NCBI GenBank assembly: GCA_963701315.1
Contig: OY969603.1
Coordinates: forward strand, 2,571,537-2,635,536
Direction of reading: 5' to 3'
Source: an uncultured Acidobacteriota bacterium
GTDB taxonomy: Bacteria > Acidobacteriota > Vicinamibacteria > Vicinamibacterales > Fen-181
DNA: 64,000 nucleotides
A program made the translations under genes and the position numbers. The notes below the pieces were generated by a model. It did not search any database and was not told the DNA's origin. It saw nothing but the letters and a program-made list of their open reading frames with translations. Below, in pieces: positions 1 through 64,000 of this stretch. The stretch's first letter is position 1. Each line of letters starts with the position of its first letter.

Positions 1-2
1 AG

Positions 3-1607
3 TACTTCACGGATGCGGGCCTGGTCGTGACGACCTTGTCGAGCGAGCCCCTGCCCGCCGGCATCAGCGCCGCGCCGGCGCTCGCCAGCCTGGCTCCCCT
101 CGCGCATGCGGCGTCGTCGCTGCCGCCGATTGTCAACCCGCGGTCGCTCCCGGCCGTACCCGGCGCGAAGCCGACTTCAGCTCCGCTCGTCCTGCAGAAG
201 ACGTTGACGCCTCAGCTCGACATCAAGCTGTTCTTCCGGGCCGGCTCGGCGATCGATCCACCGGGTAAGGAGGGCCTCGCCGCGCTCGCCGCGGCCATGA
301 TCACCGACGCCGGATCGAAGACGCTCACCGTCGACCAGATCAACGCGGTGCTCTACCCCATGGCCGGGTCGTTCGTGAACCAGGTCGACAAGGAGGTGAC
401 GACCTTCACGGGCACCGTCCACCGCGACAACTGGCGCAAGTTCCTGAGCACGGTGCTCCCGCAGCTGCTCGAGCCGGGCCTCCGCGAGGAGGACTTCCAG
501 CGCGTCAAGCAGCGGCAGCTGAATGCACTCGTCGAGGATCTCCGGTCCAGCAACGAAGAGGAGCTGGGCAAGGAGCGGCTCCAGACCAACATCTTCCGGG
601 ATACGCCGTACGGCCACCCGGCCCTCGGCACGGTCGCCGGCCTCACGGCGATCTCGCTCGACGACGTCAGGCAGTTCGTCCAGCGCGCGTACGGCCAGGC
701 GCGCCTGACGCTCGGCGTCAGCGGCAACGTCCCGGATGAGTGCCTCGACCTCCTCAAGCTCCAGCTCGGCCGCCTGCCGGCGGGCACTCCGGAGGAGGCG
801 TCCCGGCCCGCCGCGGTGGGAAGACGCCCGTCCGGGCTCGAAGTGGAGATCGTCGAGAAGGACACGCGCAGCACGGCCATCTCGTTTGGCCTGCCGATCG
901 CGGTCACGCGGGCGCACCCCGATTTCGCGGCATTGTCGGTCGCCCGCGTCTGGCTCGGCGAGCATCGGGCATCGAGCGGCCGCCTCTATCAGCGGATCCG
1001 CGAGGTACGGGGCATGAACTACGGCGACTACGCCTACATCGAGGCGTTTCCGCGTGGCATGTTCCAGTTCTTCCCCGACCCGAACGTCGTGCGCCGCGCG
1101 CAGCTCTTCGAGGTCTGGATCCGGCCGGTGGTCCCCGAGAACGCCCACATGGCGTTGCGCGTGGCCATCCACGAGCTCGACCGCCTGCTGACGCAGGGCC
1201 TCACGGAAAACGACTTCGAACAATCACGCAACTACCTGATGAGGAACGTCTTCCTGATGACGGCGCGGCAGGACGAACAGCTCGGCTACGCGCTCGACTC
1301 CCTCTGGTACCGAACTGGCGAGTTCACCGAGATGATGCGGAAGGCCCTCGCCGCCCTCACGGTCGACCAGGTGAACGCGGCCATCCGCAAGCACTGGTCG
1401 GCCACGGACTTGTCGGTCGTGATCATCACGAAGGACGCCGCCGGCCTCCGTCGGCGACTGCTCTCCGACGCCTTCTCCCCGATCAAGTACGATGGAGAGA
1501 AGCCGGCCTCCCTGCTGGAGGAGGACAAGGTCATCGGGGCGCGCAAGTTGGGCCTGACCGCCGACAAGGTGAAGGTGACACCCGTCGCGGACGTGTTTGC
1601 CAAGTAG
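3..1607 (+). CDS. M16 (insulinase/pitrilysin) family peptidase, non-catalytic-type unit; 5' partial (frame open to the window edge)
   Basis: The frame of ORF 27..1607 stays open back to base 3. The translation shows M16-type domain-pair features (FFRAGSAIDPPGKEGLAALAAAM, LTLGVSGNV) and no HxxEH motif in the visible part. Confidence 0.75.
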   Translation, partial: YFTDAGLVVTTLSSEPLPAGISAAPALASLAPLAHAASSLPPIVNPRSLPAVPGAKPTSAPLVLQKTLTPQLDIKLFFRAGSAIDPPGKEGLAALAAAMITDAGSKTLTVDQINAVLYPMAGSFVNQVDKEVTTFTGTVHRDNWRKFLSTVLPQLLEPGLREEDFQRVKQRQLNALVEDLRSSNEEELGKERLQTNIFRDTPYGHPALGTVAGLTAISLDDVRQFVQRAYGQARLTLGVSGNVPDECLDLLKLQLGRLPAGTPEEASRPAAVGRRPSGLEVEIVEKDTRSTAISFGLPIAVTRAHPDFAALSVARVWLGEHRASSGRLYQRIREVRGMNYGDYAYIEAFPRGMFQFFPDPNVVRRAQLFEVWIRPVVPENAHMALRVAIHELDRLLTQGLTENDFEQSRNYLMRNVFLMTARQDEQLGYALDSLWYRTGEFTEMMRKALAALTVDQVNAAIRKHWSATDLSVVIITKDAAGLRRRLLSDAFSPIKYDGEKPASLLEEDKVIGARKLGLTADKVKVTPVADVFAK

Positions 1608-1617
1608 AGGTGGATGC

Positions 1618-1651
1618 CGGCGGGCCCTCAAGGATTGGCGGGGGCCCGCCG
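1618..1651 (+). terminator. GC-rich hairpin after the M16 gene (possible terminator)
   Basis: A 10-bp inverted repeat CGGCGGGCCC...GGGCCCGCCG starts about 11 nt after the stop codon. There is no clear U-tract. Confidence 0.3.
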
Positions 1652-1749
1652 ATTAATCCAGACGACGGACCCGCCATCGCGGGCGCCGATGCGATTCGGT
1701 CGGGCGGCGTCGGACCGGTGCCGGGTTTCCGTGAAGCCAGTCGAGTCCT

Positions 1750-2151
1750 ATGTCCCGCATTCTCATCGTTGACGACGAGCCGGCGATCCTGTCCATCCTG
1801 GAGCGCATGCTCTGCAAGCTGGGGCACGAGAGCGCGACGGCCGGTAATGGCAAGGAGGCCCTGCGGCGGCTGGAGGAGGGCGCCTTCGACCTCGTGATCA
1901 CCGACTTGATCATGCCGGAGAGCGAGGGCATCGAGACGATTGGCGCCATCCGCAAGCGCTGGCCCGGCGTGCGCATCATCGCGATGTCGGGCGGGGGGCG
2001 GCAGTCACCAACCCCCTACCTGGCGGTCGCCGCGAGCCTGGGAGCCGACGCCACCCTCGCCAAGCCGTTCCAGATGTCGGACCTCGAGGCGGCCCTTCGC
2101 GCGGTGCTCGTCCAATCCGGCCCTACTTCTGCCCCAGCATCCCGGCCTTGA
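1750..2151 (+). CDS. Single-domain response regulator (CheY-like receiver)
   Basis: The sequence MSRILIVDDEPAIL...DLVITDLIMPE...IIAMSGGG is a canonical REC domain with the phospho-acceptor Asp context. Confidence 0.9.
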   Translation: MSRILIVDDEPAILSILERMLCKLGHESATAGNGKEALRRLEEGAFDLVITDLIMPESEGIETIGAIRKRWPGVRIIAMSGGGRQSPTPYLAVAASLGADATLAKPFQMSDLEAALRAVLVQSGPTSAPASRP

Positions 2152-2674
2152 GATCCGCCGTGGGCGGTTTCGGCCCGAGCCACACGGCGAAGAGCGCCTG
2201 GGCAAAGGGGAGCCCCGCGATCGTCAACTTGTCCTTCCCGCGGAGGCTGAGCGTCGTGCCGGTCCCCGGCACATAGGTCACGACCAGGTGTTCACCCTTC
2301 TTCATCGTCTCGAGCGCGTTCAGGAACTGGTCGCGCTGTGACTGGAGGACCGATGGCGCGTTGTCCCTGAAGCCGTCGGTGAACGCCTCGACCATCTGAT
2401 CGCGCGAGACCTGGCCATAGAGGAATTCCATGACGACCCGCTTGGTCGCGTCCGCCCGGATGATGGCCGCGGGATCCGCGGACTTCCGCTCGACGTAGAG
2501 CCCCCCCACGTACACCTTCACGAACAGCTTCGTGCGCAGTCCCAGGCCGTTGAGCACGAGCGTCTGCGGCCCGACCGTGATGGTGTCGGGGAGCGAGACG
2601 CCGGCGAGCGTGGCCGCCTCGCCGGGCATCGGCAACAGGATCAGACACGCGAGTGCGATGACCAACGTCCGCAT
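2123..2674 (-). CDS. Chalcone isomerase-like family protein, secreted or lipoprotein
   Basis: An N-terminal signal peptide (MRTLVIALACLILLPMPGEA) is followed by LVLNGLGLRTKLFVKVYVGGLY, typical of bacterial CHI-like proteins. The 3' end overlaps the convergent receiver gene by 29 nt. Confidence 0.8.
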   Translation of the reverse strand: MRTLVIALACLILLPMPGEAATLAGVSLPDTITVGPQTLVLNGLGLRTKLFVKVYVGGLYVERKSADPAAIIRADATKRVVMEFLYGQVSRDQMVEAFTDGFRDNAPSVLQSQRDQFLNALETMKKGEHLVVTYVPGTGTTLSLRGKDKLTIAGLPFAQALFAVWLGPKPPTADLKAGMLGQK

Positions 2675-2807
2675 CGTCCTCTCCTCGGGTCAGGAGGGCG
2701 GAACGGCTGGGGGCCCGTCGGCCCCGCCGATCGGCCTCGATCGTCTCTGGTTGAGCTCCAAGGTGCCCGCGCATCATATCACCGATGCGGGCTATACTCA
2801 GCCCTCG

Positions 2808-5645
2808 ATGACCCGCTCCCCGCTGCACGAGGCGCTCGCCGCCATCGTGGGTGCCGAGGACGTGCTCACCCGGCCGATCGACCTAGCCGCGTACGCTTCG
2901 GACGCCAGCATCTACCGGATCGTCCCCGCGGCCGTCGTGCGCCCGCAGACCCCCGAACAGATCCCGACGGCTCTTCACGCTCTGCCGAGAGCGAGGTCAG
3001 TCGCTCACGTTCCGCGCGGCCGGAACCAGTTTGTCGGGGCAGGCGGTCACCGAGGGGATCGTGGCAGACCTGTCGCGGCACTGGCGCGACGTGGAGGTGC
3101 TCGACCGCGGGCGGCGCGTGCGCGTGGGCCCTGGTGTCGTCGGCGCGGCCGTGAACGCGCGGTTGCGGCCGTTCGGCGCGAAGATCGGGCCGGACCCGGC
3201 CTCGCTTCACGCGTGCATGATGGGCGGGATCCTGGCGAACAACTCGAGCGGGATGTGCTGTGGCGTGCTCCAGAACGCCTACCACACGCTCGACTCGCTG
3301 GTGTGCCTGCTCCCCTCGGGGACGCGCGTCGACACGGCGGACGCGTCCGCAGACGACGAACTCCGTCGCCTGGAGCCCGCGCTCGTCGACGGGCTGCTCG
3401 CACTGCGGCGCACGATCCAGGCGACTCCCGCCCTCTCGGACCGCATCCGGCACAAGTACCGGACGAAGAACACGACCGGCTACTCTCTCAACGCGTTGCT
3501 CGACTACGATCGGCCCGCCGACCTGCTCGCGCACCTCCTGATCGGATCGGAGGGTACGCTGGGGTTCATCGCCAGCGCCGTGCTCCGCACGGTCCCGGAT
3601 CTCCCGGTCAAGTACACGGGTCTGCTCCTCTTTCCCACCATGCGCGACGCCTGTGCGGCGATCGTGCCGCTGGCCAACGCCGGAGCCGCGGCGCTCGAGG
3701 TCATGGACCGCGCCGCGCTGCGTTCCGTGGACCACCAGAACGGCGTTCCCGCGGCCATTCGCCACCTGCCAGCTGAGGCGGCCGGGCTGCTGGTCGAGTT
3801 CCAGGCTGAGGGCGAGGACGCCCGGCCCGATTCCTCGAGCGTCGCGCTGGTGGCGCCGTCGGCCGGCTGGCGCTCGTCCAGCCCGCGGCCTTCACACACG
3901 CGCCGGACGAGCAGGCTCAATTGTGGAGGGTGCGACAGGGCATGTTTCCTTCGGTCGGGGCCGCACGGGCCCGGGGAACGGCGGTCATCATCGAGGATGT
4001 CGCCTTTCCCATCGACCGGCTGGCCGACGCCGTGGTCGACCTGCGCGCGCTGTTCGCCCGACACGGGTACGACGACGCCATCATCTTCGGCCATGCCAAG
4101 GACGGAAATCTCCATTTCGTCCTCAGCCAGTCGTTCGGCGACGGCACAGCCGTCGAGCAGTACCGCCGACTGATGGACGACGTGGTCGACCTCGTCGTCC
4201 GTCGGTACGACGGCGCGCTCAAGGCCGAGCACGGTACCGGCCGCAACATCGCGCCGTTTGTGGCCGCCGAGTGGGGGCCCGACCTGTACGCCGTCATGCG
4301 GCGCCTCAAGGACCTGTTCGATCCCGGCGCGGTGTTGAATCCCGGTGTCATCATCAGCGACGATCCCGCGGCTCATCTGGCCCACCTGAAGACACTGCCG
4401 GAGGTCGAAGAGGAGGTCGATCGGTGCATCGAGTGCGGGTACCGCGAGCCGCGGTGCCCCAGCCGGGACCTGACCCTGACGCCACGGCAGCGGATTGTCG
4501 TGCGCCGGGAGATGGAGCGCCTGAGGACGACTGACCGTGCGGCGGTGGCGGCGCTCGAGGCCGCCTTCGGCTACGACGCGCTCGACACCTGCGCGGCCGA
4601 TGGCCTGTGTGCCACCGCGTGCCCGGTCGGTATCGATACGGGCACACTCACCAAACGCCTCCGTGCGGCCCGCCACCTCCCGCTGGCCCATCGCGCGGCC
4701 TTATGGGTGGCGACCCATTTCACCCTCACGGAACGGGCCGTTCGGACCGGACTCCGGCTGGGTCGGATTGCCAGCCTCGTAGTCGGCGACGGCGTGCTCA
4801 CGAACCTCAGCCGGATCCCGCGACTCGTGCTGCGACGCCCCACCCCCTTGTGGCTTCGCCCGATGCCCCGCCCGGCGGGGACGGTGCGCGTGCCGACCCG
4901 CCGCGAGGGGGCGGTGGCGGTCTATTTTCCGGCGTGCGTGTCGCGGACCATGGGGGCGCTGCCGGGCGAGACGGAGGAACAGACGCTGGTCGCAACCTTG
5001 GTGCAGCTAGCCGCCCGCGCCGGCACGCCGGTCTGGATCCCGCCCGATGCCGAGGGTCACTGCTGCGGCGTACCCTTCTCCTCGAAGGGCTACGCGCACG
5101 CGCATCGCGCGATGGTCACGCGCACGATTGACAGCTTCTGGCGGTGGTCAGACGGGGGGCGACTGCCCGTCGTCTTGGATACGAGCCCCTGCGCCTACGG
5201 GCTCAAGCAGTCCCGGGAGACCCTCGACGCCGAGACCCGCGCGCGCTTCGATTGCCTCACGATCCTCGACAGCATCGAGTTCGTCGCGCGCACGCTGCTG
5301 CCGCGGCTCGACGCGCGCCACCGGGAGGCTCGAGTGGTGCTCCATCCGGTGTGTTCGGTGGTCAAAATGGGGCTCTCGGCCGACCTCGAGCGGATTGCAC
5401 GGGCCTGCGCGACTGACGTGATCGTGCCCATCGACGCCGGCTGCTGCGGGTTTGCCGGCGATTGGGGCTGGCTGGTCCCGGCGTTGACCGCGTCGGCCAC
5501 GACACGCGAGGCCGATGAGGTGCGGGAGATAGACGCGGGCGCCTACTCGAGCAGCCGCACGTGCGAAATCGGCCTCGCGCGCGCAACCGGCCGCGTGTAC
5601 CGGTCCTACCTGTTCCTGCTCGAGCGGGCAACGCGCGTCCCCTAG
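2808..5645 (+). CDS. FAD-linked oxidase fused to an Fe-S cluster-binding domain (D-lactate dehydrogenase / YdiJ-like); reading frame broken twice
   Basis: Three ORF pieces join into one about 945-aa protein: frame 0 from 2808, frame 1 covering 3031..4173, and frame 0 covering 3921..5645. Motifs are AYASDASIYRIVP, LTFRAAGTSLSGQAV, GSEGTLGFI, KAEHGTGRNI and CIECG...C. There is a +1 shift at about 2964 (cagatc+c) and a -1 shift at about 3820-3840. The total length of 2838 nt is a multiple of 3. Confidence 0.8.
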
Positions 5646-5657
5646 GACCGCGCTTCA

Positions 5658-7298
5658 GTGGTAACCTGCGAACTGGTGGACATCCGACAGTACCATGCGC
5701 GCAGCGTGCACCACTCCGGGCGACTCGCACGATTGGCCGGGTTCCTGGACTGGGCGACGATGCCGTCCCCCTTCCTGGCGTACCGGGGAGCCCCTCTCAT
5801 CGACCTACCGCACGAGCGGGCGAACGAGTGGCCCGCCTGTCCGTGGGATACGGTCTACCACCCCGGCCAACGCGTCCCGCAACCGGTAACCTTGCGGACG
5901 GTCGCGACCTTTCTGCGGCACGCGCTCGGGCTGTCCGCCTGGAAGGAGGTGGCGGGCGAGCGCTGGTCGCTTCGCGTGAACCCGTCCAGCGGGAACCTCC
6001 ACCCGACCGAGGCGTACGTGGTCACCCCGCAGGGGTCCGCCGTCCAGCCAGCCTCCGCCGTCTGCCACTACCGCGCGGATCTCCACGCCCTGGAACTCCG
6101 CGGTCACCTTGCAGACGCCGCCTGGGCCGACGCCATGAGCGACACCCCGGACGGCAGCTTCTTGGTCGGCCTGACGACCATTGCGTGGCGGGAGGCATGG
6201 AAGTACGGCGAGCGCGCCTACCGGTACTGCCAGCACGATGCCGGCCACGCGCTGGCGGCACTCAGTTTCTCCGCCGCGCTGCTCGGGTGGGACCTCGCAC
6301 TGCTGCCCGCGTGGTCGGATGAGGCTGTCTCGACACTCCTCGGCCTCGCCGGCCGCCGTCAGGGGCCGGAGCGGGAGACTCCGACGTGTCTCGCGATCGT
6401 CGCGCCGGGGATGCTGGACCGCACGCGTCTGCCAACCGAGGCGGATGGCCTCCTCGCCGCGGCACGGATGGCCCGGTGGCTCGGAACCGCGGAACCGCTC
6501 AGCCGAGGCCACCAGGAGTGGTCGGTTCTCGAGGCGGCCGAGTCGGCGGCCGCCAAACCGCGTGGGACAACGTGGATCGAGAACCTCGGGGCGCTACCCC
6601 CACCGCGTGCGCCGGTCCCCTCGTGCCGGCAGGACGCCCGGGCGCTGGTGCGTGGACGCCGGAGTGCCGTGGACTTCGACCCGGGCTTCACGCTGTCGCG
6701 CGAGAGCTTCCTCCGGATGCTCGAACGGACCCTCCCGCAGGAAACGCCGCCGTGGACGGTCCTGTCGACACCTGCCCAGGTCCACCTGTTCCTGTTCGTG
6801 CACCGCGTCGAGGGCGTGACCGAAGGTCTCTACGCCCTGCCGCGCTCAGCCGACGCGCTTGCGCCGCTTCGCGCGGCCACCCGAGGCGAGTTCCCCTGGG
6901 CGCCGGCGTACGAGGTCGCGCCCGGCCTGTCGCTGTTCCAGCTCGTCGAGGGCGACGTCCGCCTGCTCGCCGAGCGCGTGAGCTGCGGGCAGGCGATTGC
7001 GGGCGAGGGCGCGTTCAGCCTCGGCATGGTCACGCGATTCGACGACGCGCTGACGCGTGACGGCCCGTGGAGCTACCGGCGGCTGTTCTGGGAAGCCGGC
7101 ATGGTGGGGCAGGTGCTCTACTTGGAGGCCGAGGCTGCCCGCGTGCGCGGCACCGGCATTGGGTGCTTCTTCGACTCCGCCATGCACGATCTGCTCGGGC
7201 TCCGCGGAACCACCTTCCAGAGCCTCTATCACTTCACGGCGGGCCGCCCGGTTGAAGATCCCCGGCTGCAGTTGAGCCCCGGCTACCCGTGGGAGTGA
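5658..7298 (+). CDS. SagB/ThcOx-type dehydrogenase, double nitroreductase-fold protein
   Basis: The 546-aa ORF has a GTG start. Signatures are YH..S.H...LDW...PSPF at the N-terminus and WKYGERAYRYCQHDAGHA, with a second nitroreductase-like half. Confidence 0.8.
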   Translation: MVTCELVDIRQYHARSVHHSGRLARLAGFLDWATMPSPFLAYRGAPLIDLPHERANEWPACPWDTVYHPGQRVPQPVTLRTVATFLRHALGLSAWKEVAGERWSLRVNPSSGNLHPTEAYVVTPQGSAVQPASAVCHYRADLHALELRGHLADAAWADAMSDTPDGSFLVGLTTIAWREAWKYGERAYRYCQHDAGHALAALSFSAALLGWDLALLPAWSDEAVSTLLGLAGRRQGPERETPTCLAIVAPGMLDRTRLPTEADGLLAAARMARWLGTAEPLSRGHQEWSVLEAAESAAAKPRGTTWIENLGALPPPRAPVPSCRQDARALVRGRRSAVDFDPGFTLSRESFLRMLERTLPQETPPWTVLSTPAQVHLFLFVHRVEGVTEGLYALPRSADALAPLRAATRGEFPWAPAYEVAPGLSLFQLVEGDVRLLAERVSCGQAIAGEGAFSLGMVTRFDDALTRDGPWSYRRLFWEAGMVGQVLYLEAEAARVRGTGIGCFFDSAMHDLLGLRGTTFQSLYHFTAGRPVEDPRLQLSPGYPWE

Positions 7299-7461
7299 CC
7301 GATCACCAAATCGGGATCGGGGGGCCTGAACTGTCGGAAGGACCAGGCGGTCTGCCAATCCCCGTCGGGCCCGAGGGCGGAAAATCCGAGGAAAACCCTC
7401 CGGCCCCACGGCTCTGCCGCAGGCATGTCTCTTGCGGAAGTGGATCGCGGAGAGGTGCGCC

Positions 7462-9791
7462 ATGGTCTCGTCCACCCGGACCGTCCTGTTGACGGCCTTC
7501 GTGCTGGCGGCTTGCCCGCTCTCGGCCGCCCCACCACAGCTCGGCACAGGCCTGCCGGGCCCACTGCCGCTGTTTCCCGCGTACAACTGGTGGAACACCG
7601 ACGTCAGCGCGGCCCCGGTCGACCCGGGGTCGGCCACGTTCATCGCATTCATCAACAACGGCGGCACGCGGAAGCTGCATCCCGACTTCGGCGGGGACGA
7701 GGCACCCGGCAGTGTGGCCATCTACGGGTTTCCGTATGCCGTCGTCGACGCGTCTCAGCCGAAGAAGGCCGTGCAGTTCGACTACGCGGACGAAAGCGAC
7801 GGTGTGGACCACACGACCGGGCAGAGCTACCCCTTCTACCCGATTCCCGACGAGGCCATCACACAGGCACACTGGGTCGAGGGCGGCGACCCGGGCAACG
7901 TGGACCTTCGGTCGCAGCAGGACCGGCACCTCCTGATCGTCGACCACGACAACCGGTACCTGTACGAGCTCTACAACGTGTTCTACGACGGCCAGCAGTG
8001 GGTGGCGGGATCCGGCGCCCGGTTCGACTTGACGCGCAGCGACCGTCGGCCGGACGGGTGGACCTCGGCCGATGCCGCGGGCCTCGCCATCCTTCCCGGC
8101 TTGGTCCGCTACGACGAGGTCTACGGGGCTGGCGAGATTCGAGCACGCCTTCCGGGTGACCGTGCGGGCGACCAACGGCTACGTGTACCCCGCGTCGCAC
8201 GCTGCCGGCTCCAATCCGCAGGCCCTGCCCATGGGGGCGCGGCTCCGGCTCAAGGCCAGCGTGGACCTGTCGCGCTTCCCGGCCGACGCGCAGAAGATTT
8301 TCCGCGCCATGCAGCGCTACGGCCTGATCGTGGCCGACAACGGCTCGGACATGTACATCAGCGGCACCTACGACGTCCGCTGGGACAACAGCGTCCTCAA
8401 CCCGGCCTTCGCCGGGCTGACGGCCAGCGACTTCGAGGTCATCCAGCTCGGGTGGCAGCCACCCGTCACGATCAACCGGTACTTCGCCGAGGGCGCCACC
8501 AGCAGCTTCTTCAACTGCCGCCTGGCTTTCGCCAATCCCACCGCATCGGCCGCCAACGTGCTGCTTCGCTTCCTCAAACGGGACGGCACGTCCGTGACGC
8601 AGCCGGTGGGGGTGCCGGCGCTCAGCCGGCGTACGCTCGACGTCAACACGGTCCCGGGCATGACCGCGGCCGAGTTCTCGACCATCGTGCAGTCGGACGT
8701 GCCGATCGCCGCCGACCGGACGATGTGGTGGGATTCGAACGGGTACGGCAGCCACGCCGAGACGTCGCTTCCGGACCCGTCGACCGTCTGGTACCTGGCC
8801 GAAGGCGCCACCTACACCGGGTTCGCCTTGTACTACCTGATCCAGAACCCGGGGGCGACCGACGCCCTGGTCGACGTCACCTATCTTCGCCCATCCCCGG
8901 CGGCCCCGCTCGTCCGCCGCTACACGGTCCCGGCCCACAGCCGCTACAACCTCTATGTGAACGGTGTCGACCCCTCGCTCCTTCGCACCGACGTCTCGGC
9001 CATCCTGACAAGCGCGAACAACGTGCCGATCGTCGTCGAGCGGGCGCTCTACTACACCACCGACGGGCTGACCTTCAAGGCCGGCACGGCCAGCGCGGGC
9101 GCCGTGGAGCCCGCCACCAACTGGTTCCTGGCCGAAGGCGCGACCGGCTCATTCTTTGCGCTGTACGTGCTCGTCGCCAACCCGAACAACACGGCAGCCG
9201 ACGTCACGCTCACGTACCTGCTGCCCGACGGCACCCAGAATCTCGCGGGTCCACCACGCCCAGCCCATGAGCCGGATGACCGTCCACGTGGCGTCCGAGG
9301 ACGCGCGCCTGGCCAGCACCTCGGTCTCGACCCGCGTGCAGTCCACGCTGCCGGTCGTCGTAGAGCGCGCGGTCTGGTGGCCCGGCAACTCACCCGCCAC
9401 CTGGCTCGAAGGGCACTCGTCGATGGGCTCGACGATGACCGGAACAGCCTGGGTCCTGGCCGACGGCGAGCAGGGTGGCACCCGGAACGCGGACACGTAC
9501 ATCCTCATCGGCAACACCTCGGCGGTCGGCGGCACGGCGCGCGTGACGCTCCTGTTCGAGGATGGCACGAGCACCCAGCGGTCCTTCTCGCTGCTGCCCA
9601 CCAGCCGCTTGACCATCCATGCCGGGAGCGCCGCCCAGTTCCCGGAGGCCGCCGGGCGACGCTTTGCGGCCGTCGTCGAGAGTCTCGGCACTCCAGGCGC
9701 CGAGATCGTCGTCGAGCGGGCGATGTACTTCGACGCGCTCGGCATCCACTGGGCCGCCGGCACCTGCGCCTTGGCCACCCGCATCCGGTAG
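7462..9791 (+). CDS. Secreted conserved protein of unknown function with four C-terminal tandem repeats; reading frame broken twice
   Basis: The signal peptide is MVSSTRTVLLTAFVLAACPLSA. A conserved N-terminal domain carries DRHLLIVD...YELY...SADAAGL...EHAFRVTV...YVYPASH...RLRLKA...ADNGS. ORFs 7432.., 8072.. and 9156.. join with +1 shifts at about 8136-8140 (gagattc) and about 9238-9242 (cagaatc). Confidence 0.7.
8480..9788 (+). repeat. Four tandem protein-level repeats of about 110 aa inside the secreted protein
   Basis: Each unit opens with an aromatic residue followed by (F/L)AEGAT or LADGEQ: YFAEGATSSFF, WYLAEGATYTGF, WFLAEGATGSFF, WVLADGEQGG. Each ends near VVER(A)xYF/WW. Confidence 0.65.
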
Positions 9792-9897
9792 GCAGCGGCG
9801 TCGGAGGACGAGTCTGCCCGGCCGTTCCCCGCACACGGTAGACACCCCTGCGCCGGAGCGCGTACGATACCGGAGCTTTTCTCAATAGGAGTAACCG

Positions 9898-10332
9898 ATG
9901 AAGTACTGGTTGACCGTGCTGGTCGTGCTGGCGGTGGTCGCCGTCGGCGCGTACCAGGCGACGAAGGCAGGAGGGGGCAAGGGTGACAAGATGGTGACGA
10001 CGCCGTCAGGCCTCAAGTACGAGGATCTCGTTCCGGGCACCGGGGCGGAGGCCCGCAAGGGCCAGACCGTGAAGGTCCATTACACCGGCTGGCTGAAGGA
10101 CGGAACCAAGTTCGACTCATCGCTGGACCGCGGCGAGCCATTCCAGTTCCCGCTCGGTGCGGGCCGCGTGATCAAGGGCTGGGACGAGGGCGTGGCCGGC
10201 ATGAAGGTGGGCGGCAAGCGCCGCCTGATCATCCCCCCGGCTCTCGCCTACGGCGAACGGGGGGCGGGCGGCGTGATCCCGCCGAACGCAGAGTTGACGT
10301 TCGAGGTAGAACTGATCGCCGTCAGCCAGTAA
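9898..10332 (+). CDS. FKBP-type peptidyl-prolyl cis-trans isomerase (membrane-anchored or secreted)
   Basis: The FKBP core [12 protein letters not shown]...[18 protein letters not shown]...[18 protein letters not shown] is canonical, and an AGGAG ribosome-binding site lies upstream of the ATG. Confidence 0.95.
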
Positions 10333-10435
10333 TGGGGCACGTAGACCCTGGACCCGGCCCGACGACGGGTTGGCTGTCGGTTCCGGCGTGGGGTTGGGTC
10401 TGGCGTCCTGGGACGAGGGTCGCGAGAGCGGGCGG

Positions 10436-10756
10436 TCAACCCATCTGGGCGATGAACTCCTCAAGAACCCGCCGGTCTTCCGGCCGCAGGTTCAGGAATC
10501 GCATCCCCATCCCGAACGACGGCATGCCGTAGCGGACTTCGGCAAGCACGTCGATTTCGTGGCCGAGCACGGTGAACCGCAGGTGCGCCGTCGTCCCCAC
10601 CGGGTAGACGGTCCGTGCGTCGACAAAGGCACCGCTCGCGCTGATGTCCGCCAGCCGCACCGACAGGCGGCTGACATCCATCCCCTCGAGCTCGGCCTCG
10701 GCGAAGAAGGTAACCCGTTTTGCCCCGCGACGTTCATCGGTCATGGCGATCGCCAT
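10436..10756 (-). CDS. PilZ domain protein (c-di-GMP receptor type)
   Basis: The 106-aa product carries both PilZ signatures: RxxxR (RRGAKR) and DxSxxG (DISASG). Confidence 0.85.
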   Translation of the reverse strand: MAIAMTDERRGAKRVTFFAEAELEGMDVSRLSVRLADISASGAFVDARTVYPVGTTAHLRFTVLGHEIDVLAEVRYGMPSFGMGMRFLNLRPEDRRVLEEFIAQMG

Positions 10757-11019
10757 CCCGGCCTGCTGCCCCGGGGGCCTGCGTAGGATGCCCTCAGACT
10801 ACCAAGCCTGACGCGCGCCGTCCATCTCGTTCGCCACGCGCCGACCCGCCGAACGGCGACGGCAGGTCTGCCGAGCCGACCGTCGACCCCGTCCTTCCGG
10901 AGGGGTGATCCGTGCCCACCCGGGTCGGCTGGTCCGGAAGAGCCGTGCACGACCGGCCGGCGCGGCGAGGCAACTCCCGCTCACTGGGCCGCCGCCTGCC
11001 AGCTGGCCAGGCCCCGTCC

Positions 11020-11335
11020 TGCCAGACACCGAACGGCCGCGGCTGGACGCCCTGGCCATGCTGTTCCTCCATTTGCATGGGCAGGGAGTGGGAGTCGTCG
11101 AGATCTTCTGGGGACTCTGGCTCGTCCCCTTCGGTCTCCTGGTCATGCGGTCGGGCTTCCTGCCCGGCCTTCTGGGCGTCCTCCTGATCGCCGCCTGCGT
11201 CGGCTACCTGGCCGACAGTCTGACCTCCCTGCTGGCGCCCGGGCCGGGGAGACCGAGAACCAATTTGCAGGTATTCTGGAGGGGACCTGAGAACTCCCGA
11301 CGTTGGCGTGGTGGCTGATTCTGGGCGGCGAGGTG
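11020..11335 (+). pseudogene. DUF4386-family membrane protein remnant (C-terminal part only, multiply disrupted)
   Basis: LDALAMLFLHLHGQGVGVVEIFWGLWLVPFGLLVMRSGFLPGLLGVLLIAACVGYL matches the C-terminal half of DUF4386 proteins. The expected tail (GELPTLAWWLILGG) lies in another frame behind an in-frame TGA at 11288. No N-terminal half is found upstream. Confidence 0.45.
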
Positions 11336-11401
11336 GCGGCGTGCGGTGGAGCATCCTTGCGCGCGCCCACACTGCCGGGGTGGCGCGGCTGGGAGGTACT
11401 G

Positions 11402-12163
11402 GTGCAGCACGACGATCCCTACTCTCGCGTCGACTATCGACGGCTCATCGCCTGGCCCGAACGGATCGAGCGCGAGTGGCCGTTCCTCCGGCACGTCCTC
11501 GGAAACGGGGGCCGAGTGCTCAATCTGGGATGCGGCACGGGCGAACACAGTCGCTTCCTGGCGTCGAAGGGGTTCGATGTGATCGGCGTCGACGCCTCGA
11601 CGGCGATGATTGAGAAGGCCACCGATTCGCCGGTGCCCTCGAACCTGAGGTTCATCCAGGGCGACATCGCCGAGGTGGACCGGCTCGTCACGGAGCCCTG
11701 CGACGGGGCAATCTGCTTGGGCAACACGCTGCCCCACCTCACCAATTCGGCGACGATGTCGACCCTGCTGCGCGGCTTGCGCAGGCGCCTTCGCGCCGGC
11801 GCACCCTTCCTCCTCCAGGTCCTCAACTACGACCGGATCCTCGATCAGGGTCAGCGTGCCCTCCCGGTGAACCTCAGGCGGGGCGAAGGGCCCGGGGAGG
11901 AGATCGTCTTCCTCAGGCTGATGACGCCGCACGCGGACGGCTCGGTGATCTTCACGCCGTCCACGCTCCGGTACCGTCCGGACGGCGACCCGCCCCTCGA
12001 GGTCGTCTCGGCGCGCAACGTCGCGCTCCGCGGCTGGCGACGGGCCGAGTTGGACTCCGGGCTTGACGCTGCCGGCTTCACCGATCGGCAGCTGTACGGC
12101 ACGGTCGGCGAGCTGCCGTACAGCGCCACGCAGTCCAGCGATCTCGTGATCGTCGCGCGGTAG
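11402..12163 (+). CDS. Class I SAM-dependent methyltransferase
   Basis: The motif I sequence VLNLGCGTGEHSRFLASKGFDVIGVDAS is present. The GTG start at 11402 is preferred because GGGAGG lies 5 nt upstream. The track ORF begins at 11303, where it reads through the DUF4386 tail. Confidence 0.85.
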   Translation: MQHDDPYSRVDYRRLIAWPERIEREWPFLRHVLGNGGRVLNLGCGTGEHSRFLASKGFDVIGVDASTAMIEKATDSPVPSNLRFIQGDIAEVDRLVTEPCDGAICLGNTLPHLTNSATMSTLLRGLRRRLRAGAPFLLQVLNYDRILDQGQRALPVNLRRGEGPGEEIVFLRLMTPHADGSVIFTPSTLRYRPDGDPPLEVVSARNVALRGWRRAELDSGLDAAGFTDRQLYGTVGELPYSATQSSDLVIVAR

Positions 12164-12222
12164 GCGTGCGGTGCAGGTAGCGGCGGGCAGGTGCCGGAAG
12201 GAGGAATCCGCACGGGCTGGGG

Positions 12223-14079
12223 CTACCCGGCGGCGTTGACGCTCTCCCAGGGCTTGGGCCGCTCGCGGGCGGGCAGAACGCGCTTCCGCAGCCGGATCCC
12301 TCGGGGTGTGACCTCCACCAGTTCGTCGTCCTTGATGAACTCGATAGCCTGCTCGAGGCCGAGGACCCGCGGCGGCACCAGGCGGATCGCCTCGTCGGCG
12401 GTGGATGCCCGCATGTTGGTCTGTTTCTTCTCCTTCGTGACGTTCACGTCGAGGTCGTTGGGACGGGCGTTCTCCCCGACGATCATCCCCTCGTAGACCG
12501 TCGTCCCGGGCGCGATGAAGATCGCCCCCCGCTCCTGCAGGTTGAAGATCGCGTACGCCGTCGCCGAACCCGCCCGATCCGCCACCAGCGCCCCGGTCGT
12601 CCGGCTCGGGATAGGGCCGTGCCAGTGCTCCCACCCGGCGAACAGGTGGTTCATGATGCCGGTGCCTTTCGTGTCGGTCAGGAACTGCGAGCGGAGACCG
12701 ATCAGGCCGCGCGTCGGAATGCGAAACTCCAGGCGGACGCGGCCGCTGCCGTGGTTCACCATCTTCGTCATGACGCCGCGCCGCGACCCGATCTGCGCGA
12801 TCGCCACGCCCTGGAACTCCTCGGGCACATCGATCACGAGGTCCTCGACGGGTTCCACGGTGCGGCCCTCGATCTCCCGCGTGACGATCTCCGGGCGGGA
12901 CACTTCGAGCTCGTAGCCCTCGCGCCGCATCATCTCGATCAGAATCGAGAGCTGGAGCTCCCCGCGGCCCACGACCTTGATCCGTTCCGGCGACTCGGTG
13001 TCCTCGACGCGGATCGAGACGTTGCCCAGCAGCTCCTTCGCGAGCCGGTCCCGCAGGTTGCGCGAGGTCACGTACTGGCCCTCGCGCCCCGCCACCGGCG
13101 AGGTGTTCACGCCGAAGATCATCGAGACGGTGGGCTCGTCCACGGCGATCGGGGGAATCGCCTCCTGGTGCTCCACGTCGGCGATGGTCTCGCCGATGGT
13201 GATGTCCTCGATGCCGGCCAGGCAGATGATGTCGCCGGCCGCCGCCGCCTCGATGTCGACGCGCCGCAGGCCGTCGAACGCGAACAACTTGGTGACCCGC
13301 GTCGGGCGCACGCTGCCGTCGAGTTTGCAGACCGCCACGAGGTCGTCGATGCGGACCCGGCCGTTGAACACGCGCCCGATGGCGATTCGCCCCAGGTAGT
13401 CGTTCGAATCGAGGTTGGCGACCAGCACCTGGAGCGGCGCGTCGGCGTCCCCCCGCGGCGGCGGCACGTGCTGCACGATGGCGTCGAACAACGGGCGCAG
13501 ATCCGGCCCCTGCGCGGCCGGATCGGTGCTGGCGGTCCCCAATCGGGCGTTCGTGTAGAGCACCGGGAACTCCAGCAGGTCCTCCGGGGCGTCGAGGTCG
13601 ATGAACAGATCGTAGACCTCGTTGAGCACCTGCTGCGACCGGGCGTCCTTTCGGTCGATCTTGTTGATCACGACGATGGGCGGGAGGCGCCGCTCGAGCG
13701 CCTTGCGGAGCACGAAGCGCGTCTGCGGGAGCGGACCCTCCGACGCGTCGACGAGCAGCAGGACGCCGTCGACCATCGACAGCGTGCGCTCGACTTCACC
13801 GCCGAAGTCCGCGTGGCCTGGGGTGTCCACGATGTTGATCAGGTAGTCGTGGTAGTGGACCGCGGTGTTCTTCGCCAGGATGGTGATGCCGCGCTCCCGC
13901 TCGAGGTCGGTGTTGTCCATCACCCGCTCGGCCACCCGCTCATTGGCCCGGAATACACCCGACTGGCGCAACATTCCGTCGACCAGCGTCGTCTTCCCGT
14001 GATCGACGTGCGCGATGATCGCGACATTGCGACACCGCGGGTTGGCAATCGTAGACGGGCCCTTTCGGTGCATCGGCAT
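12223..14079 (-). CDS. typA: Translational GTPase TypA/BipA
   Basis: The G-domain motif [18 protein letters not shown] and full-length similarity to BipA are evident. The start is set at MPMHRKG (14079) rather than at the ORF maximum (14268). Confidence 0.95.
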
Positions 14080-14215
14080 CCGCCCAGTATACCAGCCGGG
14101 ACGGATGCTACGCCGCGCGCCGATCGGCAGCCGCTCGGGAAAGGAGGGCGAACGGGCTAGAATTGTGTGCGCGCGGGGCCCCCGCCACAGCGTGCCGCAC
14201 TCGCAGGAGGCCACC

Positions 14216-15002
14216 ATGGAGCAGCGCTCCCTTGGACAGACCGGCTTGACGGTAGGACGGCTCGGCATCTCCGCCAGCTACGGCGTGCCGGCCGGGGAGG
14301 TGGAACGGGCCGTCGAGGCCGGGATGACCTACCTCTACTACGGTTCGCTCCGCCGCCGGGGATTCACCGAGGCGATCCGGCACCTCGCTCCGCGGCGGTC
14401 CTCCTTCACGCTCGTCGTCCAGTCTGTACTCGCCGTTCGGATGGGGAGTCGTCCGGAGTCTCGAGCGGGCGCTCCGGTCGCTCAGGCTCGACCACGCCGA
14501 CGTGTTGCTGCTGGGGATGTGGAACCGGCAGCCGCCGGCGCGGGTGATGGACGCGTGCGCGGCGCTCAAGGCTCGTGGCCTCACCCGGTTCGTCGCGCTG
14601 TCCACCCACCGGCGCGCGCTCGTACCGGAGCTGGCCGCGAAGCGTGCGGGCATCGACATCTTCCATGTCCGCTACAACGCGGCTCACCGTGGCGCCGAGA
14701 CCGACGTGTTCGCGCGCCTTCCCGTCCAGCAGCGCCCGGGTATCGTCTCGTTCACCGCCACGTGCTGGGGCCGGCTCCTTGAGCCCCGGCGCACTCCCCC
14801 TGGCGACAGAACGCCCACCGCCGCGGACTGCTACCGGTTCGTGTTGACGAATCCCGCCGTCGACGTCTGCATGACCGGTCCGGCCTCTCGCACGCACGTG
14901 GAAGCCGCGCTGGAGGCGGCCCGCCTGGGCCCTCTGCCCCCAGTCGAGCTGGCCTGGATGCGACGGGTCGGTGACGCCGTTCACGGCGCGGCCCGCCGCT
15001 GA
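14216..15002 (+). CDS. Aldo/keto reductase; reading frame broken once
   Basis: [23 protein letters not shown]... continues as ...[22 protein letters not shown]...FVALSTH...[17 protein letters not shown] after a +1 shift beside GTAC at 14426-14429. The length is 3n+1. Confidence 0.75.
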
Positions 15003-15073
15003 CCGCCCCCTCGGCTTCAGTCGGCCGGGCCTGCTGCCGATTACCTGCTACGGAAGGGAATCGTCGGAACGAG

Positions 15074-16313
15074 ATGCCGTCCACCCCGTCATCCGTCGCG
15101 GATATCTTCGTCGCCCGGCAGCCGATCTTCGACGCCCGGCAAAGGGTCTTCGCCTACCAGCTGCTCTTCCGATCGGGCTCGGAGAGCCACTTCGCGTCCG
15201 GACAGAGCCCAGACGCGTCCGCGTCCCATGTGATCAGCAACGGCATCGTCGTGGGACTGGGCAATCTGACCGACCGGAAGCCCGCCTTCATCAACTTCTC
15301 CCGCGAGCCGCTACTCTGCGACCTCCCCCTCGCGCTCCCCCCCAAACAGGTCGTGGTGGAGGTCGTGGAGTCGGTCGAAGCGGAAGACGCGGTGGTGGCG
15401 GCCTGCCGGAAGCTGAAGGCGGCCGGCTACCGGCTGGCATTGAATCACCACCCCGACGGGCTCAACCGCCAACCGCTGGTCGATCTCGCCGATTTCCTGA
15501 AGGTGGACGTCTCCAAGGTGAACTCCGCCGAACGCGCTGCGATCGCGGGCAGGTACCGCGACAGCCTGCACCGAACCGTCGCCGGGCACGTGGAGACCCG
15601 AGAGGCGATGGCCGAAGCGGCGGCCCAGGGGTTCCACTTGTTCCAGGGCTACTACTTCAGCCAGCCATCCGCAGCCGCGAAGTCCATCCCCGGGTTCCGC
15701 CTCAACTACCTCAGGCTCCTGCGGGAGCTGAACCGCCCGGAGGTGGACCTCCGGCGCCTGGAGGCCGTCATCAAGCAGGAGGCCTCCATCACATTCCGCC
15801 TGCTGCGGCGCGTGAACTCGGCGGCGTACGGCTTTCGCCTCGAGACCTCGGCGCTCCAGCACGCCCTGGTGCTGCTCGGCGAACGCGAGATCCGGTTGTG
15901 CGCCACGGTCTGGGCACTCGCCGACCTCTCGCGCGACCTGCCGTCGGAACTGGTCGTGGCCTCGACGCTGCGGGCGCGGCTCTGCGAGCTGCTCGCCGCC
16001 GAGGCGCAGCTGAGCGACCGCGCCGTGGACGTGTTCTTGCTGGGGATGTTCTCGATGCTCGACGCCATCCTCGAACAGCCCTTGGCGCAGATCGTCCCGA
16101 CGCTGCCGCTCGCCTCAGACGTGGGCGAGGCGTTGCTGGGCGCATCGAACCGTCTGCGAGCACTGCTCGACTGCGTCGTCGCGTACCGAGCGGGGGGTGT
16201 GGGATCAGGTCCGCGTGTTGGCCGAGCGCGCCGGCGTGCTCGAACACAGCATCCCGACCCACTACCTCGAGGCCGTCGAATGGACGCGGGAGATCTTCCA
16301 GGGGGCTGCGTAA
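15074..16313 (+). CDS. EAL-HDOD protein with a degenerate EAL domain; reading frame broken once near the 3' end
   Basis: It aligns along its full length with the downstream paralog. Catalytic motifs are changed: YQLLFR instead of YELLFR, LNHHPDG instead of LDDFSAQ, and GHVE instead of EKVE. After removing one base following GTAC at 16183-16186, the tail reads AYERGVWDQV...EIFQGAA and ends at TAA 16311-16313. The unedited frame runs into the next gene. Confidence 0.8.
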
Positions 16314-16438
16314 GCACGCCTCCGCCGCCGCTCCAGGAACAGCCCCGTGCACGGGGTCCCGGGTCGGCCCGCGGCCTTCGCAGGAAGGTCGTCGGCGGAA
16401 GGCGCCTGCCCCCGGCACCGGCCGTCCCCGATAAGGAA

Positions 16439-17674
16439 ATGAGCACCGTGCCGACGAACGGGATCGACATCTTCGTGGCGCGGCAGCCGATCTTCGACGC
16501 CCGGCTGCGAGTCATCGGGTACGAGTTGCTGTTCCGATCGGGCATGGACAACTTCTGCGCCGGCGTCAGCCCGGATGTGGCCACGTCCCACGTGATCAAC
16601 AACGGGATGACGATCGGCCTCGCCAGCCTCACCGACGGCAAGCCGGCCTTCCTCAACTTCTCGCGCACGGCGCTGGTCAACGATTTCGCCTTCGTCATGC
16701 CGCCCCGGGAGGTCGTTATCGAGATCCTCGAGACCGTCGAGCCCGACGACCAGGTCCTGGCAGCCTGCGATCGGCTGAAGGCGGCCGGCTACCGCGTGGC
16801 CCTCGATGATTTCAGCGCTCAACCCGGCTACGACCGCCTCGTGGCGATAGCCGACGTCATCAAGGTGGACATCCTCGCCACGCCATCCGGCATGTGGGCG
16901 GGCATCGTGCAGCGCTACGCGACGGACCGGTGTCACCTCCTGGCGGAGAAGGTGGAAACCCGCGACGTGTTCGCCGAGACCGCCGGCCAGGGCTACCGGT
17001 ACTTCCAGGGCTACTTCTTCAGTCGTCCCGTCATCATGGCGTCCAAGACGGTGCCCGGCTACCGCCTGAACTACCTGCGCCTGCTCCGCGAGCTGAACCG
17101 GCCCGATGTCGACCTTCGGCGTCTCGAGGAGGTCATCAAACAGGACGCCTCACTCGCCTTGCGGATCCTGCGGCGGGTCAATTCCGTGGCCTACGGCTTC
17201 CGGGTCACCACCTCGGCGCTGAGCCACGCCCTTGTCTTGCTGGGCGAGCGGGAGATCCGCGTGTGCGCGACGGTGTGGAGTCTGGCCGAGCTGGCGCGCG
17301 GCCTGCCGTCAGAGCTCATCGTGTCGTCGACGCTCCGCGCGCGACTCTGCGAACTGCTCGCCCGCCCAGCCGGGCACGCCGACCGCGCCTCCGACCTGTT
17401 CCTGGTGGGACTGTTCTCGATGCTCGACACGATCCTGGAGCAGCCGATGGACCAGATCGTCGGCTCGCTGCCCCTGGCCGACGATGTCCGCGAGGCGCTG
17501 CTCGGCGGGCAGAACCCCTTGCGCGCGATCATGGACTGCGTCGTGGCGTACGAGCGCGGTGAGTGGGACCAGGTGCCCGCGCTGACCTGCGCAGCGCACC
17601 TCGACGAGTCGGTTCTCTCGCGCTGTTATCCCGAGGCCATCGCCTGGGCGCGTGGCGTGTTCGAACTGTCCTGA
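16439..17674 (+). CDS. EAL-HDOD protein with canonical EAL motifs (putative c-di-GMP phosphodiesterase)
   Basis: MSTVPTNGIDIFVARQPIFD...GYELLFRSG...FLNFSR...EILE...LDDF...KVD...EKVE...FQGY is followed by an HDOD region (RILRRVNSVAYG). Confidence 0.85.
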   Translation: MSTVPTNGIDIFVARQPIFDARLRVIGYELLFRSGMDNFCAGVSPDVATSHVINNGMTIGLASLTDGKPAFLNFSRTALVNDFAFVMPPREVVIEILETVEPDDQVLAACDRLKAAGYRVALDDFSAQPGYDRLVAIADVIKVDILATPSGMWAGIVQRYATDRCHLLAEKVETRDVFAETAGQGYRYFQGYFFSRPVIMASKTVPGYRLNYLRLLRELNRPDVDLRRLEEVIKQDASLALRILRRVNSVAYGFRVTTSALSHALVLLGEREIRVCATVWSLAELARGLPSELIVSSTLRARLCELLARPAGHADRASDLFLVGLFSMLDTILEQPMDQIVGSLPLADDVREALLGGQNPLRAIMDCVVAYERGEWDQVPALTCAAHLDESVLSRCYPEAIAWARGVFELS

Positions 17675-19107
17675 CGGTCGACGAGCGCCGTCAAGTGGTG
17701 CTCGGCGACCGAGAGGTCCCGTTCGAGGTTGCCTACCCCCTCGAACAATCCAATCGCCGAGTCTGCCGGGTTTGTCTGCAGCGCGGCCCCAGCCACCTGC
17801 TCGACGCTCGTGCCGATGGCCGCGAGACGGACCGACAGCGGCGGATGGGTGTCGAACGGGTGGGGCGCGCACAGCGCCCCCAGGCCTGCCAGGCGCGAGG
17901 GTTCGCGATCCGCCCGAACGGTCTCGGCAAACACCTCGCTCGCATTGGCGTACTGGCTTCCCGTGTCCACCGCCGTGGTCATGCCCAACAGCACCGTCTG
18001 CCACGCCGGCGCAAATGCGTGCGCCTTCACGAGCGCCGCCCCGTAGACCGCGGCCCCTTCGAGTGCCGCCGCAGCACGGTCCGCGGACAGTTCGGAGGAC
18101 GCCATGTCCTGCACGTCGGCGCGGAACTGGTCCGTGACGAAGGCAATCGGAACCAGTGCCGGCAGGATCACCAGCGCGGCCATCCCGTGCGCCCTGCCGC
18201 GGAACGTCTCGATCGCGGTGAGCGCTCCGCGCTCGAACGGCAAGGCCCCCCGTGCCCCGCCGCCGTCGAAATGCCTCAGTTCGTGGGCCACCAGCGTCGA
18301 GAACTCGCGCTCCGTCAGGATGCGGCACATCGCGAGCGACACGTAGAGCGTTCGGCCATGAAAGGTGCCGTCGAGGCAGGAGAAGGGTGCCGAGGTGAGG
18401 AACTCGCCCGGCGTCAGGCCGGCCACCACGCGGTCCGGCGGTTTCACCCCCACCCGATCGGCCAAGTGCAGGAGCAGGGGTGCCAGCCGCGGCTGCGCGG
18501 CGAGGTCGAGCGAGCGACCCACCACGCTCACCGACGAGGTCCGATTGACCCCGACCGCCACGCTCCCGACACCTATGACCCACACCAAAGCCCCGAGGGC
18601 GGCCGCAAGGGTCAGCGAGGTCGGCCACCATCCGACGACCTGCCCGGCCAGACTGAATCCGACCACCGCCAGCACGGCGTGCGCCAGGGCGAGGACGACC
18701 GCGCATCCGGAAACCGCGATCAGGGCCGGACGGAACGCCCGGGCACGCAACCGACTCGACAAACGCACCAGCCAGCCGGCGCCGCCGGCCAGCCCCAGGA
18801 CCATGAGCCCGACGCCGGCGACGATCGCCGAACCCGCACTGGCCTGGGAAGCCAGGTTGTAGGGGCGGCACGGCCCGATCTGGCGCCCGGCCCGCGGGTC
18901 GCTGCACAGGACGGACAGCGAGAAGCGGCGCATGAAGGGGGCGGTGGGCCGCTGACCCTGGGCGACCAGTTGCCGGGCCAGCAGGACCGTCCACCGCCCC
19001 TCCCACTGCGTCCGCCCGTACGCCGCCAGAGCGGAGACGACCACCGGCACGGCCAGCAGGAGCACCAGGGGCTTGAACACACTGCGCATCAGTGACACCC
19101 GGCTCAC
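17626..19107 (-). CDS. M48 family membrane metallopeptidase
   Basis: The HEXXH motif sits in TLVAHELRHF, and several hydrophobic segments are present. The 3' end overlaps the convergent EAL-HDOD gene by 49 nt. Confidence 0.8.
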   Translation of the reverse strand: MSRVSLMRSVFKPLVLLLAVPVVVSALAAYGRTQWEGRWTVLLARQLVAQGQRPTAPFMRRFSLSVLCSDPRAGRQIGPCRPYNLASQASAGSAIVAGVGLMVLGLAGGAGWLVRLSSRLRARAFRPALIAVSGCAVVLALAHAVLAVVGFSLAGQVVGWWPTSLTLAAALGALVWVIGVGSVAVGVNRTSSVSVVGRSLDLAAQPRLAPLLLHLADRVGVKPPDRVVAGLTPGEFLTSAPFSCLDGTFHGRTLYVSLAMCRILTEREFSTLVAHELRHFDGGGARGALPFERGALTAIETFRGRAHGMAALVILPALVPIAFVTDQFRADVQDMASSELSADRAAAALEGAAVYGAALVKAHAFAPAWQTVLLGMTTAVDTGSQYANASEVFAETVRADREPSRLAGLGALCAPHPFDTHPPLSVRLAAIGTSVEQVAGAALQTNPADSAIGLFEGVGNLERDLSVAEHHLTALVDRQDSSNTPRAQAMASG

Positions 19108-19167
19108 ACGAAAACGAGACCGCCCGACGGGAGTCGCACGAGCGAGGGCGCCCGACGGTTTGGGCCC

Positions 19168-20640
19168 TCAGTCGTCCCCGACCATTGTACCGCGCTCCCG
19201 GGATTCGTCGATCACCGCCAACAACCGGCGGCGGGTCTCCTGGACATGGCCCGCGGCGGTTCGCCCGATCCACTCGCGCCGCTCGGCCGCGAAGGTCGCC
19301 GGGTCCGTCGTGCCGCGTTCGCGCATCACCACGTCGACGACATCCGCGGCGGCCAGGGCCGGACACGCCGGCACGTGCACGTAGAGGGGCCGCGTCCCCG
19401 TCCAGGCCCGTCCCGTGCACGCCGCGCCCACGACCTGCGAGAGCACGGGTCGGCCGGCGTCGCCTGCCACGACACCGAGGAGCCAGGAGGCGCTTCCGGC
19501 GGCGGAGTACCGCGTCTGGACCAGCGCGGCCACGCTCCGGCGCGGGAGCCGGGTCACGCGCAATCTGTCGATGGCCGGGCTCTCCCCCAGCATTCCGCCC
19601 CACTCCGCCACCATCCCGTCCTGATCGTCCCAGGCGGGTGAGACCTCGAGCACGGCCGGCTCGGAAAGCGGTCGGCCCCTGGCCTCAGCCGCGACCGCCT
19701 CGACACAGATGTCGTAGCCTTGTCTGACAAGTCCCCAGTGGCTCAGGACCTGCGGCATCAGCTGCGGCGGCTGCTCGAGTCGGGCCGTGCGGACCAGGCG
19801 GGCGGAGACGGTCGGAAGCCACTCCGGCAGCGTCCAGTGGCGCACAGTTGCGACGGCTTGGCCCTCAGGTGCGGTGACGAGAGGGAAGACCCGACGCACT
19901 TCCACGATGCCGTGTTCGGCGGCGTGGCCTCCGGCTCGGGCCATCGTCGCCGCCACGATGCCGAACGACGCCGCGAGCGGGTCGTGCACCTCGGCCTCGA
20001 GCCAGGCGAGCAGAAACCGGGCCGTCATCGTCGTCAGCCCTCTGAACCCCTGGATCAACAGCGCAAGGGTCTGTCGGCCTTCCCCACCCAGCCGGCCCCA
20101 GGCTCCCGCGAGCAGCGGCTCAACGCGGTCGTCTCCGAGCTGCAGCAGACCGGCGATCAGGCCGGCCCGCGCCTCGTCGCCCGACGTCTGATCGGCCAGC
20201 GAGGCGACAAACGCGGGGCCGGTAAGCGCGTTGTCTCTCTCGAGCGGCCGAAGCACCGCCATCTCCATGGCCGCCGTGGCGACAACGGACGGGTCCGGAT
20301 CGGTGAGCAGGAACGGCAGCAGGCCCGGCGTGCACCCGGCGCCCTCGTGAACCTGGCGGCGGCGGTGGAGCTGTTCGATGGCGCGGCCCACGCCGACGAC
20401 GATTTGCAGGCGGTGGGCTGGGACGAGCTGTTCGGCGGCCACCCGTGCGAGAGCCATCAGGCGAGCCGACGCCGCCCCACGCGCTCCGGCCGCAACCGAC
20501 AGGCATTGGTAGCGGTACAGCTGGCCGAGCAGGGCGGACTCAAGGCGCGCCCACCGCGGCGGGTCGGCCAGCAGCGCCTCGAGGTCGTCGACCGACGGAT
20601 CGGCCGGATTCGGCGATGGAAGCCGGACGTCGTCGCCCAC
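19168..20640 (-). CDS. Hypothetical protein (about 490 aa, helical-repeat-like)
   Basis: This is a long ORF on the same strand, sitting between the aminopeptidase and M48 genes. The start is placed at GTG 20640, just after the upstream gene's stop at 20673. I recognise no family. Confidence 0.5.
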   Translation of the reverse strand: MGDDVRLPSPNPADPSVDDLEALLADPPRWARLESALLGQLYRYQCLSVAAGARGAASARLMALARVAAEQLVPAHRLQIVVGVGRAIEQLHRRRQVHEGAGCTPGLLPFLLTDPDPSVVATAAMEMAVLRPLERDNALTGPAFVASLADQTSGDEARAGLIAGLLQLGDDRVEPLLAGAWGRLGGEGRQTLALLIQGFRGLTTMTARFLLAWLEAEVHDPLAASFGIVAATMARAGGHAAEHGIVEVRRVFPLVTAPEGQAVATVRHWTLPEWLPTVSARLVRTARLEQPPQLMPQVLSHWGLVRQGYDICVEAVAAEARGRPLSEPAVLEVSPAWDDQDGMVAEWGGMLGESPAIDRLRVTRLPRRSVAALVQTRYSAAGSASWLLGVVAGDAGRPVLSQVVGAACTGRAWTGTRPLYVHVPACPALAAADVVDVVMRERGTTDPATFAAERREWIGRTAAGHVQETRRRLLAVIDESRERGTMVGDD

Positions 20641-20672
20641 GGGGCCAGTGTCACCCTTTCGCCGCGGCGGGT

Positions 20673-21641
20673 TCAACTCACCTGGAGGACGCCGTCCTCC
20701 ATCACCTTCCTGCCATCGAACCACACGGTCGGGCGCTTGATGAGGCCGTCCAGATGGCTCGCGACGCGCACGGTGCCGCCCATCGACTTGTTGTCGCCGA
20801 ACGCGATGTGGACCGTGCCCAGGACCTTCTCGTCCTCGAGGATCACGCCGGTCAGGATGGCCCGATCGTTGGTACCGACTCCGAATTCCGCGACGACGCG
20901 CGCGTCCCGCCCGTGCGGGTCGATCAGCTCAATCAGTCGTCGTGCCTCGGCCCCCCCGGTAATCTCGGTGGCGTAGCCTCGCTCGACGACGACGCGCACC
21001 GGTTCGGAGACCATCCCGACGCCGGCGATCGACCCGTCCACCACCACCACGCCGTTCGACTGGCCCTCGAGCGGCGCGAGGTAGGCCTCGCCCGTCGGCA
21101 GGTTGCCCCACTGGCCCTTCTGGTGGAACAGGCCCGTGCTGGCGTGCGCGGTTCGGCCTTTGGAGGCCATGACGATGTCGGTCCCAGCCGGGGCCGTCAC
21201 CCGGATCTCGCTGGTCCGCCCCAGCAGGTCGCAGAGCAGGTGCGTGCGCGCCGCGATCCGGTGATAGTCGGCGTTCATGCACCGTACCATGATCGGCTCG
21301 GTCACCCCCGGCAGTGTGGCCACGCGGGCGCCGGCCGCGCTGGCGGCGCGCCTGGCGTCGGTGTGGGTGAGCGACCAGAACGTCGGACAGAGCACCACGT
21401 CCGCCTTCAGCATGAGGTCGGCCACCTCAGGCGGCGGCTCCTCGCCGTGGCTCCGCCTCGGCAGCATGTCCACCAGGAGCACCTCCAGGTCCAGGTCCTT
21501 CGCCGCACGTTGGAGGGCATACCCAATCGGACGGAGCGGCTCGTCGGTGACAATCAGCACCTGCTCGCCGGCGCGGGCACCCATGCAGTCGCGGACCGCG
21601 ATGGTGGCCGCAGACAGGAGCTCGGTCGATGGCGTGAACAT
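20673..21641 (-). CDS. Aminopeptidase, M29 (AmpS/PepS-like) family
   Basis: MFTPSTELL...GNLPTGEAY...GTNDRAILTGVILEDEKVLGTVHIAFGDN matches the thermophilic-metalloprotease M29 pattern. Only the 3' 969 nt of track ORF 20673..22328 is used. Confidence 0.8.
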   Translation of the reverse strand: MFTPSTELLSAATIAVRDCMGARAGEQVLIVTDEPLRPIGYALQRAAKDLDLEVLLVDMLPRRSHGEEPPPEVADLMLKADVVLCPTFWSLTHTDARRAASAAGARVATLPGVTEPIMVRCMNADYHRIAARTHLLCDLLGRTSEIRVTAPAGTDIVMASKGRTAHASTGLFHQKGQWGNLPTGEAYLAPLEGQSNGVVVVDGSIAGVGMVSEPVRVVVERGYATEITGGAEARRLIELIDPHGRDARVVAEFGVGTNDRAILTGVILEDEKVLGTVHIAFGDNKSMGGTVRVASHLDGLIKRPTVWFDGRKVMEDGVLQVS

Positions 21642-21739
21642 AGCGGCTCGGACGCCCCGGAGAACTACCAGTTGACGTCGCGGGCGCCCGGACCCCGGCC
21701 CGGCGACCGAGACCGGGGTCAGGCGGCTCCGCCCCCGCG

Positions 21740-22711
21740 CTAGGCGAGGGCTTGGAGCGCCTCGGTGAGGAGGCCCTTGAACATGGGGATTCTGTAGCCG
21801 TTCTTTTCGAGCGGCGTCGCGTCGTGGACTGCGGCCTCGGCGGCGGCCGTGACCACCTCCGGCGAGAGGGTCTTGCCCGTCAGCGCCCGCTCGGCCGGCT
21901 CGGACCGCCACGGGATGGGCGCCGCACCCGACAGCACCACACGGGCCCGCACGACCGAGTCGCCCTTCATCAGCAGGGCCAAGGCCACGCCGGCCAGGGC
22001 GAAGTCCCAGGCATTCCTGGCCCGCACCTTCCGGTACGAGCTCTTGAGCGATGGTTCGGGCGGCGGCAGGAAGACCGTCGTCACGATCTCGTTCTTCTCG
22101 AGAACATTCTCCTTGGTGAGCGCCTTGGCCGGACCCAGGAAGAACGACCCGGCGGGCACCAGCCGGGCCCCGCCCGGACCCACGACCTGGATCCGCGCCC
22201 CGAGGGAGACGAGGGCGGGAGCGATGTCCGACGGGTGAACGATGACGCACTTGTCGCCGCCGAGGATGCAGTGATACTGGTTCTCCCCACCCATCGCGAA
22301 GCACGTGTCGCCGCCCTTCCGCGCGCAATGGAACTCGCCGCGGAAGTACCAGCAGCGGGGCCGTTGGCAGAGGTTGCCGCCGATGGTGCCCTGGTTCCGC
22401 AGCTGCGGACTGGCCACCGCGGCGGCGGCCTGGGCAAGCGCGGTGTACTGCCTCTGGATGGTCTTGTCGACGGCGACCTCGGCATTGGGCGTCAAGGCCC
22501 CGATTTGCAGGCCACCCCCGAGGACTGGCGCGATGCCGCGCAGCTCCTTGATCCCCGCGAGACTCACGATCCGGTCGGCCTTGAAGACGCCGTCGCGCAG
22601 GCAGCCGAGCAGGTCGGTGCCTCCGGCATGCACCCTAGCGCCGGGCACGGCCAACAGCCGCACCGCGTCGGCGACCGATTTCGCGCGAACGTAGTTGAAT
22701 GCCGGCAACAT
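21740..22711 (-). CDS. Xanthine dehydrogenase family protein, FAD-binding subunit (CoxM/PaoB-like)
   Basis: MLPAFNYVRAKSVADAVRLL...HAGGTDLL...NQGTIGGNLCQRPRCWY is diagnostic. This is the true 3' part of track ORF 21740..24670. Confidence 0.9.
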   Translation of the reverse strand: MLPAFNYVRAKSVADAVRLLAVPGARVHAGGTDLLGCLRDGVFKADRIVSLAGIKELRGIAPVLGGGLQIGALTPNAEVAVDKTIQRQYTALAQAAAAVASPQLRNQGTIGGNLCQRPRCWYFRGEFHCARKGGDTCFAMGGENQYHCILGGDKCVIVHPSDIAPALVSLGARIQVVGPGGARLVPAGSFFLGPAKALTKENVLEKNEIVTTVFLPPPEPSLKSSYRKVRARNAWDFALAGVALALLMKGDSVVRARVVLSGAAPIPWRSEPAERALTGKTLSPEVVTAAAEAAVHDATPLEKNGYRIPMFKGLLTEALQALA

Positions 22712-22713
22712 GC

Positions 22714-25026
22714 CTACCTCCTGGTCTGCGCGGCGAGCAGCTCGACGAGCCGCGGCGGGTTGACGGGGGAATCGGGCGTCCGCACGCCGCACGCGTCGTA
22801 GATGGCGTTGGCGATGGCCGCCGCCACCGGCACGAGGGCTGGCTCGCCCAGCCCCTTGGCGGCGATCGAATTCGCCTCGTGGTCGTGCAGGTCGACGGCG
22901 ACCACCGCCGGATCCACCGGCACGTCGAGGGCTGTCGGGATCTTGTAGTCGTGCCAGTTGCGGTTCACCATCTTGCCGGTCTGACCGCGATCGAGGACTC
23001 GAGCCTCGGTCGCCGCCAAGCCGATCCCCATGGCGATGGCGCCCTGCACCTGGTTCTCGAACGTGAGCTCGTTCATGGCGCGACCGCTGTCCTGCACCGC
23101 CAGGTAGCGGAGCACCTTCACCTCGCCCGTACGCGTGTCCACCTCCACCTCGGCGAAGTGCGCGGCAAACGGGCACGTCACCTTCCCCGGCGGGTTCGGC
23201 CCGCGGTAGCCGACCCCCAGGATGAGCCCGCGGTTCCGAAGCCCGTTGACCGAGGTCAGTGGCATCCGCTTGGCCGCCTCCACGGTGGAGAACACGTCGC
23301 CGTCGGCCAGGACGAGGTCCCGCGTCGAGGCGTTCAGCTGCTCGGCGGCCATCGAGAGGAGTTGCTGCTTGACGTCGAGGGCAGCCGCCCGCGTCGCCGG
23401 CCCCTCGGTCGGCACGGTCTTGCTGCCGCCGCTGGCCGTGGCGTACTGCGTGGTCGCCGTATCGGCCCACTCGACCTGGATCCGGTCGAGTGGCACGCCG
23501 AGCTCCTCGGACACGATCATCGCCATCACCGTCTTGGTCCCCGTGCCGAGATCGCTCGCGCCCATATTGAGGCTGGCACTGCCGTCGGCAAACAGCTTCA
23601 CGATCACGGTCGACGGCGGCCCGCCGCTGCCGCCCCGCCAGAGTCCGGCGGCCACGCCCACGCCACGCCGGATGGCCTCGGTGGTCTTGGCGCGGTGCTT
23701 GGCCTCGGCCCAGCCGAACCGCCGGGCGCCCTCCTCGAGGCAGGGCTTGAGCCCGGTGGTCGAGTAGGGCGGCGTGCCGGGCGTCCCCTGGCTGACCGCC
23801 GGGGCGTTCTTGAGGCGCAGCTGGATCGGGTCCATGCCAATCTTCTCGGCGAGCTGGTCCATCATCTGCTCGAGCGCCCAGGCCCCCTGTGGGTGCCCCG
23901 GCGCCCGGAACGCGCGAGCCTGGCCGGCGTTGATGTAGACGTCGGTGAGCTCGGTCTTCACATTCGGACAGGCGTACAGATCCCGCACGACCCAGTCGAC
24001 GCTCCCGACGCCGCCGCCGGGATACGCACCGCCCGTGCCGAGCACCGTCGCCTGGAGTGCGGTCAGCGTGCCGTCTTTCTTCACGCCGGCTTTGAGCGTC
24101 AGCTTGTTCGCGGGGCGGTTGCCCACGGCCAGAAAACTCTCCTCCCGGGTGAGGTGGAGCTTGACGGGCCGGGCCGTCTTGCGGGCGAGCAGTGCGGCGA
24201 TCACCGTGTGCTTGCTGAGGCCGAGTTTCGAGCCGAAGCCGCCACCCATGTAGTGGCCGATCACCCGCACGTTCGAGGCTGGCAGCTTGAAGGTCTGCAC
24301 GAGCCCCTGTTGGATCGGAAACACGCCCTGCGTGGAATCCCAGACGACGAGCCGGTTGCCTTCCCAGCGGGCCACCGACGCGTGCGTCTCGGTCGGCGCG
24401 TGGATCTCGCACGCGGTCGTGTACGTCTGCTCGATGACGACGTCGGCCGCAGCGAAGCCCGCCTCGATGGTGCCGCGGCTGTAGGTCACGACCTCTCCGG
24501 ACTGGTTCCCGGTCACGTGCACGAGCGGTGCGTCCGGCTTGAGCGCGTCCTCCGCGTCGCTCACAAACGGCAGCACGTCGTACTCCACCGCGATGGCGCG
24601 GACGGCGTCCCAGGCCTGGTAGGGCGTCTCGGCCGCGACGGCGGCGACCTCCTCGCCCTCGTAGCGGCAACGGGGGTCGAACAGGCGGCTGAGCGGGCCG
24701 GTCCGCGTGCTGAACCAGGGGATGTCAGCGCCTGGCGTCTTGTCCACGAGGATGGCCGCGACGCCCGGCATCTTCTCGGCCTTCGTCGTGTCCACCTTCT
24801 TGACGGTCGCGTGGGCGTGCGGACACCGCAGCACGGCGGCGTACAGCATGTCCGGGAGCAGGACGTCGGCCGAGTAGACCGCCCGGCCGCTGACGCGCTC
24901 ATAGGCGTCGATGCGCGGAAGCCGCTTGCCGACCACGGTGGTCGTCTTCCACGCCGGCGGGTCAGCGCCTGGTTCGGGCGTCAGGGGCGTCGGCGCGGTC
25001 AGGTAGTAGGTGTCGTCTGGTGTCAT
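22714..25026 (-). CDS. Xanthine dehydrogenase family protein, molybdopterin-binding subunit
   Basis: The 770-aa product starts at MTPDDTYY. Motifs are VGKRLPRIDAYERVSGRAVY, GGGFGSK and AAKGLGEPA. Its ATG overlaps the upstream stop (ATGA). Confidence 0.9.
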   Translation of the reverse strand: MTPDDTYYLTAPTPLTPEPGADPPAWKTTTVVGKRLPRIDAYERVSGRAVYSADVLLPDMLYAAVLRCPHAHATVKKVDTTKAEKMPGVAAILVDKTPGADIPWFSTRTGPLSRLFDPRCRYEGEEVAAVAAETPYQAWDAVRAIAVEYDVLPFVSDAEDALKPDAPLVHVTGNQSGEVVTYSRGTIEAGFAAADVVIEQTYTTACEIHAPTETHASVARWEGNRLVVWDSTQGVFPIQQGLVQTFKLPASNVRVIGHYMGGGFGSKLGLSKHTVIAALLARKTARPVKLHLTREESFLAVGNRPANKLTLKAGVKKDGTLTALQATVLGTGGAYPGGGVGSVDWVVRDLYACPNVKTELTDVYINAGQARAFRAPGHPQGAWALEQMMDQLAEKIGMDPIQLRLKNAPAVSQGTPGTPPYSTTGLKPCLEEGARRFGWAEAKHRAKTTEAIRRGVGVAAGLWRGGSGGPPSTVIVKLFADGSASLNMGASDLGTGTKTVMAMIVSEELGVPLDRIQVEWADTATTQYATASGGSKTVPTEGPATRAAALDVKQQLLSMAAEQLNASTRDLVLADGDVFSTVEAAKRMPLTSVNGLRNRGLILGVGYRGPNPPGKVTCPFAAHFAEVEVDTRTGEVKVLRYLAVQDSGRAMNELTFENQVQGAIAMGIGLAATEARVLDRGQTGKMVNRNWHDYKIPTALDVPVDPAVVAVDLHDHEANSIAAKGLGEPALVPVAAAIANAIYDACGVRTPDSPVNPPRLVELLAAQTRR

Positions 25027-25665
25027 CGGCGCCCACCTTCCTGCTTCTTCAGGTCGGCCGCGCGTTGGCCAGCCTTGAAGATGTGCGCGTAGGCCCCGCA
25101 GCGGCACAGGTTGCCACTGACCCCCACGCGAATCTCGTCGACTGTCGGCGACGGGTTGGCGCGGAGGAGGCCCTCAACGGCCATGATCTGGCCGGGTGTG
25201 CAGTACCCGCACTGAAACGCGTCCTCTTCGAGAAACGCCTGTTGCACGGCCCCTAGGTCCTCGCCGTGCATGAGGCCCTCCACGGTGGTGATGCGCTTCC
25301 CTTCCGCTTCGACCGCCAGCATCAGGCACGAGTACCTGCGGTTTGTCGTCGACGAGCACCGTGCAGACGCCGCACTCGCCGCGCTCACAGCCGAGCTTGG
25401 TCGCGGTGAGGCCGATTCGCTCCCGCAGGACGTAGAGCAGCGACCAGCGCGGCTCGACGAGCAGGCGGTGTGGGCGGCCGTTGATGGTGAGGGTCACGCG
25501 AACCATCTCGGCGCCCTCAGGCAACTCGGCGCCCGGCACGGCCTCGGCGGTCGCGGCGTGGCTCGCGGCGGCGGCGGCCACGGCGCCGGTCCCGAGCGTG
25601 GCGATGAAGCCGCGTCGCGTGAACCCGGTACCCTGGCTTGGGGGATCTTTGGGATCGTCGGGCAT
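25023..25665 (-). CDS. (2Fe-2S)-binding small subunit of the molybdoenzyme with a twin-arginine signal; reading frame broken once
   Basis: MPDDPKDPPSQGTGFTRRGFIATLGTGAVAAAAA carries the Tat motif. It is followed by GCERGECGVCTVLVDDKP and, after a +1 shift beside GTAC 25332-25335, YSCLMLAV...CGYCTPGQIM...LCRCGAY. A GGGAGG ribosome-binding site lies upstream. Confidence 0.85.
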
Positions 25666-25865
25666 AGGAACCTCCCAGGATGCCGTGCCGGGTCCGCCGG
25701 CACAGCCGCGGGAACCGATGTGGGGCTGCCGGATTATAGCGCAAGCCATGCCCGCTGGCGGTATGACGGCCCCCTCGCGAGGCGCCCCGCGCGGCCGAAC
25801 GCCGGCCCGTTCGCGCGTGGCCGGTCGCCGGGGAGACGAGGGCAGAGGACTGGCCACGGAACCCG

Positions 25866-25995
25866 CCACCCCGTCGCCGTGCGGGGCAGCCACTCCCCGG
25901 TGCACGTCGCACCACGCCGCGAGCCACTCTGGGCCGCCGTGCCGGCGCCCCGGTAGTGCGCCAGCCTCGAACTGACCCACCACCCCGTCGCCGTG
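25866..25995. repeat. Two copies of a 16-nt direct repeat (CCACCCCGTCGCCGTG), 114 nt apart
   Basis: The copies are exact, at 25866-25881 and 25980-25995, with similar flanks. They lie in the 456-nt non-coding gap between the molybdoenzyme operon start and vapB. Confidence 0.6.
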
Positions 25996-26090
25996 GTGCG
26001 CGTCATCCGGCTCAGGTGTGTGGCACGGACAGAGCTTCAGCCTGCCCCCCGGGACCGTCCGTGATCGGGGGACACGACGGCGAGCTGACC

Positions 26091-26119
26091 TTGCGTCACA
26101 CAGTGTCAGTGTGTAACAT
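26091..26119 (+). promoter_or_regulatory. Putative sigma70-like promoter/operator of vapBC
   Basis: TTGCGT, a 17-nt spacer and TAACAT sit in a locally AT-richer patch. The spacer contains tandem CAGTGT CAGTGT. The -10 element ends 2-8 nt before the candidate ATGs, so the mRNA may be leaderless. Confidence 0.3.
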
Positions 26120-26121
26120 TC

Positions 26122-26328
26122 ATGTGTATGCCAACGAACCTCGCCATCGATGATCAGCTCCTCAATCAGGCCCGCAGCGTAGGCGGGTACCGGACCAAAC
26201 GCGAAACGGTGAACGAGGCGCTGCGTGAGTTCATTCAACGACGCCAGCGTCTTGAACTGGCGAAACTCGCCGGCAAAGTCGAATACGATCCAAAGTACGA
26301 CTACAAGCAGGAACGGCGGGCGCGGTGA
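26122..26328 (+). CDS. vapB: Type II antitoxin, VapB family
   Basis: (MC)MPTNLAIDDQLLNQARSVGGYRTKRETVNEALREFIQRR is a typical VapB N-terminus. An alternative ATG lies at 26128. The stop overlaps the vapC start (GTGA). Confidence 0.8.
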   Translation: MCMPTNLAIDDQLLNQARSVGGYRTKRETVNEALREFIQRRQRLELAKLAGKVEYDPKYDYKQERRAR

Positions 26329-26748
26329 TTCTCCTGGACACGTCCGTTCTCTCGCGCGTCTTCCGGCGAACACGTCCCGGTCCGGAAGAGCGTCGGCTTC
26401 AGGTGATATTCGAAGAGTTGATGGCGAGTGACGCGCCCCTCGGTCTGCCCGGCCTCGTCCTGCAAGAGGTACTGAGCGGAATTCGAATCTCACCGGCAGG
26501 TCAGCGACCTCGCGGCGAAGCTGCTCGCCGCGTTCACCATTGTCCCCGAGGGAATTGCGGAACACATCGAGGCGGCACGGGTCAAGAACGTGTGCTTGGG
26601 CAAAGGGCTCAACGTGTCGGGCGGCGATTGCCTGATCGCCGCCTGTACGATCATCGGCCACCATGAACTCTTCGCCGTCGATGAGGACTTTGAGGCGATT
26701 GCGAGGCATGCGCCGCTGAAGCTGTTCCGGGGACACCACGTGGCATAA
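26325..26748 (+). CDS. vapC: Type II toxin VapC (PIN domain); reading frame broken once
   Basis: ILLDTSVLSRVF...LVLQEVLSGIR continues as SHRQVSDLAAKLLAAFTIVP...GDCLIAACTIIGHHELFAVDEDFEAIARH when one A is removed from GAATC (26485-26489). The length is 3n+1. Confidence 0.8.
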
Positions 26749-26796
26749 CGAGGGCCTGCAACCCCCCGGCGCGGGTGCATTCCCGACCGCCAGCGG

Positions 26797-26870
26797 GTGA
26801 GGCCAGACGTTGACGGCCATCTCGATGTTTGGTACCGCGGGCAGGCGGTGCCGTGGCGCGAGATCACCGA
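26797..26870 (+). mobile_element. Possible 3' remnant of a transposase gene (very tentative)
   Basis: The short translation DGHLDVWYRGQAVPWREI resembles, from memory only, the C-terminal 'dG.l.i.Y.G..l.y.Ei' tail of some ISNCY/IS481-type transposases. No catalytic domain and no inverted repeats were identified. Confidence 0.2.
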
Positions 26871-27422
26871 CGAGGTCCCCTCACGGTCCCACGCCGTGGC
26901 CCTGCCCGGGCCGAGGCGACACGCCCTCGGGTCGCTCCGGAGGGCCGCATCTCTGGAAGCGTCGTCCCTTCCGGGACCTACCGGACCGACTCTCATCCGG
27001 CGAGTGGATTCCGGGCCACGTGCCGCCGCTGCTCTACGGCGGAGTCGTCTAGATCCCGGCCGCCTGCGCGGCCCGCTCCAGGGGTGGGGGGGCCTGCTCG
27101 CGGCCTTGAGGTGACCGCGAAGAAGGGGACGTTTTCTTCGAGCTGAGGATGGGGACACTTTGAACGAGCGTTGACAGGGCGGCCCCGTGCCCTTGCCCTG
27201 AAAGGCCCATTTGCCCTACGCTTGCGAGGTTCTGCGAATTGCCGACGAGCCGGGGCCGATTGCGCGCAGAGGGTTCCGCCTCCAGTCAAGGAGGACCGCT
27301 CGGCGTGTAGCAGGCCCGCGGGACAGCCGGGGAGATGGACGCCGCCTGCGCTGCCCACGATGAAGCGATGGAGAAGGAGGCCCGGCGCGTGAAGCCGGTC
27401 CCGGCAAGCGAAGGAGCATGAC

Positions 27423-28874
27423 ATGGCGAACGCGATCGAGGGACTGAAGCCCGCACTGGTGTGGAAGTACTTCGCCGAGATCAGCCTGATCCCGCGCGGG
27501 TCGAAGAACGAAGCCGCTATCGGCAAGTACCTGGTCGAGACGGCCCGCAAACTCGGGCTCTGGGCCACGCAGGACGCGGCCGGGAACGTCCTGGCCCGCA
27601 AGCCCGCGTCTTCCGGGCGCGAGGGCGTGGCCAGCGTGTGTCTGCAGGGCCACATGGACATGGTCTGCGAGAAGAACAAGGACACGGTCCACAACTTCCT
27701 GAAAGACCCGCTCCAGCTGGTGCGCAAGGACAACTTCCTGATGGCCAAGGGGACCACGCTTGGCGCCGACAACGGCATCGCCGTGGCCACCTGCCTGGCG
27801 CTGATGGCGGCCAGAGACGTCGAGCACGGCCCGCTGGAGTTCCTCTTCACTGTCGATGAGGAAACCGGGCTGACCGGCGCCAACAGCCTCGAGCCCGGCT
27901 TCCTGCAGAGCTCGACGTTGCTGAACCTCGACTCGGAGGACGAGGGCGAGCTGTACGTCGGGTGCTCGGGCGGGCGTGACACGACCGGGACCTGGGCGGC
28001 CGCCTGGGACGACGCACCCGCGGGCGGGACCGGCTTCCTCATCACCGTCCGGGGTCTCAAGGGCGGCCACTCCGGGCTCGAGATCCACACGGGCCGGGCC
28101 AACGCGCTCAAGCTCCTCACGCGCGTGCTCCTCGGCCTCGCCGCCCAGGGCGTCCGCGTCGCCAAGGTTGAGGGCGGCAACAAGCGGAACGCGATCCCGC
28201 GCGAAGCCGAGGCGGTCGTCTGGCTGCCCAAGGCCAAGGCGGCACAGGCCGCCGAGCTCGTCGAGAAGATGAACGAGGTCGTCAGGGCGGAGTTCTCGAC
28301 GGTCGAGCCCGGCCTCCGGGTGGCGTGCGAACCGCAGAAGGGCGTCCGCAAGGTCTTCTCACGGGGCCTGCAGAAAAAGGTCCTGCTGACGCTTGCCGGC
28401 CTGCCGCACGGCGTCCTCAAGATGAGTGCGGATATCCCGGGCCTGGTCGAGACGTCGACGAATCTGGCGATCATCCAGACGGGCAAGAAGGACCTCAGCA
28501 TCCAGACCAGCCAGCGGAGTTCGGTCGCCTCGGAGATCGAGGAGGCGTGCCAGATGGTGCGCGCCGTGTTCGAGCTGGGCGGAGCGGCGGCCACCGGGTC
28601 GGACGGCTACCCGGGCTGGAAGCCAAATCTCGAGTCGCCGATCCTCAAGCTGGCCCAGTCCACGTACCACGCGTTGTTCGGCAAGGAGCCCGAGGTGAAG
28701 GCCGTCCATGCGGGCCTCGAGTGCGGGATCATCGGCGAGAAGTACCCGGGCATGGACATGGTGTCGTTCGGACCGACCATGCGCGAAGTGCATTCGCCAG
28801 CCGAGCACCTGTACATCGACACGGTCGAGAAGTTCTACGCCTACTTGCTGGCGATCCTGAAGAACGTGAAGTGA
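27423..28874 (+). CDS. pepD: Aminoacyl-histidine dipeptidase (M20 family, PepD)
   Basis: LKPALVWKYFAEISLIPRGSKNE...CLQGHMDMVCEKN...FTVDEETGLTGA is present, with full-length PepD architecture and a GAAGGAG ribosome-binding site. Confidence 0.9.
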   Translation: MANAIEGLKPALVWKYFAEISLIPRGSKNEAAIGKYLVETARKLGLWATQDAAGNVLARKPASSGREGVASVCLQGHMDMVCEKNKDTVHNFLKDPLQLVRKDNFLMAKGTTLGADNGIAVATCLALMAARDVEHGPLEFLFTVDEETGLTGANSLEPGFLQSSTLLNLDSEDEGELYVGCSGGRDTTGTWAAAWDDAPAGGTGFLITVRGLKGGHSGLEIHTGRANALKLLTRVLLGLAAQGVRVAKVEGGNKRNAIPREAEAVVWLPKAKAAQAAELVEKMNEVVRAEFSTVEPGLRVACEPQKGVRKVFSRGLQKKVLLTLAGLPHGVLKMSADIPGLVETSTNLAIIQTGKKDLSIQTSQRSSVASEIEEACQMVRAVFELGGAAATGSDGYPGWKPNLESPILKLAQSTYHALFGKEPEVKAVHAGLECGIIGEKYPGMDMVSFGPTMREVHSPAEHLYIDTVEKFYAYLLAILKNVK

Positions 28875-29094
28875 TCGCCCCCGACGAGTGGCGGCGGGGC
28901 ACGCCCGCGGCGCGCCCCGCTGCCGCGCCGTCGCCTTGCGCGCCCGCATCCCCCACCAGTCGCCTGCCCACGCGTCCGCCGGCACACCAGCGCGCTCCCG
29001 TTGCGGGCGCGGGTCGGCGGGCGGAGGCGCGGTGGGCGGTTCTCGGCTACACTGCATTGATGGGCTGGGTAGCGGTCCCGGCCGTGGAGAAACG

Positions 29095-29892
29095 ATGCAC
29101 AGGTCGAGTGTCCAGTGGGTATTCGCGGTGGCCTTGACGCTCGTGTCGGCCGTGTGGCAACGCACGTCGGGCCCCACCTATCCCGCCAAGGGCCACGTCC
29201 AGGTGGGCGGCGTCGACATTCCGCTGAGGCTGGAACGGTCGTACAGCATCACCGGGCGCCAGCCGGTGACGGTCGCCGTGGTGGACCGGATGGTCACGGG
29301 CACCGTGCGCTGGCGCCGGTTCCCCAGCCGGGACGACTGGCGAGACGAACCGATGGAGCGGAAGGGTGGCGTCCTCGAGGCCGTGCTGCCGCCCTCGCCC
29401 CTGCCGTTGATGCCCCCCGCCGGCAAGTTGGAATACCAGGTACGACTGCAGAATGCCGGGCACATCGTCGTCTTCCCCGAGCGGCCGGTGGTCACCCGTT
29501 TCAAGGGCGACGTACCCGCCGCGATCCTGATCCCGCACGTGGTCGCGATGTTCTTCGGAATGCTGTTCTCCAACCGCGCCGCCTGTTCGGCCGTGTGGGG
29601 CGGCAGGACGCGTGCGCTCGGGCTGATCACCATGACCTTGCTCATCCTCGGCGGGCTGGTCCTCGGACCGATCGTCCAGAAGTTCGCCTTTGGTGCGTAC
29701 TGGACCGGCATCCCCTGGGGCTACGACCTCACCGACAACAAGACGCTCATCGCCGGGGCGGCGTGGATCCTCGCGGCGTGGCGATTGCGGCGTCACGCGC
29801 CGGCGCGCGTGCCCGTCGGCCTGGCCGCCCTCGTCACGCTGGTCGTCTTCGCCATCCCGCACAGCGTCTGGGGTTCCGAGGTCCGCTGGTAG
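29095..29892 (+). CDS. Hypothetical integral membrane protein
   Basis: From the ATG at 29095 there is an N-terminal TM segment, an extracytoplasmic domain of about 120 aa, then 4-5 hydrophobic segments. I recognise no family. Confidence 0.55.
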   Translation: MHRSSVQWVFAVALTLVSAVWQRTSGPTYPAKGHVQVGGVDIPLRLERSYSITGRQPVTVAVVDRMVTGTVRWRRFPSRDDWRDEPMERKGGVLEAVLPPSPLPLMPPAGKLEYQVRLQNAGHIVVFPERPVVTRFKGDVPAAILIPHVVAMFFGMLFSNRAACSAVWGGRTRALGLITMTLLILGGLVLGPIVQKFAFGAYWTGIPWGYDLTDNKTLIAGAAWILAAWRLRRHAPARVPVGLAALVTLVVFAIPHSVWGSEVRW

Positions 29893-29909
29893 GCGCGCCG
29901 CGCCGGCGC

Positions 29910-32900
29910 CTACCACCCCGGCTGAATCGAGAACTGGAACACCCACCCGTGGCTGGTGCGCTGAAGCGGCTTGGCCACGTCGAACTCAGCGGGAATGAGG
30001 CCGAACAGCCGCACGCGGGCGACTAGCCCCGTACTCGACACGCCTCGGCGATCGCCACCGAACAGTCGCGGCGTCTGTCCCCGGCTCCACGCCACGCCGG
30101 CGTCGGCGAACACGCCGAGTTCGATCGGCACCGGACCGTACATCTTCGGTTTCACGCCAAGCGGACGCAGCAACGGGAAACGAAACTCCAGGTTCCCCAC
30201 CAGGACCCGGCTCCCGACCAACCGGTCCAACTCCTCGCACAGGCCGTTCGGGGCGGGCGTACACTCCCCCGCGCCGAATGAGTCGAACGTATAGCCGCGC
30301 ACCAGGCCCGGATACCCCAGATAGAGCGGCACGAGCCGGGGATCTTCGGCGTCCGGCCCGTAGCGCCCGAAGTGCAACAGGCGGACGGCGAGGGTGTAGA
30401 ACGGTGCCGGCATGACGTAGCGCCGGTAGTCGGCGAGCACGGTGTCGAACCGCAGGTTTCCGATCGTGGGCGACAGCTGGACGCGGGCACTCTGGCCCGT
30501 GATGGGGCTCGTCGGCCCGACGATCGAGGTGTCGTAGACCACGGCGGCGCTGAATTCACCCAGGCTGAGCGGTCCGGATGTGGGCGTGTCGCTGGTCTGA
30601 TCGCTCAGCACGTTCAGCGTGGTCGGATCGAAGGTCAGCGTTTCGACCTGCTGGTCGAAGCTGACATGGCTGTAGCCGCCCGCGAACTCGAGGCGCAGGG
30701 CCTCGTTGATCGGATAGGCGGCCACAGCCATCGCCGAGCGTTCCACCTGGCGGTAGATCACGAGCTGTTCCTGGCCCGCCGCCGTGCCATTCACGCTCGT
30801 CGTGCTCTCGGAAATCCCGCCGGCCAGGTACGGGGTCTGGCCCGCGGCAAACCCGTAGTTCCACCGGTGCTTGCGGCTGGAGAAGGCCACCTGCACGCCG
30901 GTGTTGCGCAGGGTGTCGGACAGCCCCCCGAACCCCGAGTTCACCTGCAGCGCCGTGCCGAGGTTGTAGTCACCCAGCAGGTCGCTCCAGAACAGCGAGA
31001 GACCGCCGCCGACAAACGTCCCGTACGAGCCGACGCCGGCCGTCACGCGGGGCTGCCCGACCAGATCCAAGGCCAGGCGGGCCGCGTAGGGCGCCACCTT
31101 CGGGTCCCGCGCGGCGGCCTGGCCGAGCGTGACGTCGGCGCGCAGCGTCGCCAGCAGGTCGTCGTCGGACCGATGCGAGGGCGGCAGGCGGCCCGGGTCG
31201 AGCCCGGTGATCTGCGCCGTGCCCTCGCCCTGCGACCAGCCCTGGAGGGTCGTGCCGTAGATCCGGTATCCGTTGTGTTCGTAGACGCTGAAGATCAGCC
31301 GCCGTCGCTCGCGCGCCAACGAGATCGCGGGGCTGAGCGCCGTGATCCCGCTGACGCCCGTCGCCACGTTGGTCACCGGCACGGCCCGACCGTTCGCGAT
31401 GCCGACGCGGTAGATGTTGCTGATCCCGGTCCGGTCGGATACGAAGAGGATCTCCGAATCGCTGGCCCACAGGGGATTGATGTTCTTCCCGAAGTCGGCC
31501 CCGGCAAGCGGACGAACGCCGCCCGTCGTCACGTCAAGCAGCGCAATCTGGTAGTTGCCGAAGGCAAGGTCCTCGAGGTGGGTCGAGTAGCGGTCAGTCA
31601 CAAACGCCAGCGTCCGACCGTCGGGCGACCAGGCGGGCTGCAGGTCGGCGAACGCATCGTGGGTCAGCCGCCGCGTGCTGCCGGTCTCGAGATCCACGAG
31701 GAACAGGTCGGTCAGCCCGCCCTCGAGGCCCGCGAACGCCAGGAACCGGCCGTCGGGCGACCAGGCGGGGTTGAACACTTCGCCCAGATCGGCGAAGTCG
31801 ATCTCCCGCTCGAGCGCCCCACCGTCCCCGCTGTAGATCGCCAAGGCGGCCGCTCCGCCGTGAACGGCCGGCACGACGAAGTGCCGGCTGTCGGGGGACC
31901 ACGCGCCAGCCGAGTTGATGAACTCCAGGCTGCTGAAGTGCGGGTCGACAGCGGTGTTCGTCACCCTCCGGGTGACCCTCCCGGTGGAGGCGTCGGCCAG
32001 AAACAGGTCCACGGCGATCAGGCTCCGCTCGGAGAGGAACATGAAGCGGCGGCCGTCGGGGCTGATCGCCGGCGACACGCTGAGGCCGGGGAATGCACCC
32101 GCGTCCGTCTCGAGGGGCGTGGCGAACGCCGAGAGGGGCCGGGTCTGCTGGCGGACGACGGACGCATCGGCGCGAAGGGCCGCCTGCCATTCGGCCGACA
32201 GCTGATCGGCGGATACGTGCAGCACGACGCCGAGCGCGGCCTCGGCGCTGGCGCCCGCGGCCGCGTTGCTCAGCAGCGGCCCGATGACACTGTCGCCCCA
32301 GCGCCCCGCAATGTACGCCCAGAGGGCCTGCCCCCAGCGGTACGGGAAGTACTGCTGGTTGGTCAGCTCGTGAATGGTGGGCATCCGCTCCTGGCTGGCC
32401 GCGTCCCGCATCCACATCGTCGTGTTCGGATCGACCGGCCCGAGCGACAGGTACTCCGCCATCCCCTCGATGAACCAGAGCGGGAGGCGCTCGGCCGCCG
32501 GAACGCCGCTCCCGGTGCCGTTTCCGCCCATCCCCATCTCGGCGGTGATGTCGAACTGGAACGCGTGAACGAGCTCGTGCCCGATCACGTGGTCGCTCTC
32601 GGCGAGCGGGCCCCCAAGGGGCAACACAATCCGCCGTTTCAGGGCCTCGGTCACGCCGCCCGTCCCCTCACCGAGCACGCCCTCAATGACGTTGGTCTGC
32701 TCGAAGTCCGGATGGCTCGCGTACAGAATCAGCGGCTGGCGGGAGATGATCTGGTGGTTGAAGATGCGGGCGAGCCGCGCGTACCAGCGCTCGGCCATGC
32801 GGGCCGCCTGGAGGGTCGCCTCGCGCTCGCTGGCGTAGAAGTAGATGTCGAAGTGCTCCGTTCGCAGCACTTCGAAGGCGAACGTCCGGGTACTGAACCT

Positions 32901-32997
32901 TGTTGCGGCCGAAATACTGGGCCGTCGAGAGTGTCGGCGTGATCCACGCGAGCGCGATCGCCATCGCCACCGCACGCCAGCGGCACACGCGGCCCAT
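29910..32997 (-). CDS. Outer-membrane protein: signal peptide + HEXXH metallopeptidase-like domain + PD40/TolB-type beta-propeller repeats + Omp85 (D15) beta-barrel; reading frame broken once
   Basis: The N-terminus MGRVCRWRAVAMAIALAWITPTLSTAQYFGRNKVQY comes from ORF 32683..33027. It joins (R)TFAFEVLRTEHFDIYFY after a +1 shift beside GTAC 32890-32893. Further features are VIGHELVHAFQF, repeated (A)WSPDG(R) PD40 motifs, and a C-terminal GNLEFRFPL...WVFQFSIQPGW ending in an aromatic residue. Confidence 0.8.
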
Positions 32998-33098
32998 GGG
33001 GACCCTCCGGGGTCGGGAACGCATCAACCGTGGTGAGGCCGGTTCGCGGCCTGCCTGGCTGGCGGGCCCGAGTCGTCCGACCCCTGATATGATCGCTC

Positions 33099-34103
33099 GT
33101 GTACCTTCACGTCACAAACGGGACATCGACGGCCCGGACCCTGGGCGCCGCCGGACTAGGGGGCGCGGTCACCGACTGGTTCGACCTGCTCCACGAGGGC
33201 CCCGTGCCGGCCACCTCGGACGAGGATGAGCTCTACGTCCTCCGCGCTCGCTACCTGGCGGAGAGCGGCTTCGCCGACTTCGACGAGGCGCTCGGGATGT
33301 TCCGTCGCCGCGATGAGGCCCTCCGCCGTCATGTCACGACGGGTGACGAGGTGGTCCTGTGGTGCGAGCACGACCTCTACGACCAGCTGATCCTAGTCCG
33401 GATGCTGGCGTGGCTGCTCGCCATCAGATGCCCGCCCGAGCGGGTCCACCTGGTCTGCATTGGCGACTTCCCAGGCGTCGAGCGGTTCGTCGGCCTCGGC
33501 CAGCTCACCTCGCCGCAGCTGGCGTCGCTCTTCCCCGCGCGCGCGTCGGTCGGGACGGCCGCCTTCGAACTCGCCCGAACGGCCTGGACCGCGTTCCGAT
33601 CGTCGGACCCAACGACCCTCGAAAGGCTGAGCGCCTCCGGGTGCCCCGCCTTGCCGTTCCTCGCTGCCGCGCTCGAGCGCCTGCTCGACGAGTACCCGTC
33701 GACCGCCAACGGCCTCGGACGAACCGAACAGGCGGCGCTCGAGCAGGCCGCGACCCCGTTGCCGCCCGACGCGCTGTTTCAAGCCGTCGGTCGTCGCGAG
33801 GAGCGGCCGTTTCTCGGCGACGCCCCGTTCTACTCGTTGCTGCGCCGGCTCGCCGCCCTCCCCCACCCTCTGCTCCAGCTCGAGGGAACCCTGCCCGGAG
33901 TCGGTCCAATCGCTGCGGGAGCGCGGGCCATCCCCGAGGGCGCCCGGGTCGTGGTCACCGCGTTGGGGCGCGACGTTGCCCGCGGCGGTGCCGACGCGGT
34001 CCAGTGGAACGGGATCGATCGGTGGATTGGCGGCGTCCACCTGCACGGCGCCGACGCCGCGTGGCGGTGGGACCGACGGCAGAAACACCTGGTCGCGACC
34101 TAG
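33099..34103 (+). CDS. DUF1835 domain-containing protein
   Basis: The GTG-start ORF reads MYLHVTNGTSTARTL...DLLHEGPVP...VVLWCEHDLYDQLILVRMLAWL, which is typical of DUF1835 and DUF3658-type proteins. Confidence 0.75.
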   Translation: MYLHVTNGTSTARTLGAAGLGGAVTDWFDLLHEGPVPATSDEDELYVLRARYLAESGFADFDEALGMFRRRDEALRRHVTTGDEVVLWCEHDLYDQLILVRMLAWLLAIRCPPERVHLVCIGDFPGVERFVGLGQLTSPQLASLFPARASVGTAAFELARTAWTAFRSSDPTTLERLSASGCPALPFLAAALERLLDEYPSTANGLGRTEQAALEQAATPLPPDALFQAVGRREERPFLGDAPFYSLLRRLAALPHPLLQLEGTLPGVGPIAAGARAIPEGARVVVTALGRDVARGGADAVQWNGIDRWIGGVHLHGADAAWRWDRRQKHLVAT

Positions 34104-34122
34104 CCACGCCGTCGCCGAACGC

Positions 34123-35550
34123 TCACGCGCACAGCACCCGTCGCGCCTGGTCCGTCACGTCCTCCACGCACTGGTCGATCTGTTCCTGCCGCGTTCTGAA
34201 GCTGAGGACACAGACTCGGCCGAGGAACCGACCGTTGACCGTACACCCCGACAGCATGACTCGCCCTCGGGCGACCACGCCGTCGATCAACGCCCGCGTC
34301 GCCTGCGACTGTCCCGCTTCCGTCATCCCGGCCTGGTGGACGTGGAAGGGGAACAGCGAGAGCTGGGGCTCGGCGTCGACGACGATCCCGGGAATTCGCG
34401 CGAACCGGGCGGCGGCCTCGACCGCGAGCGCGCGCTTCTCGGCAATCGCCGCCACGAGCCGATCGGCACCAAACAGCTTCAGGCACAGCCAGACGCGCAG
34501 GCCGGGGAACCCCCGCGACAAGTCCGGACCGTGCTGGCTCGGGTCGTAGAACTCGTCGGCATAGGACAGGTCCGGCAGGTAGCCGGCCGTGGCCTGGTGC
34601 GCCGCCCGCAGGGCGGCGCCGTCCCGGACCAGCAGCGCCCCGGTGCCGTACGGCAGGAAGAGGCCCTTGTGCGGGTCGAGGGTGAGGGAATCGGCTTCGG
34701 ACAGGCCCGCGAGGAGCTGCCGCAAGGCGGGCACGGCGTGGAAGAAGGCGCCGTACGCGCCGTCGACGTGGTGCCACAGGCCCTCGGAGCGGCAGAACTC
34801 ACCGATCGCCGGCAGCGGGTCCACGGCGCCGGTGTTGGTCGTGCCAGCCGCCGACACGACCATGAAGGGGATCAACCCGGCCGACCGATCCGCGTGCACG
34901 GCCGCCTCGAGCGCGGCCACGTCCATCCGGAATGCCCGGTCCACTTCGATGGGCCGCACTCGGTCGGGCAGAATCCCGGCCAACTTGGCCGACTTGCCGA
35001 CCGAGTGGTGGGCCTGCGTCGACGTGTAGAGCACGCCGTCGCGCAACCCCGTCCCCAGATGTCGCTCGCGGGCACACACGATGGCGTTGAAATTGGCCAT
35101 CGACCCGCCCGTCGTCAGCAGGCCGCGGGCCGTCGGGGGAAACAGCATCCAGTCGCGGAACCACTCCAGGACGTTCGCCTCGAGCTGGACCAGCGCCGGC
35201 GCGGCCACCCAAACACCGGTGAAGCGATTCACGCCGTCCGCGACGAAATCGGCCAGCGCCGCGGGATACAAGCCACCACCCGGGATGTAGGCGAGATAGC
35301 CGGGGGAGGCGGTGTTGAACGACCGGGGAATCAGGTTGTCGAACAGGTCGTCGAGCACGGCCTCGAACCTCGCCGCCTCGGCCGGGACCGGGCCGCGCAA
35401 CGACCGACATAGCGAGGCGGCATCGACGTCGCCGCAGACCGTCTGCTGCGGCAAGGCTGCGATGAAACGAACCACGCGGTCGACGACCGCTTCGCCCATC
35501 CGGCGCATGTCCGCGGACGTCAGCTCAAGGGTCGCAGGGTCGGTGGGCAT
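34123..35550 (-). CDS. Pyridoxal phosphate-dependent (group II, aromatic-amino-acid-type) decarboxylase
   Basis: Motifs are GGSMANF, HVDGAYGAFF and the PLP-lysine motif SLTLDPHKGLFLPYGTG. Confidence 0.9.
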   Translation of the reverse strand: MPTDPATLELTSADMRRMGEAVVDRVVRFIAALPQQTVCGDVDAASLCRSLRGPVPAEAARFEAVLDDLFDNLIPRSFNTASPGYLAYIPGGGLYPAALADFVADGVNRFTGVWVAAPALVQLEANVLEWFRDWMLFPPTARGLLTTGGSMANFNAIVCARERHLGTGLRDGVLYTSTQAHHSVGKSAKLAGILPDRVRPIEVDRAFRMDVAALEAAVHADRSAGLIPFMVVSAAGTTNTGAVDPLPAIGEFCRSEGLWHHVDGAYGAFFHAVPALRQLLAGLSEADSLTLDPHKGLFLPYGTGALLVRDGAALRAAHQATAGYLPDLSYADEFYDPSQHGPDLSRGFPGLRVWLCLKLFGADRLVAAIAEKRALAVEAAARFARIPGIVVDAEPQLSLFPFHVHQAGMTEAGQSQATRALIDGVVARGRVMLSGCTVNGRFLGRVCVLSFRTRQEQIDQCVEDVTDQARRVLCA

Positions 35551-35586
35551 GGGCAGATCCGGCCGTCAGGCACCTCGGCGGCCGCG

Positions 35587-35982
35587 TCACTCGCCCGGCA
35601 GAGGGTGAGCGACAATCAGGTGGTCCGCGACCACCCGACCGCCGAGCAGGTGCTCCTGGATGATGCGCTCAATCACGGAAGGGGTGCAGTGGTGATACCA
35701 GGCGCCTTCGGGGTACACGACGGCGATCGGCCCTCCCGCACAGATCCGCAGACAGTTCGCCCGGCTGCGCAGGACTCCGCCCTCGCCCGTCAGGCCGAGC
35801 TCCTCCAGGCGGCGCTTCAGATAGCCCCAGGCCTCGAGCCCCTCCTCTCGCTCGCAACACTTCGGCGTGGTCTGGTCGCAGCAGAGGAAGATGTGGCGCC
35901 TGGCCACCGGCACACCGACGGTCCGCGCCTTCTCCACCAGAGGCTCGATCTCGACGGCAGGCTTCTCGGTCATCAGCCGCAT
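35587..35982 (-). CDS. Thioredoxin-like [2Fe-2S] ferredoxin domain protein
   Basis: It starts at MRLMTEKP. The cysteine pattern is [14 protein letters not shown]...[22 protein letters not shown]. Confidence 0.75.
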
Positions 35983-36070
35983 TGTCTCACGGCCGGGACG
36001 CGCCTCGGCTTCACACCGAGGATCTCGCCCCGCGGCGGGGGCGGGCACGGCGGGCGACGGGCGCGGCGAG

Positions 36071-36557
36071 TCAAATCCCGATCCCCGGCGCGACGTCCCG
36101 GAGGGCCGTTCCCGGTTCGAGGAACGTGGAGAGCGAGACCATCCGGTTGGCCCTCGGGTCCCAGGTCCTCGGCCTCTTCGACGCGCACTCTGATCAACGC
36201 CACGGTCGGGTCGGCCGGACCGCCGGGAAGCCACTGCCGGTATCCCTCGTGCCACAGCCGCGCCACCTGGGCGGCATCCTCGACGAGGGCGGCCGTACCG
36301 GACGCCCAGACGTAGCGACCGTCCGACGGGGACACGAACGTCACGTGAACCGCCTGTCGGTCACGGATTTCCCCCGTCTTTCCCGCCGACCGCGCCGTGA
36401 GGAACCACAGGTCGCCGTCGAAGGGCAGGCGCTGCACGACCATGGGCCGGCTTCGCAGCCGTCCCATGCCGGTCGTCGTCAGCATCGCGACGGGGATGCC
36501 GTGAATCATCGCCGCGAACGTCTTGATGGTCGCCTCACGCGCCGGGTTCTCCGCCAT
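36071..36557 (-). CDS. Pyridoxamine 5'-phosphate oxidase family protein (general stress protein 26-like); probable single frame break
   Basis: [28 protein letters not shown]...DLWFLT...[13 protein letters not shown] continues as [11 protein letters not shown]... (the AExWD motif) if one C is removed at about 36163-36167. The gene then ends at TGA 36073-36071. Unedited, the ORF runs to 35973. Confidence 0.65.
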
Positions 36558-36669
36558 AGCCGCTCCTCCCGAGGGGGCGCTGCGTGGGTGTCACGCACCC
36601 CACGTATAGAAGAACCCAGGTGAGGCTGCCGGGTCAATCGCCCCGTGGCGGCAGGCTGTCGACCCCCGT

Positions 36670-38445
36670 CTACGCGGACGGCTCCCGCCACAGGCGGAAC
36701 GTCTCGAGAATCGACCCGCCGATGAACTCCCGCAGAATCGAGTTGTCGGGCACCGGGTCGGGCGACGCCGGCAGGAACCACTGGAGGAACGACAGCAGCC
36801 GGTTGGCCTCGACATACTCCGCCGCCCCGTACCGTACCTGGAGGAGCAACGGCTCGGCCAGCGGCCGGAGGACGGCTAATTCGTGCACCAGGGCGGAATT
36901 GAAGATGGCGTCGCTGTTCTCCTGGAACGGGAAGATGTGCCGTTTCTCGCCGCTGGTGACCGAATCCCAGCGTGCCAGCGTCTGTGTCGCGGTGTAGCCG
37001 CGCGTGGCGGCGTCTCGCACGACCCGTCGGATCAGCCGGCCGTCGGTGGTGCTCACGCGGTTGTAGCGGTCCAAGTTGAGCTGCGTCAGCGCAGACACGT
37101 AGATCCGGTACACGCAATCGGGCGGCAGGCCCGGGACCAGGGCGGGGTTCAGGCCATGGATGCCCTCGACGATGATGATGCTGTCGGCGCCCAGCGAGAT
37201 GTCCGACCCCGGCTCCCGCATGCCAGTCTTGAAGTTGTACCGCGGCAAGGGAGTGGTCCGTCCCGCCATCAGGCTGAGCAGGTGCTCGTTGAACAGGGCC
37301 ACGTCGAGCGCATTCAGGCACTCGTAGTCGTACTGCCCGTTGGCGTCGCGCGGCGTCCGGTCCCGATCGACGAAGTAGTCGTCCAGACCGAGCGGAAACG
37401 GGCGCCGGCCGTTGGCCAGCAACTGGACGGCCAGGCGTTTGGAGAACGTCGTCTTGCCGGAGGAAGACGGCCCGGCAATCAGCACCACCTTGATGCGCTC
37501 CGCCTGGTCGGCGATGTCCTGGGCGATTTTCGCAATGCGCGCCTCGTGCAGCGCCTCGGCCACCAGCGACACCTCGGGCAGCCGACCGGCGGCGATCGCG
37601 TCGTTGAGGATCCCCACGCCACGGATTCCGAGGCGGTCCAACCAGCGGTTGGCCTCCTCGAACACCTGAAACAGCTTCGGGTACGGCGTGATCGGCGCCA
37701 GTTCCGTGGGCCGGGTCCGGCGGGGGAACTGCAGCATGAACCCCGGCGGAAAGGCGTGCAGCGCGAAGTACTTGAGGCACCCCGTCGACGGCACCATGTA
37801 GCCTTGGAAGTAGTCCTGACGTCCGCGCAGCGTGTAGCAGACGACGGTGTCCTTCTGCCGGTGCGCCAGCAGCCGGACGCGTTCGTCTTCGCCCCGTTCC
37901 GCAAACAGCGCCATCGCCTCGCTGACCGCCATCGGCGTGCGCGCCAGGGGCGCGTCGGCCGCGACGATCTCGCGCATCCTCGCCTCGATTTGCCACAGTT
38001 CCAGCTGGGTGAACGGATCGTGGCCGCTCACCGTGCAGAAGTACCCGCCGACGGTGGACGCCGAGTGCTCGATGCTCACGTCAGCGCCGGGGAACACCTC
38101 GGCGGCGGCCGTCATCAGCAGAAAGGCCAGCGACCGGCGGTAGATGCGGCCACCGTCGCCCTCGGCCGTGGTCACGGGCACGACCTCGGCGTCCTCGGTC
38201 AAGGGCGTGGTGAGTTCGCGAAGACGGCCGTTGATCAGGGCGGCGACGACGGGCGCCCCGGCAGTGGGCGACGGCGTGCTCTGCACCGGCAGCGCGCTCG
38301 GCGGCAACTTCTCCCGGCTCCGGATGAATTCGCCGATCGGCGTCCCGATGGGACCCTCGAACACACGGCCGTCCGGAAATGTCGCGAGCACGTTCGTACG
38401 CGGCTGTGCCGGCCGGACTCGGGCTCCAGCCAACGTGACGGTCAT
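36670..38445 (-). CDS. Nucleoside (uridine-type) kinase with an N-terminal TGS/ThrRS-like region
   Basis: It starts at MTVTLAGARV (38445). The P-loop is VVLIAGPSSSGKTTFSKRL, followed by IIVEGIHGLNP and a C-terminal region typical of this long uridine-kinase family. Confidence 0.8.
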   Translation of the reverse strand: MTVTLAGARVRPAQPRTNVLATFPDGRVFEGPIGTPIGEFIRSREKLPPSALPVQSTPSPTAGAPVVAALINGRLRELTTPLTEDAEVVPVTTAEGDGGRIYRRSLAFLLMTAAAEVFPGADVSIEHSASTVGGYFCTVSGHDPFTQLELWQIEARMREIVAADAPLARTPMAVSEAMALFAERGEDERVRLLAHRQKDTVVCYTLRGRQDYFQGYMVPSTGCLKYFALHAFPPGFMLQFPRRTRPTELAPITPYPKLFQVFEEANRWLDRLGIRGVGILNDAIAAGRLPEVSLVAEALHEARIAKIAQDIADQAERIKVVLIAGPSSSGKTTFSKRLAVQLLANGRRPFPLGLDDYFVDRDRTPRDANGQYDYECLNALDVALFNEHLLSLMAGRTTPLPRYNFKTGMREPGSDISLGADSIIIVEGIHGLNPALVPGLPPDCVYRIYVSALTQLNLDRYNRVSTTDGRLIRRVVRDAATRGYTATQTLARWDSVTSGEKRHIFPFQENSDAIFNSALVHELAVLRPLAEPLLLQVRYGAAEYVEANRLLSFLQWFLPASPDPVPDNSILREFIGGSILETFRLWREPSA

Positions 38446-38578
38446 AGGATGCCCATCATATACCAGCCGCGCAGCGCTCGCTCGTGAGCGGCCCGCAGCG
38501 CCCCTGCCATCTGGCGGTGCCTTCCGCGGGCGGGACCTTTGGGGTATTGTAGGCGCGCCCCCGTGGGAGGTCTCATCG

Positions 38579-41419
<2,841 letters not shown>

Positions 41420-41440
41420 TGCCCGGGGACGAGTCACCAG

Positions 41441-41470
41441 GGCGGGGTGGGCCTACGCGCCTGCCCCGCC
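41441..41470. terminator. GC hairpin between convergent genes (possible bidirectional terminator)
   Basis: GGCGGGG...CCCCGCC flanks a 16-nt loop region in the 64-nt gap between the M14 gene and the hybrid kinase gene. Confidence 0.3.
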
Positions 41471-41483
41471 CGACCCGACCGAG

Positions 41484-43829
41484 TCAGCGATCGTCGGAGG
41501 CAGGCAGCAGGCCGGAGAGCAACTCCCGCATCCGGCCGAGGGTGTAGGGCTTTTGCAAGACGCCCTCGACCGACTGGCCCGTGAAGCGGGAGGTTACGTC
41601 CTCCTCGCTGTAGCCGCTGGCGAGCACCACGCGTACACCAGGATCGACGCGCCTCAACTCCGCAAGCGCCTCGATGCCGTCGAGATGCGGCATGGTGAGG
41701 TCCAGCACCACGAGGGCAATCTCCTCGCGCCGCTGCCGATAGAGTTCCACGGCCTGCCGGCCGTCAGCCGCCGTCACGACCGAGAACCCGAGTCGCTCGA
41801 GCATCCGGGCTCCGAGCGCCCGCAAGCTCTCTTCGTCGTCGGCCAACAGGATCGTGCCGTGACCGCGCCAGGAGGCTCCCGTCTTCCGCTCGCCCCCGAC
41901 CGCCATCCCGTCGACGGAGTCGACCGCCGGGAAGAGCAGTCTGAACGTCGTGCCCTTGCCCGGTTCGCTGTACACCTTGATGGCGCCCCGGTGGGCCCGC
42001 ACGATGCCTAGGACCGCGGCCAGTCCGAGGCCCCGACCGGAGAACTTGGTCGTGAAGAACGGCTCGAAGATCCGGCCACGCACCTCCGGCGTCAGACCGC
42101 AGCCCGTGTCGGTCACCTCGACGTGCACGTAGGTGCCGGGCGTCAGGTCCGTCGCCAGCTCCGTCGCGCGCAGGTACTCCTCGTCGCACCGGGTGGCACC
42201 GGCCGACAGCGCGATGACGCCGCTGCGGTCGCCGATCGCCTCCGACGCATTGACGATGAGGTTCATCACGACCTGCCGGATCTGGCTCGGGTCGGCCTGG
42301 ATGCGTGGCAGGCCGCGCTCGGCGTGCAGGCGCAGGACGGCCTTTTTGGAGATCGAAGCCTTCAGCAGGTGCAGCATCTCGTCGAGCAGATCGGCGACGT
42401 CGACGCGTTCGGAGGCGAACGGCGCGCGGCCGGAGTACGCCAGCATCTGCCGGCAGAGGTCGGCCGCCCGCCGGGCGGCGGTGGCGATCTCGTGCAGGTT
42501 CGCCCGCGCCGGCGAGGACGTCGACAGCTGGTCGAGTGCCAGCTCGGCGTGGCCGAGCACCGCCATCAGGATGTTGTTGAAGTCGTGGGCGATCCCGCCC
42601 GCGAGCACGCCGAGGCTCTCCAGCTTCTGTGTCTGCTGCAGCTGATGCTCGAGCCGCTTCTGATCCGCCTCCGCGCGCTTTCGGTCCGTGATGTCGCGCG
42701 TGACCGAGACGATACAGGGGGCACCCTGGTAGGTCATCAGCCGCGCCGACATCAAGCCGATCGTCACCGCGCCGTTCTTCGTGCAGAACTCGGCTTCCAA
42801 ATTCTCACAGACCCCGGTGCGCGTCAGCGCGTCCAGCAGGCGCCGGCGGTCGCGCGGATCGTGCCAGACGGCATCCGCCGGCGTCCCGATGACCTCGCCG
42901 GACGACCAGCCCGTGATGCGTGTGAACCCTTCGTTGGTGTCCAGGATCAGGCCGTCGGCTAAGCGGGTGAGCACGACCGCGTCCGGGCTCGTCCGGAACG
43001 CGAGCCGGTAGCGTTCCTCACTCTCGGCAAGGGCCTGCTCAGCGCGCTTTCTGTCGGTGATGTCCTGGACCACGCTCACGAAGTACCGCGGCTGAGCCTG
43101 ACCGTCTCTCACCAGGGCGGCCGACAGCCGCCCCCACACGACGCGCCCATCCTTGTGGAGGTACTGCTTGTCAATCTCGTAGCCCTCGCGTTCCCCGCGG
43201 AAGATCCGTCCCACTTCCTGGACATCTCGCTCCCGGTGATCCGGGTGCGTGATGTCGGCGAAGGTCCGTTCGCGCAGCTCGGCTTCCGTATAGCCCACCA
43301 ACCGGCAGAAGGCGGCATTCGCTCTGAGGAAGTGCCCGTCGGGGGCCACGACGACGACCCCCATCGGCGAATGGTCGAACATCACGGCGAACTGCCGCGC
43401 AGTCTCACGAAGGGCTGCCTCGGCGTGCTTGTCGGCGGTGACTTCCACGACGACCGCCTGCAGGCATGGTGCGTCCTCGTCGGTTCCCGTCGCGGCCCGC
43501 CCGCACTCGTGGAGCCAGCGGACCGAGCCGTCCGTGTGGACGATCCGGTAGTCGGCAGCGTACGCCCGGCCGGCCGCCGCGGCGCCGCGGCTGACCACCT
43601 CGAGCGTCGGAAGATCGTCGGCCACGACGATGTCAGACCAGGTGACACGACCCTCGAGGAAGTCCGCGGCGCACCGCCCGGTGAGCGCCAGCACGCCCGG
43701 GCTGGCGCGCCGCACCCGCCACGGCCGCGCGAGTTCGGCGCAGTAGATGGCCCCCGGCAGGCTCTCGATCAGCGCCATCAGGTCCACGTTGGCGGGCGGT
43801 AGCGTACGGGACGATGAGCAGTCGGTCAT
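41484..43829 (-). CDS. Multi-PAS sensor hybrid histidine kinase / response regulator
   Basis: Several PAS units (DITDRKRAE linkers) precede the HisKA motif LAGGIAHDFNNIL, a HATPase domain (DTGCG...GRGLGL) and a C-terminal REC domain (ILLADDEE...VLDLTMP). Confidence 0.9.
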   Translation of the reverse strand: MTDCSSSRTLPPANVDLMALIESLPGAIYCAELARPWRVRRASPGVLALTGRCAADFLEGRVTWSDIVVADDLPTLEVVSRGAAAAGRAYAADYRIVHTDGSVRWLHECGRAATGTDEDAPCLQAVVVEVTADKHAEAALRETARQFAVMFDHSPMGVVVVAPDGHFLRANAAFCRLVGYTEAELRERTFADITHPDHRERDVQEVGRIFRGEREGYEIDKQYLHKDGRVVWGRLSAALVRDGQAQPRYFVSVVQDITDRKRAEQALAESEERYRLAFRTSPDAVVLTRLADGLILDTNEGFTRITGWSSGEVIGTPADAVWHDPRDRRRLLDALTRTGVCENLEAEFCTKNGAVTIGLMSARLMTYQGAPCIVSVTRDITDRKRAEADQKRLEHQLQQTQKLESLGVLAGGIAHDFNNILMAVLGHAELALDQLSTSSPARANLHEIATAARRAADLCRQMLAYSGRAPFASERVDVADLLDEMLHLLKASISKKAVLRLHAERGLPRIQADPSQIRQVVMNLIVNASEAIGDRSGVIALSAGATRCDEEYLRATELATDLTPGTYVHVEVTDTGCGLTPEVRGRIFEPFFTTKFSGRGLGLAAVLGIVRAHRGAIKVYSEPGKGTTFRLLFPAVDSVDGMAVGGERKTGASWRGHGTILLADDEESLRALGARMLERLGFSVVTAADGRQAVELYRQRREEIALVVLDLTMPHLDGIEALAELRRVDPGVRVVLASGYSEEDVTSRFTGQSVEGVLQKPYTLGRMRELLSGLLPASDDR

Positions 43830-43882
43830 GCCTCCCCCCAGAACAGAAACAGGTCACGACGACCCAGGCGGGCGGTGCTCCC

Positions 43883-44539
43883 TCACCGGTCCGAGCCGTC
43901 CAGCGCGGCAGCCGTCCAGATGCCGCCCAGGACCAGCGGCACGACGACCGCACCCAGCCCGGACGCGGCCGTCAGTAGCTGCGCGACGATCGGCGGCGGC
44001 GCGTTGAGCGGGACGAACCGCGCCGCGAGAAAAGGCCCCACGCCCAATAGTCCACCCAGTGCGCCGCCCACCGCGAAGCCCTCCACCGAAGGCACCACGA
44101 CCGAGCGCCCCAGCAGACCCGCGCCCACCAGCCCCACCAGCGCGAAGGCGACCGACGACGTGACCAGGCTGTACGCCACCACAAGCCGCGGGTCCTCGAA
44201 GCCGGTCAACCCGGCCAGGTTCGGCGAGGTGACGAGCAGGGCCGTGCCGCCCACCAGGCCCCCCGCCGCAAAGGCCAGGGGCCCGCGGGGCGAGGTCCCG
44301 AGCGTCTCGCCCCCCAGGGCTCCCGCCAGGCCGAAGCCGGTGACCGAGACGAGCCCGCGGACCAGCGGCACCAGGAACGCCAGCGGAGGCACCGCAAGAA
44401 GGGCACCGGCCGCTGGCGCCGCCATGACCTGGGCCGCGGCAGCCACGACGGCGCCCCGCAGGAATCCCAGGCCCGCCCGATGCGCGCGCCCTCCTAGCGG
44501 GTCACGGGAACGCACCTGCCCTGGACACACCGTAGCCAC
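43883..44539 (-). CDS. Hypothetical Gly/Ala/Leu/Val-rich membrane protein (start uncertain)
   Basis: The ORF has 5-6 hydrophobic stretches and no recognisable family. It could be a compositional artefact. Confidence 0.35.
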   Translation of the reverse strand: MATVCPGQVRSRDPLGGRAHRAGLGFLRGAVVAAAAQVMAAPAAGALLAVPPLAFLVPLVRGLVSVTGFGLAGALGGETLGTSPRGPLAFAAGGLVGGTALLVTSPNLAGLTGFEDPRLVVAYSLVTSSVAFALVGLVGAGLLGRSVVVPSVEGFAVGGALGGLLGVGPFLAARFVPLNAPPPIVAQLLTAASGLGAVVVPLVLGGIWTAAALDGSDR

Positions 44540-44649
44540 TCCCGACTCAGGCGATGCGCCGAACCGCCGTGAACACCTCCGGGCCGCGTCTCGCCCCTGC
44601 GGCTCCCGGGCGCGACCGCCTCAGCCCTGCCCGGAAGGGGACGTCGCCG

Positions 44650-45384
44650 TCACACGCCGTCGAACAGGTCGTTTGTCGGGCGCCGGCCCAGCGCAGGCCC
44701 CCACGCCTGACGGAAGAGCTCGGCCCCGAGCAGCAGGTCGCAGTCCGCCTGCCCGAAGAAGTTCCGTTGCGCGCTCTGACGCTGGGTTGCGTGCGCCCGC
44801 AGGGCCGCGGCCTTGCGGGCCCGCCATTCTCGGGTATCGATGACAAAGTCTACGCCCGGCTGGCTGGCCACGTCGGGCCGCCGCAGGAGTTCCCAGGGCC
44901 GACGTCCCGGCACCCACACGAGGCGCCGCACGACGTGGGCCGGCCCCAGGTCCGGAAAGAAACGCGGGTCGGCCGAAGCCGCGACCGCGTCACTGGTGAA
45001 GCGGCTGATGGCGATGTGATCCGGGTGCTGGTTGGCCCCGTTCGGATCGAACGTCAAGACGACCTCCGGGCGGTGCCGACGCACCACGCCGACCAGTTGC
45101 TCGCGCATGCGGTCCACGGGCGCCGAGGCCAGCTCGCGGTCCCGGTACCCAAGCAGGTGGAGCTCGGCGATCCCCAGGAGCTCCACGGCCTGGCGCAGCT
45201 CCCGCTCCCGGGTCGCCGCCAGGTCACCCGGCGCGCAGACCGGCGGGTCCCCGGTCTTCCCCGACTCGCCCAGTGTCGCCGTGCTGAGCACGACGTCGAT
45301 ACCGCTGGCGGCGCACCGGCACGCCACCCCCCCCGCTAGAAACGTCTCGTCGTCAGGGTGGGCAAAGCTTAGCAGCAACACCAT
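44650..45384 (-). CDS. PIG-L/LmbE family deacetylase
   Basis: MVLLLSFAHPDDETFLAGG is the signature N-terminus. HPDH lies further downstream. Confidence 0.85.
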   Translation of the reverse strand: MVLLLSFAHPDDETFLAGGVACRCAASGIDVVLSTATLGESGKTGDPPVCAPGDLAATRERELRQAVELLGIAELHLLGYRDRELASAPVDRMREQLVGVVRRHRPEVVLTFDPNGANQHPDHIAISRFTSDAVAASADPRFFPDLGPAHVVRRLVWVPGRRPWELLRRPDVASQPGVDFVIDTREWRARKAAALRAHATQRQSAQRNFFGQADCDLLLGAELFRQAWGPALGRRPTNDLFDGV

Positions 45385-45500
45385 GAGGTGATTGTACGAT
45401 CTTCATGGCTTCCGCCCGCCGCCACGAGGCCGGAATCGCCCGACGGGCTAGGCGCCGGGGTCCGGATTCGCAGTACAATTGGCCGCTCACGGGAGGTGCC

Positions 45501-45795
45501 ATGTACGCGCTCGGCGTGATCCGCTACCGGCGTCCAGTCGACGAGGTGCTGCACCATCACCCGGCGCACCGCGAGTACCTGCAGGGTCTCAAGCAGAAAG
45601 GGCTGCTGATTTGCTCGGGCCCACTCGAGCCCCGCTTTGGCGGCGCCCTCCTCCTCCGCGTGCCGGATGACCAGATGCCGGGGATCCTCGATACCATCCG
45701 CGACAACGACCCCTACGTCAAGGCCGGCGTTGCGCAGTACCGAACTGCTCACCTGGGCCGTCGCGACCGGGCGCGAGGATCTGGACCGGATCTAA
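45501..45795 (+). CDS. YciI family protein; reading frame broken once near the 3' end
   Basis: A GGGAGG ribosome-binding site precedes MYALGVIRYRRP...HREYLQGLKQKGLLICSGP...DPYVKAGVAQY. The protein continues as ELLTWAVATGREDLDRI* after removing the C that follows GTAC 45737-45740. Confidence 0.75.
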
Positions 45796-45856
45796 CCGAG
45801 GAGTGCGTTCCGGCGACGTCCGGGCACGCACGTCGTCCCCCGACGAGGACCGGCAG

Positions 45857-46472
45857 ATGCTGTACCGCAGCTTGGTGACCACGCCCATCGGCCGGATGCT
45901 AAGTGTCGCATCCAACGAGTCTCTGTACGCCCTCGAATTCGACGGACCGGAGCGCGTGTCGCGCCTGTGGCACCGGTTCCATACTTATCTGCCGGGCCAG
46001 GACGTTGCGGAGGGAGGGTCTCCGGTGTTTGCGACGGTTGGCCGTTGGCTCGACGCCTACTTCGCCTCGCGCTCGCCGGACAGTGCGGACGTGCCGCTCG
46101 ATCTGCTGGGCACCGAGTTCGAACGCGGCGTCTGGCGCCATCTGATGACGATCCCCCCGGGCCAGACCTCCACCTACGGTGCCATCGCCGCTCACCTCGG
46201 CCGCGCGGACGCGGCGCGGGCCGTCGGCGCGGCGGTCGGCGCCAACCCGGTGTCGCTCATCGTCCCCTGCCACCGGGTCGTGGGGGCGGACGGGTCGCTC
46301 ACCGGCTACGGCGGAGGGCTCGACAGGAAGGAGTGGCTCCTCCGACACGAGCGGGCGCGAGGAGTGGCGGGCGATTCTGTTCGTCGCGCCCTTCCTCCCC
46401 GACGAGGGCTCACAGGACGGCGCGGCGAACGACCGACCCTCCCCCGGCCGCGAGCGCCGCCGGTCCCGATGA
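45857..46472 (+). CDS. ogt: Methylated-DNA--protein-cysteine methyltransferase (Ogt); 3' end uncertain
   Basis: TTPIGRMLSVASNESLYALEF...TSTYGAIAA...NPVSLIVPCHRVVGADGSLTGYGGGLDRKEWLLRHE matches Ogt. In the frame as given there is no stop before the permease. A +1 correction at GATTC 46373-46377 would end the gene at a TGA overlapping the permease ATG. Confidence 0.8.
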
Positions 46473-47755
46473 ACGCCGTCGACATCCGACCGATTCCGCC
46501 CTCCGACCGGCGGCAACCGGCCCTCGACCTGTTCCTGATCTTCGCCTGCGCGAACATCGTCGCCACGACTTTCCAGACTGGTGCGAGCCTGTCACCAGCC
46601 TTCAGCCTGCCGACCGCCGTCGGCCTCATCGTGGGGGGCACGCTGGCCGGGTCGCTGCTCATCGCGGTGCTCTCGGCGCTTGGTGCGAGACTCGGCGTGC
46701 CGTCGGTGATTGCGGCCCGCGCGGCGCTGGGATTGCGGGGCGCCGGACTGGTCGCCGTCCTGCTCTACACGACGAACTTCGCCTGGATCGCCGTCAACAA
46801 CGTCATCGCCGCGTCGGCCTGCGCGCGCGCGGTGGGCGGCCCCGGCTCGATGCGGGCGTGGGCGGTCGGCCTCGGCCTCCTCTCAACCCTGGTCGTTGCG
46901 GGCGGGCCGCGCCTGGTCGCCCGCGCGGACCGCGTCGCGGTGCCGGTGCTGGCGATTGCGGGCGTCGCGGTGACGGCAGCCTGCGTCGCGATCCCACCGA
47001 CACTGCTCTGGCGTCCGGCGACGGGCGGGATGTCGTGGGTCCAGGGTTTCGACGTGGTGGTCGGCTACCAGGTGTCGTGGATCCTGATGTTTGCCGACTA
47101 TTCGCGCTACACGCCTTCGCCGCGATCCGGCGGCCTGGCCGTGTTCCTCGGTCTCGCGTTGACCAGCCTCTGGCTGATGCCCTTGGGCGCAATGGCCGCC
47201 CGGGCCGCCATGAGCAGCGATCCGGGCGCCATGCTGGCGGCCCTCCACCTGGGTGCGTCGGGCGCGCTGTTGATCACGGTGGCGACCGTGACGACGAATT
47301 TCGTGAACATCTACATGTCCTCGTTGGCGCTCCGCAGCCTGGTGCCCACGGCCGGCGACCAGACATCCGTGTGGTCGACTGGACTCATCGCCGCCGCACT
47401 GAGCTTCTTCTCGACCGTGTGGCTCGAACGCTACTCGGGCTTCATGTTGGTGCTGGGAAGCGTCCTGCTGCCGGTCGGCGGGATCCTGCTCGCGCGGTTC
47501 TTCCTGATCAGGCGCGAGGTGCACGTCGAGGCGCTCTACGACCCGCACGGGGAGTTCGGCCGGTCGGGCGGATTCGACCTGGCGGGGCTGGCGGCATGGG
47601 CGGCCGGCGGGCTGACCTACTACCTGGCCCGGCATGTCGGGGGAACGCTGCCCTCGCTGGCGGTGAGTGTGAGCGTGTACCTGGCCCTGGACCACCTGAC
47701 GCGGCGCTCCGCGGACGTCGCCGGAAACACGAGGAACCGGCGCGTGATCTCGTAG
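46469..47755 (+). CDS. NCS1/purine-cytosine permease-like transporter
   Basis: MNAVDIRPIPPSDRRQPALDLFLIFACANIVATTFQTG is followed by about 12 hydrophobic segments. This is the typical N-terminal motif of cytosine-permease-like proteins. Confidence 0.75.
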   Translation: MNAVDIRPIPPSDRRQPALDLFLIFACANIVATTFQTGASLSPAFSLPTAVGLIVGGTLAGSLLIAVLSALGARLGVPSVIAARAALGLRGAGLVAVLLYTTNFAWIAVNNVIAASACARAVGGPGSMRAWAVGLGLLSTLVVAGGPRLVARADRVAVPVLAIAGVAVTAACVAIPPTLLWRPATGGMSWVQGFDVVVGYQVSWILMFADYSRYTPSPRSGGLAVFLGLALTSLWLMPLGAMAARAAMSSDPGAMLAALHLGASGALLITVATVTTNFVNIYMSSLALRSLVPTAGDQTSVWSTGLIAAALSFFSTVWLERYSGFMLVLGSVLLPVGGILLARFFLIRREVHVEALYDPHGEFGRSGGFDLAGLAAWAAGGLTYYLARHVGGTLPSLAVSVSVYLALDHLTRRSADVAGNTRNRRVIS

Positions 47756-47790
47756 CGACCGCCGTGGTCGCCCGGAGGCGGCGGGAGGCT

Positions 47791-50694
47791 CTACCGCCTC
47801 GCGGGCGCTCGCCGCGCCTGCTCCGCCTTGTCGCTGACGCGGCTACACGCGCGCTGAAATCTCGCCAACAGGGCGCGCCCCGCGGCCTCGGGCACGGGCC
47901 CCACGCGCTTCCAGGAGGCCTGGGCGCTGCGAACCTGTTCGACCATCGCCTTCCACTTCGCGGCGTCATCCGGGCGCCCCGCGATCGTGTTGTTCGCGAG
48001 GGCCTCCCGCAGCTGGCGCGCCAACAAGGTTGCCGGCGACTCGCCCGCCGTCGCCGATGGCCCGCCGTCCTCGACCGCCTTCGAGTCGGGCGCCGCCAGA
48101 CGCTCCACCTGCAGGCACAGGTCCTCGAGCGCGGCGAGGTTGGCCCTGACGTCCAAGTCCGTCCCGACGAAGGGAGCGGGCCAAGCCTCGGCCACACGGG
48201 TGAGCGCGTGCTGGAACCGATCCCCCAGGCGGGTGGCGCGCTCGCGCGGCAGGGCTGGCGCGACCTCGCCGAACCGCTGGCGACACTCCCGCACCCGATC
48301 GGCGAGTCCCTCCGGGACGTCCGGGGCACCCTCGCCGGCCGCCGGCAGCAGCTGTTCCAGCGCCTCGCAGGCGGTCTCCGCGGTCGACACGGACGAGGAG
48401 GTCGCCAGCTGGTCTCGCTGCTGGTATCGCTCGAAGAACGTGTCGCAGGCGGATCGGAAACGCTGCCAGATCTGGTCGGACCGGCTCTTGCGCACCGGAC
48501 CGACCGCCTTCCAGTCGGCCTGGAGTCGCTTGACCTCCTCGAGGCCCTTCTGCCACTCCGTCGTTCCGGCAAGCGCCTCGGCCTGCTGGCAAAGGGCCTC
48601 CTTGCGCGCCAGGTTCGCCGACCACTCCTCCTTGCGCTTCTGCAGGTCCTCGCGCCGACGCGTGAAGAACAGGTCGCACGCAGCGTGGAACCGATCCCAG
48701 AGCACCTTCTCGTCGGCCCGCGGCGCCGGGCCGGCAGCCTTCCAGTCGGCCTGGAGGGCCTTGATCGCCTCGGCGGTCTGAATCCAGTTGCTGGAGCCCG
48801 ACAACGACTCAGCCTGTTCGCACAGCGCCTGCTTGCGCGCCCGGCTCGCGGCCTGCGCTTCGGCGATCTGTGCAAAGTAGGTGTCGCAGCGGGCTCGCAC
48901 CGCATCGCAGGCGGTCTTGAAGCGGAGCCACAGCGCCTGCGACTGGCTGCGCGGCGCGATGGCGACCCGCTTCCACTGCGCCTGGGCGTCGCGCAGCTGC
49001 GCGGCGGCGGCGGCCAGGTCCTCGAGCTGCGCCAGAGCCTCGACGCGCTGGCACAGCTCCTCCTGGAGCCCCGCATTCGCCCACCGCTGCCATTCGTCCA
49101 GGTCGCGCAGTTCCTGGACCTTCGGAGACAATGCCGCACCGGCGCGTTTGAGGCGGTCGGTGACCTGGTCGTGGTCCTGGCGGGTCGGCAGCACCCCCAT
49201 GTCGTCCAACGCCGCTCTCGCGTCGCGCAGCCCTCGTTCGGCCTGTTTGAGCGTCAGGGCCGGCGAGCCTGCCATCGCCTCGAGCTCGGCGCACAGCGCC
49301 TGAAGCCTGACGAGGTGCTCCTGCTGCTCCCGCGCGCGGCGGTCGCGGGCCTCGGCCTCGCGAGCACGGAGTTGCGTCTCGGCCGCGTTGGCGCGCGCCA
49401 GGAGCCCCGCGTCGTCACAACCGGCGCCCACCAGCTCCTGCCAGGCCCGTCGAACTTCATGGGCCCTGGTTCGTTCGCTGCGCTCGGCGAGGGCAGACCC
49501 CGCCAGGCGCTCGAGTTCCGCGCACACGGCTTCGGCCCGTTCCCGCGTCGCCCGCTGCCGGGCGAGCGCCGCGTGGCGCGTCTCAGCCCCGCGGCACGCT
49601 TCCGCAAAGCGCTGCTGCCAACGGGCGGCCTCGGCAGCGTCCGCCATGGGCGCCAACGCCGCCCAGGCTGCCCGGGCTGCCGCGAGGTCGGCGACGGTCT
49701 CCTCACCGCCACTCGAGTCCGCCTGATCGCACACCGCACGGCGCGCGGCAGCCGCCTCCGCGTTCGCTCGAAGCGCCCGCGCCCGCTCGGCGCGTTCCTC
49801 AGCCTGTTGGGCCAGGGCCCGGCTCGCCACCTCCCGCGCCGCCTGGAACCGCGCGGCCATCTCGGGGCCGGAGTCCGCACCCAGGGCCAGCCAGTCCCGA
49901 TCGATCTCGGAAAGGACCGCGTCGCCCTCGTCCGACCCGGCACCCGGAAGTGCCTCGAGGCGCTCACACAGCGATGCGGCCGTGCGCCGTCGACTCTCCA
50001 TCGCCGCCTGCTCGGCGTCCTCGTGCGGCGCCGCGGTGGCCGCCGCTTCGTCGATTCCAAACTGGCGCGCCAGTGCGCGGGCCCGCTTGGAGGCCGTCCG
50101 GTTCTTCGCGCGGGCCGCCACGTCCTCGAGCATGGTCCGGTCGGACAGCCGCTCCACCGCCGCGAGCGCCACGTCCTTGAAATCCGACCGGACGGCCACG
50201 GCCGCCAGTTCCGTCGGCGACGCGATCCGGCGCAACGCCTCGAGACGGATCGCCGCATGCCCGGCCTTTCGCGCAACCGCCCCCAGGCCGACGTCGTCGG
50301 GAACCCGCGCCAGGGCGGCTTCGGCCACCTCCGCGCTGGCCGCCCCGCGCGCGACCGCCACCAGGTGCCTCGACTCCGTGAGGCCGGTGAGTGCCGCGAA
50401 GCTCTCCGCCTGGGTGGTCCCTTCAAACGCGCCCAGCGCCAGGTCGACCAGCAACGCGACCGCCTCGTCGCGGACGCGGGCGTCGGGGTCGGATTGGCTG
50501 ACCGCGGCGATGGTCGCAGGATCGATCACCTTCTTGATCGCGGCGATCCGGACGCCTGGGTCCCGGTCTTCCCGAGCGACCCACGCGAGCGTGTCCTGCT
50601 GGTCGAGCGGGAGCTGCTCCACGGCCGTGGTCCGGACGGCCGGGTTGGCGTGTTTCCATCGGGGCTGGGCGCGGAAGTGGTCGAGCAGACCCAT
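47791..50694 (-). CDS. DUF349 repeat protein with an N-terminal HEAT-like region
   Basis: Repeated units read W..F...C D.FF.RR...W..N...KE.LC..AE.L (for example LWDRFHAACDLFFTRRREDL...KEALCQQAEAL). A GGAGG ribosome-binding site lies upstream of ATG 50694. Confidence 0.85.
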   Translation of the reverse strand: MGLLDHFRAQPRWKHANPAVRTTAVEQLPLDQQDTLAWVAREDRDPGVRIAAIKKVIDPATIAAVSQSDPDARVRDEAVALLVDLALGAFEGTTQAESFAALTGLTESRHLVAVARGAASAEVAEAALARVPDDVGLGAVARKAGHAAIRLEALRRIASPTELAAVAVRSDFKDVALAAVERLSDRTMLEDVAARAKNRTASKRARALARQFGIDEAAATAAPHEDAEQAAMESRRRTAASLCERLEALPGAGSDEGDAVLSEIDRDWLALGADSGPEMAARFQAAREVASRALAQQAEERAERARALRANAEAAAARRAVCDQADSSGGEETVADLAAARAAWAALAPMADAAEAARWQQRFAEACRGAETRHAALARQRATRERAEAVCAELERLAGSALAERSERTRAHEVRRAWQELVGAGCDDAGLLARANAAETQLRAREAEARDRRAREQQEHLVRLQALCAELEAMAGSPALTLKQAERGLRDARAALDDMGVLPTRQDHDQVTDRLKRAGAALSPKVQELRDLDEWQRWANAGLQEELCQRVEALAQLEDLAAAAAQLRDAQAQWKRVAIAPRSQSQALWLRFKTACDAVRARCDTYFAQIAEAQAASRARKQALCEQAESLSGSSNWIQTAEAIKALQADWKAAGPAPRADEKVLWDRFHAACDLFFTRRREDLQKRKEEWSANLARKEALCQQAEALAGTTEWQKGLEEVKRLQADWKAVGPVRKSRSDQIWQRFRSACDTFFERYQQRDQLATSSSVSTAETACEALEQLLPAAGEGAPDVPEGLADRVRECRQRFGEVAPALPRERATRLGDRFQHALTRVAEAWPAPFVGTDLDVRANLAALEDLCLQVERLAAPDSKAVEDGGPSATAGESPATLLARQLREALANNTIAGRPDDAAKWKAMVEQVRSAQASWKRVGPVPEAAGRALLARFQRACSRVSDKAEQARRAPARR

Positions 50695-50763
50695 GACGAC
50701 TCTTTGTACCTCCAGGACGACGATCCCGGATGTTGCGGTGGTAGCAGCCGCGCGAGCGGCAGG

Positions 50764-50788
50764 AAGTTATGTAGTTTACTATATAGTT
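50764..50788. promoter_or_regulatory. AT-rich patch with the palindrome CTATATAG in a divergent intergenic region (candidate promoter/operator)
   Basis: AAGTTATGTAGTTTACTATATAGTT is the most AT-rich stretch I noticed in the window. It sits between the divergent DUF349 (start 50694) and M14 (start 50837) genes and contains TATAGT/TACTAT -10-like hexamers. Confidence 0.35.
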
Positions 50789-50836
50789 CCCACCATGCGG
50801 CGCTCACGCGCCGGCCGTCCCAGAAAGGACTCTTCG

Positions 50837-53504
50837 ATGCGCATCCGCCGCCTTGCGGTCATCGCCCTGCTCTGCCTCGGCCTCCCGTTTCACCCGCCCG
50901 GGGAGCGGCTCCAGGCCCGCAGCGTGCCTGGACAGCTCGCCTCCGCCGTTCCGACGCCGGAGCAGTTCCTCGGCTTCCCGGTCGGCGCCGACAACAAGCT
51001 GGCCCGCTGGGACAAGATCGTCGCCTACCTGCAGGCGGTGGCCGAGCGCTCGCCGCGCGTCAGGGTCCGCGAACTGGGGAAGACGACCCGAGGCAACAGC
51101 TTCATCGCCGTCGAGGTCGGCGCGCCGGACACGCTGGCTCACGTCGACCGGGTCAAGCAGCTCCAACGTCGGCTCTACTTCCAGGGCGGCGTCCCGACGG
51201 CGGCCGAGCGCGACGAGATCTTCGGTGCCGCCAAGCTCGTCGTCCTGGTGACGTGCAACATCCACTCGACCGAGATCGGCGCCTCGCAGATGGTGCTCGA
51301 CCTGGTGTACCGCCTGGCCACCGACGACTCGGCGCGCGTGCGCAAGATCCTGGACAACGTCGTCCTCGTCCTCGTGCCGAGCCTGAATCCCGACGGCCAG
51401 ATCATGGTGGTCGACTGGTTCAACAAGAACCTCGGCACCGAGTTTGACGGGAGCCCGATGCCCTGGCTCTACCACCCCTACGTCGGGCACGACAACAACC
51501 GCGACATGTACATGTTCACCCAGAAGGAGAGCCAGCTCGCCGCACGGCTGCTCTGGCACGACTGGTTCCCGACCGTCTGGCTCGACGAGCATCAGCAAGG
51601 CAGTTCCGGCGCCCGGATCTTCGTCATGCCCGCGACCGACCCCATCAACCCCAACGTCCACCCGCTGATCTACCGGTGGAACGGGATCCTCGGCCAGGCG
51701 CAGGCGGCCGCGCTCGAGGCAGCGGGCAAAGACGGGATCATCTACAACTCCACCTACACGAACTTCTGGGAAGGCGCGATGGCGTGGAGCGGCTGGTGGC
51801 ACAACGAGGTCGGGCTCCTCACCGAGGTGGCGAGCGCCCGCGTCGCGGCCCCCCTCGAGCAGCGTCGGGCGACGCCGGGCGCCTCCGTCCCGCCCGAACC
51901 CGACAGCCCGGAGGGCCGGCGCGCCCCCGACACGCCCGGCGGACCGCTGCCGCCACCGCGTGACATCACGCCGCGTACCGAATACCCGAGGCCCTGGATG
52001 GGTGGCCGATGGACGCTCCGCGACATCGTCGACTACGAACTGATTGCGACCATGGGCCTGCTCGAAACCGCCGCTGATCAACGCGAGGCGCTGCTCCGGC
52101 AGATCTACGAGGTCAACCGGGTCACGGTCGAGAACAGCGACAAGGGTGCCATCCTGATCCCCGTCGGGAGCCAGTTCGATCCGCGAGCCGCCGTGCGGTT
52201 GGCCGAGAAGCTCCAGTTGGGCGGTGTCGAGGTCTGGCGCGCCGGAAACGCCTTCGAGGCCGACGGCCGACGCTACGAGGAAGGTACGCTGGTCGTGCCC
52301 CTGGCCCAGGTGTTTGCCCGGTACGCCAAGGACCTGCTGGAGCGGCAGACCTACCCGGAGGTCCGCCGCACGCCGGCCTCGCCCCCGGAACCCCCCTATG
52401 ACGTCACGGCCTGGTCGCTCGGCATGCTCATGGGGGCCGACGTCGTCTTCGTGAAACAGGCCGTGCCTTCTGACGCCAAGCTCGCCAGGTTGGCCGACGT
52501 CCCCTTGCTGCCGGGCCGCGTGCACGGCAGCGGCACGCGCTTCCTCTTCGACTACCGGGGACCGGACACGGCCCTCGCCATCAACCGCCTGCTCAAGGAG
52601 GGCGCGAGAGTGACGCTCGAACGCAGGGGCGCGGGGGCCGAGGTCGGCGTGACCCTCGTGACGCGCCCGCGGATCGAGGCCCTCGCGTCGCAGCTCGGCT
52701 TGGACGTGCGGGCAGTGGCCCCGGGGCGGCCGCCCGCCGGCCGCGACCGGGAGCTGGTGCTCAAGCCCCCACGGGTCGGCCTCTATCAGAGTTGGACCGC
52801 CAACCTGGACGAGGGCTGGACGCGGTGGGTCCTCGAACAGTGGGAGTTCGCCCCGAACACCTTGCACAATACGGACATCCGGGCCGGACACCTCCACGGG
52901 CAGTACAGACGTGATCGTGCTGCCCGACGAGCCGCCCCGGGACATCCTCGACGGCAACGACGCCCGGACCACGAGACCCGAGTACCGGGGCGGCATCGGC
53001 GAGGAGGGGCTTCAGGCGCTCAAGTCGTTCGTCGCGGACGGTGGCACGCTGGTCACCCTCGGGGCGAGCACGGGTCTGGCGATCCAGAAGTGGCCGATCC
53101 CCATCCGCGACATCAAACGCGGCCTCACGCGCGACCAGCACTTCGCGCCCGGGACGATCGTGCACGTCCAGGTCGACACCGCCAATCCGCTCTCATACGG
53201 CGTGCCGACCGACACCTACGGGTTCTACAACAACAGCCCGTTCTTCGACGTGGTCGGCGGGTTCCCGTCCCAGCGGGTGTCGGTCGTCGCGCGCTATCCG
53301 AACACCGACGTGGTCGCCTCCGGGTGGCTCAGGGGCGAGGACCTGATGACCGGCCGCGCCGCCGTCGTCCAGGTGGACCTGAATCCCGGATGCCTGCTGC
53401 TGTTCGGCCTCCGGCCGCAGCACCGCGCGCAGACCCAGGCGACGTTCCCACTGCTGTTCAACGCGCTGTACCTGGCCGCTGCAACGGCCCCGCCGGCGCC
53501 GTAG
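50837..53504 (+). CDS. Large secreted M14 family metallocarboxypeptidase-like protein (paralog 2); reading frame broken once
   Basis: The signal peptide is MRIRRLAVIALLCLGLP. The HxxE motif sits in TCNIHSTEIG, followed by VGHDNNRD. ...NTDIRAGHLHGQY joins DVIVLPDEPPRDIL... (ORF 52911..53504) after removing the base that follows GTAC 52903-52906. Confidence 0.85.
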
Positions 53505-53584
53505 CCGTTCGCGCCTGGCGAAGACGCCGATTGCTCGACCGTCCCGGCGGGGGGCGTCCGAGGGAGGCCCCCACCGCATCGGCT

Positions 53585-54077
53585 ATGCTAGACGAGATGA
53601 TCAACCCACCTGCGTCGTCGAGCGTGCAGGAACAGGTACGCGCCGCACAGCATCTGCTTCGGCTGCGGGCCGGCCAACCCACAGGGTCTCCGGATCCGCA
53701 GCTTCCCGTCGGGCGAGGAGATGGTCGCCGTCTGGACGCCGGCCCCCCACCATCAGGCGTTCGAGGGCGTCATCAATGGCGGGATCATCGGCACGCTGTT
53801 CGACTGCCACTGCAACTGGACGGCGGCCTGGCACCTGATGAAGCGCGCTCAGGCCGACGCGCCCCCCGCGACGGTCACGGCCGATTACGCCGTGCGTTTC
53901 AAACGCCCGGCGCCTGCCGGCGGTCCTCTCACGCTCCGCGCGCACGCGGTCGAGATCAGGGACGACCGCGCCACCATCGAGGCGACGCTCGAGGCCAACG
54001 GCGCGGTGTGTGCGACCTGCCGCGGCACGTTCGTGGCCGTCCGGCCGGACCACCCCGGCTACCACCGGTGGGACTGA
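53585..54077 (+). CDS. PaaI-family (hotdog fold) thioesterase; N-terminus uncertain (possible frame break)
   Basis: ICFGCGPANPQGLRIRSFPSGEEMVAVWTP...GVINGGIIGTLFDCH is a PaaI-type core. The nearest ATG (53585) is in another frame and joins if one base is removed at GCATC 53650-53654. Confidence 0.65.
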
Positions 54078-54134
54078 GTCGCGGAGCGGGCGCGCCGCGA
54101 CGAGCCCGGGCACATCGGGGTCAGGAGGCAGTAC

Positions 54135-54476
54135 GTGAAGAACCTTGATTGGATCGAAGAACTGCCGGCGTCGGTCACCGTGACCGATGCCTCGGGAACC
54201 ATCGTGGCCATGAACGCGCAATCCCGCGCCGTCTTCGCGGCCGATGGCGGCGGGGCGCTGGTCGGCAAGAGCCTGTTCGACTGCCATCCCGGGGCGGCGC
54301 GGCAGAAGGCCGAGGTGCTCTACGCGCGGCGGCAAGCCAACCACTACACCATCCGGAAGGCCGGCCAGAAGAAGATGATTCACCAGGTCCCGTATTTCGC
54401 GGGAGGCGTCTTCGCCGGCTTCGTCGAGATCTCGGTGCCGATCCCGGACGACCTGCCTCATTTCGACCGGGGCTGA
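54135..54476 (+). CDS. Small stand-alone PAS domain protein
   Basis: An AGGAGG ribosome-binding site and a GTG start precede LPASVTVTDASGTIVAMNAQSRAVF...GKSLFDCHP, a PAS-like fold of 113 aa. Confidence 0.65.
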   Translation: MKNLDWIEELPASVTVTDASGTIVAMNAQSRAVFAADGGGALVGKSLFDCHPGAARQKAEVLYARRQANHYTIRKAGQKKMIHQVPYFAGGVFAGFVEISVPIPDDLPHFDRG

Positions 54477-54523
54477 GCACGTGCTGGCCGGCGGGATGGC
54501 GGACGGCGAGGTGACCGCGCGCG

Positions 54524-55039
54524 TCAGTGGAGCGCCTTGAGCATCATGGCGACCAAGGCGTCCTTCCCGGCCCGGCCCATGTGGCGCTCCACGATGGTCC
54601 CGGCGCGGTCGATCACGAGCGTCGCCGGCACCATGCCGGGCAGTCCGTACCGGGCGTTGATGGCATCGTAGTCCGGTGCGTCGTAGATGAGCACGGGCGC
54701 GTCGATCTTGTGGGCACCCACGAAGTCCCGCATCTGCCGCACGACCTCCTCCCGGGTGACGCCCGGCACCATCAGGTCGTAGGACACCGTCAGGACGACG
54801 CCTCCGCGGTCCTTGAACTCGCGGCCGACCTCGAGCAGCGCCGGCAGCTCGTCCACGCACGGCTCGCACCAGATGGCCCAGAAGTTCAGGAGCACGCCCT
54901 GTCCGCGGTGCCCCGCCAGGGCCGCGTCGAGGGTGGCGAGGTCGACGACGCGGACGTCTGGCTCGGCCGCCCGCGGCCACTCAGGCAGGACCGCGACGAC
55001 GAGCGAGAGCACGAGTCCAATGACGAGGCGAGGAGTCAT
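54524..55039 (-). CDS. TlpA/ResA-type periplasmic thiol:disulfide oxidoreductase
   Basis: An N-terminal TM or signal segment is followed by the CxxC active site in LLNFWAIWCEPCVDELP. Confidence 0.85.
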   Translation of the reverse strand: MTPRLVIGLVLSLVVAVLPEWPRAAEPDVRVVDLATLDAALAGHRGQGVLLNFWAIWCEPCVDELPALLEVGREFKDRGGVVLTVSYDLMVPGVTREEVVRQMRDFVGAHKIDAPVLIYDAPDYDAINARYGLPGMVPATLVIDRAGTIVERHMGRAGKDALVAMMLKALH

Positions 55040-55055
55040 GAATACCCGGTGACGA

Positions 55056-55072
55056 CCCTCTGGACCAGAGGG
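55056..55072 (-). promoter_or_regulatory. SECIS-like stem-loop candidate downstream of an in-frame UGA
   Basis: The mRNA sequence is CCCUCUGG-U-CCAGAGGG, an 8+8 inverted repeat that effectively forms a 6-bp stem with a GGUCC loop. It starts 15 nt after UGA 55090-55088. No U-tract follows, and it lies inside a same-strand gene pair. Confidence 0.3.
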
Positions 55073-55675
55073 TTATCGCTTGATGGATCAACCGTAGGGT
55101 TGGGTGGCCGTGACGGCCACTGGCTTGCCCGCCAGCAAGGCCTCAATGGCGTCGCGCACGTACGCCCGGGCCTCTGAGCCCTTGCTCCCACGCGGATCGT
55201 CATCGAGCGCCCCGCTGTAACGGAGCACGCCGTCGCGGTCGATGACGAAGCAGTGCGGCGTGCTGGCCCCGCCGAGCACGTCGGTCAGCTTGTTGCCGGG
55301 GTCGACGGCCACCAGGAAGTTCACGCCGGCCTTCGCCATGTGGTCGCGAAGATTCGCGTAGGCGGCGCCACCCTCAGCGAGCTCGTTCTGGTTGGCGTCG
55401 ACACCGATCTGCACGACGCCCTGGTCGGCGTACCGCTTCTGCAACTCAATGAACTTCGGCTCGGCCGCCCTCTCGGACGGACAGACGATCGAGTAGAAGT
55501 GAATGAAGACGATCCGGCCTCGGAGCTCGCCGAACGGGCGGGCCTTCCCGTCGAGGTCCGTGATCACGGCCTCTTTCGGCACAACCGACCCGACCTCGAC
55601 AGGCGGGGACGCTGTCGCTGCGACCGGCAGCCGCAGGCCCAGCATCAAGGCGCCGACGAGGAGCGGCGTGACCAT
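55073..55675 (-). CDS. Secreted thioredoxin-fold protein with an in-frame TGA (candidate Sec codon) four codons before TAA; otherwise ends at 55088
   Basis: A GGGAGGA ribosome-binding site and ATG 55675 are followed by a signal peptide. Motifs are IVFIHFYSIVCPSE, TPHCFVIDRDGVLRYSGALDDDPRG and AIEALLAGKPV...TQPYG-TGA-SIKR-TAA. The TGA aligns with the Cys of the family's C-terminal G-C-[NS]-I-K motif (recalled from memory). Confidence 0.7.
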
Positions 55676-55749
55676 GAATCGATGTCCTCCCGCTCTCCAT
55701 GATACCGCGCGCATGCCACCGGCCGCTGTGGGGGGGCGAGCAGACCGGC

Positions 55750-56260
55750 TCAGGCGCCTTCCAGCCTGAATTCGGTGTAGTCGAACCAGAACCCCAGACC
55801 CGTCAGCGCGTCAATCTCGGCCTGCACGATGGCCTCGTGGCCAGCCTCGATCTCCACGAAGCGGGCGAAGAGCTTCTGTTCCTCGTTCTTGAGCTGCCCG
55901 ACCATGTCCCGGAAGAACGTGGTGGCGGCGATTTCCAGCGCCAGCGCCTTCTTCAGCATCTCCAGCTCGACGCCGAAATCCTGTTCGGACATCCGCTTGC
56001 CGAGCTTGGCGAGCGCGCCGTCGATGGCGTCGCGGGACGGAATCGCGGTCTCCAGCGCTGCGGCCGTGACGGCCCCGGTCCGCTCCCATTCCTCCAACCG
56101 GCTCTCCAGGTACTGCAGGTGCCGGTCCTCCTCGTCGGCCAGCACGCCGAAGATCTTCCGCGCCACCGGATCCTTGAACTTCTTCGCCGCCTCCGAGTAC
56201 CACGTGGCGCACCTCGAGCTCGTACTCGATCCCAGTCTTGATGGCCTGTTCGATCGTCAC
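55750..56260 (-). CDS. Rubrerythrin/ferritin-like diiron protein; reading frame broken once
   Basis: A GGAGG ribosome-binding site and GTG 56260 precede VTIEQAIKTGIEYELEVRHV. This joins YSEAAKKFKDPVARKIFGVLADEEDRHLQYL...EIEAGHEAIV after a +1 shift beside GTAC 56197-56200. The ExxH motifs are present. Confidence 0.7.
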
Positions 56261-56443
56261 CCTGCGCACCTCCTCTCCCCCTTGTGCGCTCCATGATACC
56301 GCAGAGCGCGGGGGGGCACCGGCCGATCGGGCGGGCAAGAAACCGCCCGCGTCCGGCGCGGGTCGGCTATCATACCGGTCGTTCGCGCCGGCCGAACTCC
56401 GACGTCGGAGTGTCGGTGCTCGCCCCTGCGCGCATCGAGCGCC

Positions 56444-58012
56444 ATGGCCTCACCCCTGCTGCCGCCGGTCGACCGAACGCTGTCGTGGCTCGACGCGGTG
56501 TTCAATCAGGCTCGGGACGCCGTCTTCGTCAGCGACGAGAACGGTCAGGTCGTCGACGTGAACCGGGCGGCGTGCACCCTCACCGGCTACTCGCGCGCGG
56601 AACTGCTCCAGCTGCGGATCCCGCAGCTCCTCCGGGACGGGGACACAGCCGCGCTCTGTGCCATCCACCAGCGCATCCTCGCGGGTGAGGAAACGGTCAC
56701 TGAGGCCCAGGTCCTCCGCCGCGACGGCACGAGTGTCGACGTCGAGTTCAACAACCGCCGCCTGGTCGTCGACGGCGTGCGATACCGGCACACGAGTGCC
56801 CGCGACCTCACCGACCGCCGCCAGGCCGAACGCGGGCGCCTGGCCCTCGAAGCCCGCATCCAACAGGTCCAGAAGCTCGAGAGCCTGGGAGTGCTGGCGG
56901 GCGGGATCGCGCACGACTTCAACAACCTGCTGGTCAGCATTCTGGGGAACGCGGGCCTCGCGCTGATGGACCTGCCCGCCGACTCGCCGGCCCGGGCGAA
57001 CCTGCGCGAGATCGAAGTGGCCGCCCTGCGGGCGAGCGAGCTGACCAAACAGATGCTGGCCTATTCGGGCAAGGGCCACTTCCTCGTCCAGCCCCTCGAC
57101 CTGTCCCAGGTCGTCGGCCAGATGGACGCGCTCCTTCGGTCCTCGGTGCCCCCGGACACCGGGCTGACGCTGGACCTGGCCGCCGGGCTCCCGCCCGTCC
57201 TGGCCGACCTGGCGCAGCTCGGGCAGGTGTTGATGAACCTGGTGACCAACGCGTCGGACGCGCTCTCGAAGGGCCGGGGCCAGGTCTCCATCGCCACGTT
57301 CACGGGACCGATGGACCGGGCGGCGCTCTCCGCGACCTACCTGGACGACAACCTGCCGGCGGGGCCCTACGTGATGCTGCAGGTGCGCGATTCGGGGTGT
57401 GGGATGGACGCCGCGACCCGGACACGCGTCTTCGACCCGTTCTTCTCAACCAAGTTCCCCGGCCGCGGGCTGGGCATGGCAGCGGTGCTCGGCATCGTCC
57501 GCGGGCACCGCGGCGCGATCCGGGTGGAGAGCGAGACGGGCCTGGGCACCACCGTCACCGTTTTCTTCCCGGCCCTCGCGGAAACCGCCGCGCGGGCCGA
57601 GGCGAGCGAAGGCCTGCAGCACACGCGCGGCCTCGTGCTGGTCGTGGACGACACCGAGGCCGTGGCCACGGTGGCCGAACGCGTATTGAGGCGAGCCGGC
57701 TACGACGTGCAGGTGGCCCGGTCGGGCGAGCGGGCCCTGGAACTGTTCGCGGAGCGGGCGGGCGACATCTCGGTGGTCCTGCTCGACCTCTCGATGCCCG
57801 GCATGGACGGCCTGGAGGTGCTCGAACGGCTTCGCGCCGCGCGGCCCGATCTGCCCGTGCTGCTGTCGAGCGGGTTCCAGGCCCCGAACCCGCAGGCGCT
57901 CGAAGGGCGGCGCGTCAGCTACCTGCAGAAGCCGTATCAGGCCGCGCTGCTCGTCGAGCGCATCGAACAGGCCGTCGCGGCAACCACGCCGCGGCTGCCG
58001 CTCGACGGCTGA
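56444..58012 (+). CDS. PAS sensor hybrid histidine kinase / response regulator
   Basis: Domains in order are PAS (VFVSDENGQVVDVNRAA), HisKA (LAGGIAHDFNNLL), HATPase (DSGCGM...GRGLGM) and REC (VLVVDDTEA...LLDLSMPGMDG). Confidence 0.9.
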   Translation: MASPLLPPVDRTLSWLDAVFNQARDAVFVSDENGQVVDVNRAACTLTGYSRAELLQLRIPQLLRDGDTAALCAIHQRILAGEETVTEAQVLRRDGTSVDVEFNNRRLVVDGVRYRHTSARDLTDRRQAERGRLALEARIQQVQKLESLGVLAGGIAHDFNNLLVSILGNAGLALMDLPADSPARANLREIEVAALRASELTKQMLAYSGKGHFLVQPLDLSQVVGQMDALLRSSVPPDTGLTLDLAAGLPPVLADLAQLGQVLMNLVTNASDALSKGRGQVSIATFTGPMDRAALSATYLDDNLPAGPYVMLQVRDSGCGMDAATRTRVFDPFFSTKFPGRGLGMAAVLGIVRGHRGAIRVESETGLGTTVTVFFPALAETAARAEASEGLQHTRGLVLVVDDTEAVATVAERVLRRAGYDVQVARSGERALELFAERAGDISVVLLDLSMPGMDGLEVLERLRAARPDLPVLLSSGFQAPNPQALEGRRVSYLQKPYQAALLVERIEQAVAATTPRLPLDG

Positions 58013-58032
58013 CCCGCCGGCAGATCGGCCGC

Positions 58033-58554
58033 TCAGGCGCCTGGCTGGCTCGCGGCGGTCCGCTCGAAGATGCCGGTGCTCCGGTTCTTTCGGACCTCGT
58101 CCCACCCCAAGTACTGCCCGTTCATCGCCACGTACACGCCCGGCGGCAAGACCTGGACGAACGAGAGGGCCGATCCGAGGTTGAACATGCCGTCCGAACT
58201 GCCGAAGGCATACGGGATCATCGCGCCGGTGAGGACGATGGTTTTGCCCTGGACCGCCGTGGCCAGCATTCGCGCCGTCTCGACCATCGTGTCGGTCCCA
58301 TGGGTGATGACGATCTTCGACTCCTCACACTGACGGCAGTTCTGAGCGATCACCTCGCGGTCGGCATCGGTCATCTCGAGGCTGTCGACCATCATGATGG
58401 TGCGGAGGCGCACCTCGAGCCGGCACCGGCCGAGCCGGAGCATCTCGCCGAGGTGTGACTCCTTGAAGGCGAGCCGGGCGTTGATCTCGTCGTATTCCTT
58501 GTCGAACGTCCCGCCTGTGACGAGGATGCGGATGGGCATGGGGGAAGTGTACAA
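58033..58554 (-). CDS. Asparaginase N-terminal-domain-like protein (short form)
   Basis: [14 protein letters not shown]...ITHGTDTM...IVLTGAM are the L-asparaginase family motifs in a protein of about 170 aa. The start is either ATG 58554 or 58539. Confidence 0.75.
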
Positions 58555-58566
58555 TCAACTCCACCA

Positions 58567-62294
<3,728 letters not shown>

Positions 62295-62337
62295 TAAGTC
62301 CCGGGGGGGCGTCCTCCCCGACCCCGTGAGCACAGCA

Positions 62338-62982
62338 ATGACCACTCGCAAGCGTTGCCCCTGGCCCGGCTCCGACCCGCTGTACGTGGAGTACCACGAC
62401 CGCGAGTGGGGCGTCCCCTCGCACGACGACCGCCACCTGTTCGAGATGCTCGTGCTGGAGGGGGCCCAGGCGGGGCTCAGCTGGATCACGATCCTGCGCA
62501 AGCGCGATGGCTACCGCCAGGCCTTCGACCTGTTCGACCCGCGACGGGTGGCGCGCTACGGCGACGCCAAGATGGCCTCGCTGCTCGAGGACGCGGGAAT
62601 CGTGCGAAACCGGTTGAAGCTCACCGCGGCGGTCGAGAACGCCCGCGCGTTCCTGGCCGTCCAGAAGGACTACGGCAGCTTCGACGCCTACCTCTGGGCG
62701 TTCGGCGGGGGCGCTCCGCGCGTGAACCGGTGGAACGCGATGACGGAGGTCCCAGCCCGCACGCCGGAATCCGACGCCCTCAGCCACGATCTCCAGGCGC
62801 GCGGCTTCCGGTTCGTGGGGTCGACCATCTGCTACGCCTTCATGCAGGCGGTCGGTTTGGTGAACGACCATCTCACGACGTGCTACCGCCACCGCCAGCT
62901 CGCCCGCGCGTCACGCGCCGAACCGGCACGCCGACCTCCGGCAGCTCATCGTCCCGCCCGGCCACGCCCGGTCGTCAGGTAA
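62338..62982 (+). CDS. tag: DNA-3-methyladenine glycosylase I
   Basis: RCPWPGSDPLYVEYHDREWGVP...FEMLVLEGAQAGLSWITIL...ICYAFMQAVGLVNDH is diagnostic for Tag. There is an Arg/Pro-rich C-terminal tail of about 30 aa. Confidence 0.9.
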   Translation: MTTRKRCPWPGSDPLYVEYHDREWGVPSHDDRHLFEMLVLEGAQAGLSWITILRKRDGYRQAFDLFDPRRVARYGDAKMASLLEDAGIVRNRLKLTAAVENARAFLAVQKDYGSFDAYLWAFGGGAPRVNRWNAMTEVPARTPESDALSHDLQARGFRFVGSTICYAFMQAVGLVNDHLTTCYRHRQLARASRAEPARRPPAAHRPARPRPVVR

Positions 62983-63968
62983 ACGGCGAAACTCCCCAGC
63001 CAGTGGCCGCCCTCGTAGTGCTCGCCGGTCACGGCGCGCAGTCCGGCCTCCCGGTGGCGGGTTGCCGCCAGCCGCAGGGTCGGCACGCGCGGGTCACCCG
63101 GAGGTAAGCCGTCGGCGATCCCCTCGAGCATCCATGCACGGCTAAGGTTGAGTCCGTCCAGGTGGGCCAGCTTCGGGTCGGTCGGGTCCGTGACCACGGC
63201 CGGCTCCAGCCAGGAGGACGAGGGGCTGAGCGGAAGGTCGGGCAAGAAGGTGGTCAGCCAGCGCGCGTAGGCCTCTGGCGGCAGCACGCGACGGACCAGG
63301 TCGGCTTCCGCGAGGCACGGCGAGAGGAAGTCCTGGCCCGACGGCTCCCACGTCAGGGGGCAGCCGCGATCCTGCAGGTAGAAGCTCCGGATGCGCGAGT
63401 CCAGGAGATCTGCCGTCGCACGATCGCCCTTCTGCCGGGCGGCGTCCAGGATCAGCCCGAACGAGAAGGCCGTCTGGTCGTGTTCGCCAATCCGGATGGG
63501 CTTCGGCAGCTTCGGCAACCAGTCGGTGAGCCGAGCGACGGCCGCGTCCTCGAGGGGCTTCAGGGCGGCGGACCAGACCTTGGCCTGCGGGTCGTCCCAC
63601 TCGCGCAGTTCCGCCGCGAGTTGGAGCAGCCAGGCGAGGCCGTACGGTCGCTCGAAGCTCGCGCGGCCCGCACCGGTCAGGTAACGGACCTCGGCGGCGA
63701 TGTGCTCCGGCGTCAGGCTCTCGCCGACCGCGGCGCGCGCCGGGGCAGCGAAAGGCGCCGTCGGGAAGTCCCTGATCAGCCGGACCAGCAGCCAGTGGCC
63801 GTGCACGGCCGAGTGCCAGTCGTAGCACCCGTAGAACGCCGGGGTGAGGTCGTGGGGCGCCTGCACGTCGCCGGGACCGTTGAGGACGTGGGCAATCTTG
63901 TTCGGATACTCCTTGTGCACGCACGCCAAGGCGAGTGCGGCAAACCGCCCGGCCGCCGCCTCGTCCAC
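62946..63968 (-). CDS. DUF2891 domain-containing protein
   Basis: A GTG start precedes FAALALACVHKEYPNKIAHVL...YGCYDWHSAVHGHWLL, which is characteristic of DUF2891. Confidence 0.8.
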   Translation of the reverse strand: MDEAAAGRFAALALACVHKEYPNKIAHVLNGPGDVQAPHDLTPAFYGCYDWHSAVHGHWLLVRLIRDFPTAPFAAPARAAVGESLTPEHIAAEVRYLTGAGRASFERPYGLAWLLQLAAELREWDDPQAKVWSAALKPLEDAAVARLTDWLPKLPKPIRIGEHDQTAFSFGLILDAARQKGDRATADLLDSRIRSFYLQDRGCPLTWEPSGQDFLSPCLAEADLVRRVLPPEAYARWLTTFLPDLPLSPSSSWLEPAVVTDPTDPKLAHLDGLNLSRAWMLEGIADGLPPGDPRVPTLRLAATRHREAGLRAVTGEHYEGGHWLGSFAVYLTTGRGRAGR

Positions 63969-64000
63969 GCGAGGCTGGGCCTCGCCGACACCACTGATGG

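Follow-up and report, generated by a model that had tools for sequence, protein, structure and literature searches.

A candidate selenoprotein of the PRX_like1/PrxL type with an in-frame UGA near its C-terminus in Acidobacteriota and Planctomycetota

Redox proteins of the PRX_like1/PrxL group (cd02969) are known from Caulobacter crescentus, whose exported PrxL (CC0220) carries two cysteines distant in sequence that form a disulfide in vivo, is kept reduced by the envelope reductive pathway through ScsB and showed no detectable peroxidase activity (PMC3322552). Members of cd02969 are without the catalytic Thr/Arg context of peroxiredoxins (Cho et al., 2012; PMC3322552), and in 2YWI, a relative of known structure, the C-terminal Cys has been treated as resolving-Cys-like (Pawlowski et al.; PMC3091736). 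In a 64-kb stretch of DNA from an uncultured Acidobacteriota bacterium, which was analysed as a whole and is called the window below, we find a gene whose product has the same architecture by published description, i.e., an exported thioredoxin fold with two distant redox residues and no Prx Thr/Arg context. However, PrxL has Cys at both redox positions, whereas the codon for the C-terminal one is UGA in the window gene. PrxL is moreover linked genomically to scsB, while the conserved neighbour of the window gene is TlpA-like and no membrane transporter is adjacent. We consider it very probable (roughly 0.88) that the gene product is an exported 200-residue selenoprotein with a thioredoxin fold of the PRX_like1/PrxL type, in which UGA is read as Sec196 and the chemistry involves Cys65 and Sec196.

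The window gene and its fold

The gene lies on the minus strand and starts with ATG at 55675-55673, in agreement with the N-termini of homologues, 9 nt downstream of a Shine-Dalgarno-like GGGAGGA (55685..55691, read from the sequence). A second possible start, ATG 55714, is located upstream. The open reading frame translates as ...IVFIHFYSIVCPSE...TPHCFVIDRDGVLRYSGALDDDPRG...TATQPYG and then reaches TGA at 55090-55088, where the public annotation ends a 195-aa product with G195 as its last residue. The same frame continues with S-I-K-R (TCC ATC AAG CGA) to a TAA at 55075-55073 (tail and true stop together 55073..55087), and the proposed full coding sequence (55073..55675) thus comprises 200 codons with U as residue 196. 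Ribosome-binding site, start, TGA, in-frame tail and TAA had all been described in this way in the original prediction and were confirmed from the sequence.

A profile search against the PDB retrieved 2YWI (Geobacillus kaustophilus), 3U5R (Sinorhizobium meliloti SMc02350) and 2CVB (Thermus thermophilus, also 2YWO) with E-values of 1.6e-26 to 1.9e-20, and the same three structures were the top hits of Foldseek (TM about 0.8), making them the best matches by profile and by fold. For a Cys-form orthologue, AlphaFold gives a model with a pLDDT of 89 and an ordered C-terminal segment (pLDDT 91-98). In the window protein itself, Pfam recognises Redoxin, AhpC-TSA and, weakly, DUF6436. The fold is therefore a thioredoxin/Prx-like one closest to 2CVB, 2YWI and 3U5R, as in PRX_like1/PrxL (cd02969), and both residues by which we assign the protein to this group, the second Cys of the CxxC position and the C-terminal G-C-x-I-K, are conserved. 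Assignment to the true peroxiredoxins (PxxxTxxC plus catalytic Arg) was rejected, since I-H-F-Y-S-I-V-C has no Pro at -7, and T-P-H-C-F keeps the cis-Pro loop without an Arg.

The sole active-site Cys of the window protein, Cys65, is encoded at 55481..55483 (minus strand) within H-F-Y-S-I-V-C-P, where S-x-x-C replaces CxxC. The residue is invariant across the family, and the single Cys in S/N-x-x-C is a family-wide feature. The three structural relatives are Cys proteins with about 22-26% identity; 2YWI and 2CVB retain the full CxxC, and 3U5R has S-N-R-C-P, like the single-Cys motif of the window family. The alignment with all three reaches the C-terminus, placing their G-C-[SNT]-I-K on the family's G-[U/C]-x-[IV]-K; in the profile search Y-G-[U/C]-x-I-K falls on iGCSIK (2YWI), iGCNIK (3U5R) and iGCTIK (2CVB). 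G-C-x-[IV]-K is present in at least 81 of 150 representatives of 50% clusters, and residue 196 corresponds to a column that holds only C or U throughout the family. The homologue pattern given in the original prediction, with the TGA on a conserved Cys, was thus correct. That a Cys-Sec redox pair would make chemical sense, as had been suggested as well, fits both the family-wide single Cys and the distant-Cys disulfide of Caulobacter PrxL; Cys65 and Sec196 would then be expected to lie close together in three dimensions.

The codon after P-Y-G across related loci

We compared the codon following the conserved P-Y-G in 126 related loci from genomes and metagenomes of Acidobacteriota and Planctomycetota. 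It is TGA in 103 loci, TGC or TGT in the remaining 23, and TAA or TAG in none, with the same picture in genomes (35 TGA, 13 TGY, no TAA/TAG) and metagenomes (68 TGA, 10 TGY, no TAA/TAG); as the loci are not phylogenetically independent, kinship inflates these raw counts, which overstate the number of independent events. In 23 orthologous loci, as in the PDB relatives, the column of the in-frame UGA is therefore a Cys, the pairing typical of Sec/Cys families, and the expectation that homologues carry a Cys at this position was borne out.

These counts bear directly on the simplest reading of the locus, according to which TGA really terminates translation, G195 is the last residue of the mature protein, and the conserved 3' sequence and hairpin serve mRNA stabilisation, processing or coupling to the TlpA-like gene. 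Every gene caller does end the protein at this TGA, and 228 of 240 database homologues are annotated with their end exactly at [YF]G and hence without the probable catalytic residue. TGA is also an ordinary stop in the window, whose coding-like ORFs end in 13 TGA, 14 TAG and 1 TAA. But a genuine stop would be expected to drift among the three stop codons, as the true (second) stops of the TGA loci do (31 TGA, 30 TAG, 6 TAA), and here TGA is found in 103 out of 103 non-Cys loci and is replaced by Cys codons only. The four codons behind it keep x-[IV]-K-[RK] as their amino-acid pattern despite synonymous variation, like the tail of the Cys forms, with ATC, GTC or GTG at +2, AAG or AAA at +3, and CGC, CGT, CGA, AGA or AAG at +4. 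UGA is thus retained in two phyla with coding conservation continuing 3' of it, and the orthologues do not, as a plain stop would have it, run out into unconserved sequence. The conserved tail is consistent with translation past the UGA. Together with the behaviour of the hairpin described below, this leaves a genuine stop as a very unlikely explanation.

A local nonsense mutation from TGC to TGA, or a sequencing or assembly error, in what would be an incipient pseudogene, has even less in its favour. It would take a single-base change, the assembly appears to have indel artefacts elsewhere, and gene calls differ between related long-read MAGs. The same TGA is found, however, in 102 other loci from two phyla, and also in an independently assembled Logan contig (99.68% identical), in which TGA and hairpin are identical and the tail differs only by a synonymous TCC>TCG. 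This verifies the TGA base. The upstream reading frame, in addition, is intact and under purifying selection, with homologues of 55-73% identity that keep all key motifs. The original prediction had listed a plain nonsense change as its own alternative; the other loci and the independent assembly effectively refute it, and we give it next to no weight. Two other candidates for in-frame TGA in the window (54075+, 19170-) turned out to be adjacent genes sharing a frame.

The hairpin downstream of the TGA

The 33-nt intergenic spacer behind the true stop houses the palindrome CCCTCTGGTCCAGAGGG (55072-55056), which had been predicted to form a SECIS-like hairpin. The palindrome is indeed present, but the single-nucleotide loop originally drawn for it is sterically impossible. 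It folds instead as ACCCUCUG-GUC-CAGAGGGU (55055..55073, minus strand), i.e., 8 bp closed by the triloop GUC, which can equally be drawn as 7 bp around GGUCC, with 22 nt from UGA to loop and -11.6 kcal/mol. The hairpin shares its first base with the end of the true stop codon, and the ATG of the next gene follows at 55039. With these values it satisfies the published constraints for bacterial SECIS elements, which ask for a loop of 3-9 nt, a stem of 4-16 bp, G in the first two loop positions, a distance of 16-37 nt from UGA and an MFE <= -7.5 kcal/mol (PMC13188914, Fig. 2). A role as intrinsic (rho-independent) terminator was rejected, as the hairpin is followed by CGUCACCGGGUAUUC and has no U-tract, which such a terminator combines with a GC-rich hairpin; a terminator scan does not flag it either, in line with the original prediction.

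Taken alone the window hairpin is intergenic and unremarkable, as a genuine stop would allow. Comparable hairpins number ten in the 64 kb, where Markov simulations give 8.8; a TGA lies upstream of three of them (1.6 expected), and the fold z-score of -1.65 is not statistically unusual by itself. Rfam returned nothing relevant, neither for the whole window at gathering threshold nor for 54990-55140 at E<=10, a search that is uninformative on SECIS elements because Rfam has no general bacterial SECIS model. The signal is overwhelming only when the 126 related loci are compared. In these, the loop is C-GUG-N or G-GUC, and the bSECIS constraints are passed by 75 of 94 TGA loci but by just 3 of 22 loci with Cys, which are generally without the hairpin. 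In two Cys loci (L021 and L058) the switch to Cys appears to be recent and the hairpin is still present.

Stem positions are paired in 93.9% of cases, as compared to 42-51% when the partner is slid. All seven pairs show compensatory changes, with a covariation score of 0.887 vs 0.27 that was reached in 0 of 500 shuffles; since the loop-centred segments were chosen for best pairing, Cys loci treated alike and an unselected alignment served as controls for this score. RNAalifold recovered the same helix from the unselected segments, with compensatory changes in 6 of 6 pairs. The proposed check against SECIS models thus ended in its favour, by the published constraints and by strong covariation among related loci. 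The distance between UGA and hairpin is 25.0 ± 2.4 nt, whereas that between true stop and hairpin is 3.3 ± 16.1 nt, and in nine loci the hairpin is located within the extended reading frame. Its placement tracks the UGA, and neither the true stop nor the next start. Both this and its loss where the codon is Cys argue against a hairpin that serves a genuine stop or the downstream gene.

Possible decoding, redox partners and known selenoproteins

Selenium insertion at residue 196 is what the sequence comparisons point to. Decoding of UGA 55090-55088 as Sec196 would fall to SelB with Sec-tRNA(Sec), which the stem-loop located 22 nt 3' of the codon would recruit. With no more than four codons behind the UGA, the bacterial SECIS would be placed immediately 3' of the true stop, within the spacer that separates the two genes, and would act through its distance from the UGA, with no need for its own translation.

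Of the genes for this machinery, neither selA, selB and selD nor tRNA-Sec was found in the 64-kb window (of a 7.04-Mb genome) or in related loci totalling about 0.5 Mb. For the proteins, E. coli SelA, SelB and SelD were used as tblastn queries against the window and 57 loci, and the sole SelB-like match was TypA/BipA (933 bits for TypA vs 67 for the selB model). ARAGORN gave no tRNA-Sec in the window or the related loci; the only tRNA-like call nearby, a 91-nt 'tRNA-Thr' at 56731-56821(-), is a false positive, being antisense in a histidine-kinase ORF with a poor cloverleaf and no Rfam support. This absence from the available sequence would suit a genuine stop and equally a hairpin-aided recoding of UGA to a residue other than Sec, either Cys via a selC*-type tRNA or another amino acid via a suppressor allo-tRNA. 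Such systems exist, as tRNA-Sec-like allo-tRNAs that are possible nonsense suppressors occur in Acidobacteria, and a selC* tRNA-Cys(UCA) with a dedicated SelB* is found in delta-proteobacteria (Mukai et al., PMC5389517). But selC* has not been reported from Acidobacteria or Planctomycetes (PMC5389517), Sec decoding is documented in some Acidobacteria, and the hairpin is of the canonical SelB type, its small apical loop containing G-U and lying at a distance of 16-37 nt from the UGA. A partner gene in the same cassette, furthermore, has the classical UxxC selenoprotein pattern in seven loci. We regard non-Sec recoding as still less probable than a genuine stop; if true, in genomes without a complete Sec pathway, it would constitute a natural SECIS-dependent recoding to a non-Sec residue in a new phylum.

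If UGA is read as Sec, Cys65 (in S-x-x-C-P) and Sec196 (in the ordered C-terminal P-Y-G-U-x-I-K) would most likely form a selenenylsulfide redox pair, with Sec196 probably the attacking nucleophile and Cys65 its resolving partner. Where Sec and Cys replace each other in nature, Sec is normally found at the catalytic redox position, and the Cys of the C-terminal G-C-x-I-K may therefore represent a key residue of the whole PRX_like1/PrxL family.

Directly downstream and co-oriented lies a gene (54524..55039, minus strand) for a TlpA/ResA-like thiol-disulfide oxidoreductase (AhpC-TSA/Redoxin, ResA subfamily) with W-C-E-P-C and an N-terminal hydrophobic segment. Of 48 loci, 42 have a TlpA-like gene downstream in the same orientation, and in the seven loci mentioned above, from Planctomycetota, its product is itself UxxC. 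We propose that this conserved partner is the reductant of the selenoprotein. The oxidised selenoprotein would be recycled in the cell envelope by the co-transcribed TlpA-like CxxC protein (UxxC in some lineages), electrons presumably flowing from the partner to the selenoprotein, and a membrane electron transporter of the CcdA/DsbD/ScsB type, encoded elsewhere, would feed the partner; no such gene is located within ±10 kb in either phylum. The arrangement suggests a two-component selenium-dependent redox relay of the envelope. Upstream, a co-oriented rubrerythrin/ferritin-like gene (55750..56166, minus strand; weak Pfam match) may be the first gene of the selenoprotein's transcription unit; as a neighbour it is not conserved in the family.

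Selenoproteins with a thioredoxin fold are well known. Prx (TxxU), Prx-like thiol:disulfide oxidoreductase (UxxC), Redoxin (UxxC) and UGC-containing TlpA selenoproteins share the superfamily PF00578/PF08534 with the window family (PMC13188914; PMC2398784), as well as recoding by UGA plus a downstream bSECIS and a truncated or missed annotation, and the seven UxxC partner genes belong to the classical UxxC class. However, these known proteins carry Sec in the N-terminal CxxC/TxxC motif, whereas the window family has Ser there and would carry Sec at the distant C-terminal Cys. With S-I-V-C and Sec at residue 196 the window protein does not belong to the known Redoxin, Prx-like or TlpA selenoprotein families. 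It is recognised by no model of NCBIfam release 20 (WAxxUGC_long scores 15.7 bits vs a cut-off of 300 bits), and an inventory from May 2026, with 119 selenoprotein families and subfamilies (PMC13188914), does not list the family motif. If confirmed, this would be a widespread new selenoprotein family, present in soil, sediment, freshwater and marine metagenomes and missing from both resources, and its hairpin a natural, well-sampled bacterial SECIS that acts from just past the true stop, the same element being translated in some lineages.

Sec a few residues from the C-terminus, as proposed here, is known from UXX-star, GUXX-star and KCU-star and from mammalian thioredoxin reductase (GCUG-COOH), and this position requires the SECIS to lie at or beyond the true stop. 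The C-terminal Sec of thioredoxin reductase forms a selenenylsulfide with its Cys that shuttles electrons. The C-terminal-Sec models NF041114, NF041211, NF041212 and NF033934 do not match the window protein. The folds of these families and of thioredoxin reductase are unrelated to that of the window protein, in which the partner Cys is about 130 residues off rather than adjacent, and thioredoxin reductase, unlike the window gene, uses a eukaryotic SECIS in the 3'-UTR. Judged by these comparisons, the window gene most likely belongs to a selenoprotein family that has apparently gone undescribed, is common among bacteria of soil and aquatic habitats, and would combine the exported fold and distant redox pair of PrxL with a C-terminal Sec.

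An in-frame TGA at a cysteine column

Direct reading of the window bore out the description of the minus-strand ORF exactly: a ribosome-binding site (GGGAGGA, 55691-55685), an ATG at 55675, and a product with a hydrophobic N-terminus followed by ...HFYSIVCPSE...TPHCFVID...GALDDDPRG...TATQPYG, after which the frame meets a TGA (55090-55088) and continues as TCC ATC AAG CGA TAA (S-I-K-R-stop, TAA at 55075-55073) ahead of the next minus-strand ATG at 55039. The start at 55675 has the ribosome-binding site and agrees with homologue N-termini, yet leaves a signal peptide without a positive n-region; an alternative ATG at 55714 (-) would add MRAVSWRAGGHRF, a source of positive charges. The product matches the Pfam families Redoxin and AhpC/TSA, with a weaker DUF6436 match extending beyond the TGA, and has no specific model in NCBIfam release 20.

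With the read-through product as query, 291 homologues were retrieved, and all those inspected terminate in ...T[KRE]PYG; among database proteins, 228 of 240 finish at [YF]G, the other 12 continuing as YGC plus a tail. The DNA compared covered 80 metagenome loci and 56 genome loci, the latter from Planctomycetota and Acidobacteriota, Vicinamibacterales among them. The codon following P-Y-G was TGA in 35 genome loci (window included) and 68 metagenome loci, TGC or TGT in 13 and 10, respectively, and TAA or TAG in none of either set. The tail of these TGA loci is itself terminated by TGA in 31 cases, TAG in 30 and TAA in 6. Since coding-like ORFs in the window stop at 13 TGA, 14 TAG and 1 TAA, UGA serves as an ordinary stop here, without genome-wide reassignment.

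A family profile aligned to PDB sequences reaches the C-termini of 2YWI, 3U5R and 2CVB, where the Cys within iGCSIK, iGCNIK and iGCTIK occupies the TGA column, as had been predicted from the homologue pattern. Five 50%-cluster representatives (P0250, P0275, P0276, P0294, P0326) have R, G or N at this column of G-[C/U]-x-I-K (e.g., YGRRIER, WGRSIE, YGGPTRF); these could be non-redox forms or results of TGA>CGA/AGA/GGA changes.

The tail is likewise conserved in frame, related loci reading x-[IV]-K-[RK] after the TGA to match C-[SGA]-[IV]-K-[RK]... of the Cys forms, with synonymous variety at Ile/Val (ATC/GTC/GTG), Lys (AAG/AAA) and Arg (CGC/CGT/CGA/AGA). The same TGA and hairpin recur in L057, a contig from an independent assembly (Logan ERR11594402) that matches the window at 99.68% identity across 3.1 kb, which confirms the base; within the gene this contig differs by two substitutions, both third-position and synonymous, one of them in the tail (TCC>TCG). 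Nine loci (L031, L035, L039, L042, L086, L107, L118, L119, L122) have long, very basic tails of 7-28 residues (e.g., SLPRAGNKNGKKKRRNRRNRRDK), in which the hairpin is itself translated, still 20-26 nt from the UGA.

The downstream hairpin

The palindrome CCCTCTGGTCCAGAGGG (55072-55056, -) had been drawn with a 1-nt loop, which is impossible; the actual fold is ACCCUCUG-GUC-CAGAGGGU, an 8-bp stem at 55073-55055. Taken by itself, the window is unconvincing: 10 comparable stem-loops occur in its 64 kb vs 8.8 in first-order Markov simulations, 3 are preceded by a suitably spaced TGA vs 1.6 expected, the local fold has z = -1.65, and Rfam, which has no general bacterial SECIS model, gave no relevant match. 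It is the comparison of related loci that carries the case.

Every TGA locus has a stem-loop with an apical loop C-GUG-N (commonest), C-GGG-N or G-GUC, and the stems differ widely in sequence. Centring 28 distinct sequences on the loop gave an alignment with 93.9% paired cells, vs 42-51% with the 3' partner slid by 1-3 columns; all seven pairs show compensatory changes, and the covariation score of 0.887 (0.27 shuffled) was reached by none of 500 shuffles. Because these segments had been picked for best pairing, an unselected set was tested as well: when the stretch from the TGA to +48 nt was aligned with MAFFT, RNAalifold recovered the same helix, with compensatory changes at 6 of 6 pairs. 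Identical hairpin-picking on Cys loci yielded 0-5 pairs. In related loci the distance of the hairpin is 25.0 ± 2.4 nt when counted from the UGA, vs 3.3 ± 16.1 nt when counted from the true stop.

Its proposed SECIS-like character holds, the window hairpin (GUC loop on an 8-bp stem, UGA distance 22 nt, -11.6 kcal/mol) falling within published bSECIS constraints (PMC13188914); in a strict perfect-stem implementation so do 75 of 94 TGA loci vs 3 of 22 Cys loci. Two of these three belong to one lineage that has TGT and retains the hairpin (GUCUCCC-GUG-GGGAGAC, -10.3 kcal/mol, spaced from the codon as elsewhere; L021 ~3160-3200, L058 ~1815-1860), apparently a recent Sec-to-Cys switch with a leftover SECIS.

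A terminator, already doubted in the original prediction, finds no support: the hairpin lacks a U-tract and was not flagged by a terminator scan. The sole terminator-like site in 54400-56400 lies at 56346-56362 (-), directly upstream of a rubrerythrin-like gene, which fits a three-gene transcription unit of rubrerythrin-like, selenoprotein and TlpA-like genes.

Selenocysteine or another recoding

Codon, tail and hairpin comparisons together support the selenoprotein interpretation, and we put the probability that this gene genuinely encodes Sec at nearly nine in ten. Selenocysteine use has been documented for some Acidobacteria, not specifically for the genome of the window, and neither the window nor the related loci contain selA, selB, selD or tRNA-Sec; the window's only match to a SelB query (12223-14268, -) is TypA/BipA (TIGR01394, 933 bits). 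Acidobacteria carry tRNA-Sec-like allo-tRNAs (PMC5389517), which leaves a small probability that the residue inserted at the UGA is not Sec. As such allo-tRNAs are ~90 nt long, we examined a 91-nt tRNA-Thr(GGT) called by ARAGORN at 56731-56821 (-). Most likely the call is spurious: it lies antisense within a PAS/histidine-kinase/receiver ORF (56444-58012, +), with acceptor-stem mismatches, no canonical T-loop and no Rfam tRNA or tRNA-Sec match.

Two other single in-frame-TGA joins in the window are not selenoproteins: at 54075 (+) a 4HBT thioesterase and a PAS protein are adjacent in the same frame, and at 19170 (-) an unknown protein shares its frame with an adjacent M48 peptidase that has its own signal/TM start. 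The M14-peptidase region (49982-54148, +) forms a single ORF of 1388 aa whose N-terminal part is odd and of low complexity. For the syntenic genes of two related long-read MAGs (L138 vs L139), gene calls give lengths of 726 vs 1439 aa and 718 vs 1316 aa, mismatches which suggest that these assemblies contain indel or frameshift artefacts, as initially suspected.

Proposed redox partner and relation to known selenoproteins

Sec and Cys forms share the hydrophobic N-terminus, a lone active-site Cys in H-F-W-S-x-x-C-P, the T-P-H-C-F cis-Pro loop, G-A-L-D-D-D-P and P-Y-G-[U/C]. G-C-x-[IV]-K is present in at least 81 of the best 150 representatives of 50%-identity clusters, and ~20 stop at YG; nearly all have S or N at the first "CxxC" position and only three have C, so that the family's invariant pair is one active-site Cys and one C-terminal Cys/Sec. 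Some Cys forms of ~340 aa (P0161, P0167, P0169, P0198; L018, L036) have an extra N-terminal thioredoxin-like domain fused (Thioredoxin_7/DUF255-type Pfam matches). The AlphaFold model of a Cys-form orthologue (pLDDT 89.3; 91-98 across the C-terminal segment) is closest to the uncharacterised solved structures 2CVB/2YWO, 2YWI and 3U5R; Pawlowski et al. (PMC3091736) saw the C-terminal Cys of 2YWI as resolving-Cys-like. The only experimentally studied relative found in the literature, Caulobacter PrxL (cd02969), is exported and forms a disulfide between two sequence-distant Cys that ScsB keeps reduced; it showed no detectable peroxidase activity (PMC3322552).

The window's downstream gene (54524-55039, -) is TlpA/ResA-like with W-C-E-P-C (Pfam, NCBIfam). 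Of 48 loci, 42 have a co-oriented TlpA-like gene with W-C-[AEGPV]-P-C downstream, the sole neighbour conserved across Acidobacteriota and Planctomycetota. By analogy with Caulobacter, where TlpA reduces PprX, we propose that this partner reduces the selenoprotein, which would itself cycle through a Cys65-Sec196 selenenylsulfide; a redox pair served by such a relay is plausible. In seven Planctomycetota loci (L014 and L015, both 3571-4140; L022 3679-4248; L035 ~2060-2717; L039 ~3680-4278; L042 ~3720-4218; L050 ~3650-4173) the partner has an in-frame TGA at its first CxxC Cys (W-U-G-P-C, W-U-A-P-C, W-U-I-P-C, W-U-S-S-C or T-U-A-P-C), the classical UxxC pattern. Both genes are thus candidate selenoproteins there; this turns the cassette of these lineages into a double-selenoprotein operon and independently supports Sec decoding in them.

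A C-terminal G-U-x-I-K is found neither among the motifs of 119 prokaryotic selenoprotein families and subfamilies (May 2026 inventory), where the Prx, Prx-like, Redoxin and TlpA entries always have Sec in an N-terminal UxxC/UGC/TxxU motif, nor among the GOS subfamilies (PMC2398784). Together with the NCBIfam result this indicates, as compared by listed motifs, a new family within the bacterial thioredoxin-fold selenoproteins. UXX-star and KCU-star likewise have Sec near the C-terminus, but are unrelated families; the new one is unusual in the position of its Sec and in having the SECIS at the true stop codon.
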